Assembly: GCF_036971445.1 (NCBI RefSeq)
Contig: NC_091475.1
Span: 16,058,001-16,122,000 of the forward strand
Length of the DNA: 64,000 bases
Reading direction: 5' to 3'
Source of the DNA: Narcine bancroftii
Lineage: Eukaryota
The notes under the pieces: generated by a model
The model's database searches: none
What the model was told of the DNA's origin: nothing
The model's input: the letters and a program-made list of their open reading frames with translations, nothing else
Shown: positions 1 to 64,000 of the stretch, piece after piece
Position numbering within the stretch: the stretch's first letter is position 1
How the letters are laid out: every line of letters starts with the position of its first letter
Translations under genes and position numbers: made by a program

Positions 1-109
1 TTGGCTGGTAATTTATACACTCACTGTTTATTTTTAATTTCAAGCTGGAGGTTGAGTCAAACTCAGATGACTGATAACTAAGCACAAATCAATCGCCCAA
101 ATTGGTTTG

Positions 110-128
110 ATCCCGGACAAATCCCCCA
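110..128 (-). other. tRNA-Pro-like primer binding site
   Basis: Minus strand TGGGGGATTTGTCCGGGAT versus the canonical tRNA-Pro PBS TGGGGGCTCGTCCGGGAT, 5 nt from the LTR end. Confidence 0.7.
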
Positions 129-133
129 AATTA

Positions 134-487
134 TGTTATAAGATCAAACCAGCAACCACAAAAGAAGGCAGATCACACAGGGGTAAAGATGAATAATTAT
201 TTTATTAACAAAAATTTCACCTTCAAACTTTAATTCAATATCACCCCCCCCCCCCACTTTTATAACAATGCCCACTGGTTACTCTTTAACAGTGTAAAAC
301 TAATAAATTCCCCAGCCTAAATATAACATACATAATCAAAGTCTAAGCTACACTTCTAACCAGCCCACAGAAAAACTTAGACACAAACAAACTCAAAACA
401 CACAAGACTCACAAAACTTCGACCTCAACTGAAGCACAGATCATAAACAAAATTCAGTTTGTTTGGTAAATCGAAGCCAAAACATCT

Positions 488-525
<38 letters not shown>

Positions 526-853
526 ATAAAATTCAAAGTTGTTTTGTGTTGCTTGCAGAGAGAGGAACAACGGATCCTTCTGGCTGCCTTCGAAATATAC
601 ATCCTTTTTGAAATCCCAACATTCTAAACTGTCCTCCAGACCATGACTCGTGCTCTGGGCCTCCTTCCACTCCACAGCACCACGCAGTGGTGGTTTATCA
701 TCCAAGTCCAGAAAATTTTAGATCATTTTCTGCACATGGTCAGTCTGTCTCCCACTCTCTCAACAGTCCGCCTTCACCTTGGCTCTCTAAGGCAAACTGT
801 CACTTTTTAACACAAAACCACACAACACATACACAACACAGAACTCTGCAACA
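134..853 (-). mobile_element. LTR, probably the 5' LTR of a minus-strand LTR retroelement extending off the left edge
   Basis: TGTTA...CAACA termini and high similarity to 62310-62977. On the minus strand it is followed directly by a PBS-like sequence. Contains (AG)18 at 489-524. Confidence 0.75.
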
Positions 854-1619
854 CACTCAGCTGGTCAGCTAGCATCTGTGGAAAAACAAACAGTTTCAGG
901 AGGCATATGAGAGAACAGAGATACTGAACAAACAGTTCTTGTTTCAAATGTGGGATTCTTCATCAGAACTGGGAAAGAGAGAAAACAAGTAAAGTCCAGG
1001 CAGCAAAGTGGATGGAAGAGATAGAACAAAGGGAATATGTCTGATAGAGTGAGACCAGATTACTAAACATGACAATAAGTTGCAGTTCAAAATAGGTTAA
1101 GCTTCCTAGTGGGTGCAATGTATTGCTGATAGTAAGTCATGGTGGTGAAGACAGTGTTTGTTACTCATTTGCCTTCTTTGGTCAGGATATTTGAGTACAG
1201 GAGCTGGGTCAACATGTTATAGCTGGATGAGATGTTGGTGAGACCACACTTGGATTATTGTGTATCGTTGTGGTCACTCAGCTTCAAAGAGGATGACATT
1301 AAACTGGAAAGAGTGCAGTAATACCTCAGGCAGACAGCTTGATCGACGCAGACAAAATGGGTCGAAGAGCATTTCCTTGCTGTTTAACTTTGTGACTGTA
1401 GGCCTGAAAGCTTGCAGAATGGCAATTATACTGTCTAGCATGGTGAAGCCTTTATGATTCAATGTCAAAGTCTCCAACTTTAGATAACATTCTTTCCTCC
1501 TGTCTGTTTCAGATCTGGCAAGATCCATTTGTCCTCATTTTTGGCTTTTTTTTTGTGTACAGTCTAGCCTGCTGGCCCTATCCCACAGTCTCACCATTTA
1601 ACTCAGATTGAGAAAATTA

Positions 1620-2406
1620 CTGTATTTGACGGCATATAATTTTGTCCCAAAATTGGCTCAAAAATATCCCCCAGGATTTATGTGCGAAGTTGAAATTGAG
1701 CTGCTCGCCAAGCTTCAAGAAGCCCACAGTGGAGCTGTGGCTACACGCCACAGCTTCATAGGCCATCTTCCCTTGTTTCCACCAGTGAGAAGGCCCACCA
1801 TGGCAGCCCCTGCCAGCAGGCAATGGCTGTGTTTGTCGTACCTGCTGATGATATGATCGATTGCTTGCTTTGAGGGGAGCACTGGGCTTTGGTGATCAGG
1901 CTCCAACAGGCTGCTTGCTCACTGCCACCCGCCCTTCTGGCTCATTCAATTTGCTTGGGAGGGGCCATGCTCATTTATCAAAGGCTCAGTGTGGAGCCTG
2001 ATCACCGAGGCCTTGTGCTCCCCTCAAAGCAAGCAATCGATCTGCCATGCCCACAGATCCCGGCATGCCTGTTAATCAATCGGTGTTTGCACAGTGTTGG
2101 GGGTGGGGGGATGTGACCTGAGTCTCAGTGAGTGGTGGGCAGGACGGCATGTTGCTGCTGAGGTTCGTATGCGAGGAGGCCGATGGCGGGTCACAGCCCA
2201 ACATGGTGAAGAGCTCGAGTGAGTGGTGTACCAACAAATTTGGTTTTGGCATGCAAGGCATGTGCGCACATGCATGCGCGTTATCCACAAGGGGAACTGC
2301 AGGAGGAACCTGTTCACTGTAAAGGCATTAAAAAATTTCTTAATATTCCCTGCTGAAATGGGAGCAGTCTTATATGGCCATGGGTCTTGAATGCCGTCAA
2401 ATATAG
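1620..2406. mobile_element. Non-autonomous Tc1/mariner/pogo-type DNA transposon (MITE)
   Basis: TIRs CTGTATTTGACGGCAT / ATGCCGTCAAATATAG (15 of 16 match), TA on both flanks, internal inverted repeat. Confidence 0.7.
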
Positions 2407-3299
2407 TAATATGACTTTAACTGCCAGATTAAGTCATCTTGTCTCAAACTCTCAGGAGTGTTCCATTTGTTCTAGCCATCCCTCCCCTCTCTTCCCTGTT
2501 GCCTAAAATTAATTGTTTTGAATTCTTTTTCTCTTCTGATAAAAGATTCTGGACCGCAAATATGAACTTTCCACAGATGCTGCCTGATCTGCTGAGTATT
2601 TACAGCAACTTTTGTTTGGATGAGATTTATATAGTAATGTTAAAAAAAAATTCAAACAGGTCCACAAATAAATAACCACGGACAGCTGTGAACGCTTTCA
2701 AGTCAATGCAATCTGCCATGAGAATTAGCACAAAGTTCAATTTAACCTTGGAGTCGGCAGAGTTTGAACTCTCACGATAGATTGTTAGTCTTTTTCCTCT
2801 CTGCCGATCAAAGTGGCTGCATATCAAATATCTTCTTTTTATAACTTGTAACATTGAAAACTTTCATAGGTCTTTTGGGAAAAGTTCTAAAATGGAAGAT
2901 TTAGATTCAGTAAGGATCCCTTTTAAAAAAAGATTTAAAATCTTTTGTAAATCAAAAAAATATGAAACTTTCTAGTCATGGTGCAAAATTAATATATTGA
3001 CTTTATTTGAGGAATGCCACCACATTTACTTTAGAATCAGCAAATTGGAGAATATTATTATTTCAGAGTTAAAAGATAACTTCTTTTTCCATGAACAAAT
3101 GAGGTAAGCAAATGTTTTTTTTAACATTTGTGTTCAGAAGTGAAAACATTCTATAATCACAAATGGCGGGGGGGGGGGGGGGGGGAGGGTTCCTGCTGTT
3201 ATCTATAGAAAGCACTCAAACATAGAAACTTGGCCCTAACCTGACACATTATAATTAGGAACATCTGGAAGGAAAAGTGAAACCTCTATTTAACAAACG

Positions 3300-3710
3300 A
3301 TGTGTCAGCCCACTGCTTTACACCTATGGATGTGGCTATGGACAATTCAAATGCCATCAATAAATTTGCTGATGCCACCACTGTTGTCAGTATGCAGGAG
3401 GGAGCTGGTTGAGTGGTATATCACAACAACAACCTTGCGCTCAATGTTAGCGTAACTGAGGAGCTGATTGTGGACTTCAGGAGAGGGAAATCAGGAGAAC
3501 ACAAACCACTCCACATTGAGAGGTCAGCAGTGGAATGGGTTATGAACTTCAAATTTCTGGGTGTCAACATTTCTGAAGATCTGTCCTGGGGGCTCCACAT
3601 CGATGCAGTCACAAAGAAGGCTCGCCAGCGGCTATACTTTCTGAGGAGTTTGAGGAGATTTGGCATGTCACCGAAGACTTGCAAATTTCTACAGGTGTAC
3701 CGTGGAGTTG
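3300..3710 (+). mobile_element. Rex1/Babar-type LINE RT fragment
   Basis: Degenerate KFAD, LNVSxTEELIVDFRR, FKFLGVNISEDLSW and KKARQRLYFLRSLRRFG. Confidence 0.75.
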
Positions 3711-3717
3711 CATCACT

Positions 3718-4045
3718 AGCCCTTTTCACACTGGCTAATTGGTAAATTGGCCGTTTAATAAACCGGTTAAAGAAGTAGTTTTTACCATTCACACTGGACC
3801 ACTGTTAACTGGTTCTCTGCGTCCTATCACACTCACCACCAGGCATCCCCAAGGAGAGAGGCACCTGTCCTCCACTAGTGACATCTGAGTGCTGCCGAGT
3901 GCTGCAGACCTGCCCTCCCAGAATTCCGTGCGGTAGAGAAACGCCTCCATGATTGCTTTGTACATGTAGTCCTTTCTCTGCCGCACAGAACTCTGGGAGG
4001 GCAGGTCTGCCATTGCGCTCTTGCTCTCTCTCTGTGACTTTCCCA
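3718..4045. mobile_element. Truncated MITE-like element, related copy at about 59346-59475
   Basis: Both loci share tagcccttttca...ttcacactggaccactgttaac...tcacactcaccaccaggcat. Confidence 0.5.
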
Positions 4046-4349
4046 TGGTCTTAATAAATTATGCACCTATGTGTTTAATTGCTGCTACCACTTTACCACA
4101 GTTCTTTATAAATTTATAAAGGTTTATGTAGGTCAGCACAATATCAGGGGCTAAAACTCATATTGCTGTACATAAAGCTTAATTATGTTATAATTAGGCA
4201 TGATTAATTTTGTTTAAATACAAGATCATAATACATTTATCAGGATTTCGTAAATTGAATATGAAGTTATACCTTTTTAATCTTTTGTTTCCTTCACGTT
4301 CCTGCACTCACCCAAAAAATGTCATCAACATGTCCCTGGATAGTCAATT

Positions 4350-4521
4350 TCCCTTTCACACTGGGCTAGTCAGCACGCAGACATCAAATGACCCTGGGGA
4401 TGATAGACCCTACCTTGGCGGTCTATCCCCAGGGTGATTTGATGCCTGCATCCCAATTCATGAGCATTCACACTGGCCCTTTAACTGTTAATTACTTGGA
4501 TAAGGTGCAGTGTGAAAGGGA
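4350..4521. mobile_element. Short palindromic MITE (Harbinger-like)
   Basis: TIRs TCCCTTTCACACTG / CAGTGTGAAAGGGA, with an internal hairpin ACCCTGGGGAT..AGACC...GGTCTATCCCCAGGGT. Confidence 0.55.
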
Positions 4522-5360
4522 CTACTATCTGGTATGGAGGTGCCAATGTAGAGGACAGAAAAGACTACAGAGTTGTGAACTTGCATCATGTCAATACACT
4601 GATGGAATTACACCATGTTTTTTTCTGATAATGCATCTTGTGATTAACAATTGCTTAAATGTTGACAAGAATTCAGAGTTAAGTAATTCCATTCAATTTC
4701 AAGTAACATCTAGTTTACTCAAGGCACATATTTATTGTGTGAATGGAGACACATGAGATTGCAGATACTGGAATTTGGAGAAAGAAAAAAACAAATCATT
4801 GGAGGAACTTTGATGTGTGATTGCATGGTTAGATACGGATACAAATCCAAAGGCTTTTAAGGGCTTATTAAGTGTGTATTTACCAGGTGTATATGTGCGG
4901 ACATATGCAGCTTGAATGCCAATTATCTAAGCAATATTGCGAAAATTCCAATGATCCAAATGTGGAATTATTAACTATTTGAAAGATAGCAAAAGATTAT
5001 AATGGAATACCTAGTTCAGCTGGACATTCATTTGTCTCTTGCGATGCCACTTATATTGAACACAGAACAGTACAGCTCAGTCTTCGGCCCACAATGTTGT
5101 GATGACCTGTATGAATCTACTTCACCATCAATCTCTCACTTCCCAACTTCACAAACCATAAACCTCCATTTTTCTTCCATCCATGTGCCAAGCTAAGAGT
5201 CTTATAAAAGTGATAATCTCATTTCCTTCTAGGTCCAATGAATGTTTCTTCCAGTGGGTTGGCACATTTTTTCTCTTTTGTGAAAATGTAATTTATACAT
5301 GATTTGTCAGTGTATTTTATGTTCTTGTAACAAGCAAGACTTTTAGTGCAACTGTGTATT

Positions 5361-5361
<1 letters not shown>

Positions 5362-5396
<35 letters not shown>
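5362..5396. repeat. (CA)n microsatellite
   Basis: About 17 perfect CA units. Confidence 0.95.
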
Positions 5397-5398
<2 letters not shown>

Positions 5399-5744
5399 AT
5401 ATACATAGGGAAGACTATGTTGTAAAATTTATTCAGACATGCCAAAGTAAGGTGAGAAAGATTCCTTATTTGCTGCCCTGTAAATTTTCTAGACATTAGA
5501 TAAGAAAATGCATATCTGAGCTTTTAATGAAGATACGTTTATGTTTACCTGAGTGATCACTGAGAACAAAGAAAAATATCGACAAAATATACATATGGAG
5601 AAATAAATCAGGCAGCATCTGTGGAGAAAGAATCATTGTTAATATTTGGGTCATGATCAATCATCAAATGCTGTCTGATTTATTGAAAATATCTATCATA
5701 TTCTGTTTTATTTCAGATTTCTAGAACTGTCTTTTTTTTAGCAT

Positions 5745-6295
5745 GTTTGCATAGGTTTGGTATGACATCAGAAACCCTGGCTGCGTCACGGTCTGATATG
5801 GGGCAGCAATACACTTGAGCGTCAAACCCTCAAAATGTAGTGGACACAGCCCAGGACATCACAGGCAAAACCTTCCCCACCATCAAGAACATCTGCAGGG
5901 AATACTGCCGTCAGAGAGCAGCAGCCATCAAGGATGCACACCACCCAGCACACGCCCTGTTCTCGCTGCTACCATCAGGAAACAGGCATAAGTGCCACAA
6001 GACTTGCACTCTCAGATTCAGGAACAGCTGCTACCCCTCCAGCATCAGACATCTCATCAACAGACTCAATCAAGGACTAATTTAAGAACTCTTACTTATG
6101 TACTTTGTTGATTTTTTTTTCTCTGTCTTGCACAGTCAGTTTGTTTACATTTCTTTATTTGTTTTCATGGGTACATTGAGTACAGTTTTTTGGCGCTACC
6201 AATAAGTGCTAATTCTACCATACGAGCAGAAAAATAGAATCTCGGTTATGTGATTTCATGCATTTACTCTTGATAATAAATCTGAATTCGAAGTC
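5745..6295 (+). mobile_element. Rex1/Babar-type LINE 3' end
   Basis: AQDITGK..PTI, HPAHALFSLLPSG..T.RFRNSCYP and an AATAAATCTGAA tail. The same family occurs at about 47340-47830 (-), 49450-50430 (+) and 53510-53860 (-). Confidence 0.7.
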
Positions 6296-7948
6296 AATTG
6301 AAGTCAATACAGATGAGTTCATTGCTGCACTTAAGGTGTAAAAACACATGCATACCAATAACTGTTTTGTCCAAAAGCCATTATTGTGCAATGTACATTT
6401 AAATGTGCGTGATATATCTTGGTACTGATCATTTTCTAATTTGTTTTGGTACTCATTTATGTGGCCTAGTTATTGCTGGACCAATGAAGCCAAGAGTAAG
6501 TTGCCTAGTGTCATGTGGCATCATTAAGGTTAAACGTGAATGTTAACTTTGATTTTCTCCTCATTTATTTCTCCATTTATCAGTTTTTTTCTTTCATTTT
6601 TAGGGATTTGGACTTTGCTGGCAAGGCCAGATTTCTCTGTTAATTTCTAACCTGTAACTGAGTAAATTATCCCAAAATATATATATTTATTTAAAATTAT
6701 ATATTTATGTATATATGTGATCATTATGTGCTGTGTATGGCGCATGTATGTGTGTGCCCCATGCTCTGGATGAAACGCTGTTATATCTGGTTGTATCGAT
6801 GCAGTCAGATGATAATAAACTTGGACATTTATCTAAGTTGTGATCAGTCATCTTCTTGGATTGCTGCATTTCTTTTGAAAGAATTCCCATATAGGCCATT
6901 TCAGATTTTTTTTGTTCCCATCATTGATGAGACAAACCACATATATCCAAATCAGCAAAATGCACAACTTAAGACAGGAACCGCGAGGTAGAAGTGCTCT
7001 CATGCACCTCCTGCTTTTTTTCCTTGGTGAGGTCAGAGATTTGGGAGGTGCCATTAAGAAAGGCATGGACAAGCAGTGAGTGCCTTTTGTAAACATTACA
7101 CACCTGCTGTCACTGATAGTAGAGGGAATGAACATATAGATTGATTGAAGGGTTGCCTTCATATGGTAAAGAGCTTCCGAGAGTTGTTGCCCACTCCTCA
7201 TCCAAGTACTGTAAATAGAGAGTATTCTCTAACAAAGGCTCAAGGTGCAAGGAGGTGAGTCTTTGACTGCAGGGATCTCCAGCTTTTGATCAGGAAGTTA
7301 TGTAGTCAAATTTCTGGTCAGTAATAATCCCAGAATGTTGAGTGATGGTAGTTCTCTTGGATACCTGGACTAGGTAGTCAGGCTCTCTTGAGATTATCAT
7401 TGATGAGTACATTAAGGGCAGGAATGTTTCTTGCCACTTATCAGCCTGCACCTGAATGTTGACTAAGTCTTGTATCAAAATCTACTGGAGGAAATATATG
7501 GGTCAGACAGCATCTGTAATCTCCCGCGTTTAGGTCTTCTTGTAGGCAGGTACTTGCTGCTTCATGGGATGAGTTGTAAGTGAAATTCACTATCATTAAC
7601 AAAGTTTACTTTAAGATGGAAAAATCACTGATGAAACAGCTGGATGAGCCTTGAACGTGACTCTGACGAACAGCTACAGTGATGCCTTTGGACTGGGGGG
7701 GGTGATTGCCGCCAACACTCAGAACCATCATTTGTTTACAGGGCCATCGCCCTGTATGGGAGGATTTCAAGTCAACTTTATTTATCATTCATACAGTCAG
7801 AAGAGAGTGTTTCTCTAGGAGCATGGAACAAATTTACATAAATATAACTTAGGAAAGTAGTTAACACATAAAAATATTAAGGTATCAAGACTAAAGGTAT
7901 TTCTCCTCTGACCTCAGTTCTATAAGGGCATCTTGATGCCATAGTTAC

Positions 7949-8065
7949 TCAAATATGTCTTGATATCAAGGACAGTCATTTTCAGCTTAGCTGTGAATTG
8001 CAGCTGTTTCAAATATGTTTTGATATCAAGGACAGTAATTTTCAGCTTAACTCTGCAATGCAGCT
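7949..8065. repeat. About 2x 60-bp tandem duplication
   Basis: tcaaatatgtYttgatatcaaggacagtMattttcagctta... repeated at a 60-nt period. Confidence 0.85.
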
Positions 8066-8224
8066 CTCGAGTTCATGGAACCGAATGGTTCTGGTGTAAT
8101 CCAAATTGGCGTGAGTGGATAACATGACTGCATTGTTCACAGCCACGTCCAGTAATTGCTCAAGACAAGCTAAATCATATCCATCTTTAAGTTTTTTCAA
8201 TAATTTACCCTTCACTAGGTCAGA

Positions 8225-8440
8225 TTGTGGGTGGTGCAGTTAGTACAATGCTATTACAGTGCCAGTGACCCAGGTTTAAATTTAGTACTGTTTGTAAGAA
8301 GTTTGGACTTTCTCTACGTGGGTTTTCCCCTGTGCTCCCATCTTCCAAAAACGCTCAGGGTTTGGACATTAATTGGTGTATTTGGGGAAGCACAGGCTTG
8401 TGGGCCAGAAGGGACTGTTACCGGGCTGTAACTAAATTTT
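8225..8440 (+). mobile_element. tRNA-derived SINE
   Basis: A/B-box-like head (gtgcagttag...ggtttaaat). Related copies at about 16230-16480 (-), 16560-16800 (-), 52520-52720 (-), 56905-57135 (+) and 58780-58995 (+). Confidence 0.6.
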
Positions 8441-8551
8441 TAAAAATGTATAAACATGACAATTGTTCAATTCCATTCCTTAGACAATTTAGCAGTCTTT
8501 ATCAGCAAGAGCAAGACCTGGACAACATTGAAGCCCTGTTTGCCAAGTACA

Positions 8552-8600
8552 TTTATTAAATGATTGCAGTGAACAGTTTCAGAAGAGGAGGAATTTTATT
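8552..8600 (-). terminator. Candidate ATP5PO polyadenylation signals (AATAAA at 8600-8595 and 8557-8552)
   Basis: Two tttatt hexamers about 95 and 140 nt past the stop codon. Confidence 0.6.
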
Positions 8601-8694
8601 TTTTTGTTCATTATGTAGACATTGACCACTGTAAATAGTGAAACAAATTTACATTAAACATTCAATAGAAAATCCAGATCAGAGAGCACTGCTG

Positions 8695-8808
8695 CTATAT
8701 AGCTTCATTTATTAGTTTGCTCAGTTTCTGAATTTTAGTTTTCGTGGACATATCGGCATACTTGTCACCGATGCTGACAATCATTCCACCCAGTATTGAA
8801 GGATCGGT
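8695..8808 (-). CDS. ATP5PO: ATP5PO coding exon 7, terminal ([37 protein letters not shown])
   Basis: 114 nt after a pyrimidine tract and AG. Has the C-terminal OSCP signature [17 protein letters not shown] and a TAG stop. The seven exons sum to 636 nt (211 aa). Confidence 0.98.
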
Positions 8809-10000
8809 CTAGCATTAAAAAAGAAAAAAAAAATTAAAACAAGATAGCAATGCATCTTCCTGCAGTTTAAAAAACATTTTCCTGTTACCAAATTCAAGAG
8901 GTATTCCATCTGGATTTCTCGGGTTGCATCGATTTCAACTCAGACCAGAACTGCAGAGATTAAACAAAATTTGGCAGTCTGTGCAAAATTTGCTGTTCCC
9001 ATCTGGGCAAGTAGCAGGTACATAATGGAAACATACTACTTTGGTTTATTCAAGAGGGGATAGGAAGGAAGTACTGAAGGACACTTAGGGTCTTAAGGAC
9101 TTTTGGAGGTCCATCAGTATAGACAGCCCATTGAGAAGATTTATCATGTTTTTATGGTTGAATTGCACTTAATGTACACATCAAATCTCACATGAATACG
9201 GTCAAGGGTAGTGAATTATTAATTTCACAAAACAGAACAGAGGCACGAAATATCCATAAAGTCGAATCTGAACTGGTTTCTAAATCCCAACCTCAGGATT
9301 ACTTGATTGTTAACCACCATCACAGAACTACTACCACAAATAAAATGTGTTAAATTTTGTCTGTGCACTCTTCCAGCAAGTCTTGATATCATGTCCTCAA
9401 AATGTAGTGACCTTTATGTTAAATATTCCCATCAGAAATTTGAGAAATGGATTTCCTATATTTACAGAAATGTGCAGTTGTATTTATCCCTTTCCCTAAT
9501 AGTAGCCAATTATACATCTCCCAGCTTCTTAACTTGCACCCAATAAACAGCATAGAATAAGGCCATTGATCCAACTCATTCAAATCCCTAATGCTTCCCC
9601 CAAGCAGTGAATGCATACCTCGAGTTTTTAAAAGTTAGAGATACAAGGAAAGTGAAGTTTGATGGGTTGTATCTGTGGGCTAACTGGATTGCTCCAAGGA
9701 GAGGGCGCAAGCTCAGTGGACAAAAGATCTTCCGAGCTATGCAACTGCACTTTTCCACCAGCCTTCTTCCACTGCACTTTGCTCAAACCTTTCAGCGTAA
9801 CCTGTTCTTTCTGTTATTAAACTTCAATTTATCCACATTTAACAAGAAATTCTCCTATATTTATAAACTTCTATTGCAGTTCCCAAATAATTGGAATCAT
9901 TCCCACATTCACACTATCAATTTCTTTCAACCTCGACAAATCCTCTTTTGGCCCCCTCTAAACAGCCAATTCAGGTCAATTACTTATGCTTCAGCCTTAC

Positions 10001-10087
10001 CTTGGTCTCCAGTTTCAGGGTTTCATTTTTTTTGAGGAAACCATTAAGAGCAGCCTTTAACTCTGTAAGATTTGCTTCATCCAGAGG
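10001..10087 (-). CDS. ATP5PO: ATP5PO coding exon 6 (PLDEANLTELKAALNGFLKKNETLKLETK)
   Basis: 87 nt, ttttacag|...|gtaagg. In frame with exons 5 and 7. Confidence 0.96.
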
Positions 10088-10302
10088 CTGTAAAATGAAG
10101 AAGATTTTCAAATAAACTTCAACCAATAACCATTTTCAATGTTGTTGAAGGTTTAACTTTGGGCTCGAACCTTTCACTTAGATTCCCAATTAAGGAATTC
10201 ATTTTATTATTTATTTGTTGGCCAAGATAAAATCAGCAGAAGTGAACTTCAAGGTTCACTATATATTATTAATACAACTGTGCAATGAAGAATTCATTTT
10301 AC

Positions 10303-10415
10303 CTGAGCAGTAATGACTGAGCAGAGAACTTCCCCACGATGAGCACTCATAATCTTACTGAACGCCATAGCAACGTCAGGGGTTTGACGCAATCGTCCAT
10401 TCTCGGCTAACAAAT
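10303..10415 (-). CDS. ATP5PO: ATP5PO coding exon 5 ([38 protein letters not shown])
   Basis: 113 nt, cttcag|...|gtaaaa. Completes the split codon from exon 4 and has the LLAENGRL and HRGEV motifs. Confidence 0.98.
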
Positions 10416-11425
10416 CTGAAGGCAATGAATAAGATTTCACTCTTTATCAGTAGTCATATTCTGGAAATCAGATCAGTTGCAATATTTGAAACAGAATGAA
10501 AGATGTCAAGAGGCAAACATGGTATTTTAAAGAAATGAATGCATTCTTTAATACCCTCCTTATCTGTGAACAATTTCCTCCCTTTCCCTGAACTCACGAT
10601 GGAACTCATTGCCAAATGAGTCACCACCAGTTCTCTAACTGCAAAGGATATCAAATTTCCCCATGACACTTTGCTTGTTGGCAATGCCAAAATCTTAAAG
10701 TGTATTTTAATCATAATTGACAATTAGTATTAGTGATGCAATTTTGCATATACGTAAATATTGTTCAGTCTTTCTTGAGAGTTATTTGAAGGCAAATACA
10801 AAAATATTAACATTTTACCATTGCAAAAGTAATTTACTCAGTTTTCATAGTCAAATACAAAGAACTGTTAAATTTTGTTTTGTTGGTACCAGACAAAATC
10901 AGTGGTAATAAAGTTATAGAAAACCATTAGAATTATTATGTCTTCCCAAAGAAAAGTGGATAAACATTAGAAGCAGAGAAGATTGTGAGCTATGAAATGA
11001 TACAAGGTAGTATAGATTTGTTTTGGATTAGTCCCGAACCAGTGCAGATACATAGAGCCACATTTTAAAATTGCAAAATCATACGCTTCTGGTTCTCCAG
11101 ATAACTGGAACATAACTCTGGTTTTATTGTGGAAAATTTTAGATTCTGAAAAAAATACTGCTCTGAGACCTTTTGCAAAACAACTATCCTGTCCTTTTTT
11201 TCCCTTTTGCCAAAGGTTTAAATGTGCTGTTCAACAAAAACACATTGGATTACAGACACTGTAATCTTCTAACTATCTCACTTATTAGCATCTAATCTTG
11301 TCAAGATGATGTTTTCAGCTTGTATCCAGCTACTGTATGATTGTTGATTTCTTTATTTGGCCAATGAATGTATTTACTTGCTAAACTGCAGATAGTTTCC
11401 CAACAAATTCTACTGAATATAATTA

Positions 11426-13342
11426 GAGTATGTTTCCCCGTAGCGAAGTTCTGAATACCCTGGAAAGATCCAAAAATCAAACTTTTTTGTGGCCCCAACA
11501 TGACATCACAAGTTGAAAAAAAAAATCATCCGACCTGCCCATGTGGGCTCCGATGCTCTGTTGGCGCCATTTTCATAATAACAGAGCTCTCATGTACTGT
11601 ACAAAGATATATTTGCAAATGGCAAAAAGGTGTGCAGATAGCACTATGGATGTTAGTGAAAAGAAAAAGAGGAAGCGTTTATGTTTCTCTATGGAAAAGA
11701 AAGTTGAGCTGTTGGAGAAACTGGACATCGAATGGAAGAAAAACATTGCATAAAGCTAAAAGTGAAGATCTCGATCGTGTATTGATGGAGTGGATCCGAC
11801 AGCGTCACAGTGAACACGTGCCATTTTAATGGTTTGTTGATCATGAAACAAGTTAAGCTCTAATCATGATCTGAAAATTGAAGGGAACTGTGAATATTCA
11901 ACAGGCTGGTTGAGTAAATTTAGGAAAAGTCACGGCATTAAGTTGTTAAAAATTAGTGCTGATAAAGCATCTGCTGATCATGAAGCAGCAAAAAAATTTA
12001 TTGAAGAGTTTGCCAAGATCGTCGCTGGTGGAAATCTGATGCCAGAATAAGTCTATAATGTTGATGAAACATCACTGTTTTGGCGTTATTACCCCAAAAG
12101 AGCACTGGTTACAGCTGATGAGATAGGCACTACAGGATGCCAAGGACAGAATGCTGGAATGTGTTAATGCAGTAAGCACGTATAAGTGTAAGCTTGCTGT
12201 GATAGGCAAAAGCTTGCGTCCTCGTTTTAAAGGAGTGAATTTCTTACCAATCCGTTATTATGCAAAAAAGGCACGGGTCGCCAGGGATAGCTTTTCTGAT
12301 TGGTTTAACAAACATTTTGTGCCAGCGGGTCATGCTCACTGCAGGGAAGCTGGACTGGATGATGACTGCAAGATTTTTTTTTTATTCCTCGACAACTGTT
12401 CTACTCATCCTCCAGATGAAAATCTCATCAAACATAATGTTCATGTCATGTACCTCCCCCCAAATGTGACTTCCTTAATCCAGCCATGTGACCAAGGTAT
12501 CCTTAAATCAATGAAGTGTGAATATAAAAACACTTTCTTGAACAACATGCTGTCAGCAGTGAACAGAGGCTTTGGTGTGGTGGGTTTCCAAAAGGAGTTT
12601 ACAATAAAGGATGCCATTTATGCTGCTCCCAATGCTCGGAACAAAGTGACAAAAGACATAGTTGTACATGCCTGACACAATCTCTGGCCTCAGAGACGAT
12701 GATGAACAAGATGGGGATTTTGAAGGTTTCCGTATGTCAGCTGAGAAAAAAATGGTGTCTGATCTCCTTACATATGCATAAGATGTACGTTCAGAATCCA
12801 TCAGAAAGCTGAAAGTGGCTATTGAAGAAGTTTTTAACATCGATAATGAGGCCCCAGTTGTTCATTCATTGACTGATGATGAAATATCTGAAACAGTTCT
12901 GCACCAAGGTGAGCACGATGGAGATGATTTAGTTAACGTTGCAGAAAAAGTGCCTATAGATGACATGGTGAGAAGGTGTGATGGACTTATTGAAGGAGTA
13001 GAGCAGCGTGCATTCATAACAGAACAAGAAACATGTCCGTTTATAAAAACCAGAGAGACCATCCAAGACAAAAACCATTGTCAATGAGCCAGATGGCACT
13101 GGAGGAAACATTTGAAAAATCCATCGAGGAAAATAACTAGTGTTTGGTGCTGCGTTTATCTTATTTTGTAAACAGAGATCGTTGTTTTTTTTGTACGTAT
13201 TAAACATTATTTCGTGCTCAAAAAACCTGTGGGTGTTTTTTGCTGTTGTTGAACCGCTGATACAAATATTCCGCTGATGCCATTGTTTCGATAACTGAAA
13301 AACATCCGGCCCCAAGCGTTTTGGATACAAGGAAGCATACTG
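11426..13342 (+). mobile_element. Decayed Tigger/pogo DNA transposon with a Jerky/TIGD-like transposase pseudogene, in ATP5PO intron 4
   Basis: TA-flanked TIRs GAGTATGTTTCC / GGAAGCATACTG. Frameshifted transposase with psq-like KKKRKRLCFSMEKKVELLEKLD, CENP-B HTH (LDRVLMEWIRQRH...STGWL.KFRK.HGI) and DDE core (YNVDETSLFW, LFLDNCSTHP, LPPNVTSLIQPCDQGI). Stops and frameshifts present. Confidence 0.9.
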
Positions 13343-13524
13343 TATAGTCAATTCATAAAGATGTGCGTCATTTTTTAAAAAAAAACATTCAAATTATTTT
13401 TAAATAAAATTTAACCAGGTTATTATTCTCCTTGCTAATATTTATTTTGTTCGGTATTCTGTTGTTACAATTTAGCATGTGTTCCTAAATTAAAATTATT
13501 GTGAGACAACAATAAAGTACTTAC

Positions 13525-13654
13525 TGATCAAGTTGATCATAATTGGGGAAATTTTCTGTTTTGTCAAGACATCATTGACTGTTTTTTGCTTGATATTGCG
13601 CTTAACATGGGGATTGGTCAGCACTCCATAGAACTTGGAATCTTTCATTAATGA
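13525..13654 (-). CDS. ATP5PO: ATP5PO coding exon 4 (SLMKDSKFYGVLTNPHVKRNIKQKTVNDVLTKQKISPIMINLI)
   Basis: 130 nt, ttttccag|...|gtaagt. Ends in phase 1 and has OSCP-like NPxVKRxIK and SPxxxNLI. Confidence 0.96.
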
Positions 13655-14545
13655 CTGGAAAAGAATATGGAGATAAGATTAATTGAAGGAATCTAGAATG
13701 ACTAAAATAGCCAAAACACAGAAGTCACAGAACACTCAGTGCTTTAACATTGACAAACTACAAATGGGAAAATTTGAAATTCATTTTCATTCCTATGGGC
13801 ATGCGAAGTCGTCAAGTTAAAAAAAACCCTGTAAGCTATTGTTGATCAATTCCTGCCCAAGTGAAAGCAAGGCACTTACTTTCAAACATGACAATGAAAA
13901 TTAAGTGAAAGCCATTTGATAACAAATGCACAATTAAAGACTTTCCATTCACATGAATGGGCAATAAACCACCGACATGACCTCACTTTCTCTTCTTCTG
14001 CACTAATTTATTTTTAAGTGGAATTTATAGCAATATTTGCACCTGTAATACTGCCGCAAAACGAGTTTTGTGACCTGTTCGTGACAATAAGTTCTGATTC
14101 TTCTGAAATAAAACGGCTGGTTGGCAACATTAAATAGCAGGTAGAGTGGGAGGATGGGTCAGCTCATGATCAGAATGGTGAACAGACTCAATGGGCCAAT
14201 TTCTGCTCCTATTCTCGTAGAGAAAAGTTCGTTGGAATTGTCACATCTATGGTTCTCAAATCAACAACTGCTTCATGACAGAGAAGATGTTGAGATGTTT
14301 CCATCAGTGGAAGAATCCTGAATGGGGGATATAGTTACAAGATAAAGAGCAGTCCAATTAAAACTCTAGAAACAACATTTGGCCGAGTGTGGTGACGCTA
14401 TGGGATTCTGTATCCTTCAGGTTGAATTACTGGGAGCATTTAAAGATTACTTTTTAAAAGATCATTGAATTGAGGGCAGAAGAGGAAATGTAGCCTAGGG
14501 CACAGCAGCCACGATCATATTGAATGGTGGGAAGGCTACTCTTAA

Positions 14546-15189
14546 CACTAAAATCCCTTATATCTGGCAGACATGGAGATTGAAAGATGCCGAATAAGTG
14601 CATTTTTCAATTGCTCGAGACTTAATCTTGCAATGGCTTAACTAATACACCTGTATTAAGTATGAACAGTTTAAAGTACAATAATACTCTACTTACACTG
14701 AACAAACTTCACTTGCATGAATAAATAAACCTTAAAGCATTTTACTTTATTTTCAGTCACATCCTTTGAAAACGTTTCACTTTTACTGCATCTGCAGGTT
14801 CCCTCCTGTCAATGTAGCCGCCTGCTCTTAAGTTTACAGAGAAAGCCTCTGACCGTGCGTCTTTTAACTAAGCAGGGATATGGAGACACTTTAATAGTCA
14901 CCCAAATGGCGAGTGGCATCGACCAGCTCTACACCCTGGGTGACGCCATTTTATTCAAACACAACTTTATTCAAGCAGCTGGTACGAGCAAAACATGACC
15001 AAGGCTGAATATTTTCTCCCATCTTCACCAAAAATTTATGTATTACTTCATTTACTTTTCCAATTTTAAACTTATGTACTTTTTAAAAAAAACTATCATC
15101 TTATTCTTATTTATTTTAACTTTCATTATTTATTTTCTTTGATTTTCTTTTTGCTGGTTGCTTGAATTCCAAATACCTGGGCTTTACTG
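14546..15189. mobile_element. Tigger/mariner-type MITE
   Basis: Degenerate TIRs CACTAAAATCCC..TATCTGG / CCAAATACCTGGGCTTTACTG followed by TA. Confidence 0.45.
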
Positions 15190-15728
15190 TATTCTCTTTC
15201 TGTTATGCAAGCTCAGTTGTACAATTGTAAAACATTTACACAAGTATTAGGTGGTTCTACCTGTACCATTTTTAAAATGGTATTTTCAAATTCATCAATC
15301 AACTTTAAAATAACATTCTGAGTTGAAGTGTACATGACAATTAACCTGATCAATTTACATTTGATAGAAATACTTTCGAGCCAGACAATTTACAATATTA
15401 CATTTTAATTGAATGCATGTTTTTTGTTAAAGTAAGCCCTTTGAAGCTGCTTCTTTCCCCCCCACCCCCCCCCCCCCCCCACACCACTCCTCAGCTGAAC
15501 TCATTAGCCATGAGCAAGTACACCATTTCAGCCTTTGTCATTCAATACAGCTATTATGGGTGACAGAAGCATCTAAGTAATATTTTAGCACCAATTTTTT
15601 ACATCATGGTGAATCACATTTCATTAATTCTCTTGTATTTTAAAAGTGTAAAAACTATATGGAAGCTTCCAACACAAATTAATTTTTCTTTTATTAAATA
15701 TAAATCATAAAGCAAAAATCCAAATTAC

Positions 15729-15839
15729 ATTAATCTTCTGTAGTTCCTGCTCCACTTGGTCCAGTTTCTTCTGCTTGCTGGCAGCTGAGTACAAAGCAGT
15801 AGCATATCTACCTTCAATGCCATAGACTTGAATAGGTGG
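15729..15839 (-). CDS. ATP5PO: ATP5PO coding exon 3 ([37 protein letters not shown])
   Basis: 111 nt, ccag|...|gtaatt. Contains the hallmark OSCP motif [15 protein letters not shown]. Confidence 0.98.
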
Positions 15840-16945
15840 CTGGATGCAAAAACAATAGGTATTACATGGAGCATCTCAACTCAAACCCAAGGTCATGTAC
15901 AGTAAGAAAAATAAAAGCTGAACTCTAATATTACATTCATAATTAAAAGTTGTTTGGTATCCTTTTATTAATTCAAAAAAGTGACCAGTTCATCCTCAAC
16001 TGCCTCTGAACTGAGCAGCTTGTAAAGCCATTTAAGCAGGAAACTCAGATTCAACCATGTTACTATGGGTCTGAAGTCACATAAAAATGAGACTAGAAAT
16101 CAGTCACCCAAGAAAGAAGAAAATCATGGCACTTTCACACTTGACAAAGGCTTCAAAAGCAATTCACAAAAAGAAAATGAAAACATTTCCTCCATTCAGC
16201 CCAAATTTTAATTTTTATACATTTTTAATCTTAAATTTAGACATACAGCACAGTAACAGGCCCATTCGGCACACAAAATCGTGCCGCCCAATTATACTCA
16301 ATTAACCCAGAACCCCAGTTTTGAAGGATGGAAGAAAACCGGAGCACCTGGAGGAAACCCATGCAGACACGGAGAGAATGTATAAACTCCTTATAGTCAA
16401 TGCTGGATTCAAAGCTCAGTCCCAGTCGCTAGTGCTGCAAGACCATTGCACTAATTGCTACGCTAACCCTGCCACCCTATGCTTCTTGTTATGAATGACT
16501 GGAAAGTCTAATATGCGGCTGGGATAAATATGTGGGCCAAAATTGAATCATTAAGTTTAATTTTGAGATGCCACGTGGTAAATGGCCCTTCTGGCCTCTG
16601 GGTCTTTGCCGCCCACATACACGCGTGTGATCAAATAACATGCAAACCCTGTATGTCTTTAGAATGTGAGAGGAAACTGAAGCAGCTGGAGGAAACCCAT
16701 TTGGACATAGGGAAAATGTATATACTCCTTACACTGGCAGATTCAAACTCCGGTCGCTTGTGCAGTTAATAGTGTTACGACAATCCCTACGCTAACCATG
16801 TCGCTCACAAATAACCAGGAAGCAATCTTACAGAAGGAAGACCATGAGACCAATGTAATTATGCAAAATTTATCTCTTACAAAACTACATTTCTAATGAC
16901 TTTACCAAACTTTAAAAGCTTTGAAATGTATTTGAAATTTTATAC

Positions 16946-16996
16946 CATAACTAATTTGCTTGCTGGGTTGACCACCGAGGTGCTGAAGGAACGAGC
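16946..16996 (-). CDS. ATP5PO: ATP5PO coding exon 2 (ARSFSTSVVNPASKLVM)
   Basis: 51 nt, ttttag|...|gtataa. Matches the OSCP presequence motif RxFSTSVV. Confidence 0.93.
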
Positions 16997-17790
16997 CTAA
17001 AAATGTTAAGAGAAATATACATCAGATTTAGTTCACATTTGTTAATTTGCATTATCAAATATGGAAACAAAAACACTGCATATGATGTGAGGCATCAAAC
17101 CAAATAAAATATTGGGATACATCAAGCTCGCGTGCAGAAAAGAAACTGCAAGGATGTTGTGTGGATCTCAGATATGAATTCACTGATTTTGGTTTTGGAA
17201 GATAGAATTTTCATTGTACAGTATCAAAAAATTGTTCCCAATAGATTTGAAAGATCCCTATTGTCACACAAACTCTTAAACTTGGTTAAGTTAGATAACT
17301 TACCTTTACTGCAGTCCATTAAACATTAAAACCAGATCAGTGTTTTGACTGAAAGCAAATTACATTGATCAACTTTTTAAAATTTGCTTTTTATTCTGTA
17401 CTCACTAGGTTTTTTAGTCATTTACATAACTGGAAATTGAAACCCCTTTACTCCTCTCAAGAAAATATTTTATTTTCGCTTTGTCTGATCTCAAGTGGAA
17501 TAACGAACGTCCTCAGTAATTATTTCCAAAATAGATAAATAACCAGGATATACAAGTCCCCATTCCTTCATCCAATACATAGGGGAAAGCATGCTGTTCC
17601 AGTAACAATCTCCGGAACAAGGTAGGCAATTGAAGAACAAATCCTTTATACCTAATCTTTTCCAAAAATCACTTATCAATTCACTGATTTCTGGTGATTT
17701 TAGAGAAGGCAGCAAGGGTCAGTGCACACGTGAAACAGCAGGGATTACATCCAATTCACTATCTCATGTTCGGTAATGATAACAAGTTTA

Positions 17791-18134
17791 CAGGTGGTCC
17801 CCGACATACGTCTTGAGTTCTGTTCTGACCGATCGGTCAGATGTCGAGATGGACGCAAGTTGGATGTGTTACTCTGGGCCTGCGCTCACCTCCCTCACTG
17901 GTTCTGCCACTACCTTCGTATCCCAAAAAACAAAATATGTAAGGCGGCAGCTATGTCTCAATGCCCTCCTGGTGAGTGGCCACTGACATGTTGATCCGTT
18001 AAAATAAACAGCCCCTAGATCTGCATAAGTTTTGTATTTACATATGTTTTCTTTATTGTTAAAAATTTATACAGGGGGTTGGTCGTATGTATGGATGGTC
18101 GTAACTAGCATAGGTCATAAGTAGGGGACGTTTG
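17791..18134. mobile_element. Tigger-type MITE
   Basis: TA|CAGGTGGTCCCCGACATACG ... CATAAGTAGGGGACGTTTG|TA. Confidence 0.6.
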
Positions 18135-18949
18135 TATTGTCATATACATTGTAAATATGCACCAAAATTCTTGCTTGATGCAACCGAACAGGCACTTCAT
18201 AAAAAAAAACACAATGAATAATTCAAATAAAGAAGGGTCAATCAAAACAAAGGATACATCAATAAATATGCAGTTATCCAATTGTAAGAAAAATAAAGAC
18301 TTTAGTGCAGACAGTTCTTTTGTAGTATTACAGCAGTCATTGAGAAATGTAATAAGGGGAGGTTCAAGAACCTGATAGCTGTTGCAAAGAAACTAACCTC
18401 TGTTTGCTATCTTTTGTAGCCATCTGCATTCCTGAACAATCAAATTACCAAACAGGACTGTGATGCAACCAGGGGACAAAAATCTGGTAGTCTTAACATT
18501 AGTCACCAAGGCACATTCCACAATGCATCTGTGAAAGATTTATATGGAGTATTTGATGACATGCTAAATCATTCCTTATTCCTTAGAAAGTAGAGGTGTT
18601 TACATGGAGGTGAGGGGGTCAGAGGGTTATTGGCGGTGAGCGAGAGGTTTGAGCTAGTGGAGTTGTTCTAGTGAACCGGTGCGGACTCGAAAGGCTGACA
18701 TGGCCTGTTTCCGCTCTGTAAATGGTTATATGGTTATGGTTAAATGGAGCAGATCATCCCTCCCCGAGATGTGGGATTGGCGGAATGAGAGGACGAGGAG
18801 CATGTTGCGCAAAGAGAAGGCGGCGAGGACAGGTAGGGAAGGCGAAGTGGATGCCGTGGCAGTGGCAAGGGATGATTGTGGGGTGAAGGGTCGAAGTAGG
18901 TAAATTTTAATGGGGGAGGGCAATTTCAGTGCTTACCCTAGGCACTATT

Positions 18950-21350
18950 CTCCCTAAATACACCACTGCTCTTGTACTCAGTGCCCTTACCAGGCAAAAG
19001 TGCAAATCACTCTCTTTGCCACTCTCATGGAACTCTGTACCTTATACCCCAAGTTTCTCAGGACCCTATCATTCATCATGCATGACCTGCCCTGCTTTAA
19101 CCTACCAAAGTGCAATTCCTCATACTTGTCCAAGTTAAGATCTTGGCCCACTTTCCTAGTTTCTTTTCCTAGATGCTGTTGTAATTTTACATAATCTTTC
19201 TCACCGTCCACGTACCACAAAATCTTGTGTCATTCACAAATTAATTAATCATGCTAACTATGTTTTCATCAGTCATTATCTAGATGACAAAAAGTGGACC
19301 AACCACTGAACCCTGTGGCACAGGCCTCCATTACCTCTTTCCAACCATCAAGTCGAACCTGTATCCAACTCGCCCTAAATCCCATGCAATCTAATCTTTC
19401 AGACCAGTCTACCATGCAGGACCTTGTCAAAGGCTTATGTGGCTAACATCTACTGTCCAACCTCATCAATCCTTTTCACCTCTTAAAATTCAATCAAATT
19501 CATCAAATATGATTTCCCATACATAAAGCCATGCTGATTGTCCCTCTACAGTCTTTCCAAATGCAGGTAGATCCATCCTCTCGGAATTCTCTCTGGTGAC
19601 TAATGTTAAGACTACCAGATTTTTGTCCCCTGGCTTGTCCCTGATGGCTATTCTTAAAGAAAGGCACATTATTCACCCTCCAGTCTTCTGGCACTTCGCA
19701 CGCGCTTAGTTTCTTTCTTTCTCTTCCAATAATTCCTTGGCTACACGATCAGGGCCCAGTTATTTACTTTAATGCATTTTAAGATCCTCAGCACCTCCTC
19801 ATCTGTAACATTGTCTCTCTCCAAGATATCGCTATTTACTTCCCCAGGGTTACTTGCCTCCATGTCTTTCTCCTGGGTAAATGCAGTTGAAAATTGCCCA
19901 TTCAGGGCCTCATCTTGGCTCCACATATTGATCCGTACAGGCCTTATTCTTTCCTTGGTTTCTCTTTTGCCTGGAATATACTTGTGAAATCTCCTTAGGA
20001 TTCTCCTTAACTTTATCTACCAGAGGCATCACCTTCTATCCCTCTTATGAATTCCTATATCCTTTAAACTGCTTCAAGGGTTTCAGTTGATTTCAACAGT
20101 TCATAACTAACATATGCCTCCTTTTCCTTGACCAGATTCTCAACATCGCAGGTCGTCCAGGGTTCTCCAATTCTCCAAATTTTGCTCTTCATTCCAGCAG
20201 GAATAAGCTTTCCCTATCTCCCTTTTAAAAGAAGCCTACTTGCTACATGCCCCTTTACCTGTAATTAACATCTCCCAATCAATTTTTGTAAATTCCTGTC
20301 TTATGCCATCAAAATGTGCCTTGTGAGCAAGTCCTTTTTTTTTCCATAACTAAAGGTTATAACTGGTCCCTACTGATCAGTTATGAAAAAAAAAGGACTT
20401 GCTCACAAGGCAGAGTCCCAATCGAAACAAGGCACATTTTGATGGCATAAGACAGGAATTTACAAAAATTGATTGGGAGATGTTAATTTAACAAATTCCA
20501 TCCCATCTTTGCCTTGTAGGTTGTCAGATTCCTGGTCCATAAGAGGGAAGTTTAAAATCACCTGCTAGAAAAACCTTATAATTCCTACAGCTGTCTGTGA
20601 TCTACTGACACATTTCCTAACTATGGGTGGGGGCAGGGGGGGGGGGGGGCGCAGGTTAGAATACAACCCTAAAGTATCCATTCCTTTGGCTCACTGGGTG
20701 ATCCCCAAGAATATTCATTCTGAGTACTGCTTTGATGATTTCCTTAATTAAAAATCCAATACCCCCACTTCACATACCTCCACTATCTTGTCAGTAGTCA
20801 AAGTACCCTGGAACATTGAGGTGCCAGTCATGAATCTCACAACCACATTTCTTTTCTTGCTATAATATTCTAGACCAATTTGACTAACCATGCACCAAGT
20901 TCACCCTCCTTACCTGATCTGCTCCGGAATTAAAATAAATGCAGTCAAGTCTGTCAGACTTTGAGTTATTTGACTTGACCCTGCCTGTCACGTCTATCAA
21001 ATTTAACATCCAAGTTAACCTCAGCTTGTTCAACTGATACACTAATGTTTTGTATCCATTCCCTGCCAGATCAATTTATATCCCTTCGAGTAACATCTCC
21101 CTGCAGAATACTGGCATGCCTCTGTTTCAGGTTCAACCTGACCCTCTTGTACAAGTCCCTGAAAGAAAGTCTAATGATCCAAGAACCCAAATCCCTTTCT
21201 GCTGCGCAGACCCATAGTCACATCTTTAACTGTGCCACATGGCATCTCTAGCAATGTGGCACAGGGAGCAATCCTGAGATTTTAACCCAGAGCTTCTGAG
21301 CTCCTTAAATTCTCCTTGCAGGTCTCTCGTATCCTGCCCATGTCGTTGGT
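18950..21350 (-). mobile_element. Degraded CR1-type LINE in ATP5PO intron 1
   Basis: Minus-strand remnants PEDWRV.N..PFFK, EALNGQFSTAFT, V.DEEVLRILKCIKV, AFDKV-like and LHFGR. Many stops. Confidence 0.75.
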
Positions 21351-21782
21351 ACCAACATGGACCGCCACCCCTGGATGCCCACTCCCCCCTTCAGCAGGTC
21401 TGCTCCGACAGCTGATTTACAACAGAACAACTTGGGGTGCCAGTGCTGCGATTTTCCTCTGAAAGGTGACCCACTCCCAGCAAAATCCATGATGGGAGTG
21501 GGTAGCCTTTGAAGAGGGGAATTGCAGCCTGGGGCTCCTCTCCCTGGCTGCCCCTCCCTTCAATCTGCGTGAAGCTGAGAATTGCTGAACCGACTTGATA
21601 TAACCATACCTTGTCAAATCCCACTCTGGTAAATGTGACCCCCATTACAGTCAACATGACTGCCAAGCCACTACTCAAAGCAGATTCAATTGAAATGGTA
21701 AAAGATGAACGATATTTAACAATCAATCTTCCATTCACAACGCATCAAAATGAACTGAATTAAAACCCTCTTCCTCCTTCAC

Positions 21783-21812
21783 CTTCAGACCAAATCTCAC
21801 TGGCGCAGCCAT
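21783..21812 (-). CDS. ATP5PO: ATP synthase peripheral stalk subunit OSCP, coding exon 1 (MAAPVRFGLK)
   Basis: Minus strand reads gaaaATGGCTGCGCCAGTGAGATTTGGTCTGAAG|gtgaag. It resembles the vertebrate OSCP N-terminus (MAAP...), is phase 0 and sits next to a GC-rich promoter. Confidence 0.88.
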
Positions 21813-21965
21813 TTTCTTTCCCCCTCCGAGGTAGGTCAGCCCAAGGCCGGAGCTGCGCACGCGCAGTTGTCCCGGGGCATGACGGGGAGATTGGGGGGCG
21901 GAGGCGCATGCTCGCTCAAGCGGAGACTCCAGTCCCCAGAAGGCGCCGGCCCGGATGCAGAAGGG
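21805..21965 (-). promoter_or_regulatory. ATP5PO GC-rich promoter
   Basis: CpG-rich patch with NRF1-like TGCGCACGCGCA (21854-21865) and GCGCATGCTC (21904-21913), a GC box GGGGGCGG (about 21894-21901), ATTGG/CCAAT (21890-21894), an AGGTCA half-site (21833-21838) and a YY1-like AAAATGGC over the ATG. These motifs are typical of nuclear-encoded mitochondrial genes. Confidence 0.75.
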
Positions 21966-24900
21966 CGTTCTGGGAAAGGTTCTGGCCCTTCGGAGTTTGT
22001 CTCCTTCCGCAAAGACCCTGAGGAATTTACAATGTGGTTAGAACAGAGAAAGCTGCACTTGTTAGAAACAAAATGCTGGAACTAACCGCCAGGTCAGTGA
22101 TGGATTCATTCCTCTGAAGTTGTCCTTTACTTGTCTGACCTGTGTTCGTTCCAGCATTTTGCTTGACCATGTAAACCAGTTATGTATCTGATTTAGTGAA
22201 AGGAGCGAAATGCATCTCTTTCTAGATGTTGCCATGTGTTGGACAATAACAAGTACGGACCCTGTGGTCTGCCCCACAGGTTAGCAAGGTTTTGGTAGTG
22301 GCTGACACCTAAATCTATCTGATTTAGGACAGTCAGAGACTTGTTGAAGGGCTCAATCATTGAGACAGTCACTGAATGAAATTCCCCTGCAAACTGTGTT
22401 CAAGTTGACATAGATGAGCTGAGTGAATGGACAACGTGGAAGATGCGAGGAACTGCTACCAGAAGAAGTTTTGTTTTTAAAGAGTGAAAATTGGAAAACT
22501 TTCAAAAGAGACTAGATGCCTTGCACACAGACACTCCATGTTAATATGGTCATACCACAGGAAATTTGGAAGACAAATTGGCCTTAATTGTAAGCGGATT
22601 TGAGTACAAGGGGATAGATGTCTTAATACAAATATATAGTCATGGTAAGATATCTCTTAGAATATATGGTCTGCTTCTGCCAATAAAGATGTTCTTGTCA
22701 TGAAGAGAGTGTGGTGTATGTTTAATTGACTTGATTCCTGGCATGATGGGTTTTCCTTGTGAGGAGAGATTAATCAATTGGTTTTCTGAAGTCTAGATGA
22801 GAAATGTCACTGAGGCCGACAAAATTCTTTGAGCACCCAACAGGGTAGAGGTTAAAAGGATCTTTCCATTTCCTTTGTTGTAGACCCTCATTTGGGATTC
22901 AAATGAGGAGAATGAACAGTTAAACAGGTGGTCACCATCTGAAATTAAATGCTGGTCTTTCCAGTGACACTCCAAAATTTACAAAAAAATGCAAAAATGT
23001 CGTATTTTATTTAAATCTGCAGATGCTGGAACCTTGAGCAGACAAAAGCATTGCGAGAGGAACTTAGCAGGTCAGAGAGCATTGGGCAGCAGTATTTTTT
23101 TCCCCCCCAAACCATCAGGCTCCTGAATTTCCATAACGTGGACTTTTACTATATATGTTTTAATATTTTATTGTGTTTAACTTCTAACTTGTATACTTAT
23201 TTATGTAAATATGCTCCTGGAGAAACCCTATCTTGACTTTACTTTGCGAGCATGGTATGAATGATAAATAAAGGTGACTTGACTTGACCTCCTTGATCTA
23301 ATTAATATTGGTATGGTTGAAATCTCCCAGGAATGATTTTTGTTAATTCATGTCCCTAATTTGTGTGTACAATAGATAAGTTCTTGATTAGTAAGGGAAC
23401 CAAGGGTTATGGGAAGAAGGGTGGAGATTGGAGTTAAGAGGATCGTAAATCAGCCTTAATGAAATGGCAGGCTGGACTGGATGGGCTAATTCTACTCCTA
23501 GGTCTCATGGTCTTGTCTGCAATTCACCTTCCTATCTCGATTAAGACTGTCGGTTACACCTGATTGATCTTTTATTATCTTTTGTATTGATTTCGAACTT
23601 TGCCCATTTATCTTCTACCATTTTGTTATTCTAGTAAGTACCACTACTCCACTTTTTTTTTTACCTTCTCCATACCTTTTAAATATATCTTCACTTACTA
23701 TGTTTAATTCCCAGTCCTGACTTTTTTTTTGTATAGTGATCCCTCAGTAAACCTTAAATTTGGTTCAAAGTTTGTTTCCATGAAAGATAGTTTATAGGAT
23801 TCATGTTTTACATTTTTTTTTACAGTTCACCATATTTTAAGACTTGTGTCTATAATACTATGCCTTCCTGTCAAAGACAACTTCTATATGTTTTTTTACG
23901 TTCTCAAAGGTTCCTTTTGTCATATAATAATGCACTTAAAAATGTAATACACATGAGAAACTCCAACAAAGAGCATTATCCTGCACTCCTAAAAATAGGA
24001 GAAAGAGAAAGAAAGGAGAGTACCCTCAGAAACACTGAGTGTCCGTGAATTCGTCTCCAGCGCTCAAGCAGTGTCTGGAGCTGCACAAATTCCTGTTCCA
24101 ACCATCAGCAACCCAAGCTCCAGATCTAAACTGCTGATGCACCCGAGGCCCTTCAGGAGCCCTTCTTGACTTCGGAATCATCTTGAATCCCAATTCCAAT
24201 ACCTGGTTCCCACGAGTCGGTTTCCAGCAGCCTTTGTGGGTCCTTCGACGGCAAGACACCAGCAGCATGACTGGTCACCAACAGCCCACAGCATGTGTGG
24301 CCTGCTGCAGTCACTGTCCTATGCTTCTCCTTCTAAAAAAAAAAGGGGTTATTCTCCCCATTTCTGGTCAGCTACTCCCCAAGAGTGCACGACTCATGGT
24401 ATGCTGCCCAGGACAGCTGGAGCCATCTTGGGCACTGACTCCAGGATTGCAGGATATTTAAAAAAAAAACACCATCAGCTGCTTTTTTTGAAGCCTGTTT
24501 TGGAGAAGGTGGCATTCGGACCCTTTTCCTGTTCTGTAAGTGTACTGCTTGTTAACATCTCTTCTGGATCTGGCCCTTTTAGTAGTTTAAAGCTTTTAGC
24601 TCCCTTTCGACTATAGTCTGGATCCTATTCTGGTTCAGATGGACCTCATCCCACTGGAGCAGTTCCTCCTTGTCCCAGAACTGTATCAATATCCCATGAA
24701 AAGGAACTTTTCTTTCTTACCCCAGCCTTTAGTGGTATTAATTCACTAAATCTGTGTGTTTTTACACCAATTTGCCTAAGTAATCATCCAGAAGTTATTA
24801 TTCACAAGGACACATTTTAGACAAGGACAGAAATTATTTATGGCCTAGAATATACCATCTGTAAGGATGTTGGAAGCAGAATTAGGGCCTTCAGAGAAAA

Positions 24901-25248
24901 TTCAAAACGCATTGAAGGAAAATTATTTTCAGGGCTAGAGGGGGAAAAAAACAGGGAATGTAATATTCATAGACTGGATGGACTGAAAGGACTCTGCAGT
25001 GCCATGCCAATTCCATTATTCCAGGATACAAAAACCAAAGATTCACAAACCTCTGAATCAATATATTCCAAAATGGTTAACACTCTTTTTGAGATGAAGC
25101 CTCTTTATTCCATACCTCCCTTTTTACCACTATCCTACCTAGCTTCTAAATGTTATCTTCTATACTCCAGAGAGTACAGGTGCTTTTAATTCAGCCTCTC
25201 TTCATGTATCTCTATCTAATGATGATTTTAGTTATAACTCTTTAATGC

Positions 25249-25505
25249 TGTGAAGCACGATCAATTACACAAAGACTGAAGTTGCCGAGACTGAAGGCTC
25301 TTATTTACAAGAGATGGACAGCATCCCTGTGTTGGTCGCTCACACTGACCTGGTCTCAAACTGGGGGCGGGCTTGTGGCATGACAACCTTTATGGGGAAG
25401 TAAGGGGGAGGAGTCACAAGCCGGCCAGTGAGAGCAGGGTCAACCAGGAAAGGTCATGATATTTACATATAGCATTCAAATATATACAATAGTGGTTTCA
25501 CCACA
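25249..25505 (-). mobile_element. Probable short solo LTR in the ATP5PO-MRPS6 intergenic region
   Basis: TGTG...CACA termini, internal GC-rich box and a poly(A)-signal-like sequence on the minus strand. No clear TSD. Confidence 0.4.
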
Positions 25506-25861
25506 AGCTGTCTTTGATATTTCACACATTTAAATTCTCATTGGATTTGAGCCACAGATACCAAGAATGCTGTAGTTAACTATGTCCTTTAAGCAAAAAA
25601 TATTTCATGGAACTTGATGTAAAGGAGAAAAGAGAAGTGAAAAAAGTTCACTGAGGGAGGCAATATGTTTTCTTCGGCATCAACATTGAATTGAAAGGGA
25701 TGGGGAAATCAACAGCAGGCAGAACTCAATGAACAAAGCAGGAGGGAATGCAAGGCTGGATATCCTGTGATGAATGACTTTCATTGTGTCACCCACTTAC
25801 AAGGTACAAGTTTGGAGCAGAATGAAACACTACTTGAATGGAAGCTTGACATCCTCTTGGA

Positions 25862-25973
25862 CAGTGGTTCTCAACTTATTTTTTCTCCACTCACATACCA
25901 CCTTCAGTAATCCCTTACTCACCACAGAGCAGAGTGGGGAGGGGGGGGGTGGGGTGAAGGTTGAGAACCACTG
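25862..25973. mobile_element. hAT/Charlie-type MITE
   Basis: Perfect 14-bp TIRs CAGTGGTTCTCAAC / GTTGAGAACCACTG. The 8-bp flanks CTCTTGGA / CTCTAGTA resemble a decayed TSD. Confidence 0.7.
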
Positions 25974-28400
25974 CTCTAGTACAGCAACCTTCTTCATTGG
26001 TACTCCATAAACCAACTTAAGCATTAATTCCCTTTAATACTGTGCCACAGTGGCTACAATGTTTACCGATGACAAGGAACACCTTCAGTTGCAAGACCCC
26101 CTCCAACTTGCATTCTGATTTGATAATACATTGCTGGTCCTTTGTGCTAGGTCCAAATCCCTATCCAGCAGCACAATGGATGTTCTTTTATTGGAAGTGT
26201 TGCAGCAGTTCATGAAGGTGGGCTACCATCTGAAATTAAATGCTGGTCTTTCCAGTGACACTCCAAAATATACAAAAATGTCGTATTTTATTTATATATA
26301 AATAAATACACATTTGTTTATGTATATACGTGCACCTATATAGATGTGTGTGTGTGTGTGTGTATATACCTGAGCCACCAGGGGACAGCATTAATCTGCA
26401 CCGCTTGAAATATATTCTGGGGCATCCTTGTAAGGAAAGTTGGAAGTACATTTCTACACTTTATGAAAATTAGGTTATGATTAATATTGCCTTTTTGCCT
26501 TTTGATATCCATAAAGACTATCTTGTATCTGTGATGTTCATTAATGATATTACTTCATAACTCTTGACTTCAAATGGTAACTCTTGTCTTCAACTCCCTT
26601 TGTGACCATGGTCATCCCAATAGCCCCAGCCCTAGAACGCTTTGGGACCTGTTCTCCATTCTGTAAGACTGCATAAATCCCTATTCTCTTAACTCCACTA
26701 TTAATGGCTGTTCAAGGTCATGCATTTTCTTCCTAATCCTCGCATCTCTGCCTCCCTTCTTCAATTTAAAATGGTCCTTAAAACCTCTATCTTTGTTCAT
26801 GTCTCCTTTTGTGGCACAGTGTCAGATTTGTTTTTTTTAAAGCATTTTAGTGTGTTAAATGTCTTATTTCAATGCAAGATGTTAGTGTTAGCTACTTTAC
26901 ATTTTTGAATTCTTTCATACTTTGGTAGATGTAATTTGATAGTTGAATTTACAGTAGATAATGATTAGCACCTGAGAATATCTGATCAAGAAAATAGGAG
27001 AAATTATAGCAATATCACTGGAAAGGGAACTTTCAAAGAGATCAGTAGGCAGTGTTATATTTTAAAAAAAAATTGGGACCTATCAGCCCAAGACAAGGTT
27101 TTGTGGCATTGCCTCATGGGCAAATTTGGAAATGGAAGGAAAAAAGGGGGAGCACAACCCAGACTCCTGTGGTTTGACTCTTCCATCGAAACATTGACTA
27201 TCTTGACTGCCAGCATCTGTGACCTGGAGGATTGGGACTTCTCAGCCATCAACTTGGATGCTGACCATTTACCAAATCCACAAAGGAGATTGTCATTGAT
27301 TGTGAGTGATGAACTTCATCTACATAATAAAAAAGGTGACCCAAATCCATTTGATAATTTAGAAATGATTTGAATGTGGTTGAATCTTAGCCTTCCTTCC
27401 CTTTTAAGATATTTTTTTCAACTCTAGGCAATGTACCCCTCTGCACTTTGTACAATTCTTTTAAATCACTGGCTTCTTCCTCTGGGTTAAAAATGAAAGC
27501 AGTATATAGTCAAAATGAATAGCTTCAGGTGGAAGCTTATCATGCAAATCAATGTTTTTCCACTTTTTCTCACCCGCTCCGTGTTTATCTTTTCCATAAC
27601 ACTCAATACTATTCCTTTGAGTCCATTCTTATTCAATTATTGAGTTGATTCTTGCTCAACCATTGATCATCTAACCATCTTCTCAGGTCTCCATGCTGGC
27701 CGATCAAATAAATGGTTCCATACTCTTGCAACATGTCACCTTGCAAAACCATTTGCTTTTTCAATTTCCCATACATTTGTCAATGTCCACTTCCTTTCAA
27801 GCAACAGAAGCATCGAGCCAGGAACCTTGCAGGGTCCTTGCTTTGTTCCACTCTAAGTGTACAGTTGCCTCAGTCTTTTGCACCCCACACCTCTGGACCT
27901 TCACATACACTCCTAAACCAAGGTTATTGTCCTTCCACCTGATCTCATATTTCCAATTATATTTACAAGAGGACTCTTGATATTTTTTTTCATATAGGAC
28001 GCGCTATATTCAATATGAAGTGTTTTATCTGAACGTTAGACAAAAGTGGAAAATTGTTGGTTAAGATGCATCTCTGTTGCTTTCTGATCATAGCAAGCTG
28101 TGTTAATATATGCAAGATGTCAAAGATTGAAAAATTCCTGCTGCATGAATGCTAATTGCCTGTGACCACGAGATTGCTCCAAAATAAAAGATTATTTTAT
28201 CTTAGTTATAGAAAGTACATGTTTTAAAAATGTTGTGTTGTGACCTTTTGTCTGGCTCTGTCTTGGTGTGGGAAGATGCACATATTTTGTCTTTGTAAAT
28301 TAATTAATTTACATCTTACAATTGAACAATTTCAAATATCCCACAATATTGTCCTTAAGTTTGCATCCACTTTATTTTCCATGCCCTTAATATTGATTAT

Positions 28401-28917
28401 CCCTTACATCCCTAACGTCGAAGTACTCGAGATGGCAGAGGTCGACAGCATCGAGTCCACGCTGCTGAAGATCCAGCTGCGCTGGATGGGTCACGTCTCC
28501 AGAATGGAGGACCATCGCCTTCCCAAGATCGTGTTATATGGCGAGCTCTCCACTGGCCACCGTGACAGAGGTGCACCAAAGAAAAGGTACAAGGACTGCC
28601 TAAAGAAATCTCTTGGTGCCTGCCACATTGACCACCGCCAGTGGGCTGATATCGCCTCAAACCGTGCATCTTGGCGCCTCACAGTTTGGCGGGCAGCAAC
28701 CTCCTTTGAAGAAGACCGCAGAGCCTACCTCACTGACAAAAGGCAAAGGAGGAAAAACCCAACACCCAACCCCAACCAACCAATTTTCCCCTGCAACCGC
28801 TGCAATCGTGTCTGCCTGTCCCGCATCGGACTTGTCAGCCACAAACGAGCCTGCAGCTGACGTGGACTTTTTACCCCCTCCATAAATCTTCGTCCGCGAA
28901 GCCAAGCCAAGCCAAAG
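28401..28917 (+). mobile_element. Young 5'-truncated RTE-clade LINE
   Basis: Uninterrupted C-terminal ORF (QLRWMGHVSRMEDHRLPKIVLYGEL...FPCNRCNRVCLSRIGLVSH), an (AGCCA)n tail and a perfect 12-bp TSD AATATTGATTAT (28389-28400 and 28918-28929). Confidence 0.9.
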
Positions 28918-30314
28918 AATATTGATTATGGATTGGGGAAAAAAAATCTCCCCAGACATTTCTCTTAAATGACAGATATTTCTAACTTTTGCATCTCATA
29001 GATGCCTTCATGATTTACAATTAATCTAAATTAACAATTAATCTTATTCAACTATCTGCATTGGAAAGTCTGAAAATATCTTTGTATGATGTTAATATAT
29101 AAATGTTAAATATGTTTGCCTAAAATTTCTCGTATGTATTACTCTTTAATTTTAATTAATGCTTTCACTAAAATAACAATTAATTTAATGTTCTAAGGAT
29201 TTAATACTTGTATCTTGCAGTATAATTTGTGTCTTAGATAAATGATTCAGTTTGCTTTGCACATAAACTATTGACATTCAGCTTTGAACTTGGATCAACG
29301 TTTGCTATTTGAAATGTGAGCTGTATAATCATAAATAATTAGCTTTTGGATAAGATCTTAAAGATCAATGCAGTGTTCACTCAAAATTTCATAAAATTGT
29401 TGATCGATCGTTGAGCCTTGCTGTGTAGCTCTTCCTTACGTACATAGTTCCTAGCTTAAAATACATTTGGGTGTGACTCCAAATAATTTACTTCAATGTA
29501 TCCACAACTAGCAAAAGTCATTTGGCAGAACTCAGCTTTTCATCCACTTTAATGTCATGTGGTGTCATTCTTGCATGAAATACCAGCAGAATTTAAAATG
29601 GCATGTCACAAGATCCTTCAAATTCTCACCAATTTTTTTTACCAAGAGATTTCGAGTTAGTGATGCCGTTAGACCTTGGCCTGTAAGGATGCAGTTTTGT
29701 ACCGAGGTCCCGAAGATCATACTGTAAATGATCAAAAGCTGGACACAGGAATCTATGTTTTCAGATTTTCCTGCTGGCAGCGGTGTGCGTAATGGGAACC
29801 TCACAACTTGGCAAGTCAGGATTTTTTACACCACCACTTGCTGCTACTGTCTGCTTGAGCTGACTGGAACATTCCCACTCAAGACTTTTGTCAGTTGTCA
29901 ATAGTCGGCCAATCTGTCGTATTCTCAACAATTGTACATTTTGATTTTTGAAATTTTTTTTAACAGTGATCTTCCCTCATTTTTGAATCCATAATACCCC
30001 AGGTATCTTGCTAACAGATCAGCACTTTATTAATAATATTTTCTTGTGATTTCCATTCTTGTATCAAGCTGTTTACGTTGCTGAGAAGATGCACAAATTT
30101 TGAAGGAGTTAATTTAGGAAAATGCCACAATATTAATTCTGACCAGCAGTTTCATAAAATGCTGGTCAGTCACTTGCCTATATTTTGTCATACCTTGAAG
30201 GGCTCAAGCCTGAAACGTTGGTTATGTATCCTTATCTTTGTAGTCTATAAAGTGCACTGTTTGACCTGCTGAGTTTCTGCAGCATTGTCTTAAACTTCAA
30301 CTATGGTGTCTGCT

Positions 30315-31535
30315 TTTTGTGATTTTATTTAATACCTGGTTTAGATCTTCCCAAAACTTTTCCACTTTCTCACATGCCCAAATTGCATGTGTTCCCGTTT
30401 CCTTCTTACAGCGAAAACATTGATCTGATATTGTTGGGTCCCATTTATTTAACTTTTGGGGCCTGTGTAACCAATTATATTGTATCATGTGTAACCTCAT
30501 GTTTTTTGTATTTCTCAGCGTTCTGGAGCACAGCTTTTCCCATGTTTCATTCGTTATCTTTATGTTTAGATCTTGTTCCCATTTTTGTTTGGGTTTACAA
30601 CTTGTTTCCTCGTTCTCTTTCTCTTGCAGTTGGATGTACATGTTGGCGATAAATCTTTTAATTATCATTGTGTCTGTAATCACATATTCAAAATTGCTTC
30701 CTTCTGGTAACCTCAGCCTGCTTCCCAATTTGTCCTTCGAGTAGGTTTTCAGTTGGTGGTATGCAAACATTGTACCGTGAGTTATACCATATTTGACCTT
30801 CATTTGTTCAAAAGATAATTTATTTCCCGAAAAGCAGTTTTCTATTCTTTTGATGCCTTTTCTCTTCCATTCTCTAAAGGAAAGGTTATCTATTGTGAAA
30901 GGGAGTAGTTGATTTTGCGTCAATATTAATTTTGGTAGTTGATCATTTGTTCTATTCCTTTCTATGTGAATCTTCCAAATATTGAGCAGATGTTGCAGTA
31001 CTGGTGTTCTTTCTTCTAAGTAATATAAGAAGTAAAGAACTTGGACTCGATTTAGATGGAGCACAAAAAACATTTATTATGATAGCCTTAGCTGTAGCAA
31101 AACAATGTATTATGTCAACCTGAAAATCAGAAGAGAGCCTGAGAATACAGCAATGGTTCATAGAAATGAATAAATGTATTCCATTGGAAAAAAATAACAT
31201 AAAATTTAAGAAATAACATCACAGTATTCGAACAAATTTGGGAACCGTACATGGAACACAACACACCACGGACCTCCACCGCCTAAAATGATAGAATGAG
31301 AAGAAGACGGAATGAACTGACCCAGTGTGTAAAAGTAGAAGACACAAATTTCTTGTTTATTTTCATTGTGTGACGACATTGTTTAATGTATGGTATAGGT
31401 TGAACATTGAGTGGGTGTGGAGGGGGGGGGGGGGTGAAGGAGGGAGGGGGAAAAAGGGGAGAAAATGACACTGTGTCTATCTAGAGGGAAACGTTTGTGT
31501 GTATTTTGGTCAGTATGGTTCATAGTGTGAAAAAT
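30315..31535. mobile_element. L1-clade LINE with 5' inversion
   Basis: About 30315-31008 encodes ORF2 C-terminal and zinc-finger sequence on the minus strand (KQKWEQDL, IQYNWLHR, CFRCKKETGTHAIWAC). About 31010-31535 continues ORF2 on the plus strand (LLSNIRSK...ALAVAKQCIMST) with a G-rich 3' UTR and A-tail. Flanking repeat TGGTGTCTGCT at 30304-30314 and 31540-31550. Confidence 0.85.
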
Positions 31536-31759
31536 ACCCTGGTGTCTGCTGAATTTCATGTTTGGAAGCTAGAGAGTGATAGGATGGTCCCTGTATTGTG
31601 CAGGTTGCTCCATGAAAGATCTCCCCCAGCTGCTACTGTCTATAATGCGAAGTGATACATGCCATGAATATAAGATACCTCCTGCAACAATGAAGTACAA
31701 GCTTCCCCACGATCGCAGGGACCAGCTCATCCAGAAAGATTGATTGAGCTGGGAGGAGG

Positions 31760-32400
31760 AGCTGGATGATGCCCCGGGGCGACGTCAGTGGGGAAAACTG
31801 ATCTTCGGGAGGGTTTTTTAACAGCCGACGGCATGTGCGGAGGCCGGGGACGACTGCGCCTTTAACCGAGCCGCGCCTTTAAGCGGGGCGCGGCTGCGCA
31901 TTGGGGCCGCGGGGGCCGAAGCGAGCGAGCGAGCGCAGCTATAAAGGAGCCGCGTGGCCGAGCCGCGGGGGTCCCACCAACCATGCCCAGATATGAGCTC
32001 GCGGTGATTCTGAAAGCCATGCAGCGGGTGAGTGTTCTCACACACACACACGCGCGCAAACCAGAAAAAGAACCCCGGAGTCAATAGGCCGGTAGGGCCC
32101 CCTCCCCGGGCTGCGGGTCGGGGCCGCCTGGCGTGTTGCGGCTCCGGGAACACTGGGCGGGAGGGGGGCGAGGTGAAGAGACCGCTTGGACTCTGGCCCG
32201 CAGACTCCCCGCTCCATCCCTCCCCGGTGGTGCTTGGAGGTGGAGCAACTTCTCATCTCCGTCTTTATTCCACAAAGAAGGTTCCGGGACTGTGCCGAGT
32301 TTCTCCAGCCCTTTTCCAATCTCATCTCCAAAGTTGCCCCGGTGCGAATTCCTACTTTCCCCTCTGAAGTTCCTGCTTGAAATGACCTGAGGGATATGCG
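31760..32400 (+). promoter_or_regulatory. CpG-island promoter shared by MRPS6 and SLC5A3
   Basis: Strong GC/CpG enrichment, CRE-like CGACGTCA (31780-31787), GC-box-like GGGGCGCGG, GCTGCGCATTGG (NRF1 half-site/CCAAT) and TATAAA (31940-31945) ahead of the ATG. Confidence 0.8.
31983..32027 (+). CDS. MRPS6: Mitochondrial ribosomal protein S6 (bS6m), coding exon 1 (MPRYELAVILKAMQR)
   Basis: ccaaccATGCCCAGATATGAGCTC...CAGCGG|gtgagt, near-identical to the vertebrate MRPS6 N-terminus MPRYELALILKAMQR, with a consensus donor. Downstream exons were not found and are probably to the right of the window. Confidence 0.95.
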
Positions 32401-35400
32401 CCCTTTTTCTTTTAAAGCCGGGTGTGCAATTCATGAATTTGAACTGCGGGTGCATATTGTATTTCAAAATCTTGCGAGGAGACAGGGTGTCAAAAGCATT
32501 TGATACTTTGTATCCAACGTTTTGTTCCTGGCATCATCTATGGTGGAGGGTTCCAAGTCTGCAAACCCTTGTCTCTGTCCCGAAACGACGGGTCGTGCAT
32601 GAGGACGCTGTTTTGAGATGACCACCTCTCTCCCTCTCCTCGAATTTAATCGCCAGCAAGAGAAAGCACCAGCGGGCATCACCTGGGTCTGAAGGAATCC
32701 TCCCTCTTTTGGGGCCAAGATAAATCCAGATGTTGATGCTAGGACTGTGTGTGTGGTTCAAGAAGACAGTATATAATTGGCCTGGACAGAAGGCAAGTTA
32801 TCTAGGTGGGAACCCTGTTTTAGGACAAATCCTCAGATGTCTCTGATCACAGTAGATGCAAATTGATCAATAAATGGGATTGACCAGGCCGGGGGAGAAA
32901 CAAAATTCAATGACAGTGAAAGTTTCAACTCAAATCATTTGTTGTATGTTGTGGTGACTGATATCTTTCATCTTAAAATCAGGTAAACTGAAGCCCAGAT
33001 TTCTAAATTTGAAATGCTAAATTTGTCTTTGTAACCTGAATTGTTGATTTTAAATGTTGGACAGTTTAAATAATAAAAGATGATTCCAAAGCTTGTGCAG
33101 CGATAGTATTTTTACTGTAATTACGTCTGTTATCTGGCGAGTCAGTTGGGACAGAGACATTTCTGCTTTTGAAAGATTCCTTTTATATTTATGTTTTGAC
33201 CAAATGCTAAAAATCTAATGTATCTGTCAGAATCTCCAGTCTTTGTTGCTTACAATCTTGGGGGCAGGTAAGTACTGGATTAAATCATTTGCAATTTTCT
33301 TCATACCATTTGGATCTTTCTGGGTGGAAATTATTTCAGGTGAATTTAAGATGCATATGGAATGTTATTTTGCCTGGAAAAGGAGGTAATGTATTTTTTA
33401 ATTCAGTTTAAAAAAAAAAGCTTATTCTGTTCTATGGCTGTTTCCTCCACAGCTAAGGGATTTCAGTTGTTTAAATAAAAATATTCAGTACTTTAAAAGC
33501 TGCAATTTACTTGCACATTCTTCATTGATTCCATTACGTCATTAAAATCTTTGTCATCCTTAAACTGCATTTTCTCCCGGGGCCGGGGGAGTCTATATTA
33601 TTTGGAGAGATCCAGGTTGGTACACCCCTTTTGTAAAATTACTGAGGAAGATGCATGATGAGGGACTTCCTCATTTTTGCAGTCCACCTAATTTGAATAC
33701 TTTTTTGTTAATGATTTCCTCCACCATAGGAATTACCGTAGTTACTTTCTATTGATTCCATCAAGTTAATTTTAACACTTGACTTCTATAACCCAAAATT
33801 GTGGGATGGATGAGGGTTCTGACTAATTGTGACCATAACTACTTCTTTGTAGGGCACTTTAAGGAGAAAAACATTTAAATATCCTTTACTAAGCTGCGTA
33901 CTAACTTTTTACGATTTTAGACTTGGAAGTACTTTTATTAATTATTCTTCCAGCTTCCATTTTAAAAATTAAACACAATTTATCTTTTTGCATACAAAAG
34001 GGATACATGTTCAATGTGTTTAAACCCCTTACTCCAAAGTTTCATTCATTTACTCCATGTTATTAATGTTCATTTGTAACTTTCTGGTCACATTTCCACT
34101 AATGTTCTTCCTAATCTGGAAAGATCTGCAAACATGATCTGCTTCTATTCCTTCATCCAAATCATTATCAAATATGAAAAAAAAGACGAGGGACGGAGAC
34201 TGCAGATGCAGGACTCTGGAGCAAAATAAATGGCTGGACGAACTCAGTGGATCAGGTAGCATCTGTGGAGGCAAAAGGATTTGTTGACACTTCAGTCAAG
34301 ACACTGAATCAGGACTGATGAAAAGTGGAGCTGTTTTAATGAGGCCACGCATCATTTTCTTCCAGGGAGTGTTAACTTCTTTTTGTGTCTTCCATTTTAA
34401 ATGAAAGAAATTAGAAAGGTGTGATTTATTATGGAAAAGTATTAACCATGCATATTGAGCCTGAGAACAAAGGCTGAAATCAACATTGGTGTGTGAAAGA
34501 GGTATGGTAGATTGTCTGTACAGCAATGCAATAAACAAGTCAGATCATTTTTTTTCTCTTTATGGGTCTTGTGATACAGTTCTAATTTAGTAACAGAATA
34601 AAATAAGTAGCAATAGTTCTAGTGATGAAATAGTAAAGAGAAATTTTACTTTGATCTTTCCAGGTTTAAAGAATTTTGTTTAAATTCTTCCTTTGGCCTA
34701 GTCTAAAATAGTAATAAACACACAAGTTCCTGATGTCATGTAGATTTTTTGGGCAAGAATTGGTTTCACATTTAAGATTTGAAGATAATAGCATTATTTC
34801 CAGTTGTCTTGTGAACTGAAATGTGCCAAACCGGATCAGAATTGGAAATAATGTAACAGGGTTGTTATTACTTTGGTTTTGTTTCCATTATTGCTTTAAA
34901 GCTTGTAAATCCTTGCACAGAAGGGTCCCTTCAAAAACAGTCTTTATCCAAATGTGGGGTAAAGATATGTCATGGCTGACGGTGAGGAAAATGAAGCCTG
35001 CCTCTTGTGATCTGGCTTTTTCCCCAGCAGTTTTTCCTGAGCTTGCCTTTTATCTCTCTATCCTAGCCCCAACATGTCCAAAAATGAACCAGGCCATGGA
35101 ATTAAATCAGTGGTAGGGTGATAGATACATCTTGGCAAAAGGTTTGTTGATTAAAATTCAATCAAAGTGAAATGTTTTAAACTATGTATTCCATTGGTGA
35201 TGTGCCAAGCAAGATTTTAATTTCCTGTCAGTGTTGACTTGGAATTTGCGAAATGGCTGCTGTTAGCTACACCTTTTCTGGTTACCATGAAAAAAGAACA
35301 GTATTGGTTTCTGCAAAATATACAAAGTAAATTGTTGCGAAGTCGCTGCATGGTTTGAAGCTTGAAATTAATGCTTTATCAATTTGATTTACAAAAAGCT

Positions 35401-38400
35401 GTTTAGAAAGGGAATATTTATGTGGCAACAAAATGTTCATGAAGCTGAACATGTTAACAAGGCTATTGTTTATTGTATAATAACAAATATTCATTCTACA
35501 CTATGTGTGCTAGTTTTGAACTGCAGGTAGGTGGGTTGGATATACAATAATTATGTGTAGCCTAAACCCATTTCCTAGAGACTGTATAATTGAATTTGTA
35601 CGAGTAAGATTAGTTTCCAAACAAGATGGAAAAAATTGATTCCAAGTTATTTTAAAATACTTTTTTCAGAAAGTTTGTTTATATTTTTTAATTGAGAAAT
35701 CAAGGAGGAAGAACAATTATTACTACAGGACACTCACTACCCAAGTAGATAAAGACTACCAGGTAAATGAATTCATAAATAATGTTAAATGAAGTTTATA
35801 AACAAGGTTGTAAGAAGTGAAAAAGAGATGAGGTATTAGTGAATTTGCAACAAAATGAGAATGTAAAAGATTGCTTTAAAACTCCAAATAGCCCTGAGAG
35901 GAACATTATCTCTATGACTCCAGTCAGTTTGAAAAGTTGAAGGATTGAATCAATGAAATGTAGAAATTAAGAACTGTTGGATGAGTTGTTTTTCTTCTAG
36001 CTTGTTCAGTTATATATGAGCAAATATTTTTTGTAGAGAAGTGGTATTTGCAACTACCAACAGATTTACCTTTTAACATTTAAGAGTAAGAGCTTATTTG
36101 GCCCAAATGTTATAAAAGTTCCAGTGGTGAAGAAGCTGAGGCAAAATAAAGGAATAAGCATAGAAAATAATTGATTTCTATTTAAGGAAAACTACTTTTA
36201 GAGAATGGAGTGGGGAAGATTACCCATGATTCATTAGTATGCCAGAACTTTGGTTAATGAATTTAAAATATGTAGGTTATGATAAAAAGACCAGTAAAAG
36301 GTGATAATGGGATTCTAGTAAATTATCCAATTAAAAATGATTGAATGAACTAGTAGTATCTGTGTCATATATGGTATTTCGGCAGCACTGGTGTGGTAGG
36401 AAAATGTTTAATATCTTCATTACAAGTGTGCAACTGCTTATTTCAACACCGTTTGGATATGTGCAAAGCTGTATAAATAGCTAAACAGAGCAGAGCTGTT
36501 GAGATGTATAATATGGCAAATTGGTAAAAATAGGTATGAATTTGGCTACAAAAATCAAAAAGCAAACAAATTTGAAGTTAGAAGCAAATTGTTACTTGAA
36601 GTTGCTTCCTCAATGATATGGGTGTAGATTAGAATATTGCTTGTGTTGTACTGAGAAGAAAGCTATTGAAAAGAACAGTAAGCTTTTGTTATTATCTGTA
36701 AATAAACTGCAGCAATCTTACATTATGTTTTTATTTGACCAAACCTTTCATGGCCATCTACATTCCAACTTGTGGGGACTTGCGTATGTATACAAAAGAT
36801 TAGGTGTCATTTAAGTAGATGACACTCAAAAATGCTATTTCTTCTAACCATACTCCACCAGGTAAAATCTATTCTAAGGAATAGACAGAAAGTGAAAGAA
36901 AAGGAGATGAAAAATATCAAAATCCATTAGTTCAATAAAACACTAAATAAATGTAAAGGAATTAAATCATGTTTGTAAAAGTAAATTTTCAGTTTGCTTG
37001 GCAGTAATAAATCAGTAAATAAAATTTAGTTACACTAAAATTGACAAACGTAGCTTTTTTTTCTGGCACATTTATTCATAGTGCCACAATTTCCACGGCT
37101 GCCATGTTTCAGAGCAGAACAAATAGGACAGCAAATTCCTTATTTCCATATTTAAATCTATGTGTCGAAATTTGTCCAGTTTACTTTTCAGTTTTTTTTC
37201 TAGTGGTGATTGCTTCTCATTGTGATGCTTGCAAAGATGCATTTTAATGTGATGGCAAGATCTTTTAAGTTTATTAAATTTGGGATGGAGGGTCAAATTA
37301 ATATCCCCTTATTCACAGAACCATAGAACATTACAACACATAGACAGGCCTTTTGGCCCTTCTAGTCTGTGCCAAACCATTTTTCGGCCCAATCTCATTG
37401 ACCTGCTCCCAGTCCATAGGCCTCCATACTACTTCCATCCATGTGCCTTTAATTCTTTTTGTGAAAAAATATGTAATATGTTGATATAGGAAAAGTTGAG
37501 AAGGAATTGGGGTAGATACAAGCAAATGAAACGAGGTAGACAACTCGGTGGGCATGGACAAGTTAGGCTGAAGGAATTGTTTCTATGCGACAAAACTGGC
37601 TTTAATACTAAATAAGTACCTGTATATAATAAATTACATAGTGCACCAACAATTTTTTTGTTGGCTACAGTGTTCTTCCAAGAAATTTAGAATTACATCT
37701 CCATGTTTAGCAGCGAGGTACAGTATTGAGTTTGCTGAAGCCACAACTGATTAGAGAACTTTCACAACGCTATTGTCAGGAATGAGTCAAGCATATCAAA
37801 CAATTTGTCACTTCTCAGTCATTTATATTAAGAATATCTATATAGTTGTCAGAGAGAAGTTTTAAAATTTGCCCAAGTTGCAATTTAATGCATGGTTTTG
37901 TCCTGAATCATAGAGGTAGGACTGGTAGCTTTGTAGAAAACGGTAAAATGGAGCCATGACATGTACACTACATTTGATGGTAGCAATGGATCATTTAGCC
38001 TCTCTTGAATGCAATGACTCCAGCACTTGTGTTAAAGGTGCATTGCTGTCAATGGTACATACAGTGCAACTGTAAGCTTAGGATACCTGCACCATTCATG
38101 TGCCTCACGTGAACCTCAGAAGTGCAAATCTTTTGGAAAACCCGCAGTTTCTCCTTTCTGCATACGTAAGTAGATATCTTCTAACCACTTACTTATAACA
38201 TTCTGCTATGGTAAAATTTAAGGCAAATACTCTTTATGATTTAAGGGTTTTTTTTTGTTGTTGCATCAGTTGGGCTGCCATTACATTAATATTACCACAC
38301 AACTCTCTCACTATCTGTTTAAATGCAGCTTGAAACATATTTAAATGCATATCACTTAGTATTTGTAGCTTTTGAAACATTTCACAGAATTGACGGTTGA

Positions 38401-38859
38401 AATTCTAGGTGTGACTGAACCCTTCAGACTGGAAGCTTCCAGTTTTAAAAATCCGGTCTCTTAAGTTAGCAGATCTGAAATACATTCAAGGTGATGCAGT
38501 AGAGTTGGCGTCCATGTCATCATGGTGGGAAAGTAAACTGATAGCTCGTGATTGCTATCCTGTAATCCCTAATGGAATTTGCTTGTCAAAATGTTATCAC
38601 TTAATGTGATTCTCAGCAGTGGATGGCTAGATTTGACTTGGATGAGATTAGATTCAGCAATTAGAGCATCAATTTATTATTGAGTTTGTTCACTTTCTAA
38701 TGTGGGATCATTGAATAGCAATCAGGAATGTAAACTTTAGTTCATTATTCATCCAACCCATCCCAACAATGTACTCTCCCCTCAATTCAACCCCACCATC
38801 TCCCTGCCTTTTGAACACCAGATCAAAGTACTAAGGTGAATAATAGCACCCAGTAATTT

Positions 38860-39200
38860 TTCACAGACCAGAGATTAACATCGACTTCTCTGGTTTCTGC
38901 TAACTTGCTCGCCTTTTTTTCCCCTCCGATTTCCAATTATCCCTCCCTTCCCCCCCTCCACTCGCCCAGCCTTCCCTCCTCCCCCCGATCACTGCTGTTC
39001 CCTCCATGCCTTCTCCACCTATCACTTCCTATCTTTGTCTCCCCGTCCATCCCCCCCACCCTTTGTTCGGACGCCTGCTGGCATTCTTCCGTACCTTGAT
39101 GACTGGCTCAAGCCTGAAACGTCGGTTATGTATTTTTTACGTTTGCTACATAAAAAAATACTGACCAGCTGAGTTTCTTCAGCATTTTGTGTTTTTACAT
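38860..39200 (+). mobile_element. Penelope-derived/SINE-like 3' tail
   Basis: Pyrimidine-rich tract plus ccttgatgactggctcaagcctgaaacgtcggttatg...gagtttcttcagcatt. This tail recurs at about 30190-30300, 46340-46450 and 55455-55550. Confidence 0.55.
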
Positions 39201-40284
39201 TAAATATGGGGTATCCCATCACTTTATTACATAATTCCCAATGTACAACAAGACTCCATCTCAGCTTTGCCACTACAAAACCAAGTTGTTGCATTAGCAT
39301 TGTCAAAAGTGAAAATGTTAGTCTGATCTGTAACACAAAAATGACATCAGAACTTAACTTTTTTTTCAAATCTGCTGATACTAAAATGCTCTAAAACGCC
39401 TAAATTATGTTTAAATGTCTGTGGTGAGGGAAATAAATTGCACAACAATCAACAACAACATGGTCTTTAGTTGGGCAAAGCAAATCATTCTCAATTTCAA
39501 AATTGTTTTTTAGTTGTCACTTTCTTAAGATTCCTTCAGATATCTTGTGAAGTTTTAATTTGCTTGTTTTTTTTGTTTAGATTTGGTGTATAGTGGTGGT
39601 TCTTTCCTCCACTGTGACCAGTACAATCTTTAAATTTTGGGAATTTTCAGTCACATGATTTGTCTTTGTTTTGAATATTTTAATATGCTGAACGTAAATC
39701 ACCTGTTTTTGTGTGTTAAATTTAAGATGCTTCAAGTGTTTTTTGCTATGCATGTCAATGTACAAATTTTCACTGATACTATTTTAAATTTGATGGCATA
39801 ACTGTCTGAATCAATTTTTTAAATCATAAATAGGGAAGCATTGGTTTCTTGAAAATGTTGTTTAAGGATTTCTCAAAACAAATCGTACAGAGGCTTCACA
39901 TCCACATACAGTATATGAAATTTTTAAGTATGGGATTGGTGCCATGTGGTTTGTTTTGTTTTTTGAAAAATCCTTGAAGGCAACCATCATAAAATTATTT
40001 GATTTTTATCAATCTTGAAGGTGTTTGCACTTTCATTCCCGATGCATATAAAAGTAGGCTCAGAAAGTCTTATGATCAGTAATAATTCTGATCGGAGGCT
40101 TTCAGACTTTCCATTTTAAAATGGAAAACCAGATTTCAGTTTTCTCACTTTTGTATGCCATTAATCATTGGGGGGTGGGGGGGGGGAACTCATCACGTAT
40201 TCTACTTTTCCAGAAATTGACCTAATATCATTTCTAATTCTAATATCATTTTTTTTTTTGTCTTTTGTCTTTGCTATCTTGCAG

Positions 40285-40561
40285 GAGTGTAACTCTAAAC
40301 CTTGCTAGACTTCTCAGCAACAGCTAAGAATTTCAACACCAACAAATTAAGCTGTGCCTGTCTTGTGGAATTGCTGCTTAAAAAACATGAGAAATAGTCA
40401 AACGTGAAGTTCACAAGATAAATAGCATTCCTGTACCTGTACAACTGGAATCCTGCAGGTTCAAATCAAGGCAGCAAACGAAAGGACAAATATTTTACCT
40501 TTTTCGTTATTTCATTAGTAACCTGGCTGTTGTCTGGCTTTGAATCTAAACTATTATAAAC
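40285..40561 (+). other. SLC5A3: SLC5A3 exon 2 splice acceptor and 5' UTR portion
   Basis: Long pyrimidine tract (ttttttttttgtcttttgtctttgctatcttgcag|G) ending at 40284, with repeated CTAAT branch-like motifs at about 40222-40243. The acceptor is 277 nt before the SLC5A3 ATG. Confidence 0.8.
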
Positions 40562-42694
40562 ATGTTTGGCTTAATGGAAACAGCTGACTTGGCTGTTGTA
40601 GGACTTTATTTTGTTCTTGTATTGTGCATTGGATTTTTTGCGATGTGGAAGTCCAACAGAAGTACCGTGAGTGGGTACTTCCTTGCAGGACGCTCCATGA
40701 CCTGGGTGGCAATAGGTGCTTCATTGTTTGTGAGTAATATTGGGAGTGAACATTTTATTGGTCTAGCAGGATCTGGAGCTGCCAGTGGTTTTGCAGTTGG
40801 AGCTTGGGAGTTCAATGCAGTATTACTTTTGCAACTATTAGGTTGGGTTTTCATCCCAGTCTATATTAGATCTGGTGTGTATACCATGCCACAATACCTT
40901 TCGAAGCGTTATGGTGGGAACAGAATGAAAATTTATTTTGCTTTGTTGTCCTTGCTGTTGTACGTCTCCACCAAGCTTTCTGTGGACTTGTATGCTGGGG
41001 CACTCTTCATTCGGCTATCACTGGGCTGGGACCTTTATCTCTCCATCATCATTTTGATTGGATTGACTGCAGTGTTAACTGTCACAGGAGGACTTGTGGC
41101 TGTGATCTACACCGATGTTCTGCAGGCCATTCTTATGATTGGCGGAGCTTTAACGTTGATGGTTGTCGGTATGGTCAAGGTGGGAGGCTTTGAGGAAATG
41201 AAACGAAGATACATGCTCGCCTCTCCAAATGTTACTGCAGTCATAACTTCCTTCAACTTGAGTTCAATGAATATTTGCCAGATCCGCCCAAAAGAAGATT
41301 CTCTAAAGATGCTACGTGAACCAACTGATGAGGATATTCCTTGGCCTGGATTCATGTTGGGTCAAACACCAGCCTCTGGTTGGTATTGGTGTGCTGATCA
41401 AGTCATTGTGCAACGAGTCTTGGCAGCAAAGAACATTGCTCATGCCAAAGGAGCCACTCTGATGGCTGGTTTTTTGAAAATCTTGCCCATGTTTATCATC
41501 GTCATTCCAGGGATGATTTCCAGGATTCTCTTTACTGATGAAGTTGTTTGCATTAATCCAGAGCACTGCATGCAAGTGTGCGGCAGCAGTGCAGGTTGCT
41601 CCAATATCGCCTATCCACGCCTGGTGTTGGGAATCTTACCTGTAGGTCTCCGTGGTCTAATGATGGCAGTCATGATAGCAGCTTTGATGAGTGATTTGGA
41701 TTCTATCTTCAATAGTGCCAGCACAATATTCACCCTTGATGTCTACAAGCATCTTCGAAAGGTTGCCAGCTCTCGAGAACTTATGGTAGTGGGTCGTTTA
41801 TTTGTTGTCTTCATGGTAGGTATAAGCATTGCCTGGGTTCCTGTAATTGTAGAGATGCAAGGAGGGCAGATGTATCTTTATGTCCAAGAGGTAGCAAATT
41901 ATCTCACACCCCCTGTGGCCGCCGTGTTTCTACTTAGTATTTTCTGGAGACGTTGCAATGAAAAGGGGGCTTTCTGTGGAGGGTTAGTTGGGTCCATTTT
42001 GGGAATGATTCGTTTGATTCTTGCCTTTGTATACCATGTGCCAGAATGTGACCAGCCTGACACCAGACCAAGTTTTATCAGAAACATTCACTATATGTAT
42101 GTGGCAGCAGTTCTGTTCTGGAGCACTATCGTTACAGCAGTCATAGTAAGTCTACTGACTCCTGCTCTTCCGAGAGAACATACTCGTCGCACCACATTCT
42201 GGTCCTTGAAAGACTCTGCTAATGTGAAAAGCTCGCAGACAGACGAATCGGCGAAACTGGCAAAGGGAACTGTGTCTGAAAACAATGCCAGTACCAGATG
42301 TGTGGATAAGACTGACTGTGGTCAGAAAGATGCTGATGGAATAGAATTAGCTCTGTTAATGTCTGGCAATGATGATTCCAAATCTTTGTGCGCACCATCC
42401 AGCACTGAAGGACCAATGCCAGCTGGTGGTTATCTACATAGACAGGCATCTGTGGACCAAGAAACCAATGGGAAACCTCAACTGGAAAGAAGCAAGTGGT
42501 GGAGAATTTTTGAATGCTTTTGTGGATTAAAAATGTATGACATGACAAATCCAGCACCAAAATATACTATAGAAGATGAACGTATTTGCTTGAAAATGCT
42601 TCAAGAGAGCACCAAGATTAAAATACTGTTAAATATTGGACTTTTAGTTGTATTGTCTTCTGGGATATCTATGTTCATTTATTTCTCTTTGTAA
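40562..42694 (+). CDS. SLC5A3: Sodium/myo-inositol cotransporter SMIT1 (SLC5/SSS family), intronless CDS, 710 aa
   Basis: SSS motifs GYFLAGRSM, SLFVSNIGSEHFIGLAGSGAASG, WYWCADQVIVQRVLAAKN and MIAALMSDLDSIFNSASTIFTLD, and a C-terminal IYFSL. A single-exon CDS inside MRPS6 intron 1 matches the known SLC5A3 arrangement. Confidence 0.98.
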   Translation: MFGLMETADLAVVGLYFVLVLCIGFFAMWKSNRSTVSGYFLAGRSMTWVAIGASLFVSNIGSEHFIGLAGSGAASGFAVGAWEFNAVLLLQLLGWVFIPVYIRSGVYTMPQYLSKRYGGNRMKIYFALLSLLLYVSTKLSVDLYAGALFIRLSLGWDLYLSIIILIGLTAVLTVTGGLVAVIYTDVLQAILMIGGALTLMVVGMVKVGGFEEMKRRYMLASPNVTAVITSFNLSSMNICQIRPKEDSLKMLREPTDEDIPWPGFMLGQTPASGWYWCADQVIVQRVLAAKNIAHAKGATLMAGFLKILPMFIIVIPGMISRILFTDEVVCINPEHCMQVCGSSAGCSNIAYPRLVLGILPVGLRGLMMAVMIAALMSDLDSIFNSASTIFTLDVYKHLRKVASSRELMVVGRLFVVFMVGISIAWVPVIVEMQGGQMYLYVQEVANYLTPPVAAVFLLSIFWRRCNEKGAFCGGLVGSILGMIRLILAFVYHVPECDQPDTRPSFIRNIHYMYVAAVLFWSTIVTAVIVSLLTPALPREHTRRTTFWSLKDSANVKSSQTDESAKLAKGTVSENNASTRCVDKTDCGQKDADGIELALLMSGNDDSKSLCAPSSTEGPMPAGGYLHRQASVDQETNGKPQLERSKWWRIFECFCGLKMYDMTNPAPKYTIEDERICLKMLQESTKIKILLNIGLLVVLSSGISMFIYFSL

Positions 42695-42926
42695 AATCAG
42701 TCTGCAGGTTTAAGTGAACGCAGTTTTGGTTTTGAAGATGTCTCTGTTCCTTTTGTTGGCCTGATAGAAAGCTTTTATGGCCTGCTAATTAATTATTAGG
42801 GATGCTTAATGGGAAAGTTAATTATCAAAGAAATTTGTTTGTGTCCAGTCTGATCTTTGATCAAAGGCAGTAAAATTGTTTAAAGTGGGGAATGAGCGCA
42901 TTTCATCTTCTGACTTGATTTTCAGT

Positions 42927-43170
42927 AACTACTGGAAACAAGGATTTTAGATGAGGACTAGTTTAGAACTACTGGAAACAAGGATTTTAGATGAGGACTA
43001 GTTTAGAACTACTGGAAACAAGGATTTTAGATGAGGACTAGTTTAGAACTACTGGAAACAAGGATTTTAGATGAGGACTAGTTTAGAACTACTGGAAACA
43101 AGGATTTTAGATGAGGACTAGTTTAGAACTACTGGAAACAAGGATTTTAGATGAGGACTAGTTTAGAACT
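42927..43170. repeat. Perfect 40-bp minisatellite x6, just downstream of the SLC5A3 stop
   Basis: Unit ACTGGAAACAAGGATTTTAGATGAGGACTAGTTTAGAACT at 42931, 42971, 43011, 43051, 43091 and 43131, with no mismatches. Confidence 0.97.
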
Positions 43171-43189
43171 CTATTGTGATTTTTAGTTA

Positions 43190-44280
43190 CTTTTATTTTT
43201 TAAAAATATTTTATTTAAAAATTTTAAATCACATAACATTGATTACAGTATCCTGATAAAAACATAATGTGACTATATATATATATATTAAAAAAACCCA
43301 ACCACCCGACTAATACTCTCCCTCCTCCTTTACCCACCTACAAAAGAAAGAAAAGGAGATCATCAACAAATACGGTCATATTCGAACTTTTTAGCTGAGG
43401 TGGTGGCGGCACCTACGGACCGAGAGATCAAATTTTAACACCTATAATTTTCAAATATGGACTCCAAACTTTAATAAAGAAAAAATATTTATCTCTCAAA
43501 TTGTATGTTATCTTTTATAAAGGAATACAAGCTTTCCTTCCATGATGCCATCTTTTAATACTTAAAACCAAGTCAGACATTTTTTTTAGAAACAGCCAAA
43601 GCCAAATGTAAAAATTAATTTTGATACAAAGTCATTCTCAATCCTAAAGCAATTGACTTATTGTCCCTTATTAAAAACAATAATGAATCAAAAGGTAAAT
43701 TCACATTTAATACCTGTTCTAAAAACAATTTAATTTGTAGCCAAAAACTTTTAACCTTAGGGCAAGTCCAGGTCGAGTGGGGAAAAAAAGTACCTATTTC
43801 TTTACCACACCCAAAACACAAATCTGAAGAACTAAGTTGAAATGTTTTCAATTTTTGTGGGGTTAAATGCAACTGATGTAGAAAATTATACTGTACCAAC
43901 CTATAATGTACATTTATAACCTTGGTCATACTATCTTTACACAAATTTCTCCAAACATTTTCATCTAGCTTCCTATTCAAGCCCAATTCCCATTTCATTC
44001 TTGATTTATGAGGACCTAATTTAGGGATTTTATTTCGTAACAACTTGTACATTTCAGAAATAAATTTACTTGAATCATCCTTAGTAAGTAGTAATTCCAA
44101 AGAAGTTTGCTTAGGTAATTTTAAACTGACCTAATTGTTCCAACAATTTTTTTTAACCTGATAATAACAAAAAAGGTATTCGAAGGGATTTTAAACTTCT
44201 CTCTCATACGATCAAAAGTCAAAAATCTTCCTGCTTCAAAGCAATCTTCAACTTTTTAAATCCCCATTTGATTCCAAATT
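43190..44280 (-). mobile_element. L1-clade LINE 3' fragment, antisense, downstream of the SLC5A3 CDS
   Basis: ORF 43615-44100 (KW..L...W..LC, VQYNFLHQLHLTPQKL, CFGCGKEIGT..HSTWTCPKVKSFW) and a T-rich end near 43190. Confidence 0.8.
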
Positions 44281-45659
44281 GTATTATAGCTAATCTAGGT
44301 TTTAAAACATTTTTTAAAAACACTTTGAACTAATCAAGAAGAAACTACTGATGCTTTAATGCTTTCTGTTTAAATTTTATATGCATTGACTAGTAATTTT
44401 TTTGTTGAGATGCTGAAACTAGATTTTGATAAATTAGGAAACATTTAACTTTTTAGAAAAACTCAACATTTGTGACTTTGCTATCCATGGGTTCATTAAA
44501 TTTGTAAAATATTAGTGATTGGATTGTGGGGATCAGAAGAGTATGTGAAGGGAATAATCTATTGACTAGCCTCAAACAATATGTCTATACATTTGAATCA
44601 CTTTCTCCTTCCTTTGCATCTTAACATCTTTGAGGTCTCGCTGCTTCTTTTTCTATTTGTCTGTCATGCTTTCCAATTCAGTTAAATTATTTTTAAAACC
44701 TTTGTATTTTAATAACTTTAATAAGATAAAGTACAAGTTATGCAGAAAGTTAACTGAGCTTAAGTTGTTTACTTACCTAGTCGAATGGGTTGGGTTTCTG
44801 CCAAAGAAAATGAATATCAGGAGTAAGCTATAATTTATATATTCTATAAAATTCTATGATTTATTTTATGGAGAGAAAACTTCATGCCAGGACTTGAAAG
44901 TATAGTTTACTATGCAAGTACTATTTGTTGTCTTTACAGAAAAATATGTGAAGTGTATATGGAAATCACCATTTTGTCTTAACTATCCAAAGAATTTATC
45001 CTAACACCAGCAAACAACATTTTGGATATATACAGATAGACATATATATATTAAAAAATACTATAAAACAATTTTTGTCTTGTGTATACCGACGATCCTA
45101 TCATCTCCAAATGGCCATCAGCTTTGGAAAGCACAAATTGTGCACAGATAAACGCAGTTGACCAATTTTGTGTGTCTACTGGAATTTTGTATACCTGAAG
45201 AGATGTTGACCAATTGCAGGAATTAAAATGTATAAATAAAAAAAAATTGCTGAAAATACATACTAGTACTATTTGTTCCTTGATTTGAACTTTTTAAGAT
45301 GAGGCTCCCATTACACAGAATATGGAATTATTCAGTAATTAGTCAACTCTGCAAGATCAATCATTATTTTCTTTTAATAATCTTGGTTATTTTTTTAAAG
45401 ATATTTTTTAAATGATTTAAAATTCTTAAGCTGTTGTATTTTGAAATTGTTTGGGCATTCATTGATAACTCCATTGTTACTCTTCAGGGTAACTCCAGTG
45501 AGTAAATTAGCTGAATGAGTTAAAATATAATTTATAGAATGCTAGATAAGCTTGATCACATTGACAATACTTGCCTTTTCATGGAACTAGAAATGCAATC
45601 ACCATAGATATTTCAAAGAAAATAGGATTTCTGACCAGCAATGGATAGATGTTAAATTA

Positions 45660-46135
45660 GTGATACTCTAAAACCAGAGGTTAATGCCATCTGGTTGGAG
45701 GGTGCCCAGACAGAAGATGATGTGTTGTACCTCCAATTGATGGGCGGTCTCAGTCTGGTGGCGCATGAGACCATGGACAGACTTGACACCATGGAAATGG
45801 GTCGGCGAATTGAAATGGGTCGCCACTGGGCGATCCCTGCTATTGCAGTGGACAGATCCAAGGTGCTTAATGAAGCGATCTCTCAGTCTGCATCCAGACT
45901 CTACAATGTAGAGGAGGCCACAACAGGAGCACTCCATGCAGTAGCTGATCCCTGCAGATTCAGAAGTGGAATGTTGCTTCACTTCAAAGGACTCTTTGGG
46001 GCCCCGAATGGTGGTGAGAGAGGAGGTGTGGGTGCATTAGCACTACTTGTGGTCACAGTGGTAGGTATCAAGGGGGCAATTGGTGGAAGGGAGGAGTGGA
46101 CAAGGGAATCGGCAGAGAGAGGAAGAAGAGTTTGA
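45660..46135 (-). mobile_element. Penelope-like element fragment (GIY-YIG endonuclease)
   Basis: YCMECSCCGLLYIVESGCRLRDRFIKHL...RPVATHFNSPTH...IFCLGTLQPDGIN. Followed by an opposite-orientation tail at about 46150-46450. Confidence 0.75.
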
Positions 46136-49100
46136 TAGTGAGATAGATTTCTTTGATTTCCCTTAGCCCCTTTCCCTCTAACACTATTTCTCCTTTCCTC
46201 CATCTCTACATTCATAGAACCAACTCCTACCCTGATCATTTCTCACCTTTTCTCTTCTGTACTATCCATGTTCAATTATCACTTTTACTCTCCGCTCCTT
46301 CCCCTGCCCTTTCTTTCCTTCTCCCCAGCTCTTTAATTCAGGTGTCTGCCTGCTTTTTACTCATACCTTGAAGGGTTCTGGTCCGAAATGCATCTTTACC
46401 TCTTATGGATGCTGTGAGACCTGCTGAGTTCCTCAAGCATTTGGGTTTTTCATGCATGTCAGAGGACATACATAACATCACATACAACCCTGAGATTCTT
46501 TTTCCTGTGGGCAAGGCAGAATTACCTTATTAATAGGGCAAAAAATAAAACCTGCTCAACCTACACAAATAAAATTAATCAAAGTGAGAGAAAAATAAAT
46601 CAATAAAGTGCAAAAATGAAAGTCCTTAAATGAGTCCCTAGTCCTTTCTATGGAGCGACGTCATGTTGCAGCGGGCTGAACGAGAAATAAAAGGCAGACT
46701 TGCCTTTTATGGAGAAGCCCTGTAAGGCTGCTCCAGCATTGCTTTTATGGAGAGTGGCTCTGGGAGCCATCCTCCGCAGCTGAGGGAGACTAGGTGAGTG
46801 GTCCAGTAGCGCTGCCCATTATCGTGAGGTCAAACGTACATGCTGAGCAATGGCTGATTTCATTACCCATAATCCCCCATGTGGTTCCAGCAGCATGGGG
46901 AATTATGGTTAATGAAGATGGCCATTGATCCTGCTCTAAAACAGAGGCTCAGCGTGCCTGGCTCCGCCATGCTGTTGTCTGTCTCCTTCCAGCTCAGCTC
47001 GGTGAAGAAGAGCGAGAGCTGGGAGGGGAACGGGAAGAGGACATTTCCAGGTGGCAGGAGTTAACCCGAACCCCAGCACCAGTCACTGTGGGAACACTGG
47101 TGGTGGCTCCTGGGTTGCGGGCTGACGATGTCATCATCCTGGCCCTAAGCAGTGCCTTCAGCGGCATTGCCTTTATGGAGCGAGGCAAAACTACTCGCTC
47201 CACCTCTGGGACTACCTCCTGAAAGGATCAGAGTCCACATCCAGCATCCACTGTTGGCTTTTTTATAAAGGTAGATTCAGTGATGTGAAGGTGGAGAATA
47301 TCCGCCTTTACCTTAGTTTTTTAACCATTATTAAAAGGCCGCTGTTTGATTTGTTATTGAGGAGTGTGATGGTGGAAGGGTGGCAGCTGTCCTGAACCTG
47401 ATGGTTCGAGTCTTGTGGCACCTATGCCTCCTTCCTGATGGTAGCAGCGAGAACAGTGTGTGTGCGCTGTGTTGTGAATTCTTGATGATTGCTGCTGCTC
47501 TCTGACAGTTGCATTCCCTGTAGATATTCTCAATGGTGGGGAGGGCTTTGCCTGAGATGTCCTGGGCTGTACCCACTACCTATTGCTGGACTTTATTCTT
47601 GGGGGTGTTGGTGTCCCCTTACCAGACAGTGATGCAGGTGGCTAGCACACTTTCAACCACACATCTGTAGAAATTTGCTGGAGTTTCCAATGTCATACCA
47701 AACCTCTGCAAAAATTCTGAGGAAGTAGAGGCGCTGATGTGCTTTGTTCACAATGCCTTTAGTGTGTTGGGTCCAGGAAAGATACTCTTGAGATGGTGAC
47801 TCCCAAGAACTTACATTTGTTCACCCTCTCCATCAGTGTATTTACTACAATCACAGCATCTGCAGACATTCATGTTTCACTTCCTTGAGTTGAGTATTAG
47901 TGATTTTGTTTTTTTTAACTTTGTTCAAATGTCCTTAATTTGATGAATTTATCAAATAGAAAAGACAACATAACTTCTGGATGATTAGAATGGACATCAA
48001 ACCCCTTGCATTTACTGCGAGAAAGTCAGAAGAACAGGGGCATTGGCAATTTGAATTTTAAATTTATTTTTAATTAACCAAATGCTTTTTCTTTGAAATA
48101 GGAAATAAAATTTGAAATTGGGAAGTCAGGTTTTTTTTAAACGTCATTTTTAAAGTGAGAAGAGCTGCCATAATTTTTTTAGTGTTCGTGGTTTTAAGGC
48201 AGTATATTTTAACATGAGGAATGATAAGCAGTTTGAATGGATTGATGCTTGATTTAAGTTTCCTCTGCAGTAGTTTTAATACTGTACCCTAAAAAGCCTT
48301 TCAGCATTCTTAGTGCAAGCCAAATGAATAGTTTTTTGGTTTCCGTACATTTTGGCGAGATGGGAAAATAGTGGACCATCCACGTTTTAAGGCCTTTTGG
48401 TGCAGGATTTGTCAGACCAGCTGCACATCGGAGTATGCTGGAACTGGAAGAGCCACAGAAGAGGCAGAAAGAACTTGGATGAAGTGATGCCATTTTATTG
48501 TTGCTGGAAAATAAAAGAATAATTTTTTTAATAAACTTTTTGCATATCAGTAACCTGTGTTATGAAAGCTGTTTACTGGATGAGGAATAATAAAATTGTA
48601 TACTTTTTAACTTGTAATTGCTGTGCAACTTGTGTATTCAAAATAAATATTTTTATTTCCTTGTTAAAATGTTCAGTAAGATGAATGTTTTACTTGTGCT
48701 GTGTTAAGTAGCCTGCTTTGCATTCATAAGTTTCAGATATACAAAACAATAAATTGATTTTTAAAACAAAGTTAACTGAGTGATCAATTATTAGAAATGC
48801 AGCATTACGAATACAGAAACTTTTACATCATGAAATCATACATTCCAATGATATAGTTGTTGGTTTTTGCTGTTTGTGGATCTGTCGGGGACTTTTTTTA
48901 CTTTTGGGTATGTTGTACAGATTTCTTAATTGCCACTGTTAGTGATCAGACCAATACTCTGCAGATTGGGGAGTTGACATTTGCATGATACACCATTGTT
49001 ATAACTATTCAAAGACCAGTACACAGCAAACAACATGGCATAAGTTTTAGAGAACTACCTGGGAATAAATCTGTCAAACTCTGCACTTCTCCATTATGCA

Positions 49101-49449
49101 TTTGCCACCACACATTCTGGCTTTGAAGTGCCTTTATGCAAATACTAAACAACACTCAACTCATCTTTTATCTTGTGGTTTTCTTCCTGAAAAATAATTG
49201 GGAATTGTGATAGACAACTTCAAGATGAACACTTGATATAATTTCAGATTTGCTCTATCACACAGGAAGTTGGAGAAACATTAAATTAACTTTTATTGAA
49301 TTTAGCCGGTTTAATGATGATGACACATTACGTTAGTTCAATTGACCTAAAAATATTTTGCTGCTGATTTTCCATTTGTCCTCAGTCTCTGATGCCGCTC
49401 TTGTCAGTGTCCAGCAATAGTTGGCCAGCATTGATGGGTTCCAGTCACC

Positions 49450-50430
49450 CTGATGCCATTATTCCCTCTGTGCTGGTCAAGAAGCTACAAATTCTGGGCC
49501 TCTGTACCCACCTCTACCACTGGATCCTTGACTTTCTTATTGGAAGACCACAGTCAGTACGAATTGGAAACAACATCTCCTCCTCACTGACCATTAACAT
49601 GGGTGCGCCACAAAGATGCATGCTGAGCCCACTGCTCTTCTCGCTATACACCCATGGCTGGCCACATGCAATTTCAGTGCCATCTACAACTTTGTCGACG
49701 ATGGCTCAGTTGTCGGCAGAATCACAAATGGCAATGAGGAAGCGTACAGGAGGGAGGGACATCAGCTTGTTGAATGGTGTAACGCCAACCACCTTGTGCT
49801 CAATGTCAGCAAAATCAAGGAGTTAATTGTGAACTTCAGGAGGAAGTCAGGAAAACAGCCTAGTCCTCATCGAGGGCTCAGTAGTGGAGAGGGTCAAGAA
49901 CTTCAAAGTTCTGGGTGTCATCATCTCTGAGGATCTGTCCTGGAGCCACCACGTTAATGCAATCACTAAGAAGGTTTGCCAACAGCTATACTTTGAGGTG
50001 TCTTAGGAAGTTTGGTATGTCACTGAAGACTCTTGTAAACTTCAACAGGCTGGTTGCATCACTGCCTGGTATCTCAGGATAAGAAAACACTTAATAACTC
50101 AACCTGTGACATCACACCATTGAGGACATCTACATGAGGTGGTATCTTATAAAAGCAGTCTCTATCAAAGGCCCCCACCACCCAGGCCATCCCCCTCATC
50201 ACTCTTACCATTGGGGGAAAAGGTACAGGAGCCTGAAGACGAGCACTCAGCGGCACAAGAACAACTTCTTCCCCGCTGCCATCAGGTTCCTGAATAATCA
50301 AAGACACGGCCTTACTTTTCATGCACCGTTATAATTTTTATAGTAATGTTGTAAGATGGTTATAATATGTAAGTTTGCACTCAAAAAGGTGCTGTAAAAT
50401 ACTGAATTTCATGGCAATAAATTCTGATTC
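49450..50430 (+). mobile_element. Rex1/Babar-type LINE RT fragment
   Basis: WILDFLIGRPQSVRIG, GAPQ.CMLSPLLFSLYT, FVDD, LNVSKIKELIVNFRR and an AATAAATTCTGATTCTGA tail. Confidence 0.8.
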
Positions 50431-53400
50431 TGACTGCGGGAAGAAGTCCAAGTGTGAAAGCAGAAAATGAATTTGCAATTCATGGTTTTGTATGCTTGAA
50501 ATAGACTTTAAAATAGGTTATATCTAAAAGTGGCGTGTGATAGGGAAATGTTCAGATTTTTTATGATCACCAGCCCATAAAATATATCCAAGAGTGTTCA
50601 GGAAGCAAAATCTTTGTTGTTCCAGGCCTGTGGATAACTGGGAATTTAAATTTTGTTACTATATATTTTTACATAGAATTTGCACGATTTTTCCATTCTG
50701 TAGAGTCCCTACCTTCCTGGAGTGCCCATTCAAACAGTGACAACCAAAACTCCAAATATCCATATCACACTGCGAGCTTAGACAGAATACCTGAAGTGTG
50801 GTATTTAAGGAGGCTGGACGTCATATTCATCAGCCTGTTGTTCACAGATTGCCTGCAGTTCAGACTGCAGGTGATCAGTGAAAATAGCAAGGAGTAAAGG
50901 AGGAATGGGAATGAGTCCTTATTCCTGATCCGATCTTTTAATACATACTGTGTTCCAGGAAATTATTCCCAATTTCCTGGAATGCAGCGGCTATGTAAAA
51001 AAAAGCGTAATTGCTGTGGGTGGTGTGTTCTAACAATGACTGATCCAACAGCTACGCTGTGACTCTTGTCTGTCTTGGAATACCCCACCAGGTCATTCAG
51101 TTAAAGGATATTTGGGAATTGGCTTTGCACTTTTAACACACATCTTTCCTTGTCTCAAAACTGGTAACACTCTCTTGTCAGCCTTTCCTTCGGCACTGTC
51201 ACAAATTTTTGCTTGTCAAAAACTTGAACACTCATTTAAAATGATCATCCTTGGGAATATTAGTGTTTTTTTTCTTGATTATGGCCACTTAATGTCATAG
51301 ATGTTATTTAAATTTGGTAGCATCTGGATGTATTTGCATACAATTAGGTGTTGTACAGTTTTCCTCAATTGCCACTTAATGTGTAACATGGAAGTCTGCA
51401 GACACTGTGATTGTAGTAAACAAATAAAAATGCTAGAGGGACTCAGCAGGTGTACCTTGAAGAAGGTATCTCCTATGGGTGCTGCATGACCTGCTGAATT
51501 CTTCCAGCATTTTTGTGTTTTTACTAATTGGTGATCTGATGTTGGGTTTTATCTCAGTCTTGCAATATGGTTCCTTTTCAATTGTTCCTGCTGTATTTCC
51601 TCATCACAAAACCTTTGACCTCCATCACTGCCCATGTCTTTAAATTCCCTTTCAATCTCTAACTTTTTTCCATCATCATCTAGAAATCAGTTTCTTAAGA
51701 GCCTCGTGATTCAAGTTTATCATTGATACAAATGAATTTAGTCTGCCAGTGTTTTAAATTGAATAAAACATATGTGTTGGAAGGACATTGAAGGGAAGAG
51801 CAAAGTTGAATCATGTCTTGACATATGAATGGCAAAAAAGGAGGGAGGTTACCTTAAGACTGAGAAGAGAAAAGGGACAAATTAAAATGGGATTCTTACT
51901 GAGAGCTTGATTATAGTGAGAATTATTTTGAAAATTAAACCAAAGATCTAAAATTGTTTGAAAAAAATAAAAAAAATTAGTCAAGAAAATAATAAGGTGT
52001 ATTTTATTACATGAGATATTTCACTCTACAAAGCACTCATTTTTGATGGTCGAGTTTTGCTTCCATTCTATTTCTGTCTTTAAGTTGGGCAAAAAGTCAT
52101 GGTAATTATCTGATGAAAATTATCAATCTGTCAAAGGTTGAAGTAGCAACTAAATTTGTATTGTTATCTTCTCCCTGTTCTGTGACTTAGTCATATAATA
52201 CTGTACTCAGTCTGGTATACTTTTTATCAGCTGGGTTAAATGAGGTGGCTTCTGTCAATACAAGATAAGGAGCTCTCTCCCACACATGCTGGAGATTCCT
52301 GCTGAATATCAATTCTGAATTCCATGTACTTCATCACTTGGGTTGAAATATTACCACAAAGTTGTGGCTCACTCTACTTTCCAGGCTTTGTCTGCAGCTA
52401 TCATTTATGGAGTTGTAGAGATATTCAGTATTAAACAGCCTTTAGTCCACCAGCTCCAGGTTGATATTTTTACAGTAATCCTCAACATATTTTAATCTCT
52501 GCATTCCCTTCACCACCACCACCCTCTGATTCTACCAGTCACAAGTGTGGTCAATTTTCAATACCGAGTTAACCTACCAACCCACAAGTTGTCAGGATAT
52601 GGGAGGAAACTGTAGCTCCCAGAGGAAGCACACATGGTCTAGGGCAAATTATACACAGATGGCACTGGACATTAGCAGTGAACCAGTTTCTGGAGCCATG
52701 ATGTGGCAGCGCTACCAGTACTAGATTGTGCTACGCATTGTAAAATTCTGATGCTCCAATTTTTGCTTCTGATCTGAAATGTACTGTAAATATTGGAAGA
52801 TTGAGTAGCATTTAAGGAGGAAAATACATTGACCTGAAATATTGACCTTTATCTCCACAAATGCTACCAGAGGTGCTGAAAGTTGGATGTTTACTGTTTT
52901 TGTTTAATAGAATTAGTTTCATAGAGTAATTAAATCCAATATTCTTGGAAAATGGGAAAACAGATTTTTTTCAACTTTCATTTATAACCATATAACCATT
53001 TACGGAGCAGAAACAGGCCATGTTGGCCTTTCGAGTCCGCACCGGTTCACTGATTTTGTGTGCCCTCTTCAGGCAATGGTCCCGGTAGATCACTTCGATG
53101 GGGGAGGGGGCAAAGGGAGACTCCATTGATCCTCTCTGCCACTCTTTTTGCAAACAAAGTCTGAAACTCATGAAAAATTAATAATTTTTTTTTAATCTCC
53201 CCATTGTTGTATTCAGACAAAATACTCCAGCTAAAACCTTCAGCCACACCCTTATTGGTATAGTCTGTGCCAAAGATATAGTCCTAGCAATCTCTCTCAT
53301 ATAACCCTGGTAATTAAAAATCCTGCTACAATTATCAGTGGAATTGTTACATTTGCCCATCATCCTGCACTTAATGACTCCTGATTATGCCACAAATTAA

Positions 53401-55753
53401 TATTAACATTACAATTAGATTTCCAATTCCTTTATTGCTCCTTGCTACCTCTGTACTCTTACCCTACAGTTCACTAAGACATCTGTTCTCCAATTCTGAT
53501 CTCAACATTCAAAGTTCAGATCTATTATCAAGAGTACATGCATGACATTACATGTAACCCTGAGATTCTTTTTCCTGAGGGCCAGGCAGAATTTCTACTT
53601 AATGGTTGTGCAAATTACTGCACTCAAGAAAAGTTACCTGTACAAAAGAGAAAAATGTGAACAAAGAAAGGAATCCAAATGAACTGACAGTGCAATACAG
53701 AAAATAAATATTCATTAATAAATAACGTGCAAAGTAAGAGACCCTAAATGAGTCTCTGATTGAGTTTGTGGTTGAGGAGTCTGATGGTGGAGGGGTGGCA
53801 ACTGTTCCTGAACCTGGTGGTGTGAGTCTACACCTCTTTCCTAATGGCAGCAAGACCACAATCGTCTGAGTGTGAGGTTGTTGTTATGTGGATGGTATTG
53901 TCAAACTCAGTTCCACAGGTGTAGACTAGAGCTGGGGGAAAAAAATGTCCTGATTGTTCTCAGATCAGATGTTAATTGCTTTATCTTTGCGGATCAAAAG
54001 ATAATGAGAAAAGCAAGAGTCTTTAAATAAGTCAAATTGAATTTGTTTAGGAGTCTGATGGTGGAGGGGTGCCACCTGATCCTGACAAATCAATCTGCAG
54101 TTTATGAATTTGGAGCTACTAAGATGCAAATTTTTAACTGAAGCTTGGATATTTAAATTTTCATTGCATTACACAGTTCTTTTTGTATTTTTTTTAACAT
54201 CTATATCAAAGTACACTGCCCTTGAGGGATGAGAGCTGATTGCCCAGATTCTGTTTGATCTTCCAACTTGCCATTTTGAGTTGTGTTTTTTAAAAACTTT
54301 TCATTATGTATATTTTTGCTCTAAATTGCTGGATTAGGAAACAGACAGCATGTTGGTGAAAATTGGGAAAATGAAACAAATCTGGCGAATGATGATGAGT
54401 CGTTAGGTATAGAAAGAGCAGTAAAGAGGAAATAATAGCAAGAAAAAACATTTGGAATGTTGAAAATGTCAAAAATCTCAAGTTTATTGCACGCAAGAAT
54501 ATAGTCAATTGCTTGAAGTTCTCTGAAAGTTGCCTGATTTCTAATAATGCAGTAATTGGTGGCATCACATGGTTAGTTTTTTTTGTACCTCAGTCCCTGC
54601 TGAGATCAAAATGTTTATTTGAGTCTTTAGAAACTGAGGGTATGAAAACTGAGCAAGGAAGTAAATGAAAGTTACAGATGCAGGAAATCTGAAATAAAAA
54701 TGTAAAATGCTACAGGTCAGACATCATCTGTGGAAAGACGAACAGTGATTTGGGTTAAAGATTCTTCAACATAACTCGTTTAGTAATGATGTAATAAAAC
54801 GGACTGTGATCCTATTCTGATAAAAGCATTAACTCTATTTCTCTTTTCACAGATTGTGATGTTCCTCACATTTTCTATTTTTATGTATGAAATTAGATTT
54901 GGGTTAGAGAGTTGATTGTGATTTGCAAAGGCAGATTAGGCTTAAGGAGCCAGTAGCCACAATACCCGACTGTAAAGCAGCCTATTGTACTCCTGTGCGG
55001 CTGTCGGGTGGCCACCTGAAAGTGGAGAACCCAGCCAGGAGGTTTACCTACCTAACCCTTCTCCAGTTGGTATAATATCCTGCTCCAAGAATCCCCTGTT
55101 GCACCTGAAAGCAGCTAATGTTCACTAATTGTAAGGCTGATTCCTCTTTCACATCTAAATTGATAGTACAGTACTTGGCAAATTTGTTTGTTTCTTGGTA
55201 AATTATTTTTGCGCTAGTTGTAGTTTGGTATTTTAATAAAATCACTCTTCATTGGTATAAAACCAATGGGAATAGTGGAATAATTCCAGATTGAATGACA
55301 ATTAGAGCAAGTTTTAATTGAGTTCTTCCCAGATTTTATATTGTAATTAGATGTGTTCAGATGTAAAGTTGAGTATTAGTGATATTGCTTAGTGTCGAGA
55401 AAGCAGTGTACAATTCACAGAAATTTTGTTGCGCCTTTCTGATGTAAAACACCAATCCTTGATGAAGGGCTCAAGCCTGAAATGTTGGTTGTGTGTCTTT
55501 ACTATATAAACTACACACTTGACCTGCTAAGTTTCTCCATCATTGTTTTTACTCACTTTTTTTTTCCTCTATGGACTTATTTCCGTAATATACCTGACAA
55601 TTCTATTGTCATTGAGTTGGCAATGTGCGAAATGATAAAAGTCAAAATTTTACTTGCATTTTCCATATAGCTGTTAATGGGAGATTATCTACTTTCTGAT
55701 CCAATTGCCATATACCTTAATCCTTTTAGTACCCAAAGGTGTCGTTGAATATA

Positions 55754-56483
55754 CAGCCATGCATTGACTTGTGTCCTGGTTATGTTCTGCAAACGAGGAC
55801 GCAAATCGATTTTGGTGTAAGTCGATCATTGTAGATGAAATATACTGTACAACATAAGATACCATGACACAAATACATGTTCACCTAAACCTCTATATTG
55901 TACATACATGTCTAAATACCATAGTTAATAAAATGTAAATACTGCACAGTACCTATAAAAATATGCATACACAGGTAAAAATAGTAATAAGACTGTATGT
56001 CTCTTCCAAATTGAGGGCACTGCTTTTCTTCTTTGATACTGCCCGAGGCTTGCTTTGGGGTGTTTCGGGGGCGTGATGCACGGTATATTTTCAGATGAAA
56101 TTTGGCCAACGAGATAACACGCAAACAAGAGACCGCATGGAATGTGATTTGATGTTGGTATCTTGTATGCTATCGAGACTAGAAAAGTGTTATGTGCAGT
56201 ATTTTTTTCATAAATAGAGTACACATTAATGTATTAACAATAAAAAGTACATATTATCGAATTCAATTACATATGAACTGTTCTAAATTGTATGCTGTGT
56301 ACCATTACACGGATGGTAATGCAATCACTTTGTTTTGGCTTTTGAGCCCACAGGTCAAATGTGTGACTTAATGTCCGCTAACGCCTGCCAACGTCAGTAC
56401 TGGTGTAAATTTAAAAAATTTTAATAAGCCCTTATGGTGACCTCGGATGTATCTGTGATCAGACGTTACTCAAAGTATGGTTG
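55754..56483. mobile_element. Tigger-type MITE
   Basis: TA|CAGCCATGCATTGA ... TCAAAGTATGGTTG|TA degenerate TIRs. Confidence 0.45.
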
Positions 56484-57176
56484 TATTCCCTCGCACATGA
56501 GCCTCTGTAGCCCTTTGGATTATAGAATTTCCCAGAAAAACATCCCTCCGAAGAAATGTATCATCCTTAGTCTTGAGAAAGCGGGTTCTCAATTTACTCG
56601 GGCTTTCTTTGAACTATACATAAAATTATATTATCTCCCATTCTTTTGTATGCCTATGATCTTAGGCCAAATCCTACCCACCATCTCTCATAGAACACTT
56701 TAATTGAAGAATCAATTTATGAATTTATGGTTAAGTATAGACAAATATACATTGTTCTTTGAAGACTAGATACCAATGGACATGGGTGTGTCTCAACAAG
56801 ATTTCTCAAGAAAACATGATGCAATTTGTCTCCTGTATTTTCTGCACCTGCAAATTAACTTTGCATTTCATATCTAAATATGCACAAGTCTCTGTGCAAT
56901 CGGTTCCACATGGTTAGTATAGTGGTTAGCTTAATGCTGTTGCAGCATTCAGGACTGGGGTTTGAATCCCAAGTTGTCTGTAAGGATTCTCCCCCTGTCT
57001 GCCTGAATTTTCCCTGGGGGGGGCTCTGGTTTCCTTCCATCATTCAAAACATACCGAGGGTTGTAGGTCAATTGAGTGTAATGGACGGTATGGGCTAATG
57101 GACCAAAAGGTCCTGTTACCATGATGCATGTCTAAATTTATAACTTAAAAAAAACTCGCTTCTTGATTTTTAAAAG

Positions 57177-57375
57177 TATTCCATTTGCCTTCCCACTAAA
57201 ATGAATCCTTACTTTAAGCCATTCTTTGCTGCTTTCTTGCCATATTCCATTTGCCTTCCCACTAAAATGAATCCTTACTTTAAGCCATTCTTTGCTGCTT
57301 TCTTGCCATATTCCATTTGCCTTCCCACTAAAATGATTCCTTACTTTAAGCCATTCTTTGCTGCTTTCTTGCCAT
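57177..57375. repeat. 66-bp minisatellite x3
   Basis: Unit TATTCCATTTGCCTTCCCACTAAAATGAATCCTTACTTTAAGCCATTCTTTGCTGCTTTCTTGCCA at 57177, 57243 and 57309, with one mismatch in the third copy. Confidence 0.95.
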
Positions 57376-57879
57376 GCAGTCATGGACAAGTTGATTTTGG
57401 AGGCCTTATCTCTCTTCATAAAGGAATGTTGTCTGCCTAAATGTACTATGATTTTCAGTGTTTTAAGAATGGATTCTATCATGCTCTAATAAAGCCAGCA
57501 AAGATGATGGTTTTGGGGGTGGGGTGGGTGACTGGTTCCATTTGTTATGATTTTACAGAAGCTGTTGTCAGACTAATATCTCCATCGTTTGTACTTTCTC
57601 AATCTTATAGAATCTTGGAAATTAAGGACAACTATTAGTTGCAAATGCATAATCTCTGGAGTTATTTCAAAACATTTATCGCGTATAGGGGATTTGCCAA
57701 CTTTTGTTTCCACTAATTTTACCAGTACCCTTTCTTGACAATATACTGTTTACTGTCAAGAGTTCCCTCTCCCAATCTCCTGTCACCAAACAATTTTATG
57801 TATAGTTCAAAGAAGGCCCGAGTAAATTGAGAACCCGCTTTCTCAAGACTAAGGATGATACATTTCTTCAAAATTATGG

Positions 57880-59200
57880 TGCATAAGACCATTTGAGATA
57901 GGAACAGAATTAGGCCATCTGATCCATCTTCTACTCCACTATTCAAATCGTAGTTGTGACCCAATTCCTTAAGACTCAATTTTCCTGTCCTTTTCATAAC
58001 TTTTGACACCCTTCCTAATCAGGAACCTATCAGCCTCCGCTTTACAATTTACTCAATAACCTGAATTCCACACGTTCACTACCAGAGGGCACCAGTCTTT
58101 CTTCTGTATTCTAAAGGGGCGTCCTTTTATTCGAAGGTTGTGTCCTCTGGTCCTAGACTCCCACGACTTGAAATATATTTTCCATGTCCACTCTATCCAG
58201 CCCTTTCAATATTCGGAACGTTTCAATGAGATCCTTCTCGTTCTTAACTTGAGCAAGTACATCAAACATCCCTTTCACGTTAACTCTTTAATTCCCAGGG
58301 TCATTGTCAAAAACCTCCTCTGGACCCTCTCCAATGTCATCACATCTTTCATTGGGTGTGGGACGCAAAACTGCTCTCGATACTCCAAATGTCTGACCGA
58401 CGCCTTATAAAGCCGTTGCTTTGCTTTTATATTCTGTCCTCTCAAAATTAATGCTAATATTGCATTTTCCTTCCTTGCGACTGTCTCACCTGCAAGGTAA
58501 CCTTTAGGGAAATCTATACTAATAACTTCTAAGCTATGTGGGACCTCCACTTTCTAAATTTTCTCCCCATTTAGAAAATATTCTGCATCTTAATTCCTTC
58601 TACCAAAGTCCACTTCCTTGTGCTTTATTTTATCGGTAATTTCTCTGCTTATTTTCTCAACCTGCTCAAATCCCTCTGCAGACTCCCTGCTTACTCAGCA
58701 ATACTTGCCTCTCCAATATCCATGCATCATCTGCAATCTTGGCCAAAAAGCCATCAATTCTGTCATGAAATAATTTACACAGCGGCACGGTTAGTGCAGT
58801 GGTTAGCACAATGTTATTACATGCAGGCAATCCAGATTTGAATCTGGTGCTGTCTGTAGGAGTTTGTATGTTCTGCCCATGTCAACATGGGGTTCCTCTT
58901 GGTCCTCCAGTTTCCTCCCATGTTCCAATTAAGTATGGGGTTAGTAGATTAATTGGTCACATGGGTGTATTTGTGCAGCTTGGGTTCATGGGCTCTTACC
59001 GTGCTGGAGCAGGCCCAACACCAGCCCCTATAGAATATCAGTCACCCACTCTTAGCCTTCTACCAGTCAGTGAATCTATCCACGCTAGTACCTTTTCCTT
59101 AATAACATGTGCTCCTTTCTTATTTAGCTGCCTTATGTGTGACACCTTGTCAAATGCCTTCTGAAAATCCAAATAAACAACATCCATCAACTCTCCTTTA
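57880..59200 (-). mobile_element. Degraded CR1-type LINE interrupted by a SINE
   Basis: Minus strand DVVYLDFQKAFDKVSH, LYKASVRHLEY..QF and LERVQRRF. SINE at about 58780-58995. Confidence 0.75.
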
Positions 59201-59974
59201 TCTGTCGTGCAACGGATACAGAAGGATATGATGACCATTCTAGATTAATCTGTGCTCATTGCTCATTAATTCCAACACTTTGATACCAAAGTTAAATTAA
59301 TTGGCCTTATTGCCCTGGTTTATCCACTCCTCCCTTTTCAAACATTAGCCCTTTTCATATTGGTTAACCTGTAAATTGGCTGTTCATTGAAATAATTAAA
59401 GAAGCTGTTTTTGCTGTTCACACTGGACCACTGTTAACCTGTTCTCTGTGTTTTTTCACACTCACCACCAGGCATGGGAATTCAGGGAGGAATCCACATT
59501 GCAAAAAAAGAGGTGGTGGGAATGTGGAACTCTCAGAGGAATGGTAGAGATGGGTACAATTGCAACATTTAAAAGCCAATTAGACAGGTACATATATAGG
59601 AAACATTTAAACGGATTTGGGCAAAATACAGGCAAATGGGACTACATCAAGTCAGCACCTTGGCTGGTATGAAAAAGTTGGGATGAAGAACCTAGCTTCA
59701 TGTTGTAAAGCTCTGACTGTAAATCTGCAATTTAGATGATATGCTAAATTTCAATCAAATGCTGGTATTCTGAAGAACTTAAGGCATTTGATGTACCCTT
59801 TGCAACTGTGAAAACAGAAAATGTCTGAATTAGCAGATTAGGTAACATTCAAGGGAAAATGGATTCAGGTCAGTAAATTTTCAACTTTTGCCCTTCTGTG
59901 TTACAAGACATTGATCAAATATTGAGACCATTTGTGTAGGACAGATGCCATTAAGCTGGAAAGGCTCCAGGAAA

Positions 59975-61295
59975 TAGTAGGTAAATTATTGGAAGGTGTC
60001 CTAAAAGATTAGATATACAATTTTTTGGATGGCCAGGGACTGATAAGGGATAATCAACATGGCTTTGTGCGTGGTAGGTTGTGTTTAATAAATCTTAGAG
60101 TTTTTCGAGGAGGTTACAAGAAAAGCTGATGAAGGAAAGGTTGTAGATGTTGTCTGCATGGACTTTAATAAGGGCTTTGACAAGGTCCAGCATGGGAAGT
60201 TAGTCAGGAAGGTTCCGACGCTAGGTATTTACGGTGAAGAAATGAACTAGATTCGACAATGGCTGGACGGGAGAAGCCGGAGAGTAGTGGTGGATGATTG
60301 CTTCTCAGATTGGAGGCCTGTGACTAGTGATGTGCCTCAGGGATTGGTACTGGGACCATTGTTGTTTGTCATCTTTTTCAATGATCTGGATGATATATAT
60401 GGTAAATTGGATCAGCAAGTTTACAGGTGACACTAAGATTGGAGGTGTTGTGGACAGTGCAGAGGGATTGAGCTGGTAAAATGGGCTGAAAAATGGCAGA
60501 TGGGATTTAATACAGATAAGTGTAAGATGTTTCATTTTTGAAGGACAAACCAAGAAAGGACATGGTGAATAGTAGGGCACTGAGGAGTGCGGTAGAACAG
60601 TGGGATCTAGGAATACAGATACATAATTCCTTGAAAGTGGCATCACAGGTGGATAGGGTTGTAAAGAAAGCTTTTGGCATCTTGGACTGAATAAATAAAA
60701 GTATTGAGTATAGGAGTTGGGATGTTATGGTAAAGTTGTATAAGACATTGGTGAGGCCAAATTTGGAGGATTGTGTACAGTTTTTATCGCCTAACTACAG
60801 GAAAGATGTCAATAAGATAGAAAGAGGCAGAGAAGATTTACTAGGATGTTGCCTGGACTTCTGGAACTTAGTTAACAGGGAAAGGTTAAACAGGTTAGGA
60901 CTTTATTCCCTGGATCAGAGAAGAATGAGGGGAGATTTGATAGAGGTATTTAAAATTATGAGGGGGATAGACAGTAAATGTAGATAGGGCTTTTCCACCG
61001 AGGGTAGGTGAGATACAAACCAGAGGACGTGGTTTAAGGGTGAAAGGGGAAATTTTGGGGGTACCATGAGGAGGAACTTCTTCACACAGAGAGTGGTGGG
61101 AATGTGGAATGAGCTTCCAGCTGAAGTGGTAAATGCAGGCTCAATTTTAACACTTAAGAAGAATTTGGACAGGTACGTGGATGGGAGGGCTATGGGCTGG
61201 GTGCAGTTCATTGGGACTAGGCCAAACAAAATGGTTCGGCACAAACTAGAGGGGCCGATGTGGTCTGTTTCTGTTCTGTAATTGTTCTATGGTTC
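59975..61295 (+). mobile_element. CR1-type LINE RT and 3' end
   Basis: NQHGFV.GR.CL.NL, DFNKGFDKV, VPQG.VLGPLLF, LYKTLVRPNLE, RRMRGDLIEVFKIM, NFFTQRVVGMWN and a TTCTATGGTTCTA tail. Confidence 0.85.
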
Positions 61296-62309
61296 TAAAA
61301 GATTCACAAGGATGTTACTGAAACATCCTGGCTTTATTATAAGAAGAGGCCAATAGCTTAGGACTCTCTCCCTGGAGTGTAGGAGACTGAGAGATGACCT
61401 TGTGCAGGTATATAAAATCATGGAATACAAAAATAAATAGTCATAGTCTTTTTCCCAAAGCGAGGAAGGTAAAACTGGAGATAACTGAGAGGGGAAAGAT
61501 TATGTTGAATGAACTACCAGAAGAAATGTTAAAAGCAGGTATAATTGTAATTTTTAAATAACATTGAGAGGGATGTGTGCCAAATGCAGGCAAATGGACT
61601 AGCTCAGCAAATTGGATGGGTTTGGATGAGTTGTACCAAAGGATCTCGATCCATGCTGTGAAAGGTCTCTAGTTTTCTATGTTATGGTTACATTTTTTGT
61701 TCTGGACTTTTGAATATGTTTTCTTTTGATTTTTCTTGCTGTAAGTTTCTAGATTATTTCTGGTTTCTGCAATATACTAGTAATTTCATTGTGGTTCTCT
61801 TCATTTCATGCCTTTTTCTAACTGCACAACATTATGTTTTGTTGCCTTTTATTTAATGTGAATTAAAACACGTGTTCTTGTGCCAACTGCCCTGTCAGAT
61901 CTGCACTGGTTCGATAAGGGAACTAGTATTGTTCCCCTGCCTTCAAAATACTTGCTTTTCAAATACTTGTCCAGCTTTTTGAGCGCGACAATTGAACCTG
62001 TTTATGCTGCTATTTTTGGCAGTACGTTCCTGACCTTGACCACTCACTGTGTAAACATTTTCCTTGTGCAATTTTATGGGGCTATTCAAAAGAGAGGACA
62101 AAGTGCTTGAGGGCATGAATTCCAGAGTTTTGGAGCTGAGAATCTGTGACAACCAGTCTGGTGCATGTTAAAGGGCATTGCAACATCTCCCCAGCCAGCT
62201 GAAGTGCATTTTTAACATTTGGTAAGAAATTAAAACAGCCCTTGTTCTGCCACTTAATAAGGTTATGACTGATCCACAATTATATTGCTGATTTGCTGTC
62301 TGTACCTCG

Positions 62310-62977
62310 TGTTACAAGATCAAACCAGCAACCACAAAGAAGGCCTATCACACAGGGATAAAGATGAACATTTACTTTTTTTTTTTTTTTTTTCACACCA
62401 TAAATCACAATAGCCATGATATACACTTTTTCTTTTAAGATGAACATTTACTTTATTAACAAAATTTCACGTTCAAACTTTAATTCAAAATCCTCCTTTT
62501 ATAACAATGCCCACTGGTTACTATGCAAATCTCTATAACAGCGTAAAACTAATAAATTCCCCAGCCTAAGTATAACATACGTAATTAAAGTGTAAGCTAC
62601 TCTTCCAACCAGCCCACAGAAAAACTTAGACACAAAACACACAAGACTCACAAAACTTCGACCTCAACTGAAGCACAGATCATAAACAAAATTCAGTTTG
62701 TTTGGTAAACTGAAGACAAAAGATCTTTGAGAGAGACCACGCGCGCGCACAGGTCATCCCAGTGACCTTGTATATAAAGCAGTCCAGAGCTGCAGTCTAG
62801 TCTTCCAGGTTTGTTTTGCAAGTCCAGAAATTTTTAGATCATATTCTGCACATGCCCAGTCCATCTCCCACTCTCTCAGCAGCCCACCTTCATCTTGGCT
62901 CTCTAAGGGAAATTGTCACTTTTCAACACAAAACCGCACAACACATAGGCCAATACACAACACAGAACTCTGTAACA
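62310..62977 (-). mobile_element. Second copy of the same LTR family (solo-LTR-like)
   Basis: TGTTACA...TGTAACA termini and long shared blocks with 134-853, e.g. aaacttcgacctcaactgaagcacagatcataaacaaaattcagtttgtttggtaaa. No PBS and no obvious TSD. Confidence 0.75.
62376..62436 (-). mobile_element. Tiny 5'-truncated poly(A) retro-insertion (L1-like 3' end) inside the LTR
   Basis: Poly(T) plus about 45 nt, flanked by direct repeat AAGATGAACATTTAC (62361-62375 and 62437-62451). Absent from the other LTR copy. Confidence 0.75.
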
Positions 62978-64000
62978 GTTAAGATTCCCTTAACTAGAGA
63001 AATGTATTATTCATACAACAAAACTTGTGTAATGTGGAGTTGTTTATTCTGTGTGGGTCATAAAAATCTGAAGTGAACACCAAAAAGCAAGAAATTTTAG
63101 ATGACATGTTTTATTTTAATATGTTAAACATCCTGAACTATCCCATTTTTTGAGAAGTCCAAGCTTAATAAAATTATAGCATATCTTATTATGGCACACA
63201 TGGGAAAATAATGTAGTGAATGCAATTAACAAATGTAATTTACAACAGGTCAATATCAATTTAATTTTGAGCAGTCCTGGAAATTTGAGGGATTCTAATA
63301 GTTAAAACAATGAAGAACTGAACATTATACTGGTGCAGGTTTATAGAAAAAAAAACTGTAAAGGCTAGAAATGCTCAACAGCTCAGACAGTATCTGTGAG
63401 GTAAATGAAAATGAACCCTTCAGATATAAAACTTTCATTGCAGCTTTATACCACTTCACGTTTTGGTGTCAGTTTCACCCTCTTATTTGCACATTGCACA
63501 CCTGTACTTTTGCCTAATGCACACTTATTCTTATGTCTTGTGGCATATTCAGATTTTCTCATACTACTTTCCTCATTTGATCTGCAAACAAGGTGCTTAA
63601 TAGCAGACAAGATTACATTTGAGTTGATAGAAGTAGAAAAATATGAAAAGAAAATGGGGGCAATCACATTATTTGGGATAGTTCATGTGAGCACCTCATG
63701 GTGCAGGGGAGAGAGAATGAATTAGGATTGTATTCCTTGATGTGTAATTGATTTGAATGAAATTTTCAAGATATTAGGAAGAACTGGGCAGTGAGATAAA
63801 GAGAAATTTCTTTGAGCAGTTGGGGAGTCTTGGTCTAGGACAAAGATTAGATTTGGTTTGAAAAATTACTGCTTTTCTCAGAATCTGAACATCACTGACA
63901 AGGCCAACAACCTTCACTGAGGATATGTTGTATATATAAAAAAAAATCAGGAATGAAGTTAGCTAACATGTACATAATGATCATTGACTGATTAAACCAG

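What the first reader, a model, noticed from the sequence alone, without database searches (positions are those of the whole stretch)
31983..40561. MRPS6 start codon becomes a 22-codon uORF on the SLC5A3 mRNA (one promoter, one exon 1, two proteins)
Seen: joining the phase-0 MRPS6 donor (32027|gtgagt) to the acceptor at 40284/40285 reads MPRYELAVILKAMQR-ECNSKPC-stop (TAG 40306-40308). A second 6-codon uORF (ATG AGA AAT AGT CAA ACG TGA, 40387-40407) precedes the SMIT1 ATG at 40562. Established: in mammals SLC5A3 is nested in MRPS6 intron 1 and shares its first exon. Inference: the architecture is retained in this probable cartilaginous fish. Choice of acceptor and poly(A) site would then partition one transcript pool between a mitoribosomal protein and an osmolyte transporter, with SMIT1 made by reinitiation or leaky scanning. 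The two-uORF layout resembles ATF4-type stress control, but uORF2 does not overlap the CDS.
Basis: partly seen in the sequence, partly recalled or inferred. Interest (0 to 1): 0.7.

Follow-up and report, generated by a model that had tools for sequence, protein, structure and literature searches.

The report
Inositol transporter borrows mitoribosome gene's exon
In this ray, as already known in mammals, the inositol-transporter gene SLC5A3 sits inside the mitoribosomal gene MRPS6 and is spliced to its first exon, so the MRPS6 start codon opens a 22-codon upstream frame that likely just dampens transporter translation rather than acting as a stress switch; sharks and rays also carry a second transporter copy, which in this genome lies outside MRPS6.

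Summary
All coordinates check out. The 32027->40285 splice appears in assembled contigs of 2 of 4 runs laid, and an MRPS6-type exon-1 end joins the orthologous exon in another species. The shared exon is the known mammalian arrangement (PMC5387827). The uORF follows automatically from it; bird-like and teleost-like leaders would give 22 and 17 codons. The ATF4 idea is not supported. uORF2 does not overlap the CDS, its ATG is missing at that place in both outgroups, and human SLC5A3 is repressed like an average mRNA under arsenite (TE 0.23, Z 0.81). Mouse Mrps6 is itself induced by hypertonicity, which fits co-induction better than a trade-off. Best reading: a constitutive reinitiation tax on SMIT1. 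Translation itself was not tested.

The parts
31501..32500 (.). CpG island around the shared MRPS6/SLC5A3 promoter and exon 1
   Evidence: GC 0.56-0.67, CpG o/e 0.72-0.91
31948..32027 (+). Shared exon 1, short form (5' end not fixed; at or upstream of 31948)
   Evidence: 80-nt contig 31948-32027 in X2; loose ends into MRPS6 exon 2 in X2 and X4; joint to 40285 in X1 and X2; retrocopy begins at 31943
31983..32027 (+). MRPS6 codons 1-15, which are also codons 1-15 of uORF1; start context A at -3, C at +4
   Evidence: P0121 (122-aa bS6m) begins with the same 15 residues
31993..32007 (+).
32019..32021 (+). Second in-frame ATG of uORF1 (MRPS6 Met13; gives a 10-codon uORF)
   Evidence: Met at this position in 67 of 68 homologs with an intact N-terminus, of 100 examined
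32028..32982 (+). Exon-1 extension to a second donor CAG|GTAAAC; adds 13 uATGs and ends the MRPS6 frame at 32087 (34 codons); predicted NMD target
   Evidence: contigs over most or all of it in 4 of 4 runs; joint 32982->40285 in X3; uATG list
40255..40284 (+). SLC5A3 splice acceptor with a pyrimidine tract nearly identical in bird-like and teleost-like loci
40285..40308 (+). uORF1 codons 16-22 and TAG, just downstream of the only known junction of the short-form mRNA
   Evidence: stop at the same codon in the bird-like leader and in the paralog
40387..40407 (+). uORF2, 6 codons, 78 nt after the uORF1 stop and 154 nt before the SMIT1 ATG
   Evidence: kept in the paralog; ATG absent at this place in L004 and L005
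40465..40492 (+). Short conserved leader block (CAGCAAAC core), function not known
   Evidence: identity 26/33 to bird-like, 23/31 to teleost-like, 26/31 between those two
40562..42694 (+). SLC5A3 (SMIT1) intronless CDS, 710 aa; in-frame Met6 at 40574

Best explanation
One CpG-island promoter feeds exon 1, which is spliced either to the SLC5A3 exon 8.3 kb away or to MRPS6 exon 2 36.7 kb away; on the SLC5A3 mRNA the MRPS6 start codon opens a 22-codon uORF that likely acts as a constitutive damper, with SMIT1 likely made by reinitiation. Shown: both splices, the frame and the stop. Inferred: most 40S subunits start at the MRPS6 ATG (A at -3); a fraction resumes scanning after the short uORF and has 253 nt to regain ternary complex; pure leaky scanning is minor because it must pass four uATGs that all have a purine at -3. 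The uORF stop lies downstream of the junction and the CDS is intronless, so the short-form mRNA should escape EJC-dependent NMD, whereas the form using donor 32982 stops about 900 nt before its junction and should be degraded or poorly translated. The uORF is a by-product of borrowing a coding first exon, tolerated because it stays short and far from the CDS. It is not an ATF4-type switch.
For: Junction contigs in X1 and X2, and exon 1 joined to MRPS6 exon 2 in X2 and X4. An MRPS6-type exon-1 end joined to the nested exon in organism F, another study. Predicted uORF1 of 22/22/17 codons and stop-to-ATG spacer of 253/278/269 nt in ray, bird-like and teleost-like loci, with exon-2 uATG counts of 1/4/0. 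Human SLC5A3 TE change 0.23 (Z 0.81) against a median 5.4-fold drop, SLC35A4 9.75 (Z 5.87) (PMC4383229 supplement and passages). Mouse ES cells: SLC5A3 Ribo RPKM about equal to RNA RPKM, MRPS6 about 2-3.5 times higher, no significant TE change in the eIF2alpha knock-in (PMC10962698 supplements). Mrps6 is among 14 genes chosen for robust osmostress induction (PMC3378878 section 16). Short uORFs favour reinitiation and repress 5-10 fold (PMC10187673 passages).
Against: No ribosome data for this species. The exon-1 side of the junction contigs is 28-30 letters, and the four runs are one study with RNA guessed. Exon 1 is not on the L004 or L005 contigs, so their uORF1 lengths assume a 45-nt phase-0 MRPS6 exon, and L005 may not be a nested copy. 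The uORF2 block is the best-kept part of the leader between the two ray copies (38/42 against 54/72, 21/27, 24/37, 22/33, 22/55), its ATG shows no change in organisms B and F, and it sits 78 nt after the uORF1 stop, so an elasmobranch-specific control is not excluded. The mammalian stress data cover arsenite and ES cells, not hypertonicity. The mouse ratio compares a short CDS with a long one.
Confidence: 0.68

Rival explanations
1. Delayed-reinitiation switch (GCN4/ATF4 logic): after uORF1, fast-recharging ribosomes are caught by uORF2; under eIF2alpha phosphorylation they pass it and reach SMIT1.
For: uORF1 stop to uORF2 is 78 nt, uORF2 to CDS 154 nt. uORF2 is kept in both ray copies and its ATG is unchanged in organisms B and F. 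The bird-like leader has non-homologous uATGs 49 and 62 nt after the stop.
Against: uORF2 is 6 codons and does not overlap the CDS, so it should itself allow reinitiation. There is no uATG in the teleost-like leader. Human SLC5A3 Z is 0.81 under arsenite, and mouse knock-in TE padj is above 0.8.
Confidence: 0.1
2. Regulation is at splicing: use of donor 32982 turns the nested SLC5A3 (and probably MRPS6) transcript into an unproductive form in some tissues, where the free paralog supplies SMIT1. This can coexist with the best explanation.
For: The short joint is listed in X1 and X2, the long joint in X3, and the X4 leader contig breaks three letters into the acceptor as expected for the long donor (my inference). 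X3 and X4 are also the runs where paralog contigs are deepest (380 and 1100-5600, against 27 and 59 for nested leader contigs). The long leader has 17 uATGs.
Against: Four runs, one study, tissues not given; contigs show presence, not absence, and their depth cannot rank genes. The long form may be splicing noise.
Confidence: 0.22
3. SMIT1 is made mostly by leaky scanning, or from transcripts that start downstream of the MRPS6 ATG, so uORF1 hardly matters.
For: The MRPS6 ATG has C at +4, and a TATAAA at 31940 could place some starts only about 10 nt before the ATG, which would be leaky.
Against: Contig and retrocopy 5' ends reach 31948 and 31943. Four uATGs with a purine at -3 must be passed. 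No separate exon upstream of 40285 was listed among the joints.
Confidence: 0.12

Closest known systems
Mammalian MRPS6/SLC5A3 locus (human 21q22)
   Same: Genes share an exon that is in the reading frame of MRPS6 but not of SLC5A3 (PMC5387827 passage, citing Gardiner 2002). ATP5PO lies head-to-head upstream here, as recalled for human.
   Different: Here there is a second donor at 32982 and a second SLC5A3 gene outside MRPS6. Whether mammals use a matching long exon was not tested. The uORF consequence was not found discussed in searches.
Cholinergic gene locus (unc-17/cha-1; VAChT in ChAT intron 1)
   Same: A transporter gene nested in the first intron of its host, sharing the first exon and chosen by alternative processing (PMC3875643 passage).
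   Different: There the shared exon is untranslated and both products act in one pathway; here it carries the host's start codon and 15 codons, and the products have no known common pathway.
ATF4 / GCN4 delayed reinitiation
   Same: A first uORF followed about 80 nt later by a second uATG (ATF4 and GCN4 layouts recalled).
   Different: uORF1 is 22 codons rather than about 3; uORF2 is 6 codons and does not overlap the CDS; not conserved beyond elasmobranchs; no stress resistance in human or mouse data.
SLC35A4 and MIEF1 uORF-bearing mRNAs
   Same: A transporter or mitochondrial mRNA with an upstream frame tied to mitochondrial biology (microprotein roles recalled).
   Different: Their uORFs encode stable microproteins (recalled), and SLC35A4 is strongly ISR-resistant (TE 9.75). 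Here the uORF is a truncated MRPS6 N-terminus with a variable 2-7 residue tail.

Membership tests
Vertebrate MRPS6/SLC5A3 nested locus | Intronless SMIT1 CDS inside MRPS6 intron 1, same strand | tested here: met
Vertebrate MRPS6/SLC5A3 nested locus | Exon 1 spliced to both the SLC5A3 exon and MRPS6 exon 2 | tested here: met
   2 of 4 runs for each splice; 28-30 letters on the exon-1 side; organism F
Vertebrate MRPS6/SLC5A3 nested locus | Shared exon in frame for MRPS6 only | tested here: met
   stop after 22 codons; SMIT1 ATG in another frame
Vertebrate MRPS6/SLC5A3 nested locus | Tonicity (NFAT5/TonE) induction of the promoter | tested here: inconclusive
   17 matches to the recalled TonE consensus scattered over 64 kb, no cluster at the promoter; induction not testable
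ATF4-type delayed reinitiation | Very short, reinitiation-permissive uORF1 | tested here: inconclusive
   22 codons; permissiveness not measurable here
ATF4-type delayed reinitiation | Inhibitory uORF2 overlapping the main CDS out of frame | tested here: not met
   uORF2 ends 154 nt before the CDS
ATF4-type delayed reinitiation | Two-uORF layout conserved across vertebrates | tested here: not met
   exon-2 uATGs: ray 1, bird-like 4, teleost-like 0; only 2 outgroup loci were found
ATF4-type delayed reinitiation | CDS translation resistant to or induced by eIF2alpha phosphorylation | tested here: not met
   human orthologue TE 0.23, Z 0.81, threshold 4; mouse knock-in not significant; not testable in the ray itself
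Bicistronic mRNA with a functional uORF protein (SLC35A4 type) | Conserved, self-contained uORF peptide | tested here: not met
   tail residues differ in all 4 leaders and are 2 or 7 long

The most novel reading that the evidence does not exclude
Sharks and rays split SMIT1 between two linked genes: a copy nested in MRPS6, taxed by the MRPS6 uORF and switched off tissue by tissue through a long poison form of the shared exon, and an inverted duplicate that escaped MRPS6, gained its own upstream exons yet rebuilt a short uORF at the same junction, while gene conversion keeps their transport cores alike and their C-terminal loops diverge. The uORF would then be a selected brake on inositol uptake in urea-retaining fish, and the pair a natural test of why SLC5A3 has stayed inside MRPS6 throughout jawed vertebrates.
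Probability: 0.2. Interest if true: 0.7.

Novelty: new member of a known kind. Interest (0 to 1): 0.4.

Why it matters
SMIT1 is the main tonicity-induced inositol importer. Because its mRNA begins with the start codon of an essential mitoribosomal protein, every SMIT1 mRNA from this promoter carries an obligatory uORF, and variants in MRPS6 exon 1 or in the first 24 nt of the SLC5A3 exon could change SMIT1 output. Showing the layout in a ray dates it to the jawed-vertebrate ancestor. The elasmobranch duplicate outside MRPS6 offers a built-in comparison of nested and free copies. The stress-switch reading, which would have been the surprising one, is not supported.

Tried and rejected
No RNA holder was listed as such; the runs laid are guessed RNA. 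No consensus RNA structure in the four exon-2 leaders (0 pairs). A CpG-island exon at C16:16011749 (minus strand, no ATG in its last 160 nt) was considered as the paralog's first exon and as a decayed MRPS6 exon 1. Similarity was not significant for the exon (p 0.13 and 0.59; promoter plus exon 0.024 in GC-rich DNA), and no contig links it to the paralog. A 24/27 match between window 39363-39388 and a paralog upstream exon (E 0.04) has no donor in the window and was set aside. Intronic polyadenylation near 33085, suggested by the retrocopy end, had no contig cover beyond 32982 (absence of cover is not evidence). Of 18 metagenome loci only 2 were vertebrate SMIT1; the other 16 were dropped. No SLC5A3 rows in the supplements of PMC9491157, PMC10032668 (one file cut) or PMC10187673 (the uORF table could not be searched). 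The primary papers (Buccafusca 2008, Gardiner 2002) and two uORF catalogues were not available, so prior mention of the uORF in subscription journals or unseen supplements cannot be excluded. No earlier findings of this scan.
Full report
Observation. The 710-aa ORF is a sodium:solute symporter whose best named relatives are shark and ray sodium/myo-inositol cotransporters at 78-87% identity. The only Ribosomal_S6 match in the genome (8 candidates scored) is MRPS6 exon 2 at G000:C16:16126760, 4.8 kb beyond the window; exon 3 is near 16144016. Exon 1 plus exon 2 reads in frame and matches P0121, a 122-aa bS6m that its source labels Narcine bancroftii, on a contig of the same length as the window's. 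So this is a ray, and SLC5A3 lies in a 36.7-kb first intron of MRPS6.

Splicing evidence. Seventeen runs were listed, none on record as RNA. I laid the four best holders (one organism, one study; Logan contigs) on 31600-42900. The joint 32027->40285 with GT..AG ends is in X1 and X2; its exon-1 side is 28-30 letters, below the tool's 31-letter bar for a bridge. Exon 1 runs into MRPS6 exon 2 in X2 and X4 (loose ends of 29 and 141 letters). In a run of organism F from another study, a contig carrying ten letters shared with the nested copy continues into 30 letters that I read by hand as nine MRPS6-like codons ending in Gln-Arg; the start codon itself is not visible there. Kilobase skips with GT..AG ends argue that these contigs come from RNA.

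The short-form mRNA has four uATGs: 31983, 31993 (4 codons), 32019 (in frame with uORF1) and 40387, all with a purine at -3. A second donor, CAG|GTAAAC at 32982, extends exon 1 by 955 nt. Contigs cover most or all of this extension in 4 of 4 runs, and X3 has one 1328-nt contig joining it to 40285. That leader is 1312 nt with 17 uATGs, and the MRPS6 frame stops at 32087, about 900 nt before the junction, so it is predicted to be an NMD target (rule as stated in PMC10187673, passages). In X2 the extension contig has 27 further letters that lie nowhere in the stretch laid; MRPS6 exon 2 is the likely destination, not shown.

More than chance? In this sequence alone, no. A first in-frame stop within 8 codons occurs in 37% of Markov-simulated leaders, and the exon-2 leader is ATG-poor (1 seen, 4.2 expected, P 0.07). 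The uORF exists because a coding exon is borrowed.

Conservation. A metagenome scan gave 18 loci, of which 2 are vertebrate host DNA: L004, 98.7% identical to an owl SMIT1, and L005, which I judge teleost-like (67% to tetrapod hits). The acceptor tract is nearly identical in all three. Assuming the same 45-nt exon 1, which is not on these contigs, uORF1 would be 22, 22 and 17 codons and the spacer to the SMIT1 ATG 253, 278 and 269 nt. Exon-2 uATGs number 1, 4 and 0, and the uORF2 ATG is absent at the aligned place in both outgroups. The 15-residue N-terminus is intact in 68 of 100 MRPS6 homologs examined. What is kept is a short uORF1 and a long spacer; downstream uATGs come and go. A short block around CAGCAAAC is also kept, with no consensus structure.

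Mammalian data on stress control. In HEK293T cells under arsenite, SLC5A3 TE fell to 0.23 (Z 0.81) and MRPS6 to 0.16, against a median 5.4-fold drop and a threshold of Z 4; SLC35A4 rose to 9.75 (PMC4383229, supplement rows and passages). In mouse ES cells SLC5A3 TE did not differ between eIF2alpha knock-in and wild type (padj 0.85 and 0.83), and its Ribo-seq RPKM was about equal to its RNA RPKM while that of MRPS6 was about 2-3.5 times higher (PMC10962698, supplement rows). Mrps6 was one of 14 genes chosen for robust induction by osmostress in mouse fibroblasts (PMC3378878, section 16 part 1), which fits co-induction from one promoter better than a trade-off; primer positions were not checked. 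None of this tests hypertonic translation or the ray.

A second SLC5A3. The genome holds another copy at C16:15995777 on the minus strand, 94 kb upstream of the MRPS6 ATG, beyond ATP5PO and outside MRPS6; its product is P0013 (714 aa). No second MRPS6 exon 1 was found in 15.985-16.152 Mb (peptide pattern; the tblastn list was cut). In a tree of 21 proteins, residues 481-710 split the 15 elasmobranch rows into two clades, each with sharks and rays (9 rows 100/99; 6 rows 98/97), with the chimaera outside on weak support (84/73). Residues 1-480 instead group both ray copies together (7 rows, 97/96). The two copies here differ at 0 of 70 four-fold sites in codons 241-400 but are 59-73% identical beyond codon 500. 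This indicates a duplication before the shark-ray split with later gene conversion; no formal one-clade test was run. The paralog keeps the acceptor, a 7-codon frame-0 tail with its stop, and uORF2, and has one more uATG; the uORF2 block is the best-kept part of the leader between the copies (38/42). Its coding exon is joined to other upstream exons: a 50-nt exon ending at 15999218 (X3, X4, and X5 of organism B) and an exon ending at 15999906 (X4). Both junctions create an ATG, giving 14- and 8-codon uORFs. Exon ends often resemble this, so it may be chance. Paralog contigs are much deeper than nested ones in X3 and X4 and no deeper in X1 and X2, the same split as donor use. With four runs and contig depths this is a lead only.

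Mechanism. Shown: nesting, both splices, the uORF frames, the second donor, the duplicate. Inferred: initiation mainly at the MRPS6 ATG, termination 24 nt past the junction, partial reinitiation over 253 nt (short uORFs favour reinitiation and repressed a reporter 5-10 fold in PMC10187673; an optimum near 78 bases is stated in the abstract start of PMC6614817), some loss at uORF2, escape from EJC-dependent NMD for the short form but not the long one. I put 0.68 on a constitutive damper, 0.22 on regulated donor choice (compatible with it), 0.12 on leaky scanning or downstream starts and 0.10 on a GCN4/ATF4-like switch.

Comparison with what is known. [quoted passage not shown] The primary papers were not available. 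The cholinergic locus is the closest architectural analogue, with an untranslated shared exon (PMC3875643, passage). Searches for SLC5A3 with uORF (1 unrelated paper), with ribosome profiling or ISR terms (no listed paper held SLC5A3), with MRPS6 (listings seen) and with elasmobranch or duplication terms found no discussion of the uORF or of the duplicate. A stingray kidney study lists a single slc5a3 contig with similar levels in sea and fresh water (PMC9396271, table passage). Subscription papers and unseen supplements may hold either point.

Verdict. Real and confirmed, but in essence the orthologue of a known mammalian locus; the stress-switch reading is not supported. The second donor and the escaped elasmobranch duplicate are the new parts. 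Interest 0.4.

Noticed in passing
G000:C16:15993633-15999906 (L023, L024, L031), minus strand: Second SLC5A3 gene outside MRPS6, from an elasmobranch-wide duplication; N-terminal two thirds homogenised with the nested copy, C-terminal loop diverged; own upstream exons whose junctions create uATGs.
   Followed up: yes
G000:C22:102.685-102.687 Mb (L002:273-1736, minus strand): Chimeric retrocopy: a full U6 snRNA (Rfam 100.9 bits) fused to unspliced MRPS6/SLC5A3 pre-mRNA 31943-33085, ending after an AATAAA with a short A run and a possible target-site duplication. It implies germline transcription from at or upstream of 31943.
   Followed up: partly
window 8716-21812, minus strand: ATP5PO (OSCP) exons at 8716-8814, 10303-10413, 15729-15818 and a first coding exon at 21812-21783, head-to-head with MRPS6 about 10 kb away. 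Its first exon is also phase 0 and lies on the same strand as the free SLC5A3 copy; read-through splicing was not tested.
   Followed up: partly
window 42927-43170: Perfect 40-bp tandem repeat, 6.1 copies, in the SLC5A3 3' UTR region.
   Followed up: no
window 57177-57375: 66-bp tandem repeat, 3 copies, in MRPS6 intron 1.
   Followed up: no
window 40465-40492: Leader block around CAGCAAAC conserved in ray, bird-like and teleost-like loci, 70-100 nt before the SMIT1 ATG in the ray; unexplained.
   Followed up: partly
P0166: A lungfish gene model fuses SMIT1 to MRPS6 exons 2-3 (789 aa, both Pfam families), suggesting a donor inside the SLC5A3 CDS or a modelling artefact.
   Followed up: no
L025:6749-6900, minus strand (G000:C16:16011749): CpG-island exon with CCAAT and GC boxes upstream and a GTGAGT donor, no ATG; candidate first exon of the free SLC5A3 copy, link not shown.
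   Followed up: partly
window 40562-42694, residues 27 and 87: The two elasmobranch clades differ at fixed N-terminal positions despite conversion: Ala/Val at 27 and Val/Met at 87 in 9 of 9 and 6 of 6 rows; possible functional divergence.
   Followed up: no
window 28276-28860, 30297-31073, 43615-44052, 49392-49930, 11500-12675: ORFs that look like fragments of LINE-type and DNA-transposon elements (family labels from recall).
   Followed up: no
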